Part shown: positions 1 to 43,140 of the stretch, piece by piece
Position numbering within the stretch: position 1 is the first letter of the stretch
Layout of the letters: every line of letters starts with the position of its first letter
From: a virus
Direction: 5' to 3' (one strand)
Length of the DNA stretch: 43,140 nt
IMG/VR virus record: IMGVR_UViG_3300002920_000041
Coordinates: 1-43,140 of that record
Program-made: the position numbers and the translations under genes
The notes under the pieces: model-generated
Told to the model about the DNA's origin: nothing
Databases searched by the model: none
The model's input: only the letters and a program-made list of their open reading frames with translations

Positions 1-77
1 AATCTACTGCGAACATCAGTTAATTCCCCTTTCGATGTTTTCGTTTATATCAAACAACTCATACCTCAATCTGCGCA
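1..77. repeat. Terminal direct overlap, identical to 43064-43140. It indicates a circular or circularly closed genome of about 43,063 bp.
   Basis: The 77 nt at the window start (aatctactgcgaacatcagttaattcc...ctgcgca) recur exactly at the window end. Gene 42696..43079 starts inside the repeat, and its ATG overlaps the TGA stop of 16..465 (TGATG) once the ends are joined. Confidence 0.9.
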
Positions 78-465
78 AAGCCTCGCGCGCGTCGAACCAC
101 GCCGAATTATAAGCTGTGCCGATCCACGCCCTTAAAACAGACGTGGTCAGCGTGCCATTCAAGGCGTGAGCGACTACTGCCCATGAGAATACAACGAGTC
201 GTGATGGCGGCTCAATTGCCTGAAGCGTGTCGTCAATCACCTCTTTTAATCCATTGAGTGTAGGCGCAGCCTCAAACGCCGCGCCGTCCTCATCAGAATA
301 GACAACTTTCGTATCAGGGTCATAAATGAATGCCCTGATGGGCAATTCAAGCTGCCCAATACGAAGAATCGAAACATTAGTGAACCTCAGAAAAATCATT
401 CCGCCCGTACCCTCAAAGCAAGGGTATAGCGGCAATGCTGCTTTGATGATATCGTTCTCACGCAT
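16..465 (-). CDS. Hypothetical protein (149 aa), leftward ORFan operon
   Basis: Long ORF. Its start overlaps the end of 458..994 by 8 nt, and its stop overlaps the start of the wrapped gene 42696..43079. No motif recognised. Confidence 0.8.
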   Translation of the reverse strand: MRENDIIKAALPLYPCFEGTGGMIFLRFTNVSILRIGQLELPIRAFIYDPDTKVVYSDEDGAAFEAAPTLNGLKEVIDDTLQAIEPPSRLVVFSWAVVAHALNGTLTTSVLRAWIGTAYNSAWFDAREALRRLRYELFDINENIERGIN

Positions 466-994
466 TATCCACCTCTGAGCGGTAATTAACCCGCAAGTAA
501 AACGCCATCCAGTCCTTGCTTAAATCTAAGAAAAATACGGGTCTGTACCACGCATAGGTCAGTGCAACCCTTTTGAAGCCTGCTGCGATAAACGACCGCG
601 CTCGCGCAATGTCTACCGAGCTTAGCTCAAAATTATCGATTGGAAAATCGTGAATAGGCTTATCAACGCCGTTTGCGCTTAGAATCCCACGCTCAACACG
701 CAGGTAATCGAGACGATCAACCTTACCTATCGTTTCGCTGCTCTGACAGCCCATATACAATGGAAGTGGGGGCGTTGTGAAGTCAGTGAATCGGAACGGG
801 ATCGGGTCGTGATTGACCCATAAGCCGTCATCAGAGAAGGAGATAAAAATGTAATCGAAGGGGAAATCTAACACAACCTCAACAGGCCTGGGCGGGCAGT
901 TGCTACCGCGGTATCGCCCACAAAAATAGGACGACCCAAAATTAGACGTAAAAAACCCATTCGGGAGCAGAACAAACTTACGCTTTGTTGGCAT
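458..994 (-). CDS. Hypothetical protein (178 aa)
   Basis: ATG at 994 is preceded on the minus strand by AAGGAAG. A TTGACA-N17-TATCCT promoter lies just upstream. No motif recognised. Confidence 0.8.
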   Translation of the reverse strand: MPTKRKFVLLPNGFFTSNFGSSYFCGRYRGSNCPPRPVEVVLDFPFDYIFISFSDDGLWVNHDPIPFRFTDFTTPPLPLYMGCQSSETIGKVDRLDYLRVERGILSANGVDKPIHDFPIDNFELSSVDIARARSFIAAGFKRVALTYAWYRPVFFLDLSKDWMAFYLRVNYRSEVDNA

Positions 995-1056
995 ATCGAT
1001 CTTCCTTGCTTATCTTGTTGATGGTCACGCCTAGCTTGGCTTGACACTTGCCATTG

Positions 1057-1085
1057 AGGATAGCAACCCTTTGAAGCCTTGTCAA
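1057..1085 (-). promoter_or_regulatory. Putative sigma-70-type internal promoter of the leftward operon
   Basis: The minus strand reads TTGACA (1085-1080), a 17-nt spacer, then TATCCT (1062-1057). It lies in the 120-bp gap between 1115..1561 and 458..994. Confidence 0.5.
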
Positions 1086-1114
1086 GGGCTTTTCGGAAAT
1101 TCCCTTAGAAGTCT

Positions 1115-1561
1115 TCAAAAGCGCGCCTGCTTGCGTTGCCAATCAAGGTAGCCCGTGAGGTATTCAGACGGCGTTGCGTAGCCTTTGATGAGCCGCTCAA
1201 ACGCCGAGCGCAAATAGGCTTTCTGATATCTTGAAATCGCCGCCTGAACTGAGAATCGGCGGCAATGCAGACGCCCGTCTCTATATAAAGGTTCGAAAGG
1301 CGCGATCAAATCGTCTCGATAGGTTAGATATTCTTGCACGTCTCCTGAGACTATGAAGAAAAACCCTGATGCCGCATCAGGAACTCCTGTCGGGTCAGAA
1401 GGGCGCGAAAAGACGAGATAGGTGGCGTCTTCAAACGCAGGCTGCGCATAACGCGGCGAGCCTACCGAGACGCCTAAAGGCGGGAATTCAAGCCTGAATT
1501 CCGCGCCAAAATCGTCAACATACTCGAATACCAAAAGCTCGCGCATCGCGTTCACTATCAT
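1115..1561 (-). CDS. Hypothetical protein (148 aa)
   Basis: ORF packed 20 nt downstream of 1582..2763. No motif recognised. Confidence 0.75.
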   Translation of the reverse strand: MIVNAMRELLVFEYVDDFGAEFRLEFPPLGVSVGSPRYAQPAFEDATYLVFSRPSDPTGVPDAASGFFFIVSGDVQEYLTYRDDLIAPFEPLYRDGRLHCRRFSVQAAISRYQKAYLRSAFERLIKGYATPSEYLTGYLDWQRKQARF

Positions 1562-1581
1562 CCCGCCAATCCTTTCACGAA

Positions 1582-2763
1582 TTAGAGTGGCAAGTGAAAA
1601 GAGCCGTTGATTTCCAAAACGGGGACAAGGTCTCTTCTGCAGCTCGCGATAGCGAAGAAGGGTTCATGTCTGCGCATCAGCTGGACGCGGCGCAGCGCGT
1701 GGTGCAGAAAGGAGCGTGTGATAATCAAGCGCTCAACGTCAAAGTAATACGAACGTTTACCTTTGAAAGCGCCTAGCGGATGCTCACCGCGTGGGCTATG
1801 CGCGCAAGCAACACAGAAATCCCCGACAAATTTCAGCTCAATCGCGGTTGCGGTGTTGCCGGTCAGAGGCAATCGCTTCATTTGCTCAAGCAGGCGCGTA
1901 GCCTCGCCGTCAGCAAAAACAAAACGCCCCGCCACGTCAAGCGCGGTCATCAAGCCAACATTAGGAGCAGGAATAGCGGCGGCAAGCATCTGCTCAATAT
2001 GAGCCTCTTTAAGCGGCAATAGCGCGTTATCCTGCCACAAGCACAAGCGTTCGCCTAATAAGAAAGCAAACGCCTGCCGATCGCCTGCGGCAAAGCGCAC
2101 TTGCCGAGCCGTATCAAGAGTGTCTAGCACCTCTAGCGGCAAGCGTAAAGTATTAATCAAAGCCGCGAAAGGTTGATCCGTCCATGCTCCGAGCCTACAC
2201 TTAAAAGGGCGGCTCATCGCGCCTCTCATCGGGAAATATATCCACAACCCGCTCTTAGAGCCGAGCAGTCTCACTTGTCGGATGTTTGTGAACTGAACGC
2301 TAGATTTGTAGGCATTCAAGCAAGCCGTAAGCGCAAAACAAGCCTGCTCAGTCGGACTCCCTAAGACGCTCAAAGCGCTCAGTGGCGGCTCATACGGCTC
2401 ACGAGGGACGGTTACATCATAAAGCGTTTCGCCTGTGGCGTCGGTTAAAATCAGCCGCCGCCTAGCACCGTCTTGCATCACACGAACGCCGAACGTACCT
2501 TCGTCGCTCAGACCACTGAGCAGTTCATACAGCTCAGCGCGCTTGAAAACGACAAGCAATTCGTCTGCGCCCTGAAATGCGCCGAGCGCTGCGCTAATGC
2601 GCCAAACGCCATTTGAAGCGCACAAGTGCAGCGTGTCCGCGTTGCGCACAAACTGCGCATGTGAGCATCCGCTTGCCCAATTGCTGCGCGTGCCAATTGA
2701 TAGCACAGCTGCGATCAGCCGCCGCGCGCGTTCACAATCGAATCGGGTTTCTTTAGAGTTCAT
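1582..2763 (-). CDS. Hypothetical protein (393 aa). Length and alternating-strand pattern faintly recall a DnaN-type clamp, but this is unverified.
   Basis: It is the longest ORF of the leftward block, and the plus-strand ORFs overlapping it are short shadows. It shares a short segment, KSG[LV][WY]I[YF]...P.K, with 21849..22691. Confidence 0.8.
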   Translation of the reverse strand: MNSKETRFDCERARRLIAAVLSIGTRSNWASGCSHAQFVRNADTLHLCASNGVWRISAALGAFQGADELLVVFKRAELYELLSGLSDEGTFGVRVMQDGARRRLILTDATGETLYDVTVPREPYEPPLSALSVLGSPTEQACFALTACLNAYKSSVQFTNIRQVRLLGSKSGLWIYFPMRGAMSRPFKCRLGAWTDQPFAALINTLRLPLEVLDTLDTARQVRFAAGDRQAFAFLLGERLCLWQDNALLPLKEAHIEQMLAAAIPAPNVGLMTALDVAGRFVFADGEATRLLEQMKRLPLTGNTATAIELKFVGDFCVACAHSPRGEHPLGAFKGKRSYYFDVERLIITRSFLHHALRRVQLMRRHEPFFAIASCRRDLVPVLEINGSFHLPL

Positions 2764-2830
2764 TTGAAAGCCATCCTGAAGCTATTCAGTAATCAGCCCT
2801 GTAAACAGGCGTTGCGTGGCAAGAGCAAAT

Positions 2831-2856
2831 AGAGGCGAGGCGCTCGCCCCGCCTCT
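2831..2856 (-). terminator. GC-rich hairpin; possible attenuator or terminator inside the leftward operon
   Basis: AGAGGCG (2831-2837) pairs with CGCCTCT (2850-2856), with further inner G:C pairs. On the minus strand it is followed by ATTTGCTCTT. It sits in the 101-bp gap after 2865..3644. Confidence 0.35.
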
Positions 2857-2864
2857 GATTTGCA

Positions 2865-3644
2865 TCAGTCAATCAACGGCTCATACACGATCGGGAAGCC
2901 CGCTGCAATCCGCGCTGTAGTCTCATCGTCAAGACGGACGAAAGCCTTCAGCGCATTTTCGACGAGCCAATCCCAGAAAATACAGCTCGTCAAAACAGGC
3001 AGGCTATCGCCGTAATTAACGAAATCGAACTCGACGTTCCATTCCTCTTCTGCAATCTGCTCTGCATACAGGTTGAGCCGATATTGAGAACCCAGAGCCA
3101 GATGCGCTTGCCGTCTTGTATCACGGTAATTGTACTCAACCGTAAAGCCGTGACTTTCAATCATACGGCTGCCGCCGACAATGGAATCCGTCTTGAAGAG
3201 ATCGCCAAACTTGACAGGCGGAATCGGCAAATCCTCGATGTAAGCCAGCTCTGACGCGGTCAAATCCATAAAGCGAGCCGCCTGAGAGAGGGACGTAGCC
3301 CCGCTAAAACGGACAACACCCGCCTTAGGGATATGGTAGAGGCGGTTGCCTGACGCCAACTTGAAAACGCCGTCGCGGTAAACAAGAAAGCGCAGCTCTT
3401 CGCAGGAGTCAATCAAGTCCATCGCCTCGACAAAAGAATCCTGCGCAGCGTAAAGGTCTTCAGCGATGACGTAAGTGAAATCGAACCACTGCTTGTGACG
3501 CAACGCGCTCTTCAAAGTTGACCGTGTGATTTCAAAGCGGGCTAGACGATCGCCAGTCAGGAATGGCAGAATTTCATCAAGGGCTTCAGCTTCAGTTTTC
3601 GATGGGACTTTGTTCAGTCCCGCTGCCATCACATAGATAACCAT
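2865..3644 (-). CDS. Hypothetical protein (259 aa)
   Basis: ATG at 3644 is preceded by AAGGAG on the minus strand. No motif recognised. Confidence 0.8.
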   Translation of the reverse strand: MVIYVMAAGLNKVPSKTEAEALDEILPFLTGDRLARFEITRSTLKSALRHKQWFDFTYVIAEDLYAAQDSFVEAMDLIDSCEELRFLVYRDGVFKLASGNRLYHIPKAGVVRFSGATSLSQAARFMDLTASELAYIEDLPIPPVKFGDLFKTDSIVGGSRMIESHGFTVEYNYRDTRRQAHLALGSQYRLNLYAEQIAEEEWNVEFDFVNYGDSLPVLTSCIFWDWLVENALKAFVRLDDETTARIAAGFPIVYEPLID

Positions 3645-3662
3645 GACTCACTCCTTAAAGGT

Positions 3663-4595
3663 TCAGAATTCCGATAGCTTAGATTGGAAACGCGCCTGCC
3701 AAAGCTCGGCTATTGCAGGCAATTGAAAGGCTGCGCTCAATTTGGCGTCCTGAGCCATTTGGCGGTACAGCCGCCGAAACTCATCAGGGTCAGATGCGCT
3801 CAGAATCGGCAGAAGCGTGCGATGGGCGTTGCATACGTATTCAATGGCGTCAGGCGTCACGAGCGGCGGTAGATAAGCTAACGGCTCGCGCAACAGGCCA
3901 CCAATGATTTCAGGCGCTTTGCTAAGCCCGAATTCGGCAATCCTGAGCGACACCGAGCCGCGTGAGGCTAAGCTTTGATACACATCTTCAATATAGCTGT
4001 ACACCTCCTTGAAATCAAGGCTCTTAAGACGGTAATCGTAATAGCCGCCGTAATCAGAAACGGCGGTAGCACGGGCGAGCGGATGCTCAAAGTAAATCGC
4101 CACAGCGTAATTGACGACAGCTCGCTTATACCATTCGTAGCGGTAAGATGGAGCGCGCCGCTTGACCGCGTCTCGAATTGCTTGCTCAAGAAGCATGATC
4201 GGGACTTTAGGCTTGCTGAAGTGAAGCAAGGCGCTGATGTAAGCCTGCTCCGTTTTGGTATCGCTTGATTCCGCGATAAGCGCATTCCAAATGTCACGGA
4301 CAAGCGCGCTATAGACAACGTGACCACGAACTGGATTCACCCGCAACAGGACAAACAGCACGCCTGTATAGCCGCCGACATACCATCTGGACCCGTTGTA
4401 GACAACGTCAAAGCGGTTGCGCCGCAAATCGGCGGCGACAGCCCTCAATTGCTCTAGCGCGCCAAACGGCTGAAGGATGTCCTCGACATTGAATAACAGA
4501 TCGCTGTACACCGTGACGGATTTGACAGCGGCCCCGTTATTATCGAGAGCGGTCTTAACAGCAGTGCTGCCGTCAAACATTACGCGGCGATCCAT
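3663..4595 (-). CDS. Hypothetical protein (310 aa)
   Basis: Long ORF in operon register. The nested ORFs 3968..4327(-) and 3975..4268(+) are alternative-frame shadows. Confidence 0.8.
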   Translation of the reverse strand: MDRRVMFDGSTAVKTALDNNGAAVKSVTVYSDLLFNVEDILQPFGALEQLRAVAADLRRNRFDVVYNGSRWYVGGYTGVLFVLLRVNPVRGHVVYSALVRDIWNALIAESSDTKTEQAYISALLHFSKPKVPIMLLEQAIRDAVKRRAPSYRYEWYKRAVVNYAVAIYFEHPLARATAVSDYGGYYDYRLKSLDFKEVYSYIEDVYQSLASRGSVSLRIAEFGLSKAPEIIGGLLREPLAYLPPLVTPDAIEYVCNAHRTLLPILSASDPDEFRRLYRQMAQDAKLSAAFQLPAIAELWQARFQSKLSEF

Positions 4596-4608
4596 GATAG
4601 CAATCCGT

Positions 4609-4968
4609 TCAAACGCGCGATTCGTACCATTGCAGCGCGAGCTTCAGCCCGCCGAGCGGATCGGTCAGGCTTTCGATGTAAGTCTCAATATCGCGCATCT
4701 TGACAGGTCGGGCTTTGTTTATTTGGTAAATCCGCCGTGCAATCAGGAAATTGGCTACAGCGACCGCCAATCGCTTATCCTCTGGGAGCATGGCGACCGC
4801 CTCTTGATAGGTCGTATCAAGCTCGACGCACGCGATATGCTCTAAGAGGACGTAATCAATAGCAGGCAACGCCGAAGCAATTGCTTTCGGATCGCTTTCG
4901 CCCGATCGGACGCTGTTGATCGCCATAATCAGGTAACTGCGAATTTCGCTTTCGAAAGGCGTTAGCAT
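4609..4968 (-). CDS. Hypothetical protein (119 aa)
   Basis: ATG at 4968 is preceded by AAGGAGG on the minus strand. Confidence 0.8.
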   Translation of the reverse strand: MLTPFESEIRSYLIMAINSVRSGESDPKAIASALPAIDYVLLEHIACVELDTTYQEAVAMLPEDKRLAVAVANFLIARRIYQINKARPVKMRDIETYIESLTDPLGGLKLALQWYESRV

Positions 4969-5096
4969 CGAACCCTCCTTTGAACACCCTGATGCTCTAA
5001 CCTAAAGATAGGGCTTCAAAGGCTATGAAGACAGCCAAAATGAGTAGAGCCTGCGCAATTGCAGGCTCTACCGATGAGCGCGCCTGTGTCAACCCG

Positions 5097-5369
5097 TCAG
5101 CCGAGCGCAGACGGCGGGCTGCCCCCCGATTCATCGCCGCCCTCTTCATCAGGCTCAAGCAGGTCTTGCAAGAGCGTTGTCAATTTGTGCATATCGCCAA
5201 AAGCTTGCTGCAGAAGGGTCAAGACGGCGGGCGGCAAGCTCTGAAACGCCATCTCTACGACACGCTTGTTAGCCTGCAGAATTGAGTAAAGCGAGCCGAC
5301 GCCCATCGCGACAAGCGTAACCACAAGCACGCCGATGACGATAACCAGAACATGGGTTACATCTGACAT
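5097..5369 (-). CDS. Small membrane protein with one TM helix and an acidic C-terminal tail; first gene of the leftward operon
   Basis: The ORF is open to 5444, but the ATG at 5369 (MSDVTHVLVIVIGVLVVTLVAMGV...) is preceded by AAGGAGG at about 9 nt. The C-terminus reads EPDEEGGDESGG. Confidence 0.7.
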   Translation of the reverse strand: MSDVTHVLVIVIGVLVVTLVAMGVGSLYSILQANKRVVEMAFQSLPPAVLTLLQQAFGDMHKLTTLLQDLLEPDEEGGDESGGSPPSALG

Positions 5370-5595
5370 AGCCAAAGCCTCCTTTGCCATACACAACTTA
5401 GCTGCCGCCTTCAAAATCGACTCCAGAGCGCCTCGCAATCGCAACCCATAATCGAAATAAGCCTTACACCGATTAGGCGGCTGTAATCGCTGTTTTGAGG
5501 CTTTCCTGTCGATTAGCGCGATTGGCTTTGCAAGCCATGCCAGACATGCCCTATTGGCGGAAGCGAGCGCGCCTCGAAAAGCGGTCTGCAGTCCA

Positions 5596-5659
5596 TTTTC
5601 AATTTCACTACAAAGCCGCCATAAATATATTTAAAGCGATTTTGTAGTGAAATTGAAAA
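5596..5659. promoter_or_regulatory. 64-bp near-perfect palindrome, copy 1 of 2, in the divergent control region between the leftward and rightward operons
   Basis: Arms TTTTCAATTTCACTACAAA (5596-5614) and TTTGTAGTGAAATTGAAAA (5641-5659) are perfect reverse complements. The AT-rich centre (ataaatatattta) is also self-complementary. The 23-mer ATTTTCAATTTCACTACAAAGCC is identical at 21668-21690. Confidence 0.85.
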
Positions 5660-5782
5660 CGCTGATTTCCCCTTTGCCCATCGCTATCTATGGCATGTCA
5701 GCCGCTTTAGCCGCGCTTCAATCTTCTGTTCAGCGTGATAAGTTGTGGATAGGAAAAGCGAGTGTGATTTGAGTGTTCAGCT

Positions 5783-6154
5783 ATGAACAGATTGCTAGGC
5801 ATTTTGCGGGCGCTCTTCGCCCGTGTGACCGTCCGTGATTCCGATGTGAGCGGCATTGCTCTCGTCTCTTTAGGCGTCGCCTTGCTAGGGCAAGGTCAAT
5901 CTCAGATCGCCCAAATCCTGAATGGGTTCGGATGCCTTGCAAGCGCTTACGGCGCATTGATTGTGTTGGCAGGCGTCTATGTCGTCCGGCGTTTCGCGGG
6001 ATGGCGGGTGCTGTACATGGTCAGCCTGATACCTTACACGGTCGCGATATTCATCTATGCGTTGGTCATCAATAATGAGGCGTCGTTCATGGTGATTTAC
6101 AGCATCTTCTATGGCTTGAGCTTGTCGAATCGGGGGCGGGACGGCGATGGATAG
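5783..6154 (+). CDS. Polytopic small membrane protein (123 aa, about 4 TM segments)
   Basis: Hydrophobic stretches include ALVSLGVALLG, CLASAYGALIVLAGVYVV, VLYMVSLIPYTVAIFIYALVI and FMVIYSIFYGLSL. It is the first gene of the rightward operon. Confidence 0.7.
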   Translation: MNRLLGILRALFARVTVRDSDVSGIALVSLGVALLGQGQSQIAQILNGFGCLASAYGALIVLAGVYVVRRFAGWRVLYMVSLIPYTVAIFIYALVINNEASFMVIYSIFYGLSLSNRGRDGDG

Positions 6155-6524
6155 CACGGCGTTGATTTTCGCTGTTTTGGGCGTGTTTCTTGCTATTGCG
6201 CATCTCATCAAGTCAAGCGGCAAGGTCGAGGTCGACCAGCGGGAGCAGTACACCAAAATGTTCAAAGACTTGTATGAGGAGTCCAGAGTTTGGCGGGATC
6301 GGCAAGACGCGCTTCAAAAATTGAACTTCAAGATAACGCTTCTGAGAGAGCGCGCAATTCTAGCGCATGACCTGATAGAAGAGCTTTTGGCTTCCTGCGA
6401 TCAGCTTCAAATCCCTAAGACCATCATCGCTTTTCTGTCTGAGGAGCGATGGCGCTCTATATTGACAGAAGAGTTTGATTACGGCGTGAAGCCGCCCGAT
6501 TCCACGCAAAGCGCTACGCATTGA
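6147..6524 (+). CDS. Membrane-anchored protein (125 aa) with an N-terminal TM helix and a helical C-terminal part
   Basis: Its start overlaps the previous stop. The N-terminus reads MDSTALIFAVLGVFLAIAHLI. Confidence 0.7.
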   Translation: MDSTALIFAVLGVFLAIAHLIKSSGKVEVDQREQYTKMFKDLYEESRVWRDRQDALQKLNFKITLLRERAILAHDLIEELLASCDQLQIPKTIIAFLSEERWRSILTEEFDYGVKPPDSTQSATH

Positions 6525-6558
6525 ATTTCCGATGTCACGGTCAAAGCACAGCGCCTAT

Positions 6559-6587
6559 TTTATGGTTTAGAACGTGAGCAGCATAAT
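6559..6587 (+). promoter_or_regulatory. Weak candidate sigma-70-type promoter
   Basis: TTTATG, a 17-nt spacer, then CATAAT, located 22 nt upstream of the 6610 start. Confidence 0.25.
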
Positions 6588-6609
6588 CCTATAGGGGGAT
6601 AAGCGAACC

Positions 6610-7425
6610 ATGTACATGGAATTGTATCACTCAAGCAAGACCATTCAGGTCGTGGATGCAAACGGCGAAATCATTGATATTCCAGCACCGCAACCACAGG
6701 TCTTAGGGCTACCCATTTTGCGTGTCAAGGAAAACTATTTGGTCATCGACGTGGCTTTCCTCAATGAGGACGGGGTTTTCCGCGAAGAGTTCAAGCTGAC
6801 GCGGAAACACACCTTGAACAGCGGCAAGGTGGTCGAAGAGCCTATCACTGAATTGGTCGCGTTTCCTATCGCGTCTGAAGGGTTTGAACGCCGCGTCCTG
6901 TTCCGAAAGCCGTATGAGGCGGGAAACAAACCTATTTGCCGCTCTGAAGACGGCGGTTACCCATTGCAGGAGTTTGCAGGGACTCTGAACGCCGCGATGG
7001 AATATGTCGATGAAGGAGGTGTCAACGTCACATGCGCTACATGCCCGTTTTCGAGGTGGAAACGCATTGATGGGCGTAACGTTCGCGACTGCGACCAGCA
7101 AATCCAAATCCCTGTCGCTGCCATGATTGATGATAAGATTTTTCCAGTTGCGGTTCGCTTTCGCAGCAGCGCTTACCGTCATGGCAAGCGGATTGTAGAG
7201 CGGATCGCTTATCTGAAAAGCCAGAACGTACCCCCTTACAACGCGGGCGTGGTGTTGACCGTTATGTCTGTCAGCCAGATGCTCGATAAGCCGGGGTTGG
7301 CAGGGTATGTTTTAGCGGTCAAGAGCATCGAGAGCAGCCTGTTTGTGAACCTTAGCGACGGTCAGAAAAGCCGCGTGATTGACCTCTACAACAGCCACAA
7401 CATCGAGACCAACGAAGTCTACTGA
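6610..7425 (+). CDS. Hypothetical Cys-rich protein (271 aa) at the head of the replication module
   Basis: A G-rich SD precedes the ATG. Cysteines are spaced as C(RSEDGG)...CATCPFSRW...C, suggesting a metal site. The function is not recognised. Confidence 0.75.
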   Translation: MYMELYHSSKTIQVVDANGEIIDIPAPQPQVLGLPILRVKENYLVIDVAFLNEDGVFREEFKLTRKHTLNSGKVVEEPITELVAFPIASEGFERRVLFRKPYEAGNKPICRSEDGGYPLQEFAGTLNAAMEYVDEGGVNVTCATCPFSRWKRIDGRNVRDCDQQIQIPVAAMIDDKIFPVAVRFRSSAYRHGKRIVERIAYLKSQNVPPYNAGVVLTVMSVSQMLDKPGLAGYVLAVKSIESSLFVNLSDGQKSRVIDLYNSHNIETNEVY

Positions 7426-7487
7426 TCCCCGATATCAGCAGCGGGGCGGGGTCACCTGCCCCGCATCTCATATCTGAGGAGGACGCT

Positions 7488-10400
7488 TTGGATAGGCTTT
7501 TCAAAGACAAGCCTTACCTCGATGAGGCGCGGCTTTTCCTTCAGGCTGTATGGGCGGCTTTTCCGCCTGAATCCATTCTCGGTCTTACTTACGACGTTCT
7601 TTACAATTCAAAAGGCGATTTGCGTAAGGGCGAGCGTCCTGTATGGTTAACGCGCGCGGGCTTAGCCGAATTTTTCGAGGAGGGGTTGCCTTCCTTACAG
7701 ACGCGCAATGAGTCTCAAGATGAATCAGGCAACATTTACTTCAGACCAGCGGCGCGTAAGCGCGTCATCATAGACTCAGTCAATGCGAATCGTTATCGGA
7801 CGGGGACATTAGACGAGCTTACGGTAGTCAATTCTATTTGGTGTGACATAGATTGTGTTGCGCGCGGGATAGACTACGACCGCGCTTTTGGCGTTTTGCG
7901 TGACATGCAAGCGTCAATCATTTGGTTTACAGGCGGCGGCTTGCAAGCGATTTGGCTGACTGACAAGCTGATCGACGTAAGCTCTTCTGATTTGGCGCGC
8001 GAATTCAAAGCGAGAGCCTTAGCTTTCCTGCTACCGCGTTTCAAAGCTGAAGGAATTGAGGTTGACACTAGCGTGCATGACGCGACGCGAATGCTGCGCT
8101 TAGTAGGCTTCAGAAATAAGAAACCCAGCCGCAAGGGCGCTTTCGCTACTATCCTTCATTTCGAACCCGATCGTCGTCTCGCCTATGCCGACTTCATGCG
8201 CATTGAATTGCCTAAGCCTGCTCAACCGATTGGTGGCAATGGCGGCAGGGATGATTACGTTACATTTGTAAACAATCCTGTAAACGACGGTAAACAAAGT
8301 GACGCGCTGTATTTTGTGAGCGGTGAATTTGTTGCTCGCTTAATCAAGCGTGAGCAGCCTGTTGAGCGGCATCCCGCCCTTGTGAAGGTCGCGGCGAGCG
8401 CGGCTAAGGCTGGAATACCTATGGCGGCGCTCATCCAACATTTGCGCCCGCTCGCCGTTGAATGGTTCGGTAAGACGGGCGAACAGCGCCGCGCCTTTGG
8501 CGAGCTGGACTCGCTAGTCGCTTGGGCTTACCAAAACGTTGAGCATGGCGTTAGCAGCGACCGCTATGCCGTCCGCCTGACTGAAAACGGTTTTGAGCTT
8601 GTCGATGACGCCGTAAGGCGTTACAGAAAGCCTATTGACATTGACTCCTTAAGACTAGATTCAGGTCAAGCTCATGCGATTGTAGAGAGAGAAGATCCTG
8701 AGCAGGCGGAAGAGGATTTAATCCCGTTGCGTCAAATCCGAGCCGAATTGCCGTCGGTGATCGGAAATTTCATTGACGCGACTCGGCGGCGCGGCGAAAT
8801 CGGGCGGACGATGCTAATCAAAGCTCCGCTCGGCAGCGGCAAGACGCATTCGGTGTGGGTCGAACTTCACAAGCGTGCGCTTGCCGATGACAAGTTCAAA
8901 GCGGTCTTTTACGGGCTGTTCACCTACACAAAAGAGCAATGGCGCGCTTATTTGGCGGATTTTGGTCTGCAGCCCGATGACGTTTTCTATTTTGAGGCTA
9001 GAAACGGTCGAAAGGGCAGTATAGGCTATTGCGCATTTCACGAGGAGGCTGAACAGGTCGCCAATAAAGGCTATCGCGTCTTCGATACGCTTTGTATGCG
9101 CTGCCCTCACTTATCTGAATGTCAACATAATTGGTACTTATCACAGAAAGAAGCCGCCGAAAATGCGCAGCTCGTCTATGCGCGCCACAACCACGCGCTC
9201 ATGCTGTTTGAGTTGAGCGACGGCAGAGATGTGGTTGTGATTGACGAGTCCATTGTGGATTTGATTGAAGCTCCTATACGGCTGGGCTTTGACGATTTCG
9301 CCGACGCAAACAATCACTTTCTGAGGGTGAACAGTCCTGACGCCTATCAAGCGTGCGATTCGCTATTGAGGGCTTTGCGGGCGGTTTTGGCGGCGACACC
9401 GTCAAAATCGACAAAGTACCTCGACTATGAGAAGCATGTCCGCGACGGGCGATGGGTCGTTGAGCAGCTCTTGAATTACATTGAAGGCGAGGACATGGCG
9501 GAAAAGCAAGCCGTGTTGGAATTGGCGTTAGAGCAATCAGATGATTTCTTTGATGAGTTGCATCCAATCATCAATTCGCAAAACAACACGGCTATTATCG
9601 ACGTGGACAACCTGCCGCGCCGCTATTTGAGTACTTTCATTCGCCTGTTGAGGAGCGAATACGGGCTTTGGAAAGCAGGGCATAAGGATTGGAATTCGCG
9701 CCTATTTGCTTTCAACAATCGCTTTCAGGTTTACCCTTTGCCTAGCATAGGCGTCGATAGGACAACTAAAGCTATCATCATCGACGGGACGGGCGATCCA
9801 AAGGTATACGATGGGCATATCAGGACTAAAGACGGCAAGAAATTAGAGCGCCGCGAAATGCGCGTTTACGCGCCTGCTGCCCCGCAGGTTGCCAAAGTCG
9901 TGCAATTCGCGGACGCATCGTTTTCTAAGTCCTCTTTAGCCCAAAACTTCACAAAGGCTGAAGAGACGGGCGAATCGGATAAAAGCTTGATAAGGCTAAT
10001 CCCTGAGGCGATGAAGCAAGGGCTTAAGGGACGCGGCGATATCATGACCTCAAAGGTCTTGATTGTTTGCTATAAGCCTATTAAAGCGCAGGTCAGAAAA
10101 CTCATCGACGCTGACCCAGTCCTGAAGGCGCTCAGCCGTAAAGGCGCGCTCGTGGTTGAGCATTTTGGCAATTTGAGAGGACGAAATGACTACGCGGATT
10201 TCGATTGCGCCTTGATAGTTGGGACGCCGCGCATCCCTGAGGCTGAACTCATCATGCGCGCTAAAGCACGTTTTCATGAAGACCCGAATCTGATCGGAGT
10301 CCAGCGGGTCACGCGCGCAAGAGCCTATAAAGGGACGCGGAAAGCGAGCCTGTTATTCGATTACGCTGACGATAGGCTCTCCGAAATCAATTACAAGCTG

Positions 10401-10937
10401 ATTGATGATGAGATAAGGCAATGCGCGGAGCGCATCAGACCGAATGTCCCTGATTTGCTCAAGAAGCGCGGCAAACTCATTTTGCTTTTGACCAATTTTC
10501 CAACTTCATACCGTGTCAACGAGCTGCACCTGCTGACTGACGTGCTGTTTGAGGAAAAGGTTGATGAGCATCTATCGCTGCTACCAAGACCTTTGGTTGA
10601 GTACAGCGGTGAAGAGCTAATCAAACTGTTGCAAGAGGCGGGTCTGCAGAATCGCGAGGCGATTCGCAAGGTGCTGCAGGAGCGAGGCTTGACAAGACGG
10701 CGACCGCGTTACAAAACCCGCAACAGCAATCACCGGGAACTCGCCAAAACGCTCATCGAATCCGTGATGCGGCGTGAAATGGACGAGGCTGCGGCAAGCG
10801 GAAAGCCTTACGAGGGGCGCTCGATTTCGGGATGGATGCATTTTTGCGCTCAACAAATTGAAGGATTCAGCTTGACATGGCACTCGACTTCTGCTATACT
10901 GAAGGAAATCACGATCAACACTTCAAAACGAGGATAA
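7488..10937 (+). CDS. Primase-polymerase (AEP-like) fused to a P-loop helicase or NTPase (1149 aa)
   Basis: TTG start lies 5 nt after GAGGAGG. The N-terminal part has WCDIDC (DxD) and HDATRMLRLVGFRNKK (primase-type R..G..N.K). The central part has Walker A KAPLGSGKTHS and Walker B VVVIDES. Confidence 0.7.
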   Translation: MDRLFKDKPYLDEARLFLQAVWAAFPPESILGLTYDVLYNSKGDLRKGERPVWLTRAGLAEFFEEGLPSLQTRNESQDESGNIYFRPAARKRVIIDSVNANRYRTGTLDELTVVNSIWCDIDCVARGIDYDRAFGVLRDMQASIIWFTGGGLQAIWLTDKLIDVSSSDLAREFKARALAFLLPRFKAEGIEVDTSVHDATRMLRLVGFRNKKPSRKGAFATILHFEPDRRLAYADFMRIELPKPAQPIGGNGGRDDYVTFVNNPVNDGKQSDALYFVSGEFVARLIKREQPVERHPALVKVAASAAKAGIPMAALIQHLRPLAVEWFGKTGEQRRAFGELDSLVAWAYQNVEHGVSSDRYAVRLTENGFELVDDAVRRYRKPIDIDSLRLDSGQAHAIVEREDPEQAEEDLIPLRQIRAELPSVIGNFIDATRRRGEIGRTMLIKAPLGSGKTHSVWVELHKRALADDKFKAVFYGLFTYTKEQWRAYLADFGLQPDDVFYFEARNGRKGSIGYCAFHEEAEQVANKGYRVFDTLCMRCPHLSECQHNWYLSQKEAAENAQLVYARHNHALMLFELSDGRDVVVIDESIVDLIEAPIRLGFDDFADANNHFLRVNSPDAYQACDSLLRALRAVLAATPSKSTKYLDYEKHVRDGRWVVEQLLNYIEGEDMAEKQAVLELALEQSDDFFDELHPIINSQNNTAIIDVDNLPRRYLSTFIRLLRSEYGLWKAGHKDWNSRLFAFNNRFQVYPLPSIGVDRTTKAIIIDGTGDPKVYDGHIRTKDGKKLERREMRVYAPAAPQVAKVVQFADASFSKSSLAQNFTKAEETGESDKSLIRLIPEAMKQGLKGRGDIMTSKVLIVCYKPIKAQVRKLIDADPVLKALSRKGALVVEHFGNLRGRNDYADFDCALIVGTPRIPEAELIMRAKARFHEDPNLIGVQRVTRARAYKGTRKASLLFDYADDRLSEINYKLIDDEIRQCAERIRPNVPDLLKKRGKLILLLTNFPTSYRVNELHLLTDVLFEEKVDEHLSLLPRPLVEYSGEELIKLLQEAGLQNREAIRKVLQERGLTRRRPRYKTRNSNHRELAKTLIESVMRREMDEAAASGKPYEGRSISGWMHFCAQQIEGFSLTWHSTSAILKEITINTSKRG
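10872..10900 (+). promoter_or_regulatory. Near-consensus sigma-70-type promoter with extended -10, internal to the end of the primase gene
   Basis: TTGACA (10872-10877), a 17-nt spacer, then TGcTATACT (-10 at 10895-10900), located 45 nt upstream of the helicase ATG. The -10 block TGCTATACT is the same as at 25740-25748. Confidence 0.55.
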
Positions 10938-10945
10938 ACACGAAC

Positions 10946-12793
10946 ATGTACAACTTGAGAGATTATCAGCAAGAAGCGGTGCAAGCAGTTTTAGATGATT
11001 GGGGGCGCCTTGAGCGCCCGATCATATTTATGGCTACGGGTTCAGGAAAGACCGTCGTCATGGCGGATATAGTCAGGCGTGTCCTAGCCGAACAGCCGAT
11101 GGCGCGTTTTCTTGTGATTTCTCACACCCGTGAGATAGTCACACAGACTGTAAAGGCTTTCGAACGCCATGTTGGCATTGAGATCAGCGTCGAGATGGGT
11201 GATTCCGTTGCGTCGCCTGACTCGAAAGTAGTGGTGGCAACTAGGCAGAGTTTATTCGGGTCTCGTCTCGACAGGATTGCTAAAGTTGGTTTTACCCACC
11301 TTCTGATTGACGAGGCGCATCACGTAGCGCCAGACAATCAGTACTGGAAAATTTACAATAGTCTTCGTGAAGCTAACCCGACCCTCAAGGTGGCAGGCTT
11401 TACAGCCACCCCTCAAAGGGCTGACAGGTTAGGGTTGGCTATCTTTACCAAAATCGGGTTTAGATGGTCGATTATATCGGGCATTGAGGAAGGTTTTTTA
11501 GTACCCCCTGCCCGATATCAAGTCGAAGCCGAAGGCGTAACCCTTGCCAATTTGCGGGTCAAGCAAGGCGACTACGATCTAGTAGGTTTGAATAAAACCC
11601 TCAAGGCGGCTGATTGGCCGTCGGTCGCCCTCGCCGCTTGGGAGCGGTTCGCTGAAGGGCGCAAGACTGTAGCTTTCTTTTCATCGATTGAGCTCTCTAA
11701 GGCGTTCGTTAAGATCGCCAAAGAGAGAGGGATTGCGGCGGCGCATGTGGACGGCGAAATGCCTTTTTCAACCAGAGAATTTATCTTAGCCCGCTTCATG
11801 CGGGGCGAGATTAAAATTGTGTCGAACGTGGCTGTGCTAACGGAAGGCTTTGATGAGCCCACCATCGAAGCCATTCTGTGGGCAAGGCCCACCATGAGTG
11901 AGGTTCTTCTCACTCAAGCTGTAGGGCGTGGCTTAAGACCCGCTCAAGGTAAGCAGAACTGCCTAATTTTGGATCTGACTCCCGCCGACACCCGTCTTTT
12001 GACGACGGGGACTCTGTTGGGTTTGACTTCTCGTTGCCCCTCCTGCGGCGTTACTTTTCTGAAAGGTTTCGAAAAGTGCCCACGATGCGGCGCGCAAATT
12101 TACACAGGTTCGGTTCAGCGCTCAAAGCCTGCAGCCGATGTCCCCGATTCGGGTGAAAAGAGTAAAGCGCTGTCGGGCTTTAAGAAAGATGTGGAAGGTA
12201 TCGAGGTAAGGGCGCGCCCAAAGGCAGTATTTGAGGGCGACACCGAAATCCCAGAAATCCACTCGTTTTACAAATTCGAGAGGATTGATACTTACTTCGA
12301 CACGAACATCAAAGGCCACGCTGTCGCCTGCAAAGGAGAGTGGGTCTTCATTTTAGACCCGATCGAGCTTTGGGATTCCGCGCTGCTTGAGCGCGCAAAG
12401 GCTAGTTTGGATGAGACTGACCCTCTAGCTAAAAAGGCGGCGGAGCGGATTGTCAGCCTTAGCGGCGGTCACAGCATTGCGGTCTTCCGTTACACGGAGG
12501 AGACTGCAGACTTAATCTTTATCGACAAGTACCCATTTTTGGAGCAGGCTTTAGACGCTTATCGAAAACCATCCCTGCTCGCTGGACGGCAAGCAAGACA
12601 GACCCGCTGGTGGAATGATCCCGCAACCCCCAAGCAGCACGCATACTTGCGGTCGCTGCAAAAACAGTACGACGTTACTCTGAAGACACAACTGCGATAC
12701 AAAGGCGAGGTCTCTGAAGCCTTAAACCTAGTCAAGGCTTTTGGATACTTGCGAAACACCCTTATGATTCTTGCTAGGAGGATACCGCAATGA
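10946..12793 (+). CDS. SF2 DEAH-box DNA helicase with a Cys4 zinc ribbon and a C-terminal extension
   Basis: Motif I MATGSGKT, II LLIDEAHH, III GFTATP, VI QAVGRGLR, plus CPSCG...CPRCG. The ATG at 10946 is preferred over 10877 because it lies after the primase stop and GAGGA sits 11 nt upstream. Confidence 0.85.
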   Translation: MYNLRDYQQEAVQAVLDDWGRLERPIIFMATGSGKTVVMADIVRRVLAEQPMARFLVISHTREIVTQTVKAFERHVGIEISVEMGDSVASPDSKVVVATRQSLFGSRLDRIAKVGFTHLLIDEAHHVAPDNQYWKIYNSLREANPTLKVAGFTATPQRADRLGLAIFTKIGFRWSIISGIEEGFLVPPARYQVEAEGVTLANLRVKQGDYDLVGLNKTLKAADWPSVALAAWERFAEGRKTVAFFSSIELSKAFVKIAKERGIAAAHVDGEMPFSTREFILARFMRGEIKIVSNVAVLTEGFDEPTIEAILWARPTMSEVLLTQAVGRGLRPAQGKQNCLILDLTPADTRLLTTGTLLGLTSRCPSCGVTFLKGFEKCPRCGAQIYTGSVQRSKPAADVPDSGEKSKALSGFKKDVEGIEVRARPKAVFEGDTEIPEIHSFYKFERIDTYFDTNIKGHAVACKGEWVFILDPIELWDSALLERAKASLDETDPLAKKAAERIVSLSGGHSIAVFRYTEETADLIFIDKYPFLEQALDAYRKPSLLAGRQARQTRWWNDPATPKQHAYLRSLQKQYDVTLKTQLRYKGEVSEALNLVKAFGYLRNTLMILARRIPQ

Positions 12794-15090
12794 GTTGGGC
12801 AGTCGATATCGAGACAACAGGACTCGGCGCGGGCGATGAGATATTGACAATCGCCCTGCTGCGAGAAGGGAACAGCTTTGTGATTAACGCGCCGTTTAGC
12901 GACGGCGCGTTTGATTCGGTGACGGATATTTTCAAGTCGGACGGCGTGTTCATAGCGCACAACGCCGTGTTTGATTTCGGTAGATTAGCGCGAATCGGGC
13001 TGCCTATACCTAAAAAGATATGGTGCACGCTGCAGATGGCTCGGTTATTGCACCCTGATAAAACGAAGACGTACTCATTGTTTGGCGTCGCCGAGTCGCT
13101 TGGAATCCCGATTAGCGATGAGCATCGCAGAATGAAGGCGCGAAACCGATCGGAAATCAGGCAATCGCGTGGGATGGATGCTCTTCAGGCTTCATTGTTC
13201 GACGGCGATCCTTACCTTGCGCGCTATGCGCTCTTCGACGCTGAACTTGCGCTAAAAATCTATCAAGCGCAGCAGGCGTTTGTCACAGACACCAACAAAG
13301 AGCTGGTCGACTTTGAGATGCGAGCCGTGCGCACCTATGCGCGGCTCACGGCGCGCGGCGTATGCATAGATGAGGCTTACGCTGATGAGCTGCTCTCGAA
13401 AACCCGTGAGGAGCTGAAAAGCGTGTTGGCAGAACTTGAGCGCGACGGGCTTAGCTCGCCTAATAAGCGATCGGCTGTGATGGATTACATTGCCAGAAAA
13501 GGGTGCAAGTTGCCTGAATACAACCCGTCAAGTCTGGTATTCACGGCGAAAGCCCATCAGGAATTGAAGCCTTTGTTTGATAGGGGAAAACCAATAACCG
13601 TCACTTTAGAGCACTTGTCTTTTGGCGCTGAAGCGATTGAGGAGCTGACGCGCGAAATCCCTGAGTTGTCTTTGCTGAAGCGATACAACGAGCTGCGCTT
13701 CTATGAAGGGCAGCTTGAGAACCTGCTTGAGTCAGCGTGCGATGGGCGGTTACATCCGCTTTACAACTTTACCCTGACAGGGCGTCGGGCGACTGAGCAT
13801 CCTCAGTTGCAGAACCTGAACATGGATTACATGAAGGGAGTCCTGATCGGGTCACCAGACGGAGACGCGACATTGCTTGAGTTTGACTTGAGCAATGCCG
13901 AAAACTGGATGGGGGCCATGATGAGCGCGGACTCGCTTTTCGCAGCCGCTTGTGCAAGTGGCGATTTTCATAGCTCTATGGCGAAAGTTTATTTCCCTGA
14001 GGATTTCGCCAAAGCGGAGCAGGCGGGCGATCGCGCAAAAATGAAGGAACTTCGCCAAAAGGGCAAAGGCATCACTTTTGGAATGGCATATGGCATGGGC
14101 GCTCAGACAATGGCAACGCGCCTGAAGATGCCGCTTGAGAGCGCAAAGAAAATCCTAGAGCAGGTCGCAAACAGCTTTCCTGCGCTAACCGCTGCTAAGC
14201 GGGCGGCGAAGGAGGCTTATGAGCAGCGCGGCTATGCGGTGCTTTGGAGCGGGCGCAAAGTCGCAGGCGGAGCGGCTAAGGACGCTTGGAATTACATATG
14301 CCAAGGTGGCGTAGCCGAAATCACTAAGCGGGCTGCCGTCTTGATTGATGAATTCCTGACAGAAAACGGCTTCAAATCTTACCTAGCCCTTGATATCCAT
14401 GACGCCTTGATCGTCGTTGTCTACCATGATGAGGCGTCGGCTATTGTCGAGCGCATCTCAGAGATAATAGAGGGGGTCGTCCCTCAATGGTGGAATCAAC
14501 GAACGAACCCAAACGCGCGATGGATAGCGCGCCCCGACTTTGATAAGAACGCTGAGAAGTGGGGGTATCGGCAGCTCGACATCCGTTTGGCTTTGCAAGG
14601 GAGTCGCAACGCCAAAGCGGAGTCAGAGCCTGAGAAAGGTGGTCTTGTGCAGGTTGACCTTGACAGGTTTCTTGACACACCTGTGCAGCGAGAGGTCGAG
14701 CTAGGCTATCCAATGTTCAATATCCTCTCAAGACCAATCAGGACTTTGCGCGATAGCGTTGAGCTTTTCAAAGAGCTGGATGCGGCAATCGAGGGTATGA
14801 AGGACGATCTTATAGCCCTGCCAATTCCAAATTCAAGCGAATGGCGCGATTTCAAGCGCGATCAAGCGCGCGTTTTGGCGGAGGCGTGGGTCGCCAATTA
14901 CGCGCATTTCAGAAACCCTGAAATGCCAATCGAATTCTTCAAAGCCGTCATCAAGCGGCTGGACGATCAAGAGCGCGTCGCCAAAGTTCGCAGCCGAAAA
15001 CGCGCTGAATACGAGGTCAAGGCTGCTAAGTATAAGCCAGAAGTCGCCGAAATTGTCAGGGTAAGCGGGGTAGAACCAAATGCCGATTGA
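12790..15090 (+). CDS. Family-A DNA polymerase with 3'-5' proofreading exonuclease domain
   Basis: Exo I VDIETTGL, Exo II AHNAVFDF, Exo III YALFDAELALKIY. Pol motif A FDLSNAENW, motif B RQKGKGITFGMAYGMG, motif C LDIHDAL. AGGAGG SD and an ATGA start/stop overlap are present. Confidence 0.9.
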   Translation: MSWAVDIETTGLGAGDEILTIALLREGNSFVINAPFSDGAFDSVTDIFKSDGVFIAHNAVFDFGRLARIGLPIPKKIWCTLQMARLLHPDKTKTYSLFGVAESLGIPISDEHRRMKARNRSEIRQSRGMDALQASLFDGDPYLARYALFDAELALKIYQAQQAFVTDTNKELVDFEMRAVRTYARLTARGVCIDEAYADELLSKTREELKSVLAELERDGLSSPNKRSAVMDYIARKGCKLPEYNPSSLVFTAKAHQELKPLFDRGKPITVTLEHLSFGAEAIEELTREIPELSLLKRYNELRFYEGQLENLLESACDGRLHPLYNFTLTGRRATEHPQLQNLNMDYMKGVLIGSPDGDATLLEFDLSNAENWMGAMMSADSLFAAACASGDFHSSMAKVYFPEDFAKAEQAGDRAKMKELRQKGKGITFGMAYGMGAQTMATRLKMPLESAKKILEQVANSFPALTAAKRAAKEAYEQRGYAVLWSGRKVAGGAAKDAWNYICQGGVAEITKRAAVLIDEFLTENGFKSYLALDIHDALIVVVYHDEASAIVERISEIIEGVVPQWWNQRTNPNARWIARPDFDKNAEKWGYRQLDIRLALQGSRNAKAESEPEKGGLVQVDLDRFLDTPVQREVELGYPMFNILSRPIRTLRDSVELFKELDAAIEGMKDDLIALPIPNSSEWRDFKRDQARVLAEAWVANYAHFRNPEMPIEFFKAVIKRLDDQERVAKVRSRKRAEYEVKAAKYKPEVAEIVRVSGVEPNAD

Positions 15091-16150
15091 TTTCTATAAT
15101 GAGGACGTTATGGACTTCATGAAGCGGGCGGGGGCGGCGTATCACGCCGCCCTGTTCGATCCGCCTTACGGATTGAACATGAAGGATTGGGATCGCGATC
15201 TCGCGCTTCAACCCGACTTTTGGCAGGCTTTGAAGGGCGTATTGTTGGAAGGGGCTATCGTCCTCGCCTTTTCATCGCCCCGCCTATACCACAGGATGGC
15301 GTCAGCGGCGGAAACGGCGGGTTTTGAGATATTGAACATGCTCGCGTGGATAACTGCTCAAGGTCTGAACAAAGGGCGGATGTTTGGCGATTACGCGATT
15401 GGCGCTCAGTCATTCCGATCAGCATTAGAGCCGATCCTAATAGCGCGCAAAAAGGCTAAAAACTACAGCAAAGCCGCCCACCAAACAGGCGCGGGTTTTT
15501 TGAACGTAAGAGGAGTCGGCGCGCGTCCGAGCCGCGATCTGTATCGTCCAGAGAGGATAGTCAAAACGGCTGTATACCGTGATTTCATAAATAGTAAGCG
15601 GTATACCTTGTCCCGCGACCAAAGGCGCATTACAGCCAATTTGGTTGTCATGCACAGCGAGGACTGCAATGAAGCGCGCTGCGCACCTGATTGCCCTGAC
15701 CTTGCCCTGCGTAAACTGTCAGGTCACCCCTCTGAACGTTATTTTCAAGCGTTGTTCAGAAAAGCTGAAAAGCTAGAGCGAGCTGCGTTGCCTGCACTAT
15801 ACGTGCCAAAGGCGCTGAGCATCGAACGTGATTTGGGCGTCAAAACACCATCGAGCAACCGCAATAGCCGAATTCCGAACCGCCTAAACCAGCATCCAAC
15901 AATCAAGCCTTTGGCGCTCTGCTATTACTTGGGCAAGCTTATATGCCCCCCGCCACAATACCATGCAACACATAACCCGCGTCTGTTTGTCCCTTTCTCA
16001 GGGACGGGTTCAGAGGTCATTGGCGCTGCGCTCGCGGGGTGGCAATCCATCGACGCCGTCGAGATTGATTCAAGCTATGTCACGATCGCCAAAGAACGCC
16101 TATCTTTTTGGTTAGGGATGCCCGTGCAATTGGAGCTTTTCTACGAATGA
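15080..16150 (+). CDS. DNA methyltransferase, beta-class N6A/N4C family (motif IV precedes motif I)
   Basis: FDPPYGL lies near the N-terminus, with HPTIKPLAL and FVPFSGTGSE (FxGxG) near the C-terminus. Target specificity cannot be read from the sequence. Confidence 0.8.
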   Translation: MPIDFYNEDVMDFMKRAGAAYHAALFDPPYGLNMKDWDRDLALQPDFWQALKGVLLEGAIVLAFSSPRLYHRMASAAETAGFEILNMLAWITAQGLNKGRMFGDYAIGAQSFRSALEPILIARKKAKNYSKAAHQTGAGFLNVRGVGARPSRDLYRPERIVKTAVYRDFINSKRYTLSRDQRRITANLVVMHSEDCNEARCAPDCPDLALRKLSGHPSERYFQALFRKAEKLERAALPALYVPKALSIERDLGVKTPSSNRNSRIPNRLNQHPTIKPLALCYYLGKLICPPPQYHATHNPRLFVPFSGTGSEVIGAALAGWQSIDAVEIDSSYVTIAKERLSFWLGMPVQLELFYE

Positions 16151-17028
16151 CCGACAAGCCTAGCTCATCTAACACGACGCTAGTGACGCCGCCCCCGCTC
16201 ACGCGCTCTCAATGGCTCGATTGTGAGGAAAAGGCGCGGAGCGCTGTCATCGCGTCAATCCCTAAGCCTGAAAAGGCGCAATTCGAGGTTGAGAATTTCG
16301 CAGCCTACCCTCGATGGTTGACCGCTGCCCTGACGATCGGGTTGCTCATCGTTGCAGGAGGCGCTTTGTATGTGAGCGCAGGAAAGCAGCTTGCGGCGGG
16401 CGATATTGTCCTGAAATCCGTGTTGACACACACGGATCGCGTCAATGAGTTTTGGGTGTCCACAGGGCTTATCGTCCTCGTTGTCATGGGCGAGATTGGC
16501 GCGCTGACTTTTGGGCTTAGCGCAGGGCTGTTAGCGCGGAATAAGACGGCTAAGCGCGTATTCCGCGCTTTCATGGTGATGAGCGCGGCGATCGCCTTGC
16601 TTGCCAACATATCCATGACGGCTTCATATCCGCAAGAGAGCGTGATCGTTTTCCAATGGTTCATCACGATCCTAGCTCCCTCTCTTGTGTTAGGAGTCGG
16701 ATTTGTCTTTGAAAATATGCTCTTGCAAGAGCTTGAAAAGAGGGCGGCTCGCATCAAGGCTTTCAATGACGCCGTCCTGTTCTACCACGCCGTGTTGCGC
16801 GACCCTAAGACAGCGCTGCCGGAGCGTTTTCAGAACGAGCTAGTCCATGCCGTCGGCGAGGCGTTGCGCGACAATTGCAAGACGGCGGACGGCAAGCGCG
16901 GAGCGCTTTACAAGCGATACCTTGAGCAGATTGAGGCTGACCCGCGCTTTGAATACCAGTGCATAGCGGCGGAATTTGAGCGTCATACGGTATCGTTTAA
17001 GGATTTCATGCAGACGCGCCCTATGTGA
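16147..17028 (+). CDS. Polytopic membrane protein (293 aa, 4-5 TM segments)
   Basis: The ATGA overlap with the methyltransferase stop is preferred to the 16108 start. Hydrophobic helices include LTAALTIGLLIVAGGALYV, GLIVLVVMGEIGALTFGLSAGLLA, AFMVMSAAIALLANI and WFITILAPSLVLGVGFVF. Confidence 0.75.
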   Translation: MTDKPSSSNTTLVTPPPLTRSQWLDCEEKARSAVIASIPKPEKAQFEVENFAAYPRWLTAALTIGLLIVAGGALYVSAGKQLAAGDIVLKSVLTHTDRVNEFWVSTGLIVLVVMGEIGALTFGLSAGLLARNKTAKRVFRAFMVMSAAIALLANISMTASYPQESVIVFQWFITILAPSLVLGVGFVFENMLLQELEKRAARIKAFNDAVLFYHAVLRDPKTALPERFQNELVHAVGEALRDNCKTADGKRGALYKRYLEQIEADPRFEYQCIAAEFERHTVSFKDFMQTRPM

Positions 17029-17621
17029 CGCCGAGCGGGCGCGACGCTAGGCTCGGCGATGCGGTCAGTAAAGCGGTATTGCAGACGGTCGTCACGGCTA
17101 TTGAGAAGGTCTTGATGGGTATCGGGGATGGGTTGTGCGATGAAATTTCAAAAGCTGCGCATGAAATTTCAACAGCTCAAGATGAAATTTCACAGCAGGG
17201 CAATGAAATTTCAAATCGGGGTGATGAAATTTCAAGTCGAGGGAATGAAATTTCAAGGGACAGGACTGAAATTTCAAGCCATGAAAATGAAATTTCAAGG
17301 GGCGGCGTTGAAATTTCATCGGGCGGCGATAGCAGGCGGCGTGAAGGCTGCCGAGACAGTGAGACGGGTCGATTGGCAGGACTTGAAATTTCAAGTGAAA
17401 TTTCATCCGCTGAAATTGAAATTTCAAGAGGCGATGAAATTTCAAGTGAAATTTCATCCGAAATCGCAAGGCATCCTAAGCCGCTCAACGCCAAAGCGGT
17501 CGCGGATATCCTGCGCAACAATCCCGATTTGCTCCACATGCGCGGCAAGGATTTGGCGGCAGTGTTTGGCGTCACGCCTGTCGTTATCACAAGGGCGAGA
17601 AAGTTAGTAGCTCATGGCTAA
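17025..17621 (+). CDS. EIS-repeat protein with a C-terminal helix-turn-helix-like segment. The gene carries the TGAAATTTCA iteron array.
   Basis: A GTG start overlaps the upstream stop (ATGTGA), and the stop overlaps the next ATG by 8 nt, so it is translationally coupled in the operon. It has 14 x-E-I-S units. The C-terminus reads GKDLAAVFGVTPVVITRARKLV. Confidence 0.65.
   Translation: MTPSGRDARLGDAVSKAVLQTVVTAIEKVLMGIGDGLCDEISKAAHEISTAQDEISQQGNEISNRGDEISSRGNEISRDRTEISSHENEISRGGVEISSGGDSRRREGCRDSETGRLAGLEISSEISSAEIEISRGDEISSEISSEIARHPKPLNAKAVADILRNNPDLLHMRGKDLAAVFGVTPVVITRARKLVAHG
17141..17318. repeat. Iteron array A: nine exact copies of the palindromic TGAAATTTCA at exact 21-bp spacing
   Basis: Copies start at 17141, 17162, 17183, 17204, 17225, 17246, 17267, 17288 and 17309. 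The 11-bp spacers are variable. Confidence 0.95.
17384..17460. repeat. Iteron array B: five more exact TGAAATTTCA copies, one TGAAATTGAAA variant and a 26-nt internal direct repeat
   Basis: Copies start at 17384, 17396, 17417, 17435 and 17447 (spacings 12, 21, 18, 12). TGAAATTTCAAGTGAAATTTCATCCG occurs at 17384-17409 and at 17435-17460. TGAAATTGAAA at 17411-17421 equals the arm of the 64-bp palindromes. Confidence 0.95.
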
Positions 17622-18306
17622 GCGACTGTTCGAAAGCCCTTCGCTTTTCCAAGAATTCATGGACAAGCCCTTCAATAGAGGCGAACAGCCGCTTTCCTTC
17701 TATCTTGAGCGGTTTAAGGCGCTCGTCAAAAGCATCGCCAATCAATACCTTGATTTGGCGGAAAAGGCGGCTTACAGCTTTGAGGACTTGGCGCAAATCG
17801 GCTACGAGGCGCTGCAAAGGGCTTATGGGCGGTTCGACCCCGATCGGAAACGGCGCAACAGGTCGAGCGGCTCAATCGGGCATTTCTTCTCATACGCAAA
17901 GCAGGCGATCACACGGTCAATCGAGCGTGAGGTGTTCGCCGCTGTCGGCTTGCCTAGCAATTACCGCGCGCGCCGCGAGCCTGACATCGCTCCGATCGTC
18001 CAACTAAGCCTTGAAGGGCTTGTCGAGGAGGGCATTACGCCTTATCAGTTAATTGACAACTCATCACTAGAGGAGGAAATAATTAAACAGGAAACAAATC
18101 AAGAGCAGCTGGAAATTATCCTTGAAAGTCTATACACTCTTAACAGCGCTGAGCGATTCATAGTTGAAAGAATGCTGAGCGGGGTATCGCTTGAGGATAT
18201 CGAGAGCGATTTCCAAAGAGAGCATTCAGAGAGCGCAAAGATCGTGTTCAGACAAGCGGTATCGAAAATTCGTAGAGCAGTCAGAAAGCGGAGGAAAAAC
18301 CAATGA
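17614..18306 (+). CDS. Sigma-70-family RNA polymerase sigma factor (phage-encoded, copy 1)
   Basis: Region 2-like YEALQRAYGRFDPDRK...FFSYAKQAITRSIEREV. Region 4-like LNSAERFIVERMLSGVSLEDIESDF...FRQAVSKIRRAV. Confidence 0.7.
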   Translation: MAKRLFESPSLFQEFMDKPFNRGEQPLSFYLERFKALVKSIANQYLDLAEKAAYSFEDLAQIGYEALQRAYGRFDPDRKRRNRSSGSIGHFFSYAKQAITRSIEREVFAAVGLPSNYRARREPDIAPIVQLSLEGLVEEGITPYQLIDNSSLEEEIIKQETNQEQLEIILESLYTLNSAERFIVERMLSGVSLEDIESDFQREHSESAKIVFRQAVSKIRRAVRKRRKNQ

Positions 18307-19016
18307 TAGTCCCTAATGAGCGATTCAATGAGCGCTATAACCCGCGTGATAGTAAGTCAGAACCCATCGAAAAGCTAAAATTCAAATGCATAGGAGCAGC
18401 TTCTCTAAACTCACATGGTGACCAGTGGCTTTTCGAAGACCTTTTGCAGACCGCTTACGAAACGGTATTGGTCTGCGCTAATCGGTTCGATCCGAAAAGA
18501 GCGGGCGGCGATACCTATAGGCATTTCTACAGCTACGCATCGGTCGCAATAGACCGCAACGTCCGGGATGCGGCGGCGCAATTCAGCAGCAGCCCAAAGC
18601 CGATTGTCGAAAAATCAGCGGTCAAAGACTCCAAAAAGCCAAAGAAAACGCGCGGCAAGCGCGGCGTTGAGTTTGTGTCTGAGGATATCCTAGACCTTCA
18701 CCCTGACCCGCGCCCTGACCCTGAAGCCGCGCTCGAAATCAAGAGCCGCGAGGAGAAAATCAAGGCGCTAATCAAAATCGCGTTGGATGCTTTAGATGAG
18801 CGCCTGCGTTTTATCGTTGTAGCCCGTTTTGGGCTTGAGACAGGTGTTCCCATCGACGGCGCGGCTTTAGCGGCGCGCTATGAAGCTCGTTTTGGCGCAA
18901 AGCTCACTAAGTTGAATACGATGTACAAACAAGCTTTTCGCAAAATGCGGGCTGCATTGGAAAGGGCTGGCTATGCCACAAAGTCGGAGGAGATCGCCGA
19001 ACTATTCGGATTCTGA
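18303..19016 (+). CDS. Sigma-70-family RNA polymerase sigma factor (phage-encoded, copy 2)
   Basis: ATGA overlap with copy 1. Region 2-like YETVLVCANRFDPKRAGGDTYRHFYSYASVAIDRNVRDAA. Region 4-like LDERLRFIVVARFGLE...MYKQAFRKMRAAL. Confidence 0.7.
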   Translation: MIVPNERFNERYNPRDSKSEPIEKLKFKCIGAASLNSHGDQWLFEDLLQTAYETVLVCANRFDPKRAGGDTYRHFYSYASVAIDRNVRDAAAQFSSSPKPIVEKSAVKDSKKPKKTRGKRGVEFVSEDILDLHPDPRPDPEAALEIKSREEKIKALIKIALDALDERLRFIVVARFGLETGVPIDGAALAARYEARFGAKLTKLNTMYKQAFRKMRAALERAGYATKSEEIAELFGF

Positions 19017-19497
19017 ACCCGTCGAGATCGTTTTCGAAACTGAACTCGACGTAACTAAGAAATTGCCCGCCTACGTGAGCCTTGCCGACCGAGCCGTTGA
19101 TGACGAGACGGCTCGGCGGCTCGGCGTTTTTCTGGTCAAAGTCACAGAAGGGCTGCCGCTTTCAAACGCGGCGGCGGGGAGCGGGTTGCCCGCCAAATTC
19201 ATCAAAGGGCTGCTGAAGGAAAGCGCGCAATTCAATCAGTTGTATGAGCGCGCGGTAGCCATATTTGTTGAGAAGACGCTAACAGCGCTGAAAACAGACG
19301 GCAAGTCATGGCAACGCTTTGCTTGGATTCTTGAGCGCCGTTTCCCTGAAGAATTCGGCAATGGCGCGCTGTTGCGGATATCTGATGAGGATCAGGCGCT
19401 GCTCAGAAAGCTCGGCATGACGCCGCAAAGCGCATGGCGCGCGCTGATGAGCGCCCTTGAGCGCAAAATGGTAGAGCAGGATGGGCAAGACAGCTAA
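18973..19497 (+). CDS. Putative terminase small subunit (assigned by position)
   Basis: It lies immediately upstream of, and overlaps, the large terminase gene. It has an HTH-like segment LPLSNAAAGSGLPAKFIKGLL. The start is uncertain because the ATG at 18973 overlaps the sigma gene by 44 nt. Confidence 0.45.
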   Translation: MPQSRRRSPNYSDSEPVEIVFETELDVTKKLPAYVSLADRAVDDETARRLGVFLVKVTEGLPLSNAAAGSGLPAKFIKGLLKESAQFNQLYERAVAIFVEKTLTALKTDGKSWQRFAWILERRFPEEFGNGALLRISDEDQALLRKLGMTPQSAWRALMSALERKMVEQDGQDS

Positions 19498-20815
19498 TCC
19501 AAAGCGGGCGCCAAAACGGCAAAAGCAAACAAAAGCCGACAAAGGTCAGGATTTGCTGAACGCTGCCATTGACGAGCTGACGCCCGTCATGGCGAGCCGC
19601 GTCACGCCCGTCACTTTCAAATTCAACATGACCCCTATGCAGCGCCTCATCTACGACAGCAAGGCGCGGTTTAGAGTCGTCGCTTGCGGGCGGCGTGCTG
19701 GTAAAACCTATCTAGGGGCAATCATTGCTATCGAGACAGCCCTGAGAGGCAAGGACGTTTGGTGGATCGCCCCTACTTATGAGATTGGCTTGATAGGATT
19801 GCACACCATCAAGCGCTTAGCCGCGCCTGTCGGTTTCACTGAGAATCGCACACGCCGCCTAATCCAATTCGGCAAGGGCTTCATACAAGTGAAAAGCGCT
19901 GACAAGCCTGACAATCTGAGAGGAGCAGGGCTTGATTTGGCGATTTTCGATGAGGCTGCCCTCATGCCGCCCGAAATATGGAATGAAATCTTGCGCCCGA
20001 CTCTCATCGACAGGCAAGGGCAGGCGCTTTTCCTAAGCACGCCCAAAGGCTTGAATTGGTTTCATGAGATTTTCAGGAAAGGCTTAGAAGGCGAGCCTGA
20101 ATGGGCTTCATTCAACTTTCCAACAGCTGCTAATACATTCCTGCCTAAGATTGAGTCCGAGATTGAAGCCGCTAGGGCGGCGATGCCTGATGTTCTCTTC
20201 AAACAGGAAATTTTGGCGGAGTTCATAGACGACGTCGGCGGCGTGTTCAGCGCCGTGCTGGACAACGCGACCTTGTCAACCGAGCCGCCAATCAGCGGAG
20301 CGCTATACAGCGTCGGAATCGACCTCGCGCGGCTCAACGATTACACGGTCGTGTCTATTTTGCGGACGGATGTTTCGCCCGCTCGTCAGGTCTTCATCGA
20401 CCGCTTCCACCAGATGGCGTGGCAAGACCAAATCGTGCGAATCGCTAAGACGATCAGCCGCTATAAGCCGCAAACTGTAAGAGTCGACCAAACAGGCGTC
20501 GGCGACGCCGTCTTGCAATTCGCCCGCTCGCAATGGGCAGCGCAAGGCGCGTCTGTGATTGGCGTGACCCTGACCAATGAGGTCAAGGCGTCAATCATAC
20601 AAAATTTGGCGCTCGCCCTTGAGAAGGGAAACTTGCTTCTGCTTGATGACCCTGTTCAGAAGATTGAGTTGGTGTCATTTGAGATGGAACGGCTCAGCAG
20701 CGGCAGGTTCAGATATGGTGCGCCGTCAAATAAGCATGACGATACCGTCATCGCCCTCGCCTTAGCCGCACAATCCGTCACGTCGCCAAACGATGTATGG
20801 TGCGCCGTTTGGTAA
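19481..20815 (+). CDS. terL: Terminase large subunit
   Basis: Walker A VACGRRAGKTY, Walker B DLAIFDEAA, coupling LSTPKG. Nuclease acidic motifs GIDLARLNDYTVV, VDQTGVGDAV and KHDDTVIALALA. Confidence 0.85.
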   Translation: MGKTANPKRAPKRQKQTKADKGQDLLNAAIDELTPVMASRVTPVTFKFNMTPMQRLIYDSKARFRVVACGRRAGKTYLGAIIAIETALRGKDVWWIAPTYEIGLIGLHTIKRLAAPVGFTENRTRRLIQFGKGFIQVKSADKPDNLRGAGLDLAIFDEAALMPPEIWNEILRPTLIDRQGQALFLSTPKGLNWFHEIFRKGLEGEPEWASFNFPTAANTFLPKIESEIEAARAAMPDVLFKQEILAEFIDDVGGVFSAVLDNATLSTEPPISGALYSVGIDLARLNDYTVVSILRTDVSPARQVFIDRFHQMAWQDQIVRIAKTISRYKPQTVRVDQTGVGDAVLQFARSQWAAQGASVIGVTLTNEVKASIIQNLALALEKGNLLLLDDPVQKIELVSFEMERLSSGRFRYGAPSNKHDDTVIALALAAQSVTSPNDVWCAVW

Positions 20816-20821
20816 CGCAAA

Positions 20822-20844
20822 CGCGCGGCGTGTTCAGCCGCGCG
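20822..20844. terminator. Hairpin between convergent terL and 20877..21200; possible bidirectional terminator
   Basis: CGCGCGGC (20822-20829), loop gtgttca, GCCGCGCG (20837-20844). The downstream T-tract is poor. Confidence 0.35.
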
Positions 20845-20876
20845 CTTGTGAGCTTTGTCATGCTTGGCAGGCGTGA

Positions 20877-21200
20877 TTAGCTCTGGATATCCTCAGGCAA
20901 TTCACCCGTCTCAAAAATGCGCTTCAGCAACCCACCAATGTAGTCTAATAGCAGTTCAGAGACGTATACGAATTCCGCCATGTAGAGACCTAAAATAGCC
21001 TCACTGCCCAGTTCGACAAGCTCCTCTCTCTTCAGCCCGTGTTTGCGGATCGCCAATTCCATGAAGGCGATGAACTTGTCATCAACGAGGCTCTCGACCG
21101 ATTCCTGCAAGTCTAAGTCCTCAATGATTGAAGCGACCGCGATCGAGACCAAAAGGCGCTGCTCTTCAGCGCTTAGCCGTTCGAACTTCTGTTTGCTCAT
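20877..21200 (-). CDS. Small, strongly acidic hypothetical protein (107 aa); a lone leftward gene
   Basis: TAGGAGG SD on the minus strand. About 25 Asp/Glu against about 11 Lys/Arg. It is transcribed divergently from the structural operon. Confidence 0.75.
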   Translation of the reverse strand: MSKQKFERLSAEEQRLLVSIAVASIIEDLDLQESVESLVDDKFIAFMELAIRKHGLKREELVELGSEAILGLYMAEFVYVSELLLDYIGGLLKRIFETGELPEDIQS

Positions 21201-21667
21201 AATTGCTGCCTCCTATATCCAAAATTAGGCTAACGCTGCCAATCGAGACATTTTCTCCAAAAACCCGATTTTTGAGCCTTTCTGAAAGTTTTAAAGCTCA
21301 ATGTGTAATCTATAGGGGCGGGTCGTTTCATAGGGTCTGCAGCCCGATTTTTTAGGCTATCGAATACGCAACGCGACAAAACAGCAGTTTAGAAAAAAAG
21401 AGACCGATTCCCTAGCCCCCGCTTTACACTTCAATCTTGGTTCAGCACACCAGAGCTAAAACAGCCCGTGACAAGCGAGGGAAGCCGTTTTGAATCGCGG
21501 CAAGCGTTTAGAGGCTCAAATTTAAGCGGCTATTCTTCAGGCGTGGCAGAGCAGGCGGCTCTTAGGTAAGGTTCACGCTAAGTGACCCTGACCGCGTTAG
21601 AGTGAATATACAACTTAGCAGGTTTTTGAAGGTCGCAAAAGATGCCGACCAGCAGTGGGTAGCGGCG

Positions 21668-21733
21668 ATTTTCAATTTCACTACAAAGCCATCAGATAAT
21701 ATTTAATGATGACTTTGTAGTGAAATTGAAAAT
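21668..21733. promoter_or_regulatory. 64-66-bp near-perfect palindrome, copy 2 of 2, upstream of the structural operon
   Basis: Arms TTTTCAATTTCACTACAAAG (21669-21688) and CTTTGTAGTGAAATTGAAAA (21713-21732). The inner CATCA/TGATG and AAT/ATT pairs differ from copy 1 but remain self-complementary. Confidence 0.85.
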
Positions 21734-21848
21734 GGATCGGCTGATGCCCTCCTCGCTTGGAAATTGATTGTCAGGCGGCTTTGCTCAAGCCGCTCCAAAG
21801 CGCGCTATATGCCTTGCTCTGCTAAGTTGGCAGCAGAGGAGTCAGCTT

Positions 21849-22691
21849 ATGGTCTTGCCAATCTTCCGCTTGGCGCGGCAGTTCAACTTTCGAATCGTGA
21901 TTAAGGACGGCGCTTACTTGCTGGGCGGCGCGGGCTTTGCCTTCATCCCTATTGAGGGCGCGTTCACATACCCCCGCAAAATCCTGCGAATCCCTGCAGA
22001 GGACGGGCGTTTGCGCTTTGAGAGCGGCGTTGTCATTGTCGAGCGCGATGCTGGGCTAGGCTTAGCTGAAGAGGTTTTGGCGACCGAAACCTATAAGCAA
22101 AAGTTGCCACGCCGCAATCGAGAGCGCAATTTGCGTGGATTCGCGCTGCCAAACAATATGCTTCCTGAGTGGATAGGCGGGCTTAGCTTGCCTGCAGCGA
22201 TAAGCGAACACCTGCACAGTTTGCCTGCCCGTCGCGTCAGCTTTTCGGACGGGTACGCCACAGTCCTGACGCCCGATTGCCACATCTCAACGCCTATCAA
22301 GCCCGAAATCGACATTGGCAAGGCTTATGACATGGGCTTGATTTTGACGGCGCGCACCCTGTCATTTTACAGCGGCGCTGTCGTCGAGAGCGGTTTGCGT
22401 TACACGAATAATAAGAGCGGTGTGTACATATTCGCTCAGGCGTTGAATCCGCTCAAGCCCTGCAAATTTGAAGGCGGTGACGTTATCCCTGCTCAAGCGC
22501 TGAATTACAGCGTCTCAGGTAACGACGCCGTCCTTGATTTGAGCTGCATAGACCACGAGCCGATTCGTGTCCCGCGCAGCCCGTTCACGGCATTGATGCA
22601 TGGCGCTAAGACAATTCGTGTCAAGGTGAGTCGGGATTTTGCGATGTTTGAGACCGAGAGCGGCATCGGCAGCCTCAGGATAAGGAGTTGA
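21849..22691 (+). CDS. Hypothetical protein (280 aa); first gene of the structural operon
   Basis: The ATG at 21849, 7 nt after AGAGGAG, is preferred to the TTG at 21768. No motif recognised. Confidence 0.75.
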   Translation: MVLPIFRLARQFNFRIVIKDGAYLLGGAGFAFIPIEGAFTYPRKILRIPAEDGRLRFESGVVIVERDAGLGLAEEVLATETYKQKLPRRNRERNLRGFALPNNMLPEWIGGLSLPAAISEHLHSLPARRVSFSDGYATVLTPDCHISTPIKPEIDIGKAYDMGLILTARTLSFYSGAVVESGLRYTNNKSGVYIFAQALNPLKPCKFEGGDVIPAQALNYSVSGNDAVLDLSCIDHEPIRVPRSPFTALMHGAKTIRVKVSRDFAMFETESGIGSLRIRS

Positions 22692-22693
22692 GC

Positions 22694-25162
22694 ATGGCAA
22701 AACGCGGGGCTATCCGCCGCAAATTGGCGCGGCGCTTTCAAGCGAGCCAACAGTTCAGCAGGGCGTGGTATGTCGGCGACGCGACGCGCTCTGACAAGTT
22801 GCCTGCAGCCGATGTGAGCGTTGGCAACGCCGGGCTATTCAATCGCGATGAGCAGGCTGCGATTTACGCCGCGTCAATTACTGCGTGGGCTTGTGTAAAG
22901 TTCAGGGCGGACGCCGTATCGAACATCGATTTGGTTGTGCAGAGCGATCTCGATTCGCAGCTAGAGTATTCCCCCGCCCGCGATTTTGTTGAGAACTCGC
23001 GTGAGCTGCTGTGGTTGCTGACAGCGTCCCTTTTGGTCTTTGGCAACGCCTTTCTGTACAAGGTTCGCAATGAATACGGCTTGCCGACTGCAGTGACCTT
23101 CATATCGCCGATGGACGTTACTGTGCAGAGCGATTTGATGACAGGCGAGCCGTCCCGTTTTCTGCTGACTAATTCCCTGCAGGAAATCCCGCAACGCGAC
23201 TTGATTTTCTTGCGCTTGCCAACACCGCTAGGCACGCGGTATGGCAACTCTCCTTCCGATATTGTCCGTTATCGGGCGGTAGCAGAGCGCAATTTGGGTG
23301 AATGGTCGCGTCAGTTCTTTGCCAACTCCGCGCGCCCTGATGGGCTGCTCATATTTGAAGGCATGATTACGCCTGAGCAGCTTGAGCGGCAAAAGGAGGC
23401 TTGGCAGCAGATGCGCAGCCCTAGCAATGCGTGGAAAACGTTTGTCGCGGGGTCGACACAAGGCGGCAAATGGACGTGGCAGCCTATTACACCACCTCCG
23501 ACTGATTTGGCGATGCGGGATTTCCTAGACCAAATTCGCTTTGATATATGCGCGGCTTATCAGGTGCATCCTACACTGTTAGGCGGCAGCCCGTCAGACC
23601 CGCTCGGCGCGTCGAACACATACAACGATGTATGGCTAAATCATGTCAAGCATGTGGCTTTGCCCATGCTTCGCATGATACTAGAAGGGGTGAATCGCCA
23701 ATGGTTGCACAGCGATTTCGCCAATATTGGCTACGAGCTTAGCATCGAAGTCGACCTGAACAAACTGAACAGAATCATTTTGGCGACGCCTGAACGCTTC
23801 AGCATGTCAACGGCAGCCTTCAATAGCGGGGTCATGACCTTAGACGAGGCGCGCCAATTCATAGGCTTGCAACCATCGTCAGTCGGCTTTTCGACAGACG
23901 CCTCTCGCGTCCTGCCCTTTTATCAGGGCGGCGTCGTGACCTTAAACGAAGTCAGAGCCGCGCTTGGTCTAGAAGCTTTACCAACAGGCAATGTCGTGTT
24001 GGTCAACGGAGTGCCGACTCCGATTGCCGATATCGGCAAGCCTGCTCTGCAGCCTCTGCTGCCGCCGCTGCCGCCGCCGACTCAATTGCCTTTGATTGAG
24101 GACTTACCTGCTCAAGACCAAACCGCTTTGTCGGCTGAAGAGGACGCGCCGCTAAGTGCTGAGCAGATCGCCGAGCTGCGCAGTTGGCATTCGGCTGTCC
24201 TTAGCCATGCAATTCATTACGGCGATTTCAACGCGCCTTTCAAAGCGGTCAAATTGCCTCAAAAATTGGCGAATTGGGTGTCTGAACAGCTGAAGGGCTA
24301 TTGGAATCCAGACTTGATTTTTGAGCGCGCTGCACGGCTTGAAATTGACGCTCCGATTGAAGCTTCAGACGGCAGCGCCTTTTGGCGGCAATTAGAGAGC
24401 GAGCCTTCACTGAACACGCTTTTCGCTGACCTGTTTGTGGAATCACAGCAGCTTAGCGAGGATGATTGGTCTGAGCTTGAGGCGCTTGTGAGCAGCACGC
24501 CGTCTTCTGAATTAGAAGTCGAGCTGTTGAGATGGTTTTCCGAATGGCTTGAGCGCCATGCGACTGATTATGAGCAGCGTTTTGCAAAACATCTTGCAGG
24601 CGCTTTTGTCGGTGGCGTCAAGGCGGCGGATGAGCAGTTGCGCAGCGCCGTTGTCAAGCGCGATTTGACTTTCGCAATTGATTGGAATCTAATCGCGGAC
24701 GAGGCGGTCTCTTACGCGCTTACTCAGTCAGCGCAGTTGGTCAGGCAAATCAACCAAACGACTTTGCTGCAATTGCAGCAGGTGATTGCTGACGCTGTCA
24801 AGCAAGGCGCTTCTATCCCGCAATTGCGCGATGCCATTGCGCGGGTGTTCGCGGTTCAGGGCTATCCAATTTCGCAGCAATTGATGAATCGCGCGCAGAT
24901 GATAGCGGAGACAGAACTGACCCGTGTTTACGCTGAAGGAGCTTTTGAGCGATACAAGACCGCCGGCGTAACCCGCGCGATATGGCAGACGGCGCAAGAC
25001 AAAGACGTTTGCCCTGTTTGCCGATCGCGCCATAACGCTGTCAGCGATTTCAAGCGCGGGTGGCGATCGGCTTTAGATGGTCAATACCTGACACCACCGG
25101 CGCACCCTCGCTGCCGTTGCTTCACACTGCCTGTGGTTGAGGGGGTCACCGATGTCGGCTGA
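22694..25162 (+). CDS. Portal protein fused to a MuF/SPP1 gp7-like minor head protein domain
   Basis: ATG lies 6 nt after AAGGAG. The N-terminal ~430 aa are portal-sized, followed by a Pro-rich linker LQPLLPPLPPPTQLP. The C-terminal part has IAETELTRVYAEG...WQTAQDKDVCPVCRSRHN...PPAHPRCRC, typical of the Mu F family. Confidence 0.75.
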   Translation: MAKRGAIRRKLARRFQASQQFSRAWYVGDATRSDKLPAADVSVGNAGLFNRDEQAAIYAASITAWACVKFRADAVSNIDLVVQSDLDSQLEYSPARDFVENSRELLWLLTASLLVFGNAFLYKVRNEYGLPTAVTFISPMDVTVQSDLMTGEPSRFLLTNSLQEIPQRDLIFLRLPTPLGTRYGNSPSDIVRYRAVAERNLGEWSRQFFANSARPDGLLIFEGMITPEQLERQKEAWQQMRSPSNAWKTFVAGSTQGGKWTWQPITPPPTDLAMRDFLDQIRFDICAAYQVHPTLLGGSPSDPLGASNTYNDVWLNHVKHVALPMLRMILEGVNRQWLHSDFANIGYELSIEVDLNKLNRIILATPERFSMSTAAFNSGVMTLDEARQFIGLQPSSVGFSTDASRVLPFYQGGVVTLNEVRAALGLEALPTGNVVLVNGVPTPIADIGKPALQPLLPPLPPPTQLPLIEDLPAQDQTALSAEEDAPLSAEQIAELRSWHSAVLSHAIHYGDFNAPFKAVKLPQKLANWVSEQLKGYWNPDLIFERAARLEIDAPIEASDGSAFWRQLESEPSLNTLFADLFVESQQLSEDDWSELEALVSSTPSSELEVELLRWFSEWLERHATDYEQRFAKHLAGAFVGGVKAADEQLRSAVVKRDLTFAIDWNLIADEAVSYALTQSAQLVRQINQTTLLQLQQVIADAVKQGASIPQLRDAIARVFAVQGYPISQQLMNRAQMIAETELTRVYAEGAFERYKTAGVTRAIWQTAQDKDVCPVCRSRHNAVSDFKRGWRSALDGQYLTPPAHPRCRCFTLPVVEGVTDVG

Positions 25163-25688
25163 AGACTTGGCGCGGTTCACAGTCTATATTTCACAGCGAG
25201 TATCGCAGCAGGCGTTAGAAGCCGCTTTTCTGCAGGCGGCGCGAAAAACAGGCGTCGCTATGGAAAGCCTTGTGCTGCCCATCCCGCCTCCGCCACGCCG
25301 CCCTTTAGCGCCTGTCTACACGCTCAACGGCAAGCCGAGCAAATTCAAGACGGAAAGGCAACGCCGTTACGTTATGCGGGCGATACGTTCAGGCGCGATT
25401 CGCGTCCCTTATCGACGCACCAATTCAATGTACAGAAGCCTGACAAGCAAGGCGGAGGTGAAGGGCGGTAGCGTTTACATCACAGTCGGGTCGAACAAAT
25501 CTTACGCGCCGTATGTGATCGGGTTTCCTAGACAGGCGGGTTTGACCTATCCGCGCGGCTCAAATCAGCAGAGTTTCTACCATCGCCAAACAGGGCATAA
25601 GAGCTTGCCTGAGCAGATTAGCCGCCAATTGCCGCGTCTGATGAGCATTTTTCTGAGCGAGCTTCGAAACAACCTTTCGACGCCTTAA
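25152..25688 (+). CDS. Hypothetical head-associated protein; possible HK97 gp10-like (SNKSYAPYVIG)
   Basis: The ATG at 25152 follows GAGGGGG and overlaps the portal stop. The resemblance to gp10 is weak. Confidence 0.6.
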   Translation: MSAEDLARFTVYISQRVSQQALEAAFLQAARKTGVAMESLVLPIPPPPRRPLAPVYTLNGKPSKFKTERQRRYVMRAIRSGAIRVPYRRTNSMYRSLTSKAEVKGGSVYITVGSNKSYAPYVIGFPRQAGLTYPRGSNQQSFYHRQTGHKSLPEQISRQLPRLMSIFLSELRNNLSTP

Positions 25689-25720
25689 AGCGTCTCTCAT
25701 CATTCTCTCATCTAAGGTGC

Positions 25721-25748
25721 TTGACAGGGATTTTGAGTGTGCTATACT
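25721..25748 (+). promoter_or_regulatory. Near-consensus sigma-70-type promoter with extended -10, driving the moron gene
   Basis: TTGACA (25721-25726), a 16-nt spacer, then TGcTATACT (-10 at 25743-25748). Confidence 0.6.
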
Positions 25749-25812
25749 TTGAATTGTAAGCGCACCAATCAAGGTGACAAGCGCAAAAAACCGAAGGAAA
25801 AGGAAAAGAAAC

Positions 25813-26193
25813 ATGATCAACCTTAACGCCATTTCAGTCCCATCATACGCCTACGATTTCAAGAAGCAAATCCTCCTAGTTTTTGACGGGAAGGAAGTTG
25901 TGGTGGATGGTGGTGATAAGATTCGCAAAGTTTGGGCGGCCCAATCCAATCTCTCTTTTTTGAAGGCAGTTAAGCCCTTATCTTTTTGGTCGCCTTCAGA
26001 GACTGAGGCACGCTCTATTCACATTTTCGCGCGAGTTGGTGTGTGGGTTTACCGATTCTCTCGTCTTGATTACACTCTCACGAAGAGACGTGGTAAAGGC
26101 GATTTACCGACAGGCAGCTTTTACAGCCCTGACGATCTTGGGTTGTTGTCAAATTTCTGGTTCATTTCGCTAGATGAGGCTTGGAACGCATAA
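25813..26193 (+). CDS. Hypothetical protein (126 aa) in an autonomous promoter-gene-terminator cassette (moron)
   Basis: The ATG at 25813 follows a purine-rich AAGGAAAAGGAAAAG. Counting 60-nt lines gives about 45-50% GC here against about 53-65% in neighbouring genes. No motif recognised. Confidence 0.7.
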   Translation: MINLNAISVPSYAYDFKKQILLVFDGKEVVVDGGDKIRKVWAAQSNLSFLKAVKPLSFWSPSETEARSIHIFARVGVWVYRFSRLDYTLTKRRGKGDLPTGSFYSPDDLGLLSNFWFISLDEAWNA

Positions 26194-26205
26194 TTGCTCA
26201 TCTTC

Positions 26206-26229
26206 AAGCGCCCGAAAGGGCGCTTTTTT
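26206..26229 (+). terminator. Rho-independent terminator 1 of a tandem pair
   Basis: AAGCGCCC, loop GAAA, GGGCGCTT running into TTTTTT. Confidence 0.8.
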
Positions 26230-26242
26230 ATTTCCTTCGACT

Positions 26243-26270
26243 AAGACCGCGCGAGCGGTCTTTTTGTTTT
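26243..26270 (+). terminator. Rho-independent terminator 2 of a tandem pair
   Basis: AAGACCGC, loop GCGA, GCGGTCTT followed by TTTGTTTT. Confidence 0.75.
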
Positions 26271-26312
26271 ACCTCACAAGCGCCTTGCTAAGTTCGCCAT
26301 AGAGGAGGCGCT

Positions 26313-28454
26313 ATGGGCTGCAAGTACGCTTTTGTCCGCGCAACAGACGGCGATCATATTCAAGGCTATTTGGCGTTGTGGGGTTCACCCGATCAGCCTG
26401 ACTGTTTTGGCACGTGGTTCGACCGCGATGAGCCACCGGACTTTGGTTTGATTGACGGCGCGCCTATTCGGCTGATGTATGAGCATGGACAAGACCCTGA
26501 GGTCGGCAAGACGGTCATTGGCAAGGTCGTGCGCACATGGCATGACGATGTAGGCATCGCCTTTGAAGCGGTCTTGTTTTCAGATAATCATCATTATCGG
26601 AAGTTGCTCAATGAAATCCGACTAGGCTTGCTCGGCGTCAGCAGCGCGTCTGCTGAACACCTTGCCGAGTTCGATGAGGACGGGCGGTTCAGGACGTGGT
26701 TGCTATCGGAGGTCAGTCTTACGAAACGCCCTTGCGAGCCGCGCATGAAGGTATTGCATGTCGAGTTAACGCGGGACGCGATTCCTGTTTACCGCGCTAA
26801 GTTGGTCTCAGATGAGACTGCGAGGAGAGATGAAATGGCTACACGGTCTTTTGAAGAGATGGGCATCCCATCCGATGTTGACGCCACCCAGCTTCTGTCG
26901 TCACTGATTGAGCGCGACGGAGTCGAGAGCGTCATTGCGCTTTTGAAGGCGATGGTAGGCGTCGATGCAATGCCTAGCAATATGGCGGAGCTTGCCGAAT
27001 CCGTCGCGCAATCGACTGATGAGGACACGGCGGTCAGCACCGCAAATAGCGCGCCTGAGGCGGATATGACTGAAGAGGACGAGGACGCTACTGAGACCGC
27101 CAGACCCAATCCCGCCCGCCCGCGCCAAAAGGTCACCGCTGACCCTAAAGCCGTCGCGCAAGAGATGCTGCGCATGGTCATGCAGCAGCCTAAAGAGCGC
27201 AAGCCTGTTATCACAGGTGTCCGAGATCGCTTTTATGACACCTTTACGCCTGGACAATTGGCTTTCGGTTACCAGACTGTCCAGCGGCTTGTCAAGGATG
27301 GTCGTTTGGAAAGTTCAGCGCTGCGCGGAGATTTTGCAGCTAAATTGGCGGCGAAGACCCGTTCGGAGGTGGCTCGCGGCGCGTATGCGCGGCTAATGCC
27401 GCCTTACCGCGCGGATGAAGTCGTGAACACAGGGCAGACGGGTTACGGCGCGGAATGGATGCAAACGCTGCCTGGTACTGAGCTGTGGGAAAAGGTCTAC
27501 AGTGAAGCCCGCCTTTTCAACGCCCTTGTCGAGCGCGGGCTTAACTATGGCGAAATCCCTCGTGGACACAATCAAGAGACGATTTTGGTCGAGGGTGCTA
27601 GTCCTACGTTTTACGTCGCTGGCGAGGTCACTGACGTCGCCTCAGGCAGCGCTTTACCAACTCCTAAATTCGCGGTCTCAAAGTTCGCGACTGCAAAGCG
27701 CACGTTGAGCATCAAAAAGCTCGGCGCTGCTGTCGTGCTGACGCGCGAGATGGAAGAGGACACAATCTTTGATGTTCTCACGCAAACGTACACTCAATTG
27801 CAGCGCAAGGCGACGGAGGAGATTGAGTACATCCTGATTAACGGCGACGAGGCGACCGCTGCCAACACGAATATCAATCTCATCGACGGCACTCCTAGCG
27901 GCGGCACGACACGCCCGTCTTACCTGCTCTTCAACGGCATTTTGAAGCTGCCGCTCGTGACAAACACGGCGCTTGCTTATGACGCGCTTAACACGCTCTC
28001 GCCCGCCGTTTTCCTTGAGCTGCTCAAGCGTTTGCCAGCCGCTGACCAAATCCCTAGCGACCGTCTGCTGTTTGTGATGGATATGGACACGGCAATCAAG
28101 ACGATGTCGCTTGCTGAAGTGCAGACGCGCGATGTGTTCAGTTTGGCGACCCTTGAGAACGGCATGTTGCCTTTCCTGTACAAGATAGGCGTCCTGCCGA
28201 GCGCTTTCATGTACAAGGGGCGGGCTTTGGATGGTAAGCGTTCAGCTACAGAAGCGAATAACAATCGCGGGCGCATAGCGCTAGTCCGTGCTGATCGCTG
28301 GGCTTTCCGCTTCAAGCGCCAAATCGAGGTCGAGACAGACCGCAACGTCTATACGGACAGCACGACAGTCGTGTGTTTCCTGCGCTGCGGTTTCACTAAC
28401 TTCTCTGACTCGACGGGCGCGACTGCTGCTTACAACGTCGGCGTGACGATCTAA
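26313..28454 (+). CDS. Prohead protease, acidic scaffold-like linker and HK97-fold major capsid protein in one ORF (713 aa)
   Basis: GAGGAGG SD. The N-terminus GYLALWGSPDQPDCFGTWFD...IRLMYEHG...IGKV...DDVGIAFEAVLF fits the caudoviral prohead serine protease pattern. The middle segment is rich in D/E/A/T. The C-terminal ~400 aa are capsid-sized, in the position expected for a capsid gene. Confidence 0.7.
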   Translation: MGCKYAFVRATDGDHIQGYLALWGSPDQPDCFGTWFDRDEPPDFGLIDGAPIRLMYEHGQDPEVGKTVIGKVVRTWHDDVGIAFEAVLFSDNHHYRKLLNEIRLGLLGVSSASAEHLAEFDEDGRFRTWLLSEVSLTKRPCEPRMKVLHVELTRDAIPVYRAKLVSDETARRDEMATRSFEEMGIPSDVDATQLLSSLIERDGVESVIALLKAMVGVDAMPSNMAELAESVAQSTDEDTAVSTANSAPEADMTEEDEDATETARPNPARPRQKVTADPKAVAQEMLRMVMQQPKERKPVITGVRDRFYDTFTPGQLAFGYQTVQRLVKDGRLESSALRGDFAAKLAAKTRSEVARGAYARLMPPYRADEVVNTGQTGYGAEWMQTLPGTELWEKVYSEARLFNALVERGLNYGEIPRGHNQETILVEGASPTFYVAGEVTDVASGSALPTPKFAVSKFATAKRTLSIKKLGAAVVLTREMEEDTIFDVLTQTYTQLQRKATEEIEYILINGDEATAANTNINLIDGTPSGGTTRPSYLLFNGILKLPLVTNTALAYDALNTLSPAVFLELLKRLPAADQIPSDRLLFVMDMDTAIKTMSLAEVQTRDVFSLATLENGMLPFLYKIGVLPSAFMYKGRALDGKRSATEANNNRGRIALVRADRWAFRFKRQIEVETDRNVYTDSTTVVCFLRCGFTNFSDSTGATAAYNVGVTI

Positions 28455-28464
28455 GGGGGTCATC

Positions 28465-28812
28465 ATGCTGCTGAACATTAAGCAAGGGCAAGTCGGTAGT
28501 GTGTTGCGTAAGGTTGTCAGCGTGGCAGGCGCTGACAGCCTGAGCCTCTCTGAAGGCGGAGTCCTGAGACTGACTGGTGCTGCTGCTTATGACGTGACCC
28601 TGAATCGCCCGCGTGTCGGCGCGGAGCTGATTGTCCTCAATCGGGGCAGCGCGGCAATCACCGTTACGTTCCCTGCAGGATTCACGTGGGATGGCACCAA
28701 CCGCCGAGCCAGTTTGCCTGCTAACGCTGTGGTCTACGCAATCGCGGAAAGCTCCGATCGGATGATTGTCATCACGTCGGTCGGCACAATTACCTACTCG
28801 AATCCAGCATGA
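28465..28812 (+). CDS. Small head-associated protein (115 aa), function unknown
   Basis: GGGGG SD. Located directly after the capsid gene. Confidence 0.7.
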   Translation: MLLNIKQGQVGSVLRKVVSVAGADSLSLSEGGVLRLTGAAAYDVTLNRPRVGAELIVLNRGSAAITVTFPAGFTWDGTNRRASLPANAVVYAIAESSDRMIVITSVGTITYSNPA

Positions 28813-29636
28813 CGACCAAGCCACTGTTGCGAATCGGCGAGTTCAAGACGCTCGCCAATATCACTTCAAACAGCGCCGATTCGCAACTTCTGACGCTAAT
28901 CGAGGCGGAGAGCGAATTTGTCACGGCGCGTTGCCAAAGGCGATTCGATCCGCATGTTGTGACGTTACGGCTTACCGCCGCGCCGACTTATCGCGGCGGT
29001 AACGTATCATCATCGAACAGCCGTGTGCTGTTGCTAGACTACGATGTGCAAAAGCTCATCAGCGTGACAAACGGCGATTCGGCGCAGACGGCTATCGCAC
29101 TTGCTGACGTTGAGCTTGACAAGACGTTGCGAACTTTGCGCCTGTTGAGCGATTCGCTCACATGGCAGAGCGATGCTGCTGACGGCAAGTTCATAGAGGT
29201 CAAGGCGGAATGTGGTTTCGGTTACCGCTTTGAGGACAAGGGCAAGACGCTTAGCGCTGCGCTGACCAATACCGCAACGACCTTTCAAAGCGCGGGCGGT
29301 TTTGAGCGCGGTCAACTTGTCAGGATAGATGATGAGTTTCTGTACATTACGGCAGCGAACGCGCCGAATTACACGGTCGAGCGCGGCGCTAACGGGACGA
29401 CGGCAGCTGCACACGCGAATGGCGCGGCGATTTTAGAGTTTGAAGCGCACCCGTCTGTGAAAGATTATGTCAAGCGGGGTGTGCAGCTGCGCTTATCGCA
29501 GACGGGCGCTGTTGTGATAGGGACAAACGCGGCGGGCGACCCCATCTTGCAAAGCATCGGGTCAGCGCGAGCTGCGCTTGTGCAGAGCCTAGCTTTAGAA
29601 GGCTTAGTCGACTTGAAAGGTTTTGGCGGCGTATGA
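28809..29636 (+). CDS. Head-tail connector or adaptor (gp6-like N-terminus) with an extended C-terminal domain
   Basis: ATGA overlap. The N-terminus LLRIGEFKTLANITSNSADSQLLTLIEAESEFVTARCQRRF resembles head-tail connector family openings. The call is partly positional. Confidence 0.5.
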   Translation: MTTKPLLRIGEFKTLANITSNSADSQLLTLIEAESEFVTARCQRRFDPHVVTLRLTAAPTYRGGNVSSSNSRVLLLDYDVQKLISVTNGDSAQTAIALADVELDKTLRTLRLLSDSLTWQSDAADGKFIEVKAECGFGYRFEDKGKTLSAALTNTATTFQSAGGFERGQLVRIDDEFLYITAANAPNYTVERGANGTTAAAHANGAAILEFEAHPSVKDYVKRGVQLRLSQTGAVVIGTNAAGDPILQSIGSARAALVQSLALEGLVDLKGFGGV

Positions 29637-30136
29637 CGGTAACAGTCGACTTATGCGAACGGATTGCGGAATGCGTCAGGCAAATTGACGGAGTCAAGCG
29701 CTGCTTTGAGCTGCCGCCGACGGTAGCGCCAAATGACATTGAAGCGCCTTTGGCTTACATCATCCCGCAAGACGTTGTGAATGCCTTACCGTTTGGTCAG
29801 GCGGGTTCACAAATCGTGACCCGCAATTTTCAGGTTGTTTTCCTGATTGCGGAGCTTACGTCTTCACTAGGAATCGATGACGGCGATAAGGGCGTCACGG
29901 CGGCGAGGACGGCGCTCAACATCTGCGACCGCGCCATCAGTTATTTCATGACAAACCCGCGCCTGCAGGTTCGCTCAAATGGCGTTCTGCTGCAGGACGC
30001 CTTTGCTAAGTTGAGTAGCGACGTGAGCGTTACTGCGTCGGGGCTTATCACGACAAATTACGCGGAGCGCGACTTCATTAGCTTCAACCTAAACATGACA
30101 GTCGCGTATCGGCTAATCACGGATCAGGTCAATTAG
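29633..30136 (+). CDS. Head-closure or tail-completion protein (positional call)
   Basis: ATGA overlap. Lies between the connector and the major tail gene. Confidence 0.45.
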   Translation: MTVTVDLCERIAECVRQIDGVKRCFELPPTVAPNDIEAPLAYIIPQDVVNALPFGQAGSQIVTRNFQVVFLIAELTSSLGIDDGDKGVTAARTALNICDRAISYFMTNPRLQVRSNGVLLQDAFAKLSSDVSVTASGLITTNYAERDFISFNLNMTVAYRLITDQVN

Positions 30137-30150
30137 ACAGGGGGTAGGAA

Positions 30151-31002
30151 ATGCCAAAAGGCTATGGTGCAGGACTTCAGACGGCGCTCATCTATCTCGT
30201 GAACGATGAGGGCTATCCAACAGGTCAGTCTGTGACCTTGAGCAATGGCAGCTCATCGAATGCGTATTATTTGCCTGATGTGCGCACAGCGCAGGTCTCA
30301 TTTGCTGACGCGACCGTCGTCGATGTGACGGGCGGCGATAAGCCGCGTTTGGCGAGCTTCAACTTTGGCGGGCGGCAGTTGAGTCAATTCGACATGGTAT
30401 GCCCTCTGATTGACCCAGCGCTCGTCGCGCTTTTGTCAGGCTCGACTGTTGATACAACATCTAATCAGAAGTTTGAGCTGTACAGCACTAACACGAATCG
30501 CGACCTACCTCGCATCGGCGGCGTCATTTTGCAACAGCGTTTCCAAGAGAAAGAAGGCGGCGCTTCAAAGATTCGGTCGCTTGTGATTCCACGCGCGGAG
30601 CTGACGATTAAGACGGGCGGGTTTGAGTTTCAAGCGCCGTCTGATGTGACCATCACGGTCAACCCGCTGATGGCGACTCGCTCTGCGAACGGAATCCCGT
30701 TCAGCAGCTTGGGCATGGGTTTGGAAGATAACCGTGTTGACCACTACGAGATTATCAGCAGCAAGCGGTTGAATTTGCTTGTGTTTCGCGGCAATGGCAC
30801 GGCGACCTCCGTTACGGGCGCTTATCGACCGACATCGGCAGACACAAGCAATACAAACGGGTCGAACTGGCTCGCTGTCAACGGCGTCAGCACGGCGTTG
30901 AGCAGCGTTAACACCTCTTCAGCCATCTTCACCTTCAGCGCAGCGCCTGCAGCTGGTGCTTACGCGGTAATCTTGTACGAGACTGACTTCGTAACGCCGT
31001 AA
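30151..31002 (+). CDS. Major tail protein (positional call)
   Basis: 283 aa, immediately upstream of the chaperone pair and tape measure, and followed by a strong terminator, as is usual for an abundantly expressed tail tube gene. Confidence 0.6.
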   Translation: MPKGYGAGLQTALIYLVNDEGYPTGQSVTLSNGSSSNAYYLPDVRTAQVSFADATVVDVTGGDKPRLASFNFGGRQLSQFDMVCPLIDPALVALLSGSTVDTTSNQKFELYSTNTNRDLPRIGGVILQQRFQEKEGGASKIRSLVIPRAELTIKTGGFEFQAPSDVTITVNPLMATRSANGIPFSSLGMGLEDNRVDHYEIISSKRLNLLVFRGNGTATSVTGAYRPTSADTSNTNGSNWLAVNGVSTALSSVNTSSAIFTFSAAPAAGAYAVILYETDFVTP

Positions 31003-31018
31003 TCTTAATCGAGTTAAG

Positions 31019-31041
31019 GGCGGCGTCGAGCCGCCTTTTTT
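31019..31041 (+). terminator. Rho-independent terminator after the major tail gene
   Basis: GGCGGC, loop gtcga, GCCGCC followed by TTTTTT. Confidence 0.8.
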
Positions 31042-31055
31042 AGACGGAGGCAAGT

Positions 31056-31535
31056 ATGAGCAGATTTCTCAAGTCAAAAGCGGTCACGGCGTTTGATGGA
31101 CGCCTGCAAATCACCTTCAAACCACAGACGCTAGGCTTGCTCATTGAGGCTGATGAATTCGTGACGGAATTTGAAGCCTTGCTTGATGATTACCGCATCA
31201 AAACCGAGACCAAAAAGGCGCTACAGGATATCGCATCTGAATACGCGACCTTGCTCGTCGCGACTGAGTCCGTTTCGGTCAAAGCCTCTGATTGCTCAGG
31301 TGATGCGGTCATCGATGCTTTTGTAGAGTGGTTTGACGATCTCGATTTAGATGAGACGGATTTCGCGGATTTGTGGGCGGCGCGGCTTGAAATGCCTGAT
31401 TGGATAGTCTCGGAATGGAGTCGGGCATATCTTGAGGCGCAACGGCTGAACCCTGACAAGGCAAGCGCGCCCGCCGAAACGCTTAGCAATGCAGAGCAGG
31501 AGTCGCTAAAGAGCGAAGATAGCCCTTTAGCATGA
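31056..31535 (+). CDS. Tail assembly chaperone (G-like)
   Basis: Acidic 159-aa ORF between the major tail and tape measure genes. It ends in the slippery site CCCTTTA. Confidence 0.65.
   Translation: MSRFLKSKAVTAFDGRLQITFKPQTLGLLIEADEFVTEFEALLDDYRIKTETKKALQDIASEYATLLVATESVSVKASDCSGDAVIDAFVEWFDDLDLDETDFADLWAARLEMPDWIVSEWSRAYLEAQRLNPDKASAPAETLSNAEQESLKSEDSPLA
31523..31529 (+). promoter_or_regulatory. Candidate programmed -1 ribosomal frameshift heptamer C_CCT_TTA
   Basis: It fits X_XXY_YYZ in the zero frame of 31056..31535, two codons before its stop. A -1 slip reads CCC TTT AGC ATG AGG..., entering the frame of 31532..31825. Confidence 0.55.
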
Positions 31536-31825
31536 GGCGTTCAGCATGGCGTGCGCAGTTCAGGCAAGCGCTCATTGAACGCGCGCGCAACGCTGTTATT
31601 CCAGAGGCGGTCACTTGCGAACCCGATGATTGGGCTTTCCATTATCCGCCAATCATGGTCTTGCTAGGCTTTGATGTATGGCGCATGTCAGGCTTCACAC
31701 GCCTGCCAACTCCTGACGAGGTCGCTCAAGTTGACAGGCGTTGGATTGAGGATTTGAGCGTGTGCTATGCGTTGTACCGTCATAAGCTAGATTGGTATAA
31801 GCGGCATGTTCAAAGCAACGCTTGA
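31532..31825 (+). CDS. Tail assembly chaperone, T-like part (probably also made as a G-T fusion by the -1 frameshift)
   Basis: It lies in the -1 frame relative to 31056..31535, has an ATGA overlap, and is directly upstream of the tape measure. Confidence 0.6.
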   Translation: MRRSAWRAQFRQALIERARNAVIPEAVTCEPDDWAFHYPPIMVLLGFDVWRMSGFTRLPTPDEVAQVDRRWIEDLSVCYALYRHKLDWYKRHVQSNA

Positions 31826-34367
31826 AATCATTCTCAAGGGCGCAAAAGAGGGCGCGCAGGCGGCTGAATCGCTGACCGAGTCGCTAAAACGCGCAAAGAA
31901 AAGCGCGGACTCTTTGCGCGGCGCGGCTTTGGGCGGGCTTGAGCAGCAAGCGCGATCGGCGGCAGGCGCGACCGAGACATATGCACAGAAGATTAAACGG
32001 GCGCAGATTGAAATGCGCGCGTTAGGCGAATCGGCGCGTCAGGCAGCCCGCTCTGATTTACGCCCGTTAACTAGACAATTAGAAGACGTCGCACAGAAGG
32101 CGAAACAAGCCTCAAGCGCGTTGCCGTCAGGACTCGCCGACCGTTTCGGCGGCGCGGTCGGCGGCTTAGTCGGCGAGCTTGGTTCTGCAATCGGCGGCGC
32201 GTTTGGCGGGGGTGGTGGCGCTGCGATCGGCGCGGCTTCCAACGCGATTGGCGGCGTCATTGAGACAGGCATTGGAAACGCGGGCATCGGGACGTTAGCG
32301 GCGTCTTTAGGCGCGATTGGTATAGCGGCGGGCGCGGCGGGTCTAGCTATTGCCAATTTCACTAAGACTATTGAGCAGCAGGCGGATCGTTTCAAGGCGA
32401 TTCAGCAGACGCTCACTGCCACAGCGGGGTTGACGGCGACCGCAACGCGCAGCCAAATCGAGGCTGAGCTGAACGCCTTACAGGCGCAACAGAAACAAAT
32501 TGAAGGACAGCGCGCATCAGTACAGCGTCAGATCGTCCAGATTAATCAGGCGGCTGATGAGGTCGCGAGAAACAATCCGCTGAATCCCGTCATTCGATTG
32601 GCGGCTGAAGCGGCGCGTGGGCAGTTCTTAGGCGAGCTGAACAATCAATTGAACAGTCTAGCGACGGCGGCGCAACAAAACGCGCTTGCACAAGACCGCC
32701 TGCGCCAAAGCCTTGAGGACGGGACGGTCGCCGCTAACAATGCGGCGCGCCTTGAACAGGTGTTGCGGGAGACGCGCCTCGCCCAAAACGTGCAGGCGGA
32801 GCGCACGACTGTTCAGCTTTTTCAAGATTTGGCGCGTGCGCAGCGCGAGGGCGGCGCTAAGGCAATACAAGCGCGGATCGACAGTTTGCGCGATGAAGAG
32901 GCTGCGATTAAAGCGAGCCTTGAGCGCCTGAATCGCATTCCAACGGGGCAATTGCGTGATGATGAAATCCAACTGATTGCCCAATTCACGTCACGCCTCG
33001 CCGAAATCCAGCAGATTATTGCGAACACCGAGCGTGATATCTTGCCTGCTGCGCAGGCGCGCGACCGAGAGATTGAAGCGATTGAAAGGCAGCGCCGTGT
33101 GCAGGAGGATCTTACTAAGCAACGCGAGCGCGATGTGCAGCAGGCTGCTCAGATTGCGGCGCAATTGAAGCAACTCGACTCCTCTTATCAAGAAAGCCAG
33201 CGCTTGAAAACTGAAGAGAAGGCGCTTCAGGCGCAACGAGACGCGGAGGCAGCTGAATTTCAGGCTCGGATTGAGCGCGCAAAAGAGGCTGAACGGGCGG
33301 CTGCAGCGCAAGCGCGAATCGCAGACATTGAGCGTGACACGGCGCGGCGAATCGCCGATGCCCGATCCAAATTTGAGCAGGAGTCGCTCAAGGCTGCGCA
33401 GAGCTTCAATGCGCAAAAGGCGCAAATTGAGCGCGATTTCATGCGCAGCGAGCTTGATGCGCTCAACAAATTCAGGCAAAGCGAGGCTCGACGGACTGAA
33501 GATTATTACCGTGAGCGCAATCGCCGTCTTGAGGACTTGCAAGCGCAATTGACTGAATTGGCGGCGGAGGGCGATGTCGCGGGCTTCATTGCCGCGCAAC
33601 GCGCGGGCGAGCGCGATTTGCGGCGCGCGGCTGAAGACTTCGATGTCACAGGGCGGCGCGCTAGTGAAGACTTTTTGCGAGAGCGTGAGGCGGCGCGAGC
33701 CGCCTTTGAGGAGCGCCTCGCCGATCTGCGAAACAATTACGCCCTTGAGCGCGCCGAAAGGCAACGAGCGCTGCAGGAGCAGATCGCCGATATCCAACGC
33801 GCGGGTCAAGAGCGCATTGTGCAAGAGCGCGATGCGCTTGTGAAGCGCATCAGCGAGTCACAGCGGATTGAGCAGGAATTCGCGGCGCGCCGCTTGCAAT
33901 GGCAGGTTGAGGATCAGGCTCGGCGAGAGCGGCTTGAGAGAGAAGGTTACGAAAGGAGACGCGCCGCTTTAATAGAGCAGCAAAATCGGCTAACGCCCGT
34001 CGTCAGGCAAGTCTTCAGACCGATTGAGCAGGGTCTAGTTCAAGTCGCGCAAACAGCGCAGCGTGTCTTCAGTCTTTTGAGTGGTGGGCGACCGACTATT
34101 GGCGGGCGAGTCGTAGCGAACGCGACGGGCGGCATTTACACAAGCCCGACCATAGGCTTGCTAGGGGAGCGGCGCGGATTCGGCGATATCGTAATCCCTT
34201 TCAAGCAAAGTGAGGGCATTGAAAACGCTCTTAATCGCTTTTCATCTAAGGCGAGCAATAAAACGGTCGTTGTCAATATTGGGCAAATTGGCGGAGACCC
34301 GCAATTCATCAGAGCAGAGATTGATAAGTTGAGTCAGAGGATAATTGAAGCTCTTGTGAGCGATTGA
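31806..34367 (+). CDS. Tape measure protein (853 aa)
   Basis: Position and size fit. It has a Gly/Ala-rich hydrophobic segment (GGAVGGLVGELGSAIGGAFGGGGGAAIGAA...) and a long Q/R/E/A-rich coiled-coil region. Confidence 0.8.
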   Translation: MFKATLEIILKGAKEGAQAAESLTESLKRAKKSADSLRGAALGGLEQQARSAAGATETYAQKIKRAQIEMRALGESARQAARSDLRPLTRQLEDVAQKAKQASSALPSGLADRFGGAVGGLVGELGSAIGGAFGGGGGAAIGAASNAIGGVIETGIGNAGIGTLAASLGAIGIAAGAAGLAIANFTKTIEQQADRFKAIQQTLTATAGLTATATRSQIEAELNALQAQQKQIEGQRASVQRQIVQINQAADEVARNNPLNPVIRLAAEAARGQFLGELNNQLNSLATAAQQNALAQDRLRQSLEDGTVAANNAARLEQVLRETRLAQNVQAERTTVQLFQDLARAQREGGAKAIQARIDSLRDEEAAIKASLERLNRIPTGQLRDDEIQLIAQFTSRLAEIQQIIANTERDILPAAQARDREIEAIERQRRVQEDLTKQRERDVQQAAQIAAQLKQLDSSYQESQRLKTEEKALQAQRDAEAAEFQARIERAKEAERAAAAQARIADIERDTARRIADARSKFEQESLKAAQSFNAQKAQIERDFMRSELDALNKFRQSEARRTEDYYRERNRRLEDLQAQLTELAAEGDVAGFIAAQRAGERDLRRAAEDFDVTGRRASEDFLREREAARAAFEERLADLRNNYALERAERQRALQEQIADIQRAGQERIVQERDALVKRISESQRIEQEFAARRLQWQVEDQARRERLEREGYERRRAALIEQQNRLTPVVRQVFRPIEQGLVQVAQTAQRVFSLLSGGRPTIGGRVVANATGGIYTSPTIGLLGERRGFGDIVIPFKQSEGIENALNRFSSKASNKTVVVNIGQIGGDPQFIRAEIDKLSQRIIEALVSD

Positions 34368-34374
34368 GGTGGTG

Positions 34375-35313
34375 ATGAGCGAAAGGCTGATTGAAGCCTT
34401 GCAACGCCGATCCGAGACGGGCGAAACGTTTCGTGAGATCGCCAAAAGATTCGGTGTCAACCCGAACACACTCCGCCGCCGAGCGCAGCTCCTTAACCTA
34501 TCCAAACCGCGCACACCCACTGAAACCCGCCGCGTTGTTGTATTAAGCGATATCCACGCCCGCCCTAGCTGGGAAATCCTAGACAAGGCAATCACGATCA
34601 AGCCCGATACTGTCATTTTGGCAGGTGACCTGTTCGATGGTCAACAGGCGAATCCTCATGAGACCGATTTGAAGTTCAGGGCGCGGACTTTTGCTGAAGA
34701 GAGCAAAGTGTTAGAGCGTCTCATGCGTAAGTTATTGGCAGAGACGGACGCAATCATTAAGGTCATCAGAGGCAATCACGATGATTGGTTCAGTCGTATG
34801 TTGAGCAGGCAAGCGGACAGAGCTTTTCATCCATACATCATAGACCCTTTAGAGGCGATCGTTAAGCGTCTGAACGACGACCGCCTAACGCTTGTCAGGC
34901 AAACTTTCAAGCATAGGCAAGGCGATTGGATTGAGGAGCTTGCCGAGTCCCGCTACTGTTGGATTGAAGGTGATGCTTTCATCAGCCATATGAACTTTGG
35001 CGGCAAATGGGCGGGCGACGCTGTCAAGAAACTCTACGAGTTTTATCAGAGATGGCAACACACGCTCGGTTTGTCACCGCGCCTTTTCATACAAGCGCAT
35101 GGTCATAAACAGGCGCTGCTATACCATGACGGCGGCAATGTGCTGTTAGCGGAGATCGGCGCGTGCGCTAAACCGAGCGTGGAATCCTACAAATTGGCGC
35201 AAAGAGCGGGCGGCTCGCCGATGGTTCAGGGCGGCTGCACTTTTGAGCAGGTTCGCAGCAACGGCAAATGGCGCACCCTTTTAGGGTCGTTCAGATTTCT
35301 AGACTTGCTATAG
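34375..35313 (+). CDS. Calcineurin-like metallophosphoesterase with an N-terminal HTH-like segment
   Basis: VVVLSDIHARP (DxH), ILAGDLFDG (GDxxD), IRGNHD (GNHD), ISHMNFGG and IQAHGHK (GH). The N-terminus reads ETFREIAKRFGVNPNTLRRRAQ. The ATG at 34375 follows GAGGTGG; a GTG at 34369 is also possible. Confidence 0.75.
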   Translation: MSERLIEALQRRSETGETFREIAKRFGVNPNTLRRRAQLLNLSKPRTPTETRRVVVLSDIHARPSWEILDKAITIKPDTVILAGDLFDGQQANPHETDLKFRARTFAEESKVLERLMRKLLAETDAIIKVIRGNHDDWFSRMLSRQADRAFHPYIIDPLEAIVKRLNDDRLTLVRQTFKHRQGDWIEELAESRYCWIEGDAFISHMNFGGKWAGDAVKKLYEFYQRWQHTLGLSPRLFIQAHGHKQALLYHDGGNVLLAEIGACAKPSVESYKLAQRAGGSPMVQGGCTFEQVRSNGKWRTLLGSFRFLDLL

Positions 35314-35327
35314 AGAGGAGCGCAGCT

Positions 35328-35531
35328 ATGAGTAAGTCGCTGGCAAAGCTGGTCTTGGGAATGACAGCAGGCTTCACAACATGCTTTTCATTCGTGATGG
35401 CGGCGGGCTATCTGTGCTTTGGGTTAGGGCTTAGCGACGGGCTAAGCAAAGGCATGTTTTGGATCGCAGCAGCAGCCGTTTCAGGAATTGTCTGGCTTTT
35501 GGCGACCGATGAAAGGTATTGGAAAGTCTAG
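35328..35531 (+). CDS. Small two-TM membrane protein (67 aa), holin-like in size only
   Basis: ATG follows GAGGAG. Hydrophobic segments are LVLGMTAGFTTCFSFVMAAGYLCFGLGL and MFWIAAAAVSGIVWLLA. Confidence 0.6.
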   Translation: MSKSLAKLVLGMTAGFTTCFSFVMAAGYLCFGLGLSDGLSKGMFWIAAAAVSGIVWLLATDERYWKV

Positions 35532-35535
35532 AACT

Positions 35536-36318
35536 ATGTTGACAGCAAGCGTTTTGGATAAAGGTTTTGTCGAGCTTCAAAGCGTGTCACCCGCTTTTGA
35601 CCCTATTGTAGAGGGCGAGCGCGTCCGTCGTGGTCAGTTAACATCGGCGGATTTGGCGGTCGTGAACGCGGCTAGAGTGAGTCGTTTAGGAATTAGCGTG
35701 TCGGCGGAGTCAGATAAGCGCCTGATTCAATATTTGGCGCGCCATCAACACACGACGCCCTTTGAGCATGTCGTGTTCACTTTCCGAGTCAAAGCGCCTG
35801 TGATTGTATGGTGGCAGTGGATACGCCATCGATGGGCTTCATACAACTTACAGAGCGGGAGGTATACCGCCTATGAAGATAACGATTGGTATATACCGAT
35901 AGAATGGCGAAAGCAAATCTCAATCAACAAACAAGCGAGCAAAGGTCTGCTGACGACTGAGCTTAGCACAAAGCTCACTGAAGCGCTGATTGACCTATAC
36001 GACAAAGCCTACGACCTTTACAAGAAGGCGCTCGATATGGGCGTTGCAAGGGAGCAAGCCCGTCTTTTCTTACCTGCCTTTGGCGTGTATTACTTAGGTT
36101 ATGTTACAGCGAACTTGTGGTCTCTGCTGAACTTTGTCAGGTTGCGCGACTCGGATGATGCGCAGGCAGAAATAAGGCAATACGCTATCGCTATCGGATC
36201 GTTAATCAGGCGCGTCGCGCCCGTAAGTTGTGAGGCGTGGCTTGAAAGCGATCCCTCAATTGAAGGCAACGACGGGTTGCCTAAGCATATGCAAGCTGAT
36301 TTGGCGCATGGCGAGTGA
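35536..36318 (+). CDS. thyX: Flavin-dependent thymidylate synthase ThyX
   Basis: ThyX signature RHRWASYNLQSGRY (RHRxxSxxxxSxR), plus VVNAARVS and TPFEHVVFTF. The ATG at 35536 is preferred to 35488. Confidence 0.85.
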   Translation: MLTASVLDKGFVELQSVSPAFDPIVEGERVRRGQLTSADLAVVNAARVSRLGISVSAESDKRLIQYLARHQHTTPFEHVVFTFRVKAPVIVWWQWIRHRWASYNLQSGRYTAYEDNDWYIPIEWRKQISINKQASKGLLTTELSTKLTEALIDLYDKAYDLYKKALDMGVAREQARLFLPAFGVYYLGYVTANLWSLLNFVRLRDSDDAQAEIRQYAIAIGSLIRRVAPVSCEAWLESDPSIEGNDGLPKHMQADLAHGE

Positions 36319-36326
36319 GGTGTTGA

Positions 36327-36767
36327 ATGCCTACCAATCGTAAAACGAATCACAAGATCGCGGCTGGCTCTTTGACCGTCGCGCAAATGGCGTCACAGCC
36401 ACTCATCAAAGATTTCCCTAAACAAGCCGATCAAGGCGCGGTCGATTGGATCGTCGATAGCGCAAAATCCGATTTGCCGTCACGCGCGCGCCAAAGCGCC
36501 CTATCGGGTCGCCTGTATGAGGGCGGCTTCTGGACTTGCTCACTCGTGTTCCCTTACCTGACGTTCGGAATGTGGTCTTACCTGATGACCCAGCTGAACC
36601 TGACCAACTCTCTTTACGCAAGTGCGACTGTTCAGGTCTATGACGATTCGGATTCGATTGTCACGATTCAAGGCATAGTGCTAAAGCCCGAATTCGGCGA
36701 TTTGCAGCCCGTTTTCGGCGGATACCGCGATGTCCGTTTTCGAATCGTGAATGGGACTAAGCTATGA
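36327..36767 (+). CDS. Tail protein (146 aa; positional call, possibly distal-tail related)
   Basis: GAGGTG SD. ATGA overlap with the following large tail gene. Confidence 0.45.
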   Translation: MPTNRKTNHKIAAGSLTVAQMASQPLIKDFPKQADQGAVDWIVDSAKSDLPSRARQSALSGRLYEGGFWTCSLVFPYLTFGMWSYLMTQLNLTNSLYASATVQVYDDSDSIVTIQGIVLKPEFGDLQPVFGGYRDVRFRIVNGTKL

Positions 36768-39700
36768 AGCCCTCTAGCGCGCTCTCAACAGCGCAACGCG
36801 ACTCACTCAAGACGGCGAGGGCGTCCGCATGGTTTTATGCGCGCCCAGACACGGTCGTCGCCACCCTGACCGTGACTAGCGCTTTGAATACGCTAGAGGG
36901 GCGAGTCAACGTGAGCGGTTCGCTCGCAAACGTGACAGCCGACATGACGGCTAAGGTCAAGCGCGGTTCGAACCTTGTAGGTTACTACCGAATCCGCAAG
37001 GTGGGTGGCTCTGAAATCTATTTAGGCGCTGACGCAAACGACAGGGGTTTATTTCAATTCGGTCAGGCGCTGCCGCCGATCGCAGTTGGCGACACGATTG
37101 AGGTCTTAGACCGCTATGATTTGGCGGCGAAAATCCCGCGCATTGATACGGGCGCGTCAGTGATTTATGAAGACTACGATATCGCCTATAGTGACCAAAA
37201 CACGACACCCGCGCCTTACGCGCGCGTCTGGATTCGCGAGGCGTCAAACGGCGCATGGAGTACGCATTACGGCGGCTTCACAAGCGGCGCAACACTTGAC
37301 CTCGACATTAGAGTCGAGGCGTATTCTTTTGTGAGCGGCGCTTTCAGCTTCAACTTCACGTTTCCAGCTTCATGGGTCGTGCTATCCGCTAACACGACCG
37401 CGACCGTCGCCGAGCGGCAAGTCCGCGTGCCAATCGGCACGTTCAGCTTCACTTGCACGATCACACAAAATGCCAAAACGCGCGCTTTGACGCGCTATGT
37501 CGTCATAGACGATCGCGCCAATCCAACGCTTTTCAAAGAGCTGATTGATTTCAGCGCCGATTTCTCAACGGACGGCGTCCGCTTAGCAGGTCGTCTGCGC
37601 TCCCAAGACGCGCAAACATACATCAGCGGCATCCCGCAAGGCGCGTTTAGCCTTATTGTACTGGATACCGAGCAAAATCCCGCATTTTCGCGGGTTTTCG
37701 CAGGATTTTTTGAAGGGGGTAGTTACACATCGCGCGAGGCGGAAAGGGCGGCTCAAATCGCCATTTTTGACGTATCCGAAACGCTCAAGCGAGTTTATTG
37801 CGCCTCTCAACTTTTTGAGCGCAAATCTACAGTAGACACATGGCAGAAATTGCCGCATTCGCTAAGTCACCCTGCTTTTGCCGTGTATTGGCTTCTGGAT
37901 TGGCGCGTAGCCAATTACCATCGCCTGTTCAATTTTGAAGTGTTCAGTTCAGCGGCGGATTATAAGACGATTGCTTTGAAGACGGATCGCGGCTCGCTTT
38001 GGCAGGCGGTTCAAGCCATGACAGGTCGCTTACCGACTTCAATTCTATGCGCGAGCGCGGATGGCTTAATCCTCGATGAGCGCCCTGAACTGTTGAGCGC
38101 GTCGGCGCGCAACGCGATCGTCACCCGCGCGACGCTGACTGAGGACGACGTTGCGGGCTTAGACATTTCAGTAGCGCAGCGGGTGCGCTACAGGCGGGTC
38201 AGGCTCGCCGCCTTTTTGCCTGTTGCGGCTGATGATGTGAAACCGACTCCGATTAGATCGGGCGCGACTGCGCTCAACGGAGAGCAGGAGCAAGACATAA
38301 GCGGCTTATTGGCGCTAAGTCAAGCCGAGCTGAACCGCGTCGCGGGCGATACGCTTGCATCGCTCAACGCGCCATATGAGCGTATTCAATATGAGCTGAT
38401 CGGCGCGCTAGGCATGGCGTTCATGCCGTATCATCAGCAATTTGTAGGCAATAACATTCCGCAAGCCTACCACGAGCTGTTCAGCGCGGCTTTTGCACAG
38501 CGTTGTATACCTGTCAGCCTGAGCTTGCGGCTAGAGTCGGGCGGCGTCGTGAGGACGAGCTTGACAGTCAAGCCTGAGACGGACGGCGCGGACGGCGTCA
38601 CCCTGCCGATACCGATTGAAGGTGAATACAGCATTGTCGAGCCGTTCGAATTGCCGCCCTATGAACTGCCGCCGATCGAGCTGGACTTGGGCGAGCCGTT
38701 TAATTACGACCCGCCGACGCTCATGCCTATAGGCGAAAACGGCTCAAATGAGCGCGGGCGCTTCTTTCTGCTCACTAAAGACAACCGTGTCATCCGCGTC
38801 ACATTTGATGGAAACGGCAATCCACAATTCGCCGATATCAGCCCTGATGTGAACATCCGAAACGCGCTAGGGCAGAGTGAGATGTTGCAAGCCTATTGGC
38901 AATCGCCGGAGCGGCTTTACATAATGGGCAGGGATAGTTTTGCCATGACGCCCAATGCGCGGTTCGCAACGCCGTCATGGGTTGAGATTAAGAACGCGAA
39001 TCCAGCAAACTCAAAACAGATCGTTGTCACCTTTGGCGCGGGGACTTACCCCTATACACTAGTACAGTATGCTGCGATAGACTACTCAAACGGCAATCCG
39101 CCGCCTTGCGTCGAAAGGACAGGCGGCACAATGGTCGTCAGGATGGATTTAGGGTCAAGCAGATCGGGCGTTTTTACAGTTGCTGCTGATTTTTTCAGAC
39201 CCGATTTTCTGAGGTCTTCAACTACGAATTGGGTTGCACGGGATGCATCTTTGAATCAGCTGGGGACGGGCGTAATGAATAAAATTGGCGCTGTTCCCAA
39301 TCAATGGAATACGAGTGACCCGTCTGTTTTCTCAGGAAGCAATGTTCGATACATCGATATAACAGCGTCTCTAGGATCGGGTGCAGGCAGCACCATCTAC
39401 CGTTTTGACAATATCAAGATCACCTATCCAATTTCAGCGACTGGTAAGTTTGACGGCAAGTACGATTTCGCGAGCTTGCCCAGCGCCAATCAATTTTGTT
39501 GGCTCGGCGTCCGCGTCATAAACGGTCAGCCGACCGTCGTCTTCTATAAAACAGCGAACGCTTTTCAAGGCGTCTATGCTGTCCCTATCGCCAAAGATGT
39601 CGGCAACATGACCTATGGGATCGCTTTCAATCCTCACAATGACAAGGAAATTTATATCACAGCGGGCGACCCATCAGACGGATCGGGCGCGGTTTACAAG

Positions 39701-40267
39701 TCGGTAAACGGCGGCTTGAGTTTTGTGAAGACGAGCATACCGCTTGCAACGCGAGGCGGAGCTATCCATTGGAATTGGTCAACACAGACCGCCAATACGC
39801 CAAACACAAGCGAGGGCAATCTGCGCACGATTGAAGGCGTCGTCGGCAGCAACATTGTGTTGCGGCGTGGTTTTACCAATACAAGCAACGTGACTAATAA
39901 CACGGCGAATTGGCTGCGCTCAAGGCAAGGCTTGCAATTCGCGCATATTGACCTCGACATTGGCTTTTACGCGGCTTCAAACGGCAATGTGTTCAAATCG
40001 ACAGACGCGGGCGTGTCTTGGAGCGCGGGCGCGACCGTGACCGGCGGTTCAGGCTTTTACGTTAACGGCGCTGCGCAATACCCTTTGGCTACCAATTTCC
40101 TGCTCATCTTTGGCTACAGGTGTTTAGGGTATAGCGCTAACGGATTCACATCTTACACAAGCCTATGGTCAGCCTATGACACATGGCGAGCTTCGACCTT
40201 AGGTGCGACGGTAGGGGAAGAGATTGTGAGCGCGGTCGTGGATATCGGATACGCTGTGAAGAGGTGA
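36764..40267 (+). CDS. Large tail tip or host-interaction protein (1167 aa) with C-terminal BNR/Asp-box repeats
   Basis: Size and position after the tape measure fit. Asp-box STDAGVSW lies at 39998-40021, and a degenerate SVNGGLSF at 39701-39724. Confidence 0.6.
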   Translation: MKPSSALSTAQRDSLKTARASAWFYARPDTVVATLTVTSALNTLEGRVNVSGSLANVTADMTAKVKRGSNLVGYYRIRKVGGSEIYLGADANDRGLFQFGQALPPIAVGDTIEVLDRYDLAAKIPRIDTGASVIYEDYDIAYSDQNTTPAPYARVWIREASNGAWSTHYGGFTSGATLDLDIRVEAYSFVSGAFSFNFTFPASWVVLSANTTATVAERQVRVPIGTFSFTCTITQNAKTRALTRYVVIDDRANPTLFKELIDFSADFSTDGVRLAGRLRSQDAQTYISGIPQGAFSLIVLDTEQNPAFSRVFAGFFEGGSYTSREAERAAQIAIFDVSETLKRVYCASQLFERKSTVDTWQKLPHSLSHPAFAVYWLLDWRVANYHRLFNFEVFSSAADYKTIALKTDRGSLWQAVQAMTGRLPTSILCASADGLILDERPELLSASARNAIVTRATLTEDDVAGLDISVAQRVRYRRVRLAAFLPVAADDVKPTPIRSGATALNGEQEQDISGLLALSQAELNRVAGDTLASLNAPYERIQYELIGALGMAFMPYHQQFVGNNIPQAYHELFSAAFAQRCIPVSLSLRLESGGVVRTSLTVKPETDGADGVTLPIPIEGEYSIVEPFELPPYELPPIELDLGEPFNYDPPTLMPIGENGSNERGRFFLLTKDNRVIRVTFDGNGNPQFADISPDVNIRNALGQSEMLQAYWQSPERLYIMGRDSFAMTPNARFATPSWVEIKNANPANSKQIVVTFGAGTYPYTLVQYAAIDYSNGNPPPCVERTGGTMVVRMDLGSSRSGVFTVAADFFRPDFLRSSTTNWVARDASLNQLGTGVMNKIGAVPNQWNTSDPSVFSGSNVRYIDITASLGSGAGSTIYRFDNIKITYPISATGKFDGKYDFASLPSANQFCWLGVRVINGQPTVVFYKTANAFQGVYAVPIAKDVGNMTYGIAFNPHNDKEIYITAGDPSDGSGAVYKSVNGGLSFVKTSIPLATRGGAIHWNWSTQTANTPNTSEGNLRTIEGVVGSNIVLRRGFTNTSNVTNNTANWLRSRQGLQFAHIDLDIGFYAASNGNVFKSTDAGVSWSAGATVTGGSGFYVNGAAQYPLATNFLLIFGYRCLGYSANGFTSYTSLWSAYDTWRASTLGATVGEEIVSAVVDIGYAVKR

Positions 40268-40270
40268 AGT

Positions 40271-42640
40271 ATGGATTTCAAGGCGGCTTTTCAGGCTTTC
40301 AAGCGGCGCGTCACCGACACGACCGTCGGCGTTGCCTATCTAGGCAAGCTAGAGAACGGCAAGCGGGTCATTAAGGACAAAGTGCGCGGCGGCAGGTATG
40401 TGTTTTACACACGCCAATTGGACGAGACGGTCGAGATCGGATCGGCTATTTTGGCTGACTCAAGTCTGATACCTTACGAAGAGATTGAAGACTTTTTCGG
40501 GGTTGAAATCGAGCTGGGTTATCCACCCGCCAAAACAGAACTTCATGTTTTGCGCATCACAGCGGCGGGCTACGCATCGTTAGGCGGGCTGAACCCGCTA
40601 GAGCAGGTGTTGCGCAAAGTCAGCGTCATGAACTTAGACCGTATCGGAGTGCTTAGGCTAGAGCCGACTATCCCTAGCACGCTCTCCGTCAAAATCGCAG
40701 GCGAATATTACTACCAATCGCCTGCCGACGGCGCTTTCAAGCGCTTTGCAGAGCAACATCACGACTTGTCTAGCGAGGTCAGCGCTTTAAGCACTGACCA
40801 ACATCGCATCGCTCTGCTAAGTCTTGACTTGACTGATAACACAATCAAGGTCACCTTGAGCAGCATCAGGACGCATTCCAATATACCAAAGCGAAGTGCA
40901 TGGCTGGACAGCGATATTCTCGCCCTTAGCACAGGCTCATGGCGGATACCGATCGGCATCGTTTACCTGTACAAAGGTCAGACGGCTATTGAAGAGATAG
41001 ATATTTTACGGCGCTATCAGTTGCGCCCGATCTTCACAGCCTCCGCCAAAAACAACCTGAACGCGACAGCAGCTCCTACAGCTTCTGACAACGCCTCTCA
41101 AGGCTATGCTGTTGGCAGCATTTGGCGCAATACAACGAATGACAAGATTTGGATTTGCGCCAAAGCCACACAGACAACCGCGACTTGGAAAGAAATCGCA
41201 GGCGGCAGCTTTAATAGCCCTACCACGACAAAAGGCGACCTAATTGTGCATAACGGGTCGGGCGACACGCGGTTAGGCGTTGGATCGAACGGTCAGGTTT
41301 TGTCAGCAGACAGCGCCGAGCCGACGGGTCTGAAGTGGATTAACACTAACACATTTATCCCGCTCAATGCAGCGGGACAGCTGCTCACTCATGACGGCTC
41401 AGCGATCGCTACGCTGCCCATCGGGTCGAACGGTCAATATCTGCGCGTTAACACATCGCTTCCAACAAAGCTGGAATGGTCTGATGGACCAACGCCTGTC
41501 GTCGGCAAAACTGTTATGAAGCGCGTCTTGCTGCACCAGTTTGTCGCAAACGGCGGTGAAACAGGAACGTTTTGGGCTATATTTAATCTAACACAAGACT
41601 ACCGTGATTTAATAATACAGACGCACGGTCGTATGCAAAATACAAGCACAACAACTTACGGATTAGTCGAAGTTCGTCTTTACTACAACTATGATTACGA
41701 TATTTCTAATTACAGGTTTACTTCTCAATATTCTAACGCTACGCTCAACATGTATGAAGCTACCCAGCCGCCAGTAGTTTGGTACGGGCATCGCACCAAT
41801 CTGGGTAACGGTTCACCGTCAGCCTATGAGACGGTTGTATATCGCTATACAGGCACACAATTTAAGGTATCGCGCACTATTGGCGGGGAATATAACAAAG
41901 ACCGTTACGTCATAGACAGCATGGCTACATGGCTAAGCAGCGCTGCAGTAAACACTATTAGTTTCGGTTTGACAAATAATTGTTATTTGGAAGCGGGGTT
42001 TCAGATTCTCGTTTACGGCGTGATCGATGAAGCCGAAACCGCCGTCATAAACCCCACGTTCGCCTCGCCGCCGCCAATCGGCAGCACGACTCCTAACACG
42101 GGCGCGTTCACGACGCTCAGCACGAATGGGGCGTTTACCGCTGCGAATGCAGCGCAGCACACTTTCGAGGGCTTAGCGAATGGAACAGCGAACATGAAAG
42201 TTGTGCTTGATAGCTGGGGAAATTTCACAGATGGGACGCGGCTCATCGGTCGTAAAGCGCGTGGCACAAAAACCACGCCCGCCGCCGTGAACCTTTATGA
42301 CGGCTTGCTTGCGCTTGACGCGCGCGGGCATGATGGGTCGAGTTACGTCACAGACGCGCGCGGCTCGCTCAATTTCCGCGCTTCGCAGAATTGGTCAGCT
42401 ACAGCACAAGGCACTGAAGTCATCCTAGCGCTCACGCCGCCAAACACGACTGCAATGCAAGACCGCATTCTCATAAACGGATACGGAGAGATCGCGCAGT
42501 TGAACGCTAATGCGGCTTTTTACTTTGGCGACCCATCCGTCGACGGTACATGGCGCATTCGTCGCAATGGTAACGACCTCGTCTTCGAACGCCGTGTGAG
42601 CGGCAATTATGTGCTTCAGTTCACTATCCCGGCGATCTAA
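40271..42640 (+). CDS. Tail fibre or receptor-binding protein (789 aa)
   Basis: It is the last gene of the structural operon, with a GAGGTG SD. It is rich in G/S/T/N and contains a low-GC internal segment at 41560-42000. Confidence 0.6.
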   Translation: MDFKAAFQAFKRRVTDTTVGVAYLGKLENGKRVIKDKVRGGRYVFYTRQLDETVEIGSAILADSSLIPYEEIEDFFGVEIELGYPPAKTELHVLRITAAGYASLGGLNPLEQVLRKVSVMNLDRIGVLRLEPTIPSTLSVKIAGEYYYQSPADGAFKRFAEQHHDLSSEVSALSTDQHRIALLSLDLTDNTIKVTLSSIRTHSNIPKRSAWLDSDILALSTGSWRIPIGIVYLYKGQTAIEEIDILRRYQLRPIFTASAKNNLNATAAPTASDNASQGYAVGSIWRNTTNDKIWICAKATQTTATWKEIAGGSFNSPTTTKGDLIVHNGSGDTRLGVGSNGQVLSADSAEPTGLKWINTNTFIPLNAAGQLLTHDGSAIATLPIGSNGQYLRVNTSLPTKLEWSDGPTPVVGKTVMKRVLLHQFVANGGETGTFWAIFNLTQDYRDLIIQTHGRMQNTSTTTYGLVEVRLYYNYDYDISNYRFTSQYSNATLNMYEATQPPVVWYGHRTNLGNGSPSAYETVVYRYTGTQFKVSRTIGGEYNKDRYVIDSMATWLSSAAVNTISFGLTNNCYLEAGFQILVYGVIDEAETAVINPTFASPPPIGSTTPNTGAFTTLSTNGAFTAANAAQHTFEGLANGTANMKVVLDSWGNFTDGTRLIGRKARGTKTTPAAVNLYDGLLALDARGHDGSSYVTDARGSLNFRASQNWSATAQGTEVILALTPPNTTAMQDRILINGYGEIAQLNANAAFYFGDPSVDGTWRIRRNGNDLVFERRVSGNYVLQFTIPAI

Positions 42641-42645
42641 ACAAA

Positions 42646-42670
42646 AAGCCCGCCTTAACAAGGCGGGCTT
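42646..42670. terminator. Hairpin terminator between the convergent ends of the rightward and leftward transcription units
   Basis: AAGCCCGCC, loop ttaacaa, GGCGGGCTT. The A-run on the plus strand (acaaaaa, 42641-42647) gives a T-tract for leftward transcripts. Confidence 0.7.
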
Positions 42671-42695
42671 AGCGTTCAAATGAGGGGCTAGGCTT

Positions 42696-43079
42696 TCACT
42701 CTGGCGACCTTTTGAAGTTTTCTTTCTCTGGGTCGTGACCTAACGCCATGAGTAGTTCATCCTGCCAACTGAAATCGGGGTCAAAATCGGCTGAATAAGT
42801 ACAGCGGATGAAATCCGCCACGTCCCCGCTGTAATATAGGCATAGGATAGCCGCAAAATCAATGAGGTAGCGTTTCACAGCCACCCTCGATTCAAAATTC
42901 AAAAGTGAAGTGTTCAGTTTGAAACGAGCCTCTTGAACGCTTACGATAAGACCATGCGGGTCGTCATCGCTTAGCACTTCAATAGCGCGCTCGAAACAAA
43001 CATCCAAAATATCCCGTCCGGGCTTGAAAAACAGAGGGTCAAATTTGAAGACAGCCTCGAACAAATCTACTGCGAACAT
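42696..43079 (-). CDS. Hypothetical protein (127 aa); last gene of the leftward operon across the circular junction
   Basis: The ATG at 43079 corresponds to position 16 and overlaps the stop of 16..465. No motif recognised. Confidence 0.75.
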   Translation of the reverse strand: MFAVDLFEAVFKFDPLFFKPGRDILDVCFERAIEVLSDDDPHGLIVSVQEARFKLNTSLLNFESRVAVKRYLIDFAAILCLYYSGDVADFIRCTYSADFDPDFSWQDELLMALGHDPEKENFKRSPE

Positions 43080-43140
43080 CAGTTAATTCCCCTTTCGATG
43101 TTTTCGTTTATATCAAACAACTCATACCTCAATCTGCGCA
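43064..43140. repeat. Second copy of the 77-bp terminal overlap (equals 1-77)
   Basis: Exact identity to positions 1-77. Confidence 0.9.

Follow-up and report, generated by a model that had tools for sequence, protein, structure and literature searches.

Genome organization of the phage

The DNA analysed here (the window, 43,140 nt) is a complete phage genome of about 43 kb, the first 77 nt of which are identical to the last 77 nt, the usual sign of circular assembly. In our gene map and domain scans it is organized as follows.

42696–43079 and 16–5369, minus strand: leftward gene block without known relatives
5783–20815, plus strand: rightward block
17614–18306 and 18303–19016 (span 17614–19016), plus strand: two tandem ECF-like genes of the sigma-70 family
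20877–21200, minus strand: single leftward gene
21849–42640, plus strand: structural block, its first gene a portal-MuF fusion

The rightward block encodes small membrane proteins, a 1149-aa primase-helicase-like protein with a motif I of the SF2 type (APLGSGKT), an SF2 helicase, a family A DNA polymerase, a DNA methyltransferase, a 198-aa repeat protein and the two sigma factors, both of which apparently retain region 4, and it ends with the likely small terminase and the large terminase. Genes diverge from two gaps only, gap A (5370–5782), which measures 413 bp as stated in the initial annotation, and gap B (21201–21848).

No cultured relatives were found by DNA, and matches of the portal protein to cultured relatives do not exceed 26% identity. 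From the relatives of TerL there is a faint indication that the host belongs to Chloroflexota. A search of 5.8 billion proteins gave only three close relatives of the DNA polymerase, the next ones being 34–36% identical. They belong to a 43,370-bp genome (R1), to a pair of contigs (R2), and to a 23-kb contig (R3). The R2 contigs were assigned to one phage because the same polymerase also lies on a contig of the sample that yielded the other contig. Gene order is the same in the relatives, and the proteins compared with R1 and R2 are 82–87% identical.

Two copies of a 64-bp palindrome

Each divergent gap contains one near-perfect palindrome of 64 bp, palindrome A at 5596–5659 and palindrome B at 21669–21732.

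5596–5614, plus strand: left arm of A, TTTTCAATTTCACTACAAA, two tandem TTTCA(A/C) units followed by TACAAA
5615–5640: centre of A, 26 bp, a GC-containing inner stem (CGC/GCG) around the perfectly symmetric A/T core TAAATATATTTA
5641–5659, minus strand: right arm of A, exact reverse complement of the left arm
21669–21687, plus strand: left arm of B, identical to the arm of A
21688–21713: centre of B, 26 bp, GCCATCA GATAATATTTAA TGATGAC
21714–21732, minus strand: right arm of B, identical to the right arm of A

The initial annotation had described perfectly complementary arms, an AT-rich and largely self-complementary centre, two tandem half-sites in each arm, and a second copy with identical arms and a common 23-mer (ATTTTCAATTTCACTACAAAGCC) in the only other divergent gap. 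All of this is confirmed, the second copy being now placed at 21669–21732. The starts of the two arms lie 45 bp apart, the two TTTCA-type units of an arm are 6 bp apart, and the arms enclose a 12-bp core built of A and T only.

The element is not a product of chance. Even with up to three mismatches allowed, the 19-mer arm occurs in the window at those four sites only, with 0 matches in 100 shuffles. With a weight matrix derived from 14 arms these four score 40–43 bits, against −0.6 bits for the next-best site of the genome. For 43 kb the expected number of perfect 19-nt inverted repeats whose loop is at most 60 nt is about 1e-5. As single strands the palindromes fold with −21 to −25 kcal/mol (z-scores −9 to −11). 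They are also no assembly artefact, since they are found in independent JGI, ENA (k141) and IMG/VR assemblies of related genomes.

Distribution among relatives

The search of related genomes for the arm, proposed in the initial annotation, recovers the palindrome at the same two positions in all four genomes (the window and R1–R3), seven orthologously placed copies in total. A degenerate two-arm pattern finds nothing beyond this phage clade in the JGI metagenomes. In 185,579 species genomes the 19-mer arm has 27 scattered matches, each without a partner arm (one genome has two separate ones), and the element thus remains phage-specific, as originally proposed, rather than a common host repeat. 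A distant phage contig (L164), which has the structural module in common and a TerL of 55% identity, carries no such palindrome; the element is therefore clade-specific.

A scan of viral contigs by means of a 15-mer gave over 100 chance matches and is uninformative. With the palindrome pattern, three contigs of 37–40% GC (L119–L121) were found to carry GTTTCACTACAAAAT-N25-ATTTTGTAGTGAAAC, which in L121, whose open reading frames were listed, lies in a divergent gap upstream of the terminase genes. We reject this as coincidence, as no protein is in common with the window and the centre is neither A/T-rich nor symmetric. In summary, the data support a functional, conserved element specific to this small phage clade, in a comparison of four close genomes and hence of low comparative power.

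Invariant arms and a variable, symmetric core

The arms are near-invariant, with 8 changes in 266 arm positions (our count from the printed alignment of seven copies), and in 7/7 copies the interval between them is free of indels, at an arm-to-arm distance of 45 nt. When the window is compared with R1, identity is 79–87% in coding DNA and 50–73%, with indels, in the non-coding flanks, whereas palindrome B is 95.5% identical and has no indel. In the two control gaps compared, no other non-coding DNA is as conserved as the arms. The substitutions that do occur are uncompensated: four of the seven copies have a mismatch at position 8 (T or A), and all four combinations of the inner pair CAYCA/TGRTG are present. 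Arms and inner stem together give no covariation signal, with a score of 0.082 (0.079 in shuffles) and 94.3% of cells paired (94.4% in shuffles). Arms kept in sequence and not compensated for pairing therefore have the symmetry of a protein site, not that of a hairpin selected for pairing, and they point to recognition by a protein.

The core behaves differently. It consists of A and T only, differs among the copies (TAAATATATTTA, TTAAATATTTAA, GATAATATTTAA, (TA)n), and is mostly symmetric. When it is included, covariation rises to 0.152 against 0.095, a value that none of 500 shuffles reaches and that arises through A-T/T-A swaps, with the caveat that related sequences can give such values without structural constraint. 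This covariation points to a hairpin or cruciform, or to template-switch repair, and not to protein contacts alone. The symmetry may reflect selection for a symmetric, easily opened centre; alternatively, it may result from hairpin-templated (template-switch) correction of the long palindrome. The centres of A and B are closer to each other within R2, and within R1, than orthologous centres are: copy A of R2 differs from copy B of R2 at 4 positions, from copy A of R1 at 7 and from copy A of the window at 11. This fits either homogenisation between the copies or a common reader.

Two putative promoter classes and the position of the palindromes

Three near-consensus host-type promoters of one form, TTGACA-N14-15-TGCTATACT or TGCTATCCT, are present at 1085(−), 10872(+) and 25721(+), the latter two with orthologues in the relatives. 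None of this form lies in either control gap. The most over-represented intergenic word is GCTAAGTT, which with the preceding TG reads TGnTAAGTT; of its seven exact copies, four lie in intergenic DNA, which makes up 4% of the genome. Exact copies and a variant mark putative class II promoters in both gaps.

5736–5744, plus strand: inferred class II promoter element TGATAAGTT, no −35, 39 nt upstream of ATG 5783
5395–5403, minus strand: inferred class II promoter element AGCTAAGTT (AG variant), towards the leftward operon, ATG 5369
21612–21620, minus strand: inferred class II promoter element TGCTAAGTT, leftward from gap B
21820–21828, plus strand: inferred class II promoter element TGCTAAGTT, 21 nt upstream of ATG 21849, start of the structural operon
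5681–5685, plus strand: TCGCT block right of A, 20–21 nt from the palindrome
21753–21757, plus strand: TCGCT block right of B
5696–5712, plus strand: conserved block TGTCAGCCGCTTTAGCC, right-hand module at A
21768–21783, plus strand: conserved block TTGTCAGGCGGCTTTG, right-hand module at B

A fifth element at 26286(+) has no palindrome near it. Each of the five faces a gene or leader; four lie 9–30 nt before a start codon, three of these 6–9 nt before a Shine-Dalgarno sequence. At those orthologous sites where a check was possible the element is conserved, the R1 site right of A having CG instead of TG, and no conserved −35 lies upstream in the sites compared. We infer that the phage has two promoter classes, and that the TGnTAAGTT promoters, lacking a −35, need a phage factor. 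The two ECF-like sigmas are candidate readers of such promoters.

Measured from the inferred starts, the palindrome centres lie at about −96, −124, −135 and −240. Each palindrome thus appears to occupy untranscribed DNA between two divergent TGnTAAGTT promoters, upstream of both. On the right-hand side A and B head a paralogous module, which reads palindrome, 20 nt, TCGCT, 11 nt, TTGTCAGSCGGCTTT, 35–50 nt, TGnTAAGTTG, ribosome-binding site and ATG. The TCGCT block is conserved in the seven copies across a variable spacer (one copy has CTGCT), and the rightward ATG is 116–129 nt from the end of the palindrome in 7/7 copies by our count. Duplication of the promoter module is easier to reconcile with a role in transcription than with an origin. 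Of the functions first proposed for the element, switch operator, origin or cruciform site, this context favours the transcriptional one.

A repeat array and a candidate binding protein

A second set of palindromic sites lies inside a gene of the rightward block.

17025–17621, plus strand: candidate binding protein (gp17025), 198 aa, modelled as a long helix, a disordered linker and a C-terminal four-helix HTH domain
17141–17456: array of 14 exact palindromic decamers TGAAATTTCA, mostly 21 bp apart, in frame inside this gene

The decamers read E-I-S in frame. In the relatives there are 7, 8 or more copies, and not even the most divergent homologue departs from the decamer sequence. Under the codon usage of this genome the probability that the codons are always GAA-ATT-TCA is about 5e-22; it is therefore the DNA and not the peptide that is conserved in the array. 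The C-terminal domain of gp17025 is modelled with a pLDDT of about 90, and the folds that match best are without exception those of DNA-binding HTH domains (SETMAR, KorB, CENP-B, ParB/Noc), none of these matches being significant (E ≥ 0.14). Homologues were not found outside the clade; an exhaustive search with the HTH domain gave spurious repeat proteins only.

The initial annotation linked the array to the palindromes through a shared pentamer and suggested one reader for all of them. The pentamer is no evidence by itself, for TGAAA/TTTCA occurs 132 times in the window outside the three loci. The 11-mer TGAAATTGAAA is indeed present verbatim in the array, its genome total of three being the two right arms and the array (p ~0.0025, post hoc). 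Moreover, arm positions 3–12 (TTCAATTTCA) match the decamer at 8/10, with p ~0.004 against genomic 19-mers and 0.025 against composition-matched shuffles, again post hoc. On the other hand, the arm matrix scores the iterons no higher than background, and the word AATTTCA, common to arm and iteron, reads AAATTCA in 5/14 arms, in relatives. Thus the idea of a single reader gains from the likeness of arm and iteron (post hoc p ~0.003–0.025) and loses from the matrix and from the broken word. The link between palindrome and array is plausible, the likeness being suggestive only. With its modelled HTH domain, gp17025 is the prime candidate for the protein that binds the palindrome.

Proposed mechanism of promoter control

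The palindrome is most likely a docking site for a regulatory protein, of a familiar kind and of a size above that of most such sites. It has what a symmetric operator has, namely dyad half-sites, a conserved sequence, a fixed spacing and a location in promoter regions, binding itself being predicted. In the initial annotation the arms were held to be too long for an ordinary operator; this is overstated, as the length fits at least four DNA-binding domains equally well. Specifically, we tentatively favour, at somewhat less than an even chance, the reading that the palindrome is the shared upstream control site of the two divergent promoter pairs and is bound by a phage protein.

According to this reading, a phage DNA-binding protein would occupy the four arm sub-sites as a dimer of dimers and would switch both promoter pairs together, by either activation or repression. 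If the protein is gp17025, two of its HTH domains on flexible linkers could read TTTCA half-sites, which are present as direct pairs in the arms and as inverted pairs in TGAAATTTCA. The A/T core would make the DNA between the bound arms bendable or meltable, and it may extrude under the negative supercoiling generated between the divergent promoters. The TGnTAAGTT promoters themselves would be served by a phage factor, one of the two sigmas and/or an activator. We note that the distances from the centres to the starts are uneven, so that neither activation by simple contact nor steric repression accounts for the four promoters together.

A more elaborate circuit, which we consider doubtful, would include titration. 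Here gp17025 on the palindromes would set both promoter pairs, and the TGAAATTTCA sites in its own gene would act as a copy-number-dependent sponge or as the origin, so that replication would retune the occupancy of the palindromes and time the late switch. As an extreme variant, the palindromes may be cleaved or resolved at the symmetric A/T core.

Alternative functions of the palindrome

Replication is the first alternative to weigh, and we regard it as fairly unlikely. Here the palindrome would be an origin or helicase-loading site, where an initiator or the 1149-aa primase-helicase assembles head to head and opens the A/T core, the second copy being a second origin or a partner in cis. The geometry is suitable, with four TTTCA units at 5+1 bp spacing in inverted pairs around the 12-bp A/T-only core, the arms resemble iterons, and the phage encodes the primase-helicase-like protein, an SF2 helicase and a family A DNA polymerase. 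The minimum of the cumulative GC skew also lies near copy A. However, transcription changes direction at this same minimum and copy B has no feature in the skew, which is thus uninformative as to an origin. The 14-copy array within the gene is a better origin candidate, and an origin does not need the downstream promoter module found at both copies. By eye the two gaps contain no cluster of DnaA boxes, only one 8/9 look-alike at 5744–5752, which is within chance.

It is also possible, if unlikely, that the palindrome consists of two overlapping promoters placed face to face, with the arm as upstream element and the A/T core as −10, used by a polymerase with a host or phage sigma. In A, TTCACT-16-TATATT occurs on both strands, and in B TTCACT-17-TATTAT occurs on the minus strand. 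The two phage sigmas otherwise have no assigned cognate promoters, and the outstanding conservation of the arms would find an explanation. Against this, the sigma-70-type matches (9/12, without TG) are found once in B and on both strands in A, are not conserved in R2, and are far weaker than the near-consensus TTGACA/TGCTATACT promoters with TGC, which are likely of host type. The plus strand of B lacks an acceptable −10, and the centre of both R2 copies (CATTAAATATTTAATG) has no TAnnnT hexamer. Conservation is contiguous over 19–23 bp and not arranged in two blocks with a free 16–17-bp spacer. In outward-facing readings there is no conserved −10 at a workable distance, TCGCT being 21–22 nt from TTGAAA. 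Hence a pair of host-type promoters is not convincing.

Other promoter and factor sites were rejected separately. An ECF-type two-block promoter in the arms, sought both inward and outward, yields no arrangement with a workable 16–17-nt spacer. The arm is like a T7-type promoter (23 nt, a CACTA core, 12/22 to the SP6 promoter by eye), but the phage encodes no single-subunit RNA polymerase; neither an RNA_pol domain nor a motif-B signature was found in its proteins outside the DNA polymerase. Inspection by eye for sites of host factors (parS half-site GTTTCAC, LexA, CRP/FNR, NtcA, IHF, DnaA boxes) gave nothing convincing.

In a third alternative, which we hold to be improbable, structure comes first: an extruded cruciform or hairpin would serve as a supercoil sink or sensor, or as the target of a resolvase, protelomerase or recombinase. 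The near-perfect palindrome folds back very stably, and the symmetry of its core is kept by double changes across the genomes (TAAATATATTTA, TTAAATATTTAA, (TA)n). According to the twin-domain model, negative supercoiling accumulates between divergent promoters, which is where the palindromes are situated. With structure alone, the invariance of the arm sequence and its identity at the two loci have no explanation, and arm mismatches are tolerated and uncompensated; core symmetry, in turn, can come from template-switch correction without selection. Pfam, PHROG and NCBIfam scans of the phage proteins apart from small ones of the structural module revealed no recombinase, protelomerase or resolvase domain, and there is no rearrangement between the copies in the four genomes.

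A function in RNA, as a hairpin in mRNA leaders that acts as RNase III site, stabiliser or attenuator, is very improbable. A long perfect stem is possible in either transcript, and read-through from the terminase operon could reach B, as no plus-strand terminator was detected after 20815. However, transcription from the inferred promoters on either side would lead away from the palindrome, and its arms show no compensatory change. Rfam gives no match at gathering score, only generic eukaryotic miRNA-hairpin models below threshold, and a known RNA family is thus rejected. So is an intrinsic terminator, in line with the initial annotation, in which the palindrome was not positioned as one: none was called in the scans of both gaps, and the stem is A/T-rich and ends in GAAAA, then C or T, then G or C, with no T-run. 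Finally, a host-derived repetitive extragenic or miniature mobile element without a phage-specific role is extremely improbable, for despite a resemblance of two inverted repeats and a short centre to a minimal MITE, there are exactly two copies per genome at orthologous positions without target-site duplication, the matches to the 19-mer in other genomes are scattered and partnerless, and the two-arm pattern is confined to this clade in the JGI metagenomes.

Implications

If control by a shared upstream site is the correct reading, a small clade of uncultivated phages runs its expression programme from two copies of one unusually large symmetric site. The phage would unite two sigma factors, promoters without a −35, and a candidate DNA-binding protein with a putative array of sites in its own gene, and it would offer a compact, experimentally tractable case of coordinate control of divergent promoters with a possible coupling to replication. 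The palindrome is a ready-made specific bait for finding its binding protein. If it is an ordinary operator, the main value lies in annotation: both control regions, and the promoter classes, are thereby marked in a lineage that otherwise lacks annotation.

Comparison with known systems

In phage phi29 the protein p4 binds inverted-repeat sites between divergent early and late promoters and coordinates their switch, with an A/T-rich bendable spacer in the sites. The palindromes are similar as inverted repeats between putative divergent phage promoters with an A/T-rich spacer. Unlike them, the half-sites of p4 are short (about 6 bp, 15 bp apart) and lie beside the core promoters; in addition, no homologue of p4 or p6 was detected in this phage, which uses its own sigma factors.

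Site II of the SV40 core origin contains four GAGGC pentamers, and the E1 sites of papillomaviruses have a similar arrangement. Like these, the palindrome has four pentamers at 5+1 bp in two inverted pairs, with A/T-rich DNA associated. However, the pairs of SV40 abut without the 38-bp gap, the SV40 initiator is an SF3 helicase whereas the phage protein is of the SF2 type, and the phage has two copies. The telRL targets of the protelomerases of N15, PY54 and phiKO2 are perfect palindromes of about 50–60 bp and thus share with the element the large size, the sequence-specific arms and the symmetric centre. Here the differences are that no protelomerase or tyrosine-recombinase domain was found in the proteins scanned, that each genome has two sites, and that the 77-nt end overlap indicates a circular assembly.

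The KorB operators (OB) of RK2 resemble the palindromes in that a few identical palindromes are scattered across the replicon, and some act on promoters from a site well upstream. The KorB/ParB-type structures PDB 1R71 and 8QA8 are among the fold matches of gp17025, the HTH likeness being weak and not significant (E = 0.4). In contrast to the 64-bp element, OB is 13 bp long, and KorB has a ParB CTPase domain that gp17025 lacks.

For the neighbouring promoters, and not for the palindrome, the closest parallel is gp36 of phiEco32, a phage sigma with the single-element promoter tAATGTAtA (PMC8948821). TGnTAAGTT is likewise one conserved 9-mer, at about −10 and without a −35, in a phage that encodes sigma-family proteins. 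The sequences are unrelated, and both sigmas here appear to keep region 4.

The F plasmid offers the comparison that bears on the array, as its Rep initiator RepE binds both the origin iterons and an inverted-repeat operator at its own promoter (PMC13028717). Unlike in the RepE system, the array units of the phage are palindromic decamers inside a coding sequence, and its inverted repeat is 64 bp long, present in two copies and far upstream of the inferred promoters instead of over the promoter of the candidate binder itself. Nor does gp17025 have a sequence relationship to Rep proteins. Evidence for sharing between operator and iteron consists of the 8/10 match and the 11-mer, set against the failure of the arm matrix to find iterons and the variation of the word in relatives. 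If the link holds, the phage would be like the iteron plasmids in that one protein would read both a repeat array and a separate inverted repeat carrying part of the repeat sequence, and the array would be coupled to promoter control.

Probable promoter classes and ECF-like sigma factor genes

Three near-consensus promoters of the form TTGACA-N14-15-TGCTATACT or TGCTATCCT are found in the window:

1057-1085, minus strand, near-consensus promoter
10872-10900, plus strand, near-consensus promoter within the 3'-terminal part of the primase-helicase gene
25721-25748, plus strand, near-consensus promoter

The relatives have orthologues of the promoters at 10872 and 25721. All three TTGACA-type promoters are probably host-sigma (early) promoters. 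The top enriched intergenic word in the window is TGnTAAGTT, with the following elements:

5395-5403, minus strand, TGnTAAGTT
5736-5744, plus strand, TGnTAAGTT
21612-21620, minus strand, TGnTAAGTT
21820-21828, plus strand, TGnTAAGTT
26286-26294, plus strand, TGnTAAGTT

Each of these elements faces a downstream gene or leader, none has a conserved -35 element, and the word is kept in the relatives wherever the orthologous site could be examined. Judging from this sequence pattern, TGnTAAGTT probably represents a second promoter class, which would depend on a phage factor.

Two ECF-like sigma-70-family genes, also assigned to phrog_351, adjoin each other directly downstream of the repeat-protein gene 17025-17621, which encodes the candidate palindrome binder:

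17614-18306, ECF-like sigma-70-family gene 1 (TIGR02937, E = 6e-8)
18303-19016, ECF-like sigma-70-family gene 2 (TIGR02937, E = 4e-8)

Surroundings and centres of the palindromes

The motif CGATTTTTGAGGCWTTC is located to the left of a palindrome in all three of its copies:

about 5489-5510, CGATTTTTGAGGCWTTC
about 21266-21290, CGATTTTTGAGGCWTTC, gap B
about 21345-21365, CGATTTTTGAGGCWTTC, gap B

The two copies in gap B, the divergent gap holding palindrome B, are conserved in the relatives and come after a conserved terminator-like hairpin (21399-21420, minus strand). The hairpin, like both copies, is part of the long leader preceding gene 20877-21200, a possible region of attenuation or antitermination. 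In the relative R1 a 12-nt tandem duplication, CGCTATGGCTTC / CGCTATGGGATT, adjoins the conserved TCGCT block to the right of palindrome B (contig L130, about 18850-18875), and R1 and R3 each carry an additional GCTAAGTTG, located about 45 nt upstream of the main copy.

In the relative R2 the palindrome copies are as follows:

L127 829-892, copy A
L123 2983-3046, copy B

Both have the same derived and perfectly symmetric centre, CACCATTAAATATTTAATGATG, a comparison that presumes the two contigs to be one phage. The identity of the centres suggests gene conversion between both loci, or a common constraint.

A similar palindrome, with 15-bp arms GTTTCACTACAAAAT that have 12 bases in common with the studied arm, occurs in three low-GC viral contigs:

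L119 555-609
L120 9-63
L121 1364-1418

These contigs share no protein with the window and are unrelated to it. Going by the ORFs listed for L121, its palindrome falls in the gap between divergent genes, upstream of terminase genes. The likeness to the window palindrome is probably a coincidence, though GTTTCAC is the parS half-site too.

Genome ends, possible host lineage and primase-helicase-like protein

The first and last 77 nt of the window (1-77 and 43064-43140) repeat each other exactly in direct orientation. The most likely source is k-mer overlap in a circular assembly rather than a physical terminal repeat. Relatives of the large terminase (19481-20815) at 40-47% identity are frequent in metagenome-assembled genomes of Anaerolineae and other Chloroflexota, which weakly hints at the host lineage. 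The 1149-aa protein (7488-10937) combines an AEP-primase-like DxD motif with an SF2-type Walker A motif (APLGSGKT) and has no matches in Pfam, PHROGs, NCBIfam or PDB sequences.

The decamer array

Fourteen palindromic decamers TGAAATTTCA, all invariant and mostly spaced by 21 bp, occupy 17141-17456. They sit in frame in gene 17025-17621, encoding E-I-S repeats, and their number differs between relatives (7, 8 or more). The decamers show zero synonymous variation (chance about 5e-22). At the DNA level the array has the appearance of a set of binding sites or an origin, placed within the gene of the helix-linker-HTH protein. Such a placement would parallel lambda, where ori lies inside gene O.

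Follow-up and report, generated by a model that had tools for sequence, protein, structure and literature searches.

Arrays of short sites underlie several well-studied phage and plasmid elements. The iterons of the lambda origin are about 19 bp long, the pac site of phage P1 is composed of four plus three TGATCA hexamers, and the plasmid centromeres R1 parC and F sopC contain, respectively, ten 11-bp iterons in two sets of five and twelve 43-bp repeats with an inverted-repeat core; in either array, the repeats are occupied cooperatively by a small DNA-binding protein that forms dimers. The pac sites known so far lie within terS or right beside it. Some of these elements share their DNA with a gene. 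The lambdoid origin consists of bent iterons in the middle of gene O, and their number, four in lambda and six in Stx phages, differs between relatives such that the longer version adds 13 residues to O (PMC7466680). SPP1, a lytic siphovirus with a genome of about 44 kb and pac packaging, carries oriL within gene 38, which encodes the protein that binds it (gp38), and its pac region is organized as pacL-pacC-pacR: repeat clusters flank the region that is cut, and the DNA is bent (PMC6316719).

The locus described here also lies within a gene. It belongs to a complete, circularly closed phage genome (terminal overlap, 77 bp), and by "the window" we mean the whole 43,140-bp stretch of DNA that was analyzed. 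The window contains 14 exact copies of a 10-bp palindrome, TGAAATTTCA, all in frame in a single ORF (Table 1), against a mean of 0.05 copies and a maximum of 1 in dinucleotide-preserving shuffles. The genome-wide count, proposed in a preliminary description of the DNA, makes the array the sole locus of the word in the genome: no exact copy was found elsewhere in the 43,140-bp window, and the only one-mismatch copies, GGAAATTTCA at 8763 and 42218, are at chance level. Our recount reproduced exactly the 14 start positions, the nine copies at 21 bp and the GC-rich gap reported there. From start to start, the words are spaced by 21 bp eight times and then by 75, 12, 21, 18 and 12 bp; all of these offsets are multiples of 3, and the claimed E-I-S reading holds for 14/14 copies, each word being xxT-GAA-ATT-TCA in the frame of the ORF.

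Table 1. Positions, in the window, of the word array, its gene and the neighboring genes
Feature	Position	Strand	Remarks
PolA	12790-15090		upstream of the array
N6/N4 methyltransferase	15080-16150		two genes upstream of the array gene
Upstream coupled ORF	16108..17028	+	306 aa; hydrophobic helices; synteny anchor
Array gene (host ORF)	17025..17621	+	198 aa; GTG start; from the ORF list; coupled to both neighbors
Block A	17141..17318	.	nine exact TGAAATTTCA words at 21-bp spacing, starting at 17141, 17162, 17183, 17204, 17225, 17246, 17267, 17288 and 17309
Inter-block gap	17319..17383	.	65 bp; G+C 43/65 = 66%
Block B	17384..17456	.	five exact TGAAATTTCA words at 12/21/18/12-bp spacing, starting at 17384, 17396, 17417, 17435 and 17447
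Degenerate copy GAA-ATC-GCA (E-I-A)	17460..17468	+	non-word ending block B; conserved
C-terminal HTH-like domain HPKPLNAKAVADILRNNPDLLHMRGKDLAAVFGVTPVVITRARKLVAHG	17472..17618	+	candidate cognate binder
Two paralogous sigma-like genes	17614-18306, 18303-19016	+	directly downstream, same operon
TerS-like	18973-19497	+	PHROG 4102 small terminase, E = 8e-7
TerL	19481-20815	+	Terminase_6N/6C; PHROG 2, E = 1e-45

The two blocks differ in their physical character. The earlier claim that the copies all face the same side of the DNA is true of block A alone; at 10.5 bp per turn, the words of block B are about 0-100 degrees out of phase with those of block A, which places them on roughly the same helical face. 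We take the phased A3T3 tracts of block A to be probably curved DNA. The 21-bp period is, however, no proof of DNA phasing by itself, because it also equals one heptad of a long helix predicted for the encoded protein. Block B is the easiest-melting stretch near the array, at the 99.7th percentile among the least stable 80-bp duplex windows of the genome; the flanks and the gap are GC-rich, and there is no separate AT-rich unwinding tract beside the array. A decayed copy had been placed at 17461-17469 and offered as an example of drift: such a copy exists, but it lies one nucleotide upstream of that position, and GAA-ATC-GCx is found there in 6/7 of the lineages compared below, which argues against fresh decay.

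The array gene is coupled to both neighbors by overlaps, as had been noted: its GTG at 17025 lies within ATGTGA, which includes the stop codon of the upstream gene (17026-17028), and at its other end it shares 8 nt with the next gene (ATG at 17614, own stop at 17619-17621). AlphaFold predicts that residues 5-93 of the array protein form a helix, of which the nine xEISxxx heptads encoded by block A are part. Residues 93-150, with pLDDT <50, form an apparently disordered linker, partly encoded by block B, and residues 156-197 form a helical bundle with pLDDT of about 90. The suggestion that the ORF ends in an HTH stands insofar as the bundle is predicted confidently and its best fold matches are HTH domains (KorB, CENP-B, SETMAR, VirB and sigma region 4, including that of SigR), but these matches have E of about 1 and none is significant. 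Foldseek searches of the PDB and BFVD similarly gave generic HTH neighbors with E of about 0.24 or worse. No significant family was found for the array protein or its C-terminal domain in Pfam, PHROGs, NCBIfam, PADLOC, the PDB sequences or a profile comparison with the PDB, the top Pfam match of the domain being HTH_Crp_2 (E = 0.085, not significant). Tblastn of the array protein against phages and plasmids gave no match, and HMMER with the C-terminal 54 aa found no homologue beyond the family itself among 1.84 billion representatives, two "KDLANFYGVTPP" repeat proteins being spurious matches. The segment ITRARKLV gave an impression of likeness to sigma region 4.2; hhalign detected no relationship between the C-terminal domain and the window's two sigma-like proteins. 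By sequence, then, the array protein is tied to no recognized family, and its C-terminal domain is an orphan. As a binder of the word, this modeled HTH-like domain is a plausible but weakly supported candidate.

A small family of uncultivated phages of ~43 kb carries 7-14 copies of TGAAATTTCA within the corresponding gene, the encoded homologues (P0002-P0005) being 153-187 aa long. We compared the window with six related lineages, giving 7 lineages and 68 words. The comparison of copy number suggested in the preliminary description yields 7, 8, 8, 9, 10, 12 and 14 words per lineage, and block A, which has 5, 5, 5, 5, 7 and 7 copies in the relatives, keeps its 21-bp lattice in all of them. The words themselves are identical in 68/68 copies: information content is 2 bits at every position of the word and <=0.74 bits at the flanking positions on both edges. 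E, I and S of the words are encoded by GAA, ATT and TCA without exception, codons that account for 40%, 40% and 19% of this phage's E, I and S codons overall; under the phage's codon usage, this invariance has P of about 1e-21 for the window alone. The codon before the word ends in T throughout (P about 1e-6.4), for 11 different amino acids (D, H, N, T, V, L, S, I, F, A and R), and a fixed T at the wobble position of this otherwise variable codon makes sense only if the complete palindrome is required. Decayed copies, by comparison, alter the amino acid (EIP, DKIS).

The sequence around the words has diverged freely. Mean identity of the 11-bp spacers is 37%, and the array protein is about 49% identical between the window and lineage L001, as compared to 71-94% for the neighboring genes (88-91% in relatives for the 306-aa upstream ORF). 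Both the two-block architecture and the length of the gap are conserved across lineages: the gap is 65 nt in 6/7 lineages and 77 nt in L004, with a nucleotide identity of 43-51% between the window and its relatives and no codon-position bias. The C-terminal domain behaves differently from the words, with 33/49 columns invariant and a mean column identity of 89%; 26-31% of its conserved residues differ in codon between the window and its relatives, implying ordinary purifying selection on the protein there. The comparison strongly supports selection of TGAAATTTCA at the nucleic-acid level, not merely via the encoded peptide. This agrees with the earlier argument for selection on the DNA word, since what the homologues preserve is the entire 10-mer, even the T that it takes from the wobble position of the variable codon before it; a peptide-only repeat, which was to be recognized by homologues that keep EIS with varying codons, is not what the relatives show, and we reject it given zero variation in 68 words. 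Very recent expansion, offered earlier as the alternative, does not survive either: the same words persist across diverged lineages, and the spacers, at about 37% identity, imply that any tandem duplications are old.

A search for near-identical DNA among 50,697 phage records, with 10 kb surrounding the array as query, gave no match, protein-guided scans of IMG/VR and JGI metagenomes recovered the same lineages only, and a literature search for the 10-mer gave primer-type matches only. Searches with the neighboring genes added one distant lineage, L139/L140, whose contigs end inside repeats such that the C-terminal domain is missing. There, the gene that follows the homologue of the upstream ORF (P0013, 49% identical) bears an array of a different in-frame word: L139 has the inverted pair GTATCAG/CTGATAC at the syntenic gene position. 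The contig of a sigma homologue, P0018, begins within the sigma gene. From their sequence, the L139 words are possibly lineage-specific, as would be expected of a co-evolving module of site plus binder. Other multi-copy matches were rejected as unrelated: Flavobacterium "DVKFHV" repeat proteins, a non-coding 21-bp tandem (L052), L037, L005 and L006. L037, a GEISDMK repeat from Lachnospiraceae, resembles the phage array in its 21-bp period, its frame and its E-I-S, but it repeats the whole 21-bp unit with TCA/TCG variants, whereas the phage keeps only the 10-bp palindrome and lets the surroundings drift.

Annotation confirmed the order replication genes, array, two sigma genes. The array sits at the end of a replication module that encodes an AEP primase/helicase (1149 aa), an SF2 helicase and PolA. 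The first sigma-like gene matches Sigma70_r2 with 26.2 bits (cut-off 24) and PHROG 351 with E = 1.7e-11; the second gives weaker matches. The terS-like and terL genes follow 1.35 kb downstream of the array; the nearest relatives of TerL are those of the Thermus phages P23-45, P74-26 and G20c, one Acidobacteriota phage also being among the relatives, and the portal is fused with a Mu-F-like domain. A scan for promoter and terminator consensus sequences found nothing at the array, and no tRNA gene was found in the window. A conserved 64-bp palindrome, distinct from TGAAATTTCA, is present in both divergent promoter regions.

We tentatively favor, as the most likely reading, a replication origin in the style of lambda O and SPP1 gp38 that lies inside its binder's own gene; a pac-type packaging signal ranks second and a regulatory array third. 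The array is almost certainly a set of protein-binding sites. They would act in cis for a symmetric, presumably dimeric, sequence-specific DNA-binding protein and would occupy, in frame, the helix- and linker-coding middle of the gene, where changes are tolerated. The likeliest binder would be the gene's own product, acting via its nearly invariant C-terminal HTH-like domain, and the bound words would seed a complex of several proteins by which the phage's replication origin is marked. Block A, being 21-bp phased, A3T3-containing and probably curved, might serve as the assembly platform, and block B, dense and easily melted, might be where the duplex opens for the primase-helicase, the helicase and PolA encoded just upstream. 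Binding of a protein to the word, the identity of that protein and the start of replication by the complex are steps that we infer. In favor of an origin, the sites are clustered at a single locus, with block A on an exact 21-bp lattice, and the 89% conservation of the candidate binder matches the invariance of the word.

Several observations count against an origin at this position. Cumulative GC skew, which the preliminary description had proposed as a way to locate it, has no inflection at 17 kb, but it follows the direction of transcription throughout; the curve bottoms out at about 5.6 kb, at the site of a 64-bp AT-rich palindrome. No homology to an initiator (lambda O, gp38, DnaA or Rep) was found in Pfam, PHROGs, NCBIfam or the PDB. 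The half-sites of a 10-bp palindrome are about 5-6 bp apart, a spacing that classical HTH dimers seldom use and that better suits ribbon-helix-helix proteins, bZIP-like proteins or enzymes. The primase-helicase might also recognize the origin unaided, like P4 alpha.

The array resembles the lambda origin in several respects: dyad-symmetric sites with A-tracts lie in frame in the middle of a gene, that gene is (putatively) the binder's own, and the number of sites varies and alters the length of the protein, block A having from 5 to 9 copies. Lambda, however, has 4-6 non-identical iterons followed by an AT-rich tract, whereas these phages have 7-14 identical 10-bp palindromes in two blocks with a 65-bp gap. 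Lambda O binds DNA with its N-terminal part and belongs to a recognizable family, whereas the candidate domain here is C-terminal and an orphan, and the origin role proposed here is read from sequence. A DNA-signal array in a coding gene is known in principle from lambda, and this one is unusually clear-cut. SPP1 oriL offers a second parallel, with repeats inside the (here putative) binder's gene and an easily melted element. It differs in having direct repeats, a distinct AT-rich DUE and a second origin, oriR; the partners of gp38, a DnaB-type helicase and its loader, are absent here, and the sequences show no similarity.

The two-block layout and the location upstream of terS/terL fit a pac signal about equally well, and this layout, together with the terS/terL genes 1.35 kb downstream, makes packaging, a reading absent from the preliminary description, a serious rival, though an unlikely one overall. 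TerS, or the product of the array gene as an accessory specificity factor, would bind both clusters of words, and TerL would cut in or near the 65-bp gap, from which headful packaging would proceed toward the late genes. Repeat clusters flank a non-repeat center in SPP1 pacL/pacC/pacR too (PMC6316719). As in SPP1 and P1, two clusters of a short motif fall within coding DNA, either in the terminase genes or ahead of them; here those genes share the operon and orientation of the array. The gap keeps its length while its sequence is free, but that freedom leaves no conserved stretch to direct a cut. The portal with its Mu-F-like fusion and a TerL of the Terminase_6 type would suit such a mechanism, as would the self-closing assembly that permuted genomes would give, but genomes with terminal repeats or cos ends would yield a circular assembly equally. 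The methyltransferase gene recalls, speculatively, the control of P1 pac by methylation. Position is the main difficulty: the SPP1 and P1 sites overlap terS/pacA and are bound by the small terminase, whereas the two sigma-like genes separate the end of this array (17456) from the start of the TerS-like gene (18973), and the array lies in the gene of another (predicted) DNA-binding protein. Its words are also longer, perfect and more numerous than those of SPP1 and P1 pac, no conserved cut site is visible in the sequence, and the number of words varies two-fold although the relatives' TerS is 92% identical.

More doubtful is a purely regulatory array, that is, a roadblock, titration sink or autoregulatory site whose occupant would be either a phage protein (the product of the array gene or a sigma-like protein) or a protein of the host, and through which genome copy number or the concentration of the binder would time late gene expression. 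The array is directly upstream of the two sigma-like genes and co-transcribed with them, the irregular spacing of block B suggests that the number of sites outweighs their exact geometry, and among the weak fold matches of the C-terminal domain are sigma region 4 and repressors. Yet neither promoter-like nor terminator-like signals are present at the array, and the divergent control regions carry a different element, the 64-bp palindrome. Because the genome has no TGAAATTTCA outside the array, a regulator reading it would be left with this single target, and for a simple sink the conserved gap length and the 21-bp lattice would be superfluous.

A scan of 185,579 species genomes for the word-N11-word pattern gave at least 120 loci and raised an improbable further explanation, mimicry of a dispersed host repeat: the 7-14 copies condensed into one gene would capture or titrate the host protein that reads the repeat, either recruiting it for phage replication or compaction or stripping it from the chromosome. 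TGAAATTTCA is the core of intergenic (TSARATY)n heptamer elements in Blastocatellia-type Acidobacteriota and some other phyla, which share the 21-bp offset with the phage array. Among the matches listed, about 28 come from Pyrinomonadaceae, Chloracidobacterium, Blastocatellia and other Acidobacteriota (47-61% GC; chance ~0), and these loci hold 9 further words in 194 kb, versus 0.14 expected; several of the elements are flanked by tRNA genes or follow immediately after a gene. The TerL relatives, which include thermophile phages and one Acidobacteriota phage, would be consistent with such hosts. However, no tRNA gene, shared DNA segment or spacer-like match links the window to the fetched bacterial loci, and MAGs assigned to Planctomycetota, Verrucomicrobiota, Nitrospirota and Cyanobacteria contain the same heptamer arrays. 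These arrays resemble a general class of simple repeats, selected by the query pattern, and their 11-bp spacer is heptamer-like, whereas that of the phage is free.

It is very unlikely that the words act as RNA or single-stranded DNA, pairing as 10-bp helices to control translation, stability or priming. They are perfectly self-complementary, and the 341-nt region has a folding energy of -129.5 kcal/mol, compared with -85.3 +/- 4.7 for shuffles (z = -9.5), but a low energy is automatic for any repeated palindrome. Selection for pairing predicts G-U-tolerant variants and compensatory pairs, yet 68/68 words are identical; hairpins do not require each copy to be palindromic, and odd copy numbers (7, 9) leave words unpaired.

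We consider it highly improbable that the array is a partition centromere like parC or sopC, serving a phage able to persist extrachromosomally. Like those of R1 and F, it has many short identical sites, partly in two blocks and partly phased, beside the gene (or gene segment) of a small, predicted DNA-binding protein, and the HTH domains of KorB and VirB (ParB-family) are among its top fold matches, none significant. The plasmid arrays, however, are non-coding and adjoin parM/parA-type NTPase genes, whereas this one is in an ORF embedded in a lytic-type replication-to-packaging operon; scans of the ORFs with Pfam, PHROGs, NCBIfam and PADLOC found no ParA/ParM/TubZ NTPase, integrase, repressor or lysogeny/maintenance gene.

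Least likely of all is that the words have no DNA function and owe their invariance to coding alone, whether as a repeated peptide, through tandem duplication in the recent past or because a second frame also codes. The +1 frame ([M/L/V]-K-F-[H/Q]), which turns every frame-0 wobble position into a second position, is uninterrupted over 159 aa in the window (ORF 17128-17607) and likewise open in L129 and L132, and the antisense frame, which also reads E-I-S, is open for 137 aa in the window (17177-17590). We reject both because the +1 frame has stops in 4/7 lineages (between the blocks in L001, L002 and L003 and inside block A in L004), with perfect words on either side of them, and no lineage is free of antisense stops, each having 1-5. 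In frame 0, nothing at the protein level accounts for the wobble T before the word, the low identity of the spacers makes the duplications old, and a coding tandem repeat such as L037 shows the opposite pattern.

The array is a clean natural case of a DNA signal overprinted on a coding sequence, in which seven lineages separate the two layers base by base: ten positions are frozen and their surroundings are free, which provides a precisely defined 10-bp probe, together with a candidate binder, for experiments. It also carries a caution for annotation, in that the label "low-complexity EIS repeat protein" can mask a genome's most strongly selected DNA element. The phage clade, which is probably thermal, has almost no gene of known function and no defined cis-acting site. 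If the array is a pac site, it would be the first packaging signal for the terminase lineage of P23-45, P74-26 and G20c, whose structures are well studied and whose recognition sites are, to our knowledge, not known. If it is an origin, it would represent a novel initiator/origin module that shares no sequence similarity with lambda O, gp38 or Rep and works alongside an AEP primase-helicase, and it could potentially be turned into a portable replicon for hosts that resist manipulation.

A pattern search of the 43,140-bp window found 14 exact copies of the palindromic 10-mer TGAAATTTCA, all within a single ORF that is overlapped by both adjoining ORFs, and all 14 are translated as xxT-GAA-ATT-TCA. 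These are the positions given in the preliminary description, apart from its degenerate gaa-atc-gca copy, which lies at 17460-17468. In 100 dinucleotide-preserving shuffles the word occurred 0.05 times on average and at most once. Outside the array, the 43,140-bp window holds no further exact copy and two copies with one mismatch (at 8763 and 42218), which is chance level; the genome-wide count proposed earlier thus makes the array the word's sole locus.

Eight start-to-start steps of 21 bp precede steps of 75, 12, 21, 18 and 12 bp, each a multiple of three, giving nine words in block A and five in block B, separated by a gap of 65 bp (66% G+C). The 21-bp spacing had been read as placing the words on one face of the DNA. 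It does equal two turns exactly, but it is also one protein heptad, and so is not in itself evidence of helical phasing. A3T3 tracts are intrinsically bent, and nine of them phased every two turns are expected to yield a curved segment. The words of block B lie 0-103 degrees off the block A face (at 10.5 bp per turn), and in the window their phasing has P ~0.02 relative to in-frame random placement, a value that depends on the helical repeat assumed.

A search for relatives of the ORF product among 5.8 billion proteins returned four clusters of homologues (153-187 aa), whose DNA, together with IMG/VR and JGI metagenome loci, provided six related phage lineages beyond the window (L001, L002, L132, L003, L129 and L004; L008 is a second record of L129, and L141 the same lineage). 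In all seven, E-I-S is encoded by GAA-ATT-TCA, and the preceding codon ends in T whichever residue it specifies (GAT, CAT, AAT, ACT, GTT, CTT, AGT, ATT, TTT, GCT or CGT). Over 68 words, the information content is 2 bits at each of the ten positions and no more than 0.74 bits at every flanking position. This phage encodes 40% of its Glu by GAA, 40% of its Ile by ATT and 19% of its Ser by TCA; at such frequencies, the use of these codons in 14/14 words of the window has P ~1e-21, and the 14 preceding wobble T's have P ~1e-6.4. The surroundings are far freer: between the window and the other lineages, the codon differs at 26-31% of identical residues in the conserved C-terminal domain, and the gap is 43-51% identical with no codon-position bias, while the 11-bp spacers of block A average 37% identity. 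Relative to L001, the array protein is ~49% identical and the neighbouring genes 71-94% (membrane ORF 89%, the two sigma-like genes 76% and 71%, TerS 92%, TerL 94%). Where words have decayed, the residue is altered too (GAA-ATT-CCT, EIP; AAA-ATT-TCA, KIS).

The preliminary description had argued for selection on the DNA word itself, and had noted that relatives keeping E-I-S with free codons would speak against it. The six relatives show the opposite, retaining the full 10-mer including the wobble T of a variable preceding codon, and so bear out its main inference. Copy number, which it had suggested comparing, varies from 7 to 14 (7, 8, 8, 9, 10, 12 and 14 words per lineage). In block A, five to nine words keep strictly to a 21-bp lattice (with the variant GAAATTTCT at one lattice position in L004), and block B has two to five words at 12-33-bp steps. 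Measured start to start, the step across the gap is 75 bp in every lineage except L004, where it is 87 bp; that the length of the gap is kept while its sequence is free implies some geometric constraint, which could act on the DNA or on the protein linker.

Explanations at the coding level fit poorly. A plain coding tandem repeat shows the opposite pattern: at L037, a bacterial GEISDMK-encoding locus found with the same pattern scan, the repeats reproduce the entire 21-bp unit and use both TCA and TCG. As the word is an in-frame palindrome, the antisense strand also reads E-I-S, but we rejected antisense coding because that frame contains 1-5 stops in every lineage (7/7 interrupted). All frame-0 wobble positions are second codon positions in the +1 frame, and coding in both frames might therefore, in principle, hold the word constant; however, the +1 frame has stops in four of the seven lineages (between the blocks in L001, L002 and L003, inside block A in L004), and with perfect words on both sides of these stops, dual coding cannot explain the invariance. 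Codon-choice selection (e.g. for translational pausing) leaves unexplained the preceding codon's T, which completes the palindrome. We also consider it improbable that the self-complementary words are kept for pairing in RNA or single-stranded DNA: folding of the array region is far more favourable than that of shuffles (z = -9.5), but this is a consequence of repeating any self-complementary word, and the 68 copies are identical, without G-U-tolerant or compensatory variants, every single copy is already a palindrome, and some lineages have odd copy numbers. From the pattern of conservation, we argue that the word would serve sequence-specific duplex recognition by a symmetric protein rather than a pairing requirement.

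The AlphaFold model of the array protein (six-sequence alignment, mean pLDDT 72.6) has one long helix at residues 5-93 (pLDDT >90 at ~20-80), a disordered stretch at 93-150 and a compact helical bundle at 156-197 (pLDDT ~90). Block A encodes helix heptads that have one Ile each and no other regularly placed hydrophobic residue, whereas block B and the gap encode the predicted disordered linker. Conservation of the protein is concentrated in the bundle, where 33 of 49 columns are invariant. In agreement with the HTH-like C-terminus proposed earlier, its best structural neighbours are the HTH domains of KorB, CENP-B, SETMAR, VirB, FapR and sigma region 4, but every match has a non-significant E-value because the domain is only ~45 residues long. 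No sequence method found relatives of it outside this phage family; it is an orphan domain that probably binds DNA.

The first 77 bases of the window are exactly repeated at its end, implying a circularly closed assembly and a complete genome of ~43.06 kb. The long operon encodes the 1149-aa protein, an SF2 helicase, PolA, an N6/N4 methyltransferase, the conserved 306-aa hydrophobic protein and the array protein, then the two sigma-like proteins, a TerS-like protein and TerL; beyond it come a portal fused to a Mu-F-like domain and the structural genes. The 1149-aa protein has no family match (E ≤0.001 in Pfam or PHROGs; E ≤0.01 in NCBIfam), but it has archaeo-eukaryotic primase-polymerase motifs and, after them, a helicase module with Walker A/B motifs that is weakly similar to the DinG type. 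It is probably the replicative primase-helicase, a counterpart of P4 alpha or pRN1 ORF904. The 306-aa protein, to which no family could be assigned, is highly conserved (88-91% identical between lineages); it is conceivably a membrane anchor for a nucleoprotein complex. The position of the sigma-like genes resembles that of RinA/ArpU-type late activators of Gram-positive siphoviruses. No tRNA genes were found in the phage genome, nor any DNA-level relative among 50,697 deposited phage genomes; the nearest TerL relatives (~33% identity) are from Thermus phages P23-45, P74-26, G20c and phiFa, a phage of Meiothermus, a virus of haloarchaea and a phage of Acidobacteriota.

Coordinates of the array and of other features of the phage genome
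Feature	Position	Strand	Remarks
Terminal repeat	1-77, 43064-43140		77 bp
Genes without assigned function	16 to ~5444	minus	
Divergent intergenic regions	5445-5782, 21201-21767		one 64-bp palindrome copy in each
64-bp palindrome	5596-5659, 21669-21732		AT-rich, near-perfect; arms ATTTTCAATTTCACTACAAAG
Long operon	5783-20815	plus	short gaps only
Intergenic stretch, 65% GC	7426-7487		between ORF 6610-7425 and the putative primase-helicase gene; inverted repeat GCGGGGCGGGGTCACCTGCCCCGC, may be a hairpin or attenuator
1149-aa protein	7488-10937	plus	motifs IWCDIDC, TGGGLQAIW, RLVGFRN, then Walker A/B
306-aa protein	16108-17028	plus	several hydrophobic helices; coupled to array gene
Array gene	17025-17621	plus	198 aa, GTG start
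+1 ORF	17128-17607	plus	[M/L/V]-K-F-[H/Q] at each word; open 159 aa; by-product of palindrome
Block A	17141-17318		
Antisense ORF with EIS repeats over array	17177-17590	minus	by-product of in-frame palindrome
Gap	17319-17383		
Block B	17384-17456		
Two paralogous sigma-like genes	17614-19016	plus	translationally coupled to array gene; directly 5′ of terS/terL

The evidence shows a unique, strongly selected, symmetric, many-copy word with conserved architecture; the process it serves we infer. The array is very probably a cis-acting nucleic-acid element, and weighing the possible roles, we tentatively rank first a replication origin inside its binder's own gene, at somewhat less than even chances. 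An origin has the best precedent of the readings considered: the lambdoid origin sits mid-gene O, with bent iterons that number 4 or 6 in relatives whose O proteins differ in length by 13 residues (PMC7466680), and SPP1 oriL consists of direct repeats plus an AT-rich unwinding element inside gene 38, which encodes the binder (PMC6316719). The array lies where the replication module ends, and block B, which ranks among the least stable 80-bp duplex windows of the whole genome (99.7th percentile), could act as the melting region. On the other hand, the array protein has no homology to any initiator, a separate AT-rich tract is absent, the half-sites of the 10-bp palindrome closely abut, and the primase-helicase may manage without a separate origin binder. 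Nor did the GC-skew check proposed for an origin point to the array: skew is featureless at 17 kb, and the cumulative minimum falls at the first copy of the 64-bp palindrome.

That palindrome is kept in relatives (L001 ~14552-14625, L141 ~6103-6176) with a compensatory central change from CATCA...TGATG to CACCA...TGGTG, and seven nucleotides of the word (AATTTCA/TGAAATT) recur in its arms, everted. The palindrome is likely a bidirectional promoter/operator element, a role for which it is a better candidate than the array, and it is also an alternative origin candidate.

A packaging (pac) signal comes second and is unlikely. The array's two clusters around a sequence-free centre resemble the layout of SPP1 pacL/pacC/pacR (PMC6316719). 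The layout of P1 pac is similar. The array lies 1.35 kb 5′ of terS/terL, within one operon, and the assembly closes into a circle. Known pac sites, however, overlap terS, and here two genes lie in between. Less likely still is a regulatory role, as a sink or roadblock before the sigma-like genes: in both divergent control regions the conserved element is another one, the 64-bp palindrome, and nowhere else in the genome does the word offer a target. Lower again we place the centromere suggested earlier, as neither a partition NTPase nor a lysogeny function was found among the scanned ORFs, and mimicry of a host repeat.

The last of these bears on a word-N11-word scan of one genome per species (185,579 species), which gave at least 120 loci. 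Among the matches listed, ~28 are from Pyrinomonadaceae, Chloracidobacterium, Blastocatellia and other Acidobacteriota, where the TGAAATTTCA pair at 21-bp offset lies within intergenic heptamer arrays, (T[CG]A[AG]AT[CT])4-6 (e.g. L014 5076-5229, L066 61-91, L089 1206-1628 and L120 5844-5874), some of them between tRNA genes; these Acidobacteriota loci hold nine further words (0.14 expected), and similar arrays occur in MAGs of several other phyla. They look like an undescribed dispersed simple-repeat family. Given their presence in other phyla, and since neither tRNA genes nor short nucleotide matches to the fetched loci linked the phage to these genomes, host-repeat mimicry is a lead rather than evidence.

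A more distant relative hints that the words may be lineage-specific. Its protein P0013 matches the upstream membrane ORF at 49% identity, and the gene at the syntenic position 3′ of it, read as far as the contig ends inside the repeats, carries a different in-frame set (L139 996-1244, also L140): CTGATACA-N5-TGTATCAG, three GTATCAG at a 12-bp period, three of the reverse complement CTGATAC at a 9-bp period, and two GCAAACGACGGTGCT. Within the CTGATAC set the word itself is constant, and wobble positions beyond it differ (ACA/ACG, CCT/CCG).

We group the array with lambda O/ori, SPP1 gene 38/oriL and the pac sites in terS, all sets of binding sites overprinted on the gene of a DNA-binding protein; unlike them, it repeats a short, perfect palindrome many times without any variation, in two blocks with a fixed gap, and it belongs to an orphan protein of an uncharacterised phage clade. 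The concept of overprinting is already established, and this array, with the function we infer for it, is a striking and directly testable case.

What the first reader, a model, noticed from the sequence alone, without database searches (positions are those of the whole stretch)
25721..26270. Self-contained promoter-gene-double-terminator cassette (moron) between portal-region genes and the capsid gene
The cassette consists of:
- a near-consensus extended -10 promoter (TTGACA-N16-TGcTATACT);
- a 126-aa ORF with no recognisable motif;
- two consecutive strong intrinsic terminators, GCGCCC-GAAA-GGGCGC-T6 and AAGACCGC-GCGA-GCGGTCTT-T-rich.

All of this sits inside an otherwise tightly coupled late operon. 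By direct counting of 60-nt lines, the ORF is about 45-50% GC against about 53-65% in adjacent genes.

Established knowledge: this layout is the classic signature of a horizontally acquired moron expressed independently of the late operon. Such genes are often host-modulating, exclusion or defence/counter-defence functions.

The tandem terminators directly upstream of the capsid gene also imply that late transcription must read through them or restart. That would fit with antitermination or a phage sigma-dependent promoter.
Basis: partly seen in the sequence, partly recalled or inferred. Interest (0 to 1): 0.62.

Follow-up and report, generated by a model that had tools for sequence, protein, structure and literature searches.

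The report
Insulated variable gene before capsid gene
An uncultivated 43-kb phage carries, between its portal and capsid operons, a small orphan gene with its own host-type promoter and two terminators. The unit is real and is present in every known relative, but the gene has diverged far more than its neighbours, so it looks like a familiar "moron-like" accessory gene slot rather than a new kind of system.

Summary
A near-consensus extended -10 promoter (25721-25748), a 126-aa ORF (25813-26193) and two strong hairpin/T-run terminators (26206-26233, 26243-26272) lie between the portal-operon genes and the protease-capsid gene. The promoter match is far beyond chance.

- **Not a recent insertion.** The unit is syntenic in all 10 related loci found, and no empty site exists. 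One relative has lost the promoter but kept the gene and both hairpins. Another has lost hairpin 1.
- **A real, unusually divergent gene.** It is protein-coding (pN well below pS). Its alleles are far older than their flanks: about 50% aa identity and saturated synonymous sites, against 87-91% identity in the flanks. The alleles are internally mosaic, and the ORF has the lowest GC of 30 rightward genes.
- **Sharp boundaries.** Divergence starts after the -10 box and ends at hairpin 1.
- **Orphan protein.** The family has 14 metagenomic members, no domain hit and no structural match.
- **A restart promoter.** The capsid gene has its own candidate promoter, TGCTAAGTT, a 9-mer found four times at conserved late-region sites.

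Most likely this is a fixed, exchangeable accessory-gene slot. Host RNA polymerase would transcribe it early, and the terminators would insulate the capsid operon. No transcript data could be obtained.

The parts
25689..25720 (+). Spacer between the stop codon of the 183-aa gene and the -35 box. No hairpin lies here, so portal-operon transcripts should run into the cassette.
   Evidence: One search finds no terminator-like site here. The sequence is largely conserved in relatives.
25721..25748 (+). Class A promoter: TTGACA-16 nt-TG-c-TATACT, a sigma-70 consensus with an extended -10.
   Evidence: 11/12 match with TG. Beyond chance. Both hexamers are invariant in the four sequences aligned, while the spacer varies. 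Present in 10 of 11 loci and deleted in L007.
25753..25812 (+). Predicted 5' leader, purine-rich and unstructured. It is the start of the hypervariable segment.
   Evidence: 20-44% DNA identity to relatives. Folding is no better than shuffles, z = -0.28.
25813..26193 (+). 126-aa orphan protein gene (P0001). Predicted soluble alpha/beta protein.
   Evidence: pN 0.28-0.36 against pS 0.65-0.81. 14-member family. AF2 pLDDT 90, pTM 0.83. No Pfam, PHROG, NCBIfam, PADLOC, PDB or BFVD match.
26206..26233 (+). Intrinsic terminator T1: 8-bp stem, GAAA loop, T-run.
   Evidence: Present in 10 of 11 loci, absent in L003.
26243..26272 (+). Intrinsic terminator T2: 8-bp stem, GCGA loop, T-run.
   Evidence: The stem is invariant in 11 of 11 loci while the loop varies (GCGA, GCAG, TTCG).
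26286..26294 (+). Class B motif TGCTAAGTT. This is a candidate -35-less extended -10 promoter for the capsid operon.
   Evidence: 4 exact copies in the window against 0.29 expected, with 0 of 100 shuffles reaching 4. The same four places are conserved in two relatives.
26301..26315 (+). Shine-Dalgarno AGAGGAGG and the ATG (26313) of the protease-capsid fusion gene.
21820..21851 (+). Second class B motif (21820-21828), then AGAGGAG and ATG 21849. This is the start of the portal operon, whose first gene is probably 280 aa rather than 307.
10872..10900 (+). Second class A promoter, ahead of the helicase gene (ATG 10947).
   Evidence: The helicase is only 37.5% identical in relative G001.
1057..1085 (-). 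Third class A promoter, ahead of leftward genes of unknown function.
   Evidence: The downstream genes are 50-62% identical in G001.
17614..19016 (+). Two tandem sigma-70-family genes. They are candidate readers of the class B promoters.
   Evidence: PF04542 and phrog_351. TIGR02937 at E = 4e-8 and 6e-8, below the curated cut-off.

Best explanation
The cassette is a fixed, moron-like accessory-gene slot at the junction of two late transcription units.

Shown by the sequence and by comparison:
- A sigma-70 consensus promoter (P1), a 126-aa protein gene under purifying selection, and two canonical hairpin/T-run terminators.
- The promoter boxes and terminator stems are conserved in relatives.
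- The segment from just after the -10 box to the stop codon is the most diverged stretch of the structural region.
- Alleles of the gene are older than their flanks and are internally recombined.

Inferred:
1. Host RNA polymerase with its primary sigma fires P1 from the start of infection. This makes a monocistronic mRNA of about 480-515 nt.
2. Later, transcripts of the portal operon also run through the gene, because nothing terminates them upstream of it.
3. T1 and T2 stop both kinds of transcript. This keeps early transcription out of the capsid gene and marks the end of late unit 1.
4. The capsid operon restarts 24 nt after T2 from its own promoter (TGCTAAGTT). That promoter may be read by one of the two phage sigma factors.
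5. The protein is not a conserved virion part. It is a soluble accessory protein that meets a variable partner in the host or in competing elements, so an anti-defence, exclusion or host-takeover role is most likely.
6. The conserved promoter and terminators act as homology arms for swapping alleles.
For: - Promoter: 11/12 match with TG. Genome-wide 2 such sites against 0.013 expected.
- Promoter class: CTTGACA-N13/14-TGCTATNCT occurs 3 times, with 0 in reversed-pattern controls. Each copy sits at the 5' edge of a module that is 37-62% identical to relative G001, while most genes are 80-94% identical.
- Terminators: -15.6 and -14.0 kcal/mol, z = -4.8 and -3.8.
- Element census: P1 in 10 of 11 loci, T1 in 10 of 11, T2 in 11 of 11.
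- Selection: ORF pN 0.28-0.36 and pS 0.65-0.81. Flanking genes have dN 0.01-0.10 and dS 0.26-0.89.
- DNA identity by segment against relatives: promoter 0.71-0.76, leader 0.20-0.44, ORF 0.54-0.55, T1 0.87-0.90 (0.40 against L003, which lacks T1), T2 0.75-0.83.
- Mosaicism: pairs with the N-half 92-100% identical but the C-half 48-58%.
- GC: lowest of 30 rightward genes.
- Restart promoter: TGCTAAGTT occurs 4 times against 0.29 expected. The sites are positionally conserved, and two are followed by AGAGGAG and an ATG 27-29 nt on.
- Sigma-family genes.
- Distant relatives with 31-37% capsid identity hold unrelated small genes upstream of the capsid gene.
Against: - There are no transcript data.
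- The host is unknown, so 'host consensus' is an assumption.
- L007 lacks P1 yet keeps the gene with a good SD and a GTG start, so late read-through expression alone can suffice. That fits a virion or assembly role as well as an accessory one.
- No similarity to any known anti-defence, exclusion or regulatory protein.
- Only 1 of 5 AF2 models was confident.
- All family members come from a handful of related metagenomes, so the sampling of relatives is narrow.
- The link between class A promoters and divergent modules rests on three cases in one genome pair.
Confidence: 0.5

Rival explanations
1. The ORF is an ordinary last gene of the portal/head-morphogenesis operon. It would encode a virion-associated or assembly accessory protein, for example an internal head protein or a decoration or maturation factor. 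T1/T2 are simply the operon's terminators, and P1 is an internal booster promoter.
For: - The gene lies in the head module, directly after portal-MuF and a weakly HK97-gp10-like gene.
- It is syntenic in every relative.
- There is no terminator between the upstream gene and the ORF.
- L007 expresses it without its own promoter.
- One family member gave a marginal PHROG hit to 'virion structural protein', E = 0.011, in 1 of 14 members.
- A conserved N-half with a variable C-half would suit a packaged protein with a targeting part.
Against: - A partner of the 87-91% conserved capsid and portal proteins would be expected to be similarly conserved. Instead this gene is about 50% identical with saturated synonymous sites.
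- It has the lowest GC in the genome.
- A full-consensus host-type promoter is conserved in 10 of 11 loci, whereas the structural operon starts carry a different motif.
- Distant relatives lack the gene.
Confidence: 0.25
2. One reading: a recently and horizontally acquired moron, meaning foreign DNA inserted between two genes that are adjacent in related phages.
For: - Promoter + ORF + terminator anatomy and low GC.
- The window's allele is the outlier of the family, at 46-53% identity to all others.
Against: - All 10 related loci carry a homologue in the same slot, with the same promoter and terminators.
- No empty site was found.
- There is no homologue in 185,579 bacterial species genomes or in 50,697 phage records that could serve as a donor.
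Confidence: 0.1
3. A lambda pR'-tR'-like late switch. P1 would be the strong constitutive promoter for the capsid and tail genes. T1/T2 would hold transcription back until a phage antiterminator modifies RNA polymerase. The ORF would simply ride on the short transcript.
For: - A strong promoter followed by tandem terminators immediately upstream of all the capsid and tail genes.
- The 30 nt upstream of the -35 box and the first bases after the -10 box are conserved.
Against: - L007 has lost P1 but keeps T1, T2 and the capsid-proximal motif.
- The capsid gene has its own conserved promoter-like motif, shared with the portal-operon start.
- No antiterminator-like protein was recognised among the genes scanned.
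- The transcribed segment is hypervariable rather than conserved, as a recruitment or pause site would need to be.
Confidence: 0.08
4. The transcribed unit is a non-coding or regulatory RNA, and the ORF is fortuitous.
For: - Short transcript with terminators.
- Weak sub-threshold Rfam hits that only reflect the tandem hairpins.
Against: - The reading frame is open in all 14 members, with 28 invariant residues.
- pN is well below pS.
- A confident fold prediction.
- The leader shows no structure signal.
Confidence: 0.02

Closest known systems
Morons of lambdoid phages (Hendrix/Juhala concept, as summarised in PMC4378225: a single coding region flanked by a promoter and a terminator, inserted between two genes that are adjacent in related phages, with deviant composition)
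   Same: Its own sigma-70-type promoter, one ORF, its own terminator(s), a position inside the late structural region, and lower GC than the neighbours.
   Different: No relative with an empty site. The slot is occupied in every known relative by diverged alleles of the same gene. One relative has lost the promoter. The terminators are tandem and also serve as the end of the upstream operon. The phage shows no lysogeny genes, so expression from a prophage is not the obvious rationale.
Anti-CRISPR region (RGP G) in the head module of Mu-like Pseudomonas phages (PMC4378225, PMC10155984; Aca regulation in PMC13551039)
   Same: Small, low-GC, variable accessory genes embedded in the head-morphogenesis gene block, ahead of the protease/scaffold/capsid genes (my reading of the RGP order in PMC4378225; the exact flanking genes are from memory). 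They have their own promoter, and early expression has to be kept from harming the phage.
   Different: No sequence or fold similarity to any solved Acr. No adjacent HTH aca-type repressor gene. Here insulation would be by two terminators instead of a repressor. The function is untested.
Lambda pR'-6S RNA-tR' late control unit
   Same: A strong host-type promoter, a short transcript and a terminator placed just upstream of the late structural genes.
   Different: The transcript encodes a conserved protein. The capsid gene has its own promoter-like element. A natural variant lacks the promoter. No Q-like protein was recognised.
Phages that encode their own sigma factors and use host-consensus promoters for early genes (SPO1, phiEco32; from my own knowledge, not tested here)
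   Same: Two promoter-like sequence classes in one genome, together with phage sigma-family genes.
   Different: Assignment of the classes to sigma factors is entirely inferred here. An early-class promoter inside the structural region is unusual for those models.

Membership tests
Moron (promoter-gene-terminator insertion) | Own promoter directly upstream of a single ORF | tested here: met
   TTGACA-16-TGcTATACT, 11/12 with TG, beyond chance. Conserved in 10 of 11 loci. This is sequence evidence only.
Moron (promoter-gene-terminator insertion) | Own terminator directly downstream | tested here: met
   Two hairpin/T-run sites, -15.6 and -14.0 kcal/mol. T2 is present in 11 of 11 loci.
Moron (promoter-gene-terminator insertion) | Inserted between two genes that are adjacent in related phages (an empty site exists) | tested here: not met
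   All 10 related loci carry the gene in the same slot. Distant relatives have other genes there and a different layout.
Moron (promoter-gene-terminator insertion) | Nucleotide composition differs from the adjacent genes | tested here: met
   GC 0.462 against 0.55-0.56 in the flanks, the lowest of 30 rightward genes. In five of the six relatives the ORF is 3-9 points below its flanking genes. In L003 the ORF (0.526) is no lower than the upstream gene (0.521).
Moron (promoter-gene-terminator insertion) | Transcribed independently of the late operon | not testable with these tools
Anti-CRISPR / anti-defence locus | Sequence or fold similarity to a known anti-defence protein | tested here: not met
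   No Pfam, PHROG or NCBIfam hit. Foldseek against PDB and BFVD gives best TM about 0.3 and no E <= 0.001. The PDB profile search finds nothing.
Anti-CRISPR / anti-defence locus | Adjacent HTH regulator (aca-type) in the same small operon | tested here: not met
   The cassette holds one ORF only. The next gene is the protease-capsid fusion.
Anti-CRISPR / anti-defence locus | Inhibits a host defence system | not testable with these tools
   This needs an experiment, and the host is unknown.
Intrinsic (factor-independent) terminator | GC-rich hairpin immediately followed by a U-tract | tested here: met
   Both T1 and T2. The stems are conserved while the loops vary. No compensatory changes are available because the stems are invariant.
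Lambda Q-type antitermination unit | Q-like antiterminator gene, and dependence of the late genes on the upstream promoter | tested here: inconclusive
   No antiterminator annotation among the ORFs scanned with PHROGs, but many ORFs are orphans. L007 lacks the promoter, which argues against dependence.

The most novel reading that the evidence does not exclude
The roughly 130-aa family is a new anti-defence or exclusion protein with a previously unseen fold. Its variable C-terminal half would track a variable host or competitor target. The cassette would also show a second solution to the problem that anti-CRISPR loci solve with Aca repressors: a strong early promoter inside the head-gene block is made harmless by tandem terminators plus a restart promoter, rather than by repression.
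Probability: 0.3. Interest if true: 0.6.

Novelty: new member of a known kind. Interest (0 to 1): 0.36.

Why it matters
If the reading is right, this slot is a ready-made pointer to a new phage accessory protein family. The family has an orphan sequence and no structural neighbour, and allele turnover suggests it is engaged in an arms race.

It also gives a clean natural example of how a phage insulates an early, host-transcribed gene placed between two late operons. The two promoter-like classes found along the way give a testable map of this uncultivated phage clade's transcription programme:
- a full sigma-70 consensus at three divergent modules;
- TGCTAAGTT at four conserved late-region sites.

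None of this departs from known principles of phage genome mosaicism, so the general significance is modest.

Tried and rejected
- **WD40 similarity.** The exhaustive HMMER search gave 12 long WD40-repeat proteins at E = 4e-8 to 8e-4. These are sums of 4-9 short matches to one beta-hairpin-like stretch (residues about 22-51). That stretch is not conserved in the ORF's own homologues. Rejected as a repeat artefact.
- **Annotated phages.** blastn and tblastn against 50,697 phage records found nothing.
- **Family libraries.** Pfam, PHROGs, NCBIfam and PADLOC gave no credible hit, both on single members and on all 14.
- **Structure.** The first AF2 run with 5 sequences was poor (pLDDT 65). The run with 14 sequences gave pLDDT 90. 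Foldseek on PDB and BFVD gave only noise.
- **Distant relatives.** Their small genes upstream of the capsid gene are not remote homologues (hhalign probability about 1% or less).
- **RNA families.** Rfam gave only sub-threshold hits to the hairpins.
- **T7-like promoter idea.** I first read the capsid-proximal block (..CGCCATAGAGGAG) as a possible single-subunit RNA polymerase promoter. The 21-mer occurs only once and no such polymerase was detected, so I dropped the idea in favour of the recurring TGCTAAGTT 9-mer.
- **A pattern error.** My gap length was wrong and gave zero hits. It was corrected.
- **Literature.** I could not find an open-text sentence giving the exact genes that flank the Mu-like anti-CRISPR region. 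That positional analogy therefore rests partly on memory.

Full report
**What the window is.** The window is a complete 43,140-bp uncultivated phage genome with direct terminal repeats. The main genes are:
- a leftward block of orphan genes;
- a helicase, a family-A DNA polymerase and a methyltransferase;
- two tandem sigma-70-family genes at 17614-19016;
- small and large terminase;
- a portal-MuF fusion at 22688-25162;
- a 183-aa gene with a marginal HK97-gp10-like hit;
- a 713-aa protease-capsid fusion at 26313-28454.

The finding lies between the last two.

**Observation.** Every element is present as described. The promoter TTGACA-16-TG-c-TATACT (25721-25748) matches 11 of 12 consensus positions and has the TG extension. 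Only two such sites exist in the genome, against 0.013 expected, and 0 of 300 simulations reach two.

The ORF runs from 25813 to 26193 and encodes 126 aa. T1 (26206-26225 plus a T-run) folds at -15.6 kcal/mol with z = -4.8. T2 (26243-26262 plus a T-run) folds at -14.0 kcal/mol with z = -3.8. The ORF's GC is 0.462, the lowest of 30 rightward genes (mean 0.532, sd 0.026), against 0.55-0.56 next door.

**Is it a gene?** Yes.
- An exhaustive HMMER search and a profile search recover a family of 14 proteins of 126-133 aa, all metagenomic. They share 28 invariant residues.
- Between the window and three relatives, non-synonymous differences (pN 0.28-0.36) are far below synonymous ones (pS 0.65-0.81).
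- With the 14-sequence alignment AlphaFold2 gives pLDDT 90 and pTM 0.83 for a mixed alpha/beta protein, though only one of the five models is confident.
- Nothing in Pfam, PHROGs, NCBIfam, PADLOC, PDB sequences, PDB structures or BFVD resembles it.
- The WD40 hits are artefacts of summing a short motif over repeats.

I examined 10 distinct related loci: L001, L002, L003, L007, L008, L009, L028, L029 and L032, plus L010, whose ORF encodes the same protein as L009's. All have the same order: 18x-aa gene, ORF, hairpins, capsid gene.

Counting the window, the census over 11 loci is: P1 in 10, T1 in 10, T2 in 11. The two exceptions are informative:
- **L007** has a deletion of about 90 bp. It removes the upstream gene's stop codon and the whole promoter, leaving the ORF with an AGGAG Shine-Dalgarno and a GTG start 18 bp after the extended upstream gene. 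Both hairpins remain.
- **L003** lacks T1.

No bacterial genome of 185,579 species and no deposited phage holds a relative. More distant phages, with 31-37% capsid identity, have unrelated small genes upstream of the capsid gene and no such bracketing signals.

**What is unusual about it.** The gene is far more diverged than its surroundings.
- Against relative G001, most genes are 80-94% identical in protein, and the ORF is 51%.
- The excess is not only in amino-acid changes. Synonymous sites are saturated in the ORF, while the flanking portal, 183-aa and capsid genes have dS of 0.26-0.89. The alleles are therefore older than their flanks, which indicates allele exchange rather than fast evolution in place.
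- The boundaries are sharp. Against relatives, DNA identity is 0.71-0.76 across the promoter, 0.20-0.44 in the leader, 0.54-0.55 in the ORF and 0.75-0.90 again from T1 onward, apart from L003, which has no T1.
- Within the family several pairs are 92-100% identical in the N-terminal half but 48-58% in the C-terminal half. Recombination also occurs inside the gene, and the C-terminal half is the variable part.

**Transcription architecture.** The pattern CTTGACA-N13/14-TGCTATNCT occurs three times, with 0 in controls. One copy is here, one is ahead of the helicase ATG, and one is ahead of leftward orphan genes. In the comparison with G001, the genes after those three promoters are among the most divergent in the genome: 51%, 37.5% and 50-62%.

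A second motif emerged from the conserved block between T2 and the capsid ATG. The 9-mer TGCTAAGTT occurs four times, against 0.29 expected, and 0 of 100 shuffles reach four. All four sites are in the structural region, and all four places are conserved in two relatives.

Two of the copies lie 27-29 nt before an ATG, with AGAGGAG in between. These are the capsid gene (26313) and the first gene of the portal operon, whose true start is then ATG 21849. The motif reads as an extended -10 (TG-n-TAAGTT) without a -35.

Together with the two sigma-family genes, this supports the following reading, which is inference and not demonstration. Class A sites are host-polymerase promoters and class B sites are late promoters. 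The cassette would then be an early-class unit between two late units. T1/T2 end both the cassette and the portal operon, because there is no terminator between the 183-aa gene and P1. The capsid operon restarts right after T2.

**Function.** Homology gives nothing, so the argument is contextual.
- A partner of the conserved capsid or portal proteins would be expected to be conserved. Instead the gene turns over alleles, has deviant GC, and carries a host-type promoter that the structural operon starts do not use.
- That profile fits an accessory protein dealing with a variable host or competitor factor, such as anti-defence, exclusion or host takeover.
- The closest documented parallel is the low-GC anti-CRISPR region in the head module of Mu-like Pseudomonas phages (PMC4378225; PMC10155984). 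There, unregulated early expression is harmful and is tamed by Aca repressors (abstract of PMC13551039).
- Here there is no HTH partner gene. Tandem terminators plus a restart promoter would do the insulating.
- This is an analogy, not membership. The defining features of an anti-defence locus that I could test were not met.

The main rival is a virion-associated or assembly accessory protein expressed as the last gene of the portal operon. L007 shows that the gene can do without its own promoter, and the conserved-N, variable-C pattern would also suit a packaged protein.

**Verdict.** However, the unit is a fixed, syntenic slot with allele exchange, not a recent insertion. It is a new member of a known kind.

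Noticed in passing
window 21612-21620(-), 21820-21828(+), 26286-26294(+), 30004-30012(+): The 9-mer TGCTAAGTT occurs four times (0.29 expected), at places conserved in two relatives. It is a candidate late promoter -10 element without a -35, possibly read by the phage's sigma factors. The minus-strand copy points into the 567-bp gap towards the acidic gene 20877-21200, and the copy at 30004 lies inside gene 29633-30136.
   Followed up: partly
window 10872-10900 and 10947-12793; G001 11149-12663: The helicase after the second consensus promoter is only 37.5% identical to its counterpart in G001, while the flanking 1149-aa gene and the DNA polymerase are 83-87% identical. G001 has no matching promoter there. 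This looks like a module replacement.
   Followed up: partly
window 21768-22691: The 307-aa ORF listed from TTG 21768 probably starts at ATG 21849 (280 aa). That matches the relatives and places an AGAGGAG Shine-Dalgarno and the TGCTAAGTT motif just upstream.
   Followed up: yes
L007 5940-6005: A natural deletion of about 90 bp removes the stop codon of the 18x-aa gene and the whole cassette promoter. The upstream protein gains six residues, and the ORF starts at GTG behind an AGGAG.
   Followed up: yes
L001 1000-1045, L002 5435-5475, L008 1018-1052: The leaders of several relatives contain short direct repeats (GCAAGAGC / CAACAAGAGCAAC) that the window's leader lacks. Their meaning is unknown.
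   Followed up: no
L001 1495-1530: A 10-nt duplication (CTAAGACCGC twice) lies just before hairpin T2 in this relative, as if from slippage or recombination at the terminator.
   Followed up: no
L012 847-4797: In a distant relative (capsid 33% identical) the portal gene encodes 1316 aa, with weak ADP-ribosyltransferase domain hits (PF03496, PF01129) in the place of the MuF domain.
   Followed up: no
window 25780-25753 (-): A 10/12 promoter-like site on the minus strand lies inside the ORF's leader. The leader is not conserved in relatives, so this is probably chance.
   Followed up: partly
window 16-994(-) and 42696-43079(-): The leftward genes after the third consensus promoter, and the gene across the genome end, are 50-62% identical to G001, against 80-94% for most genes. 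This is a second hypervariable accessory block.
   Followed up: no
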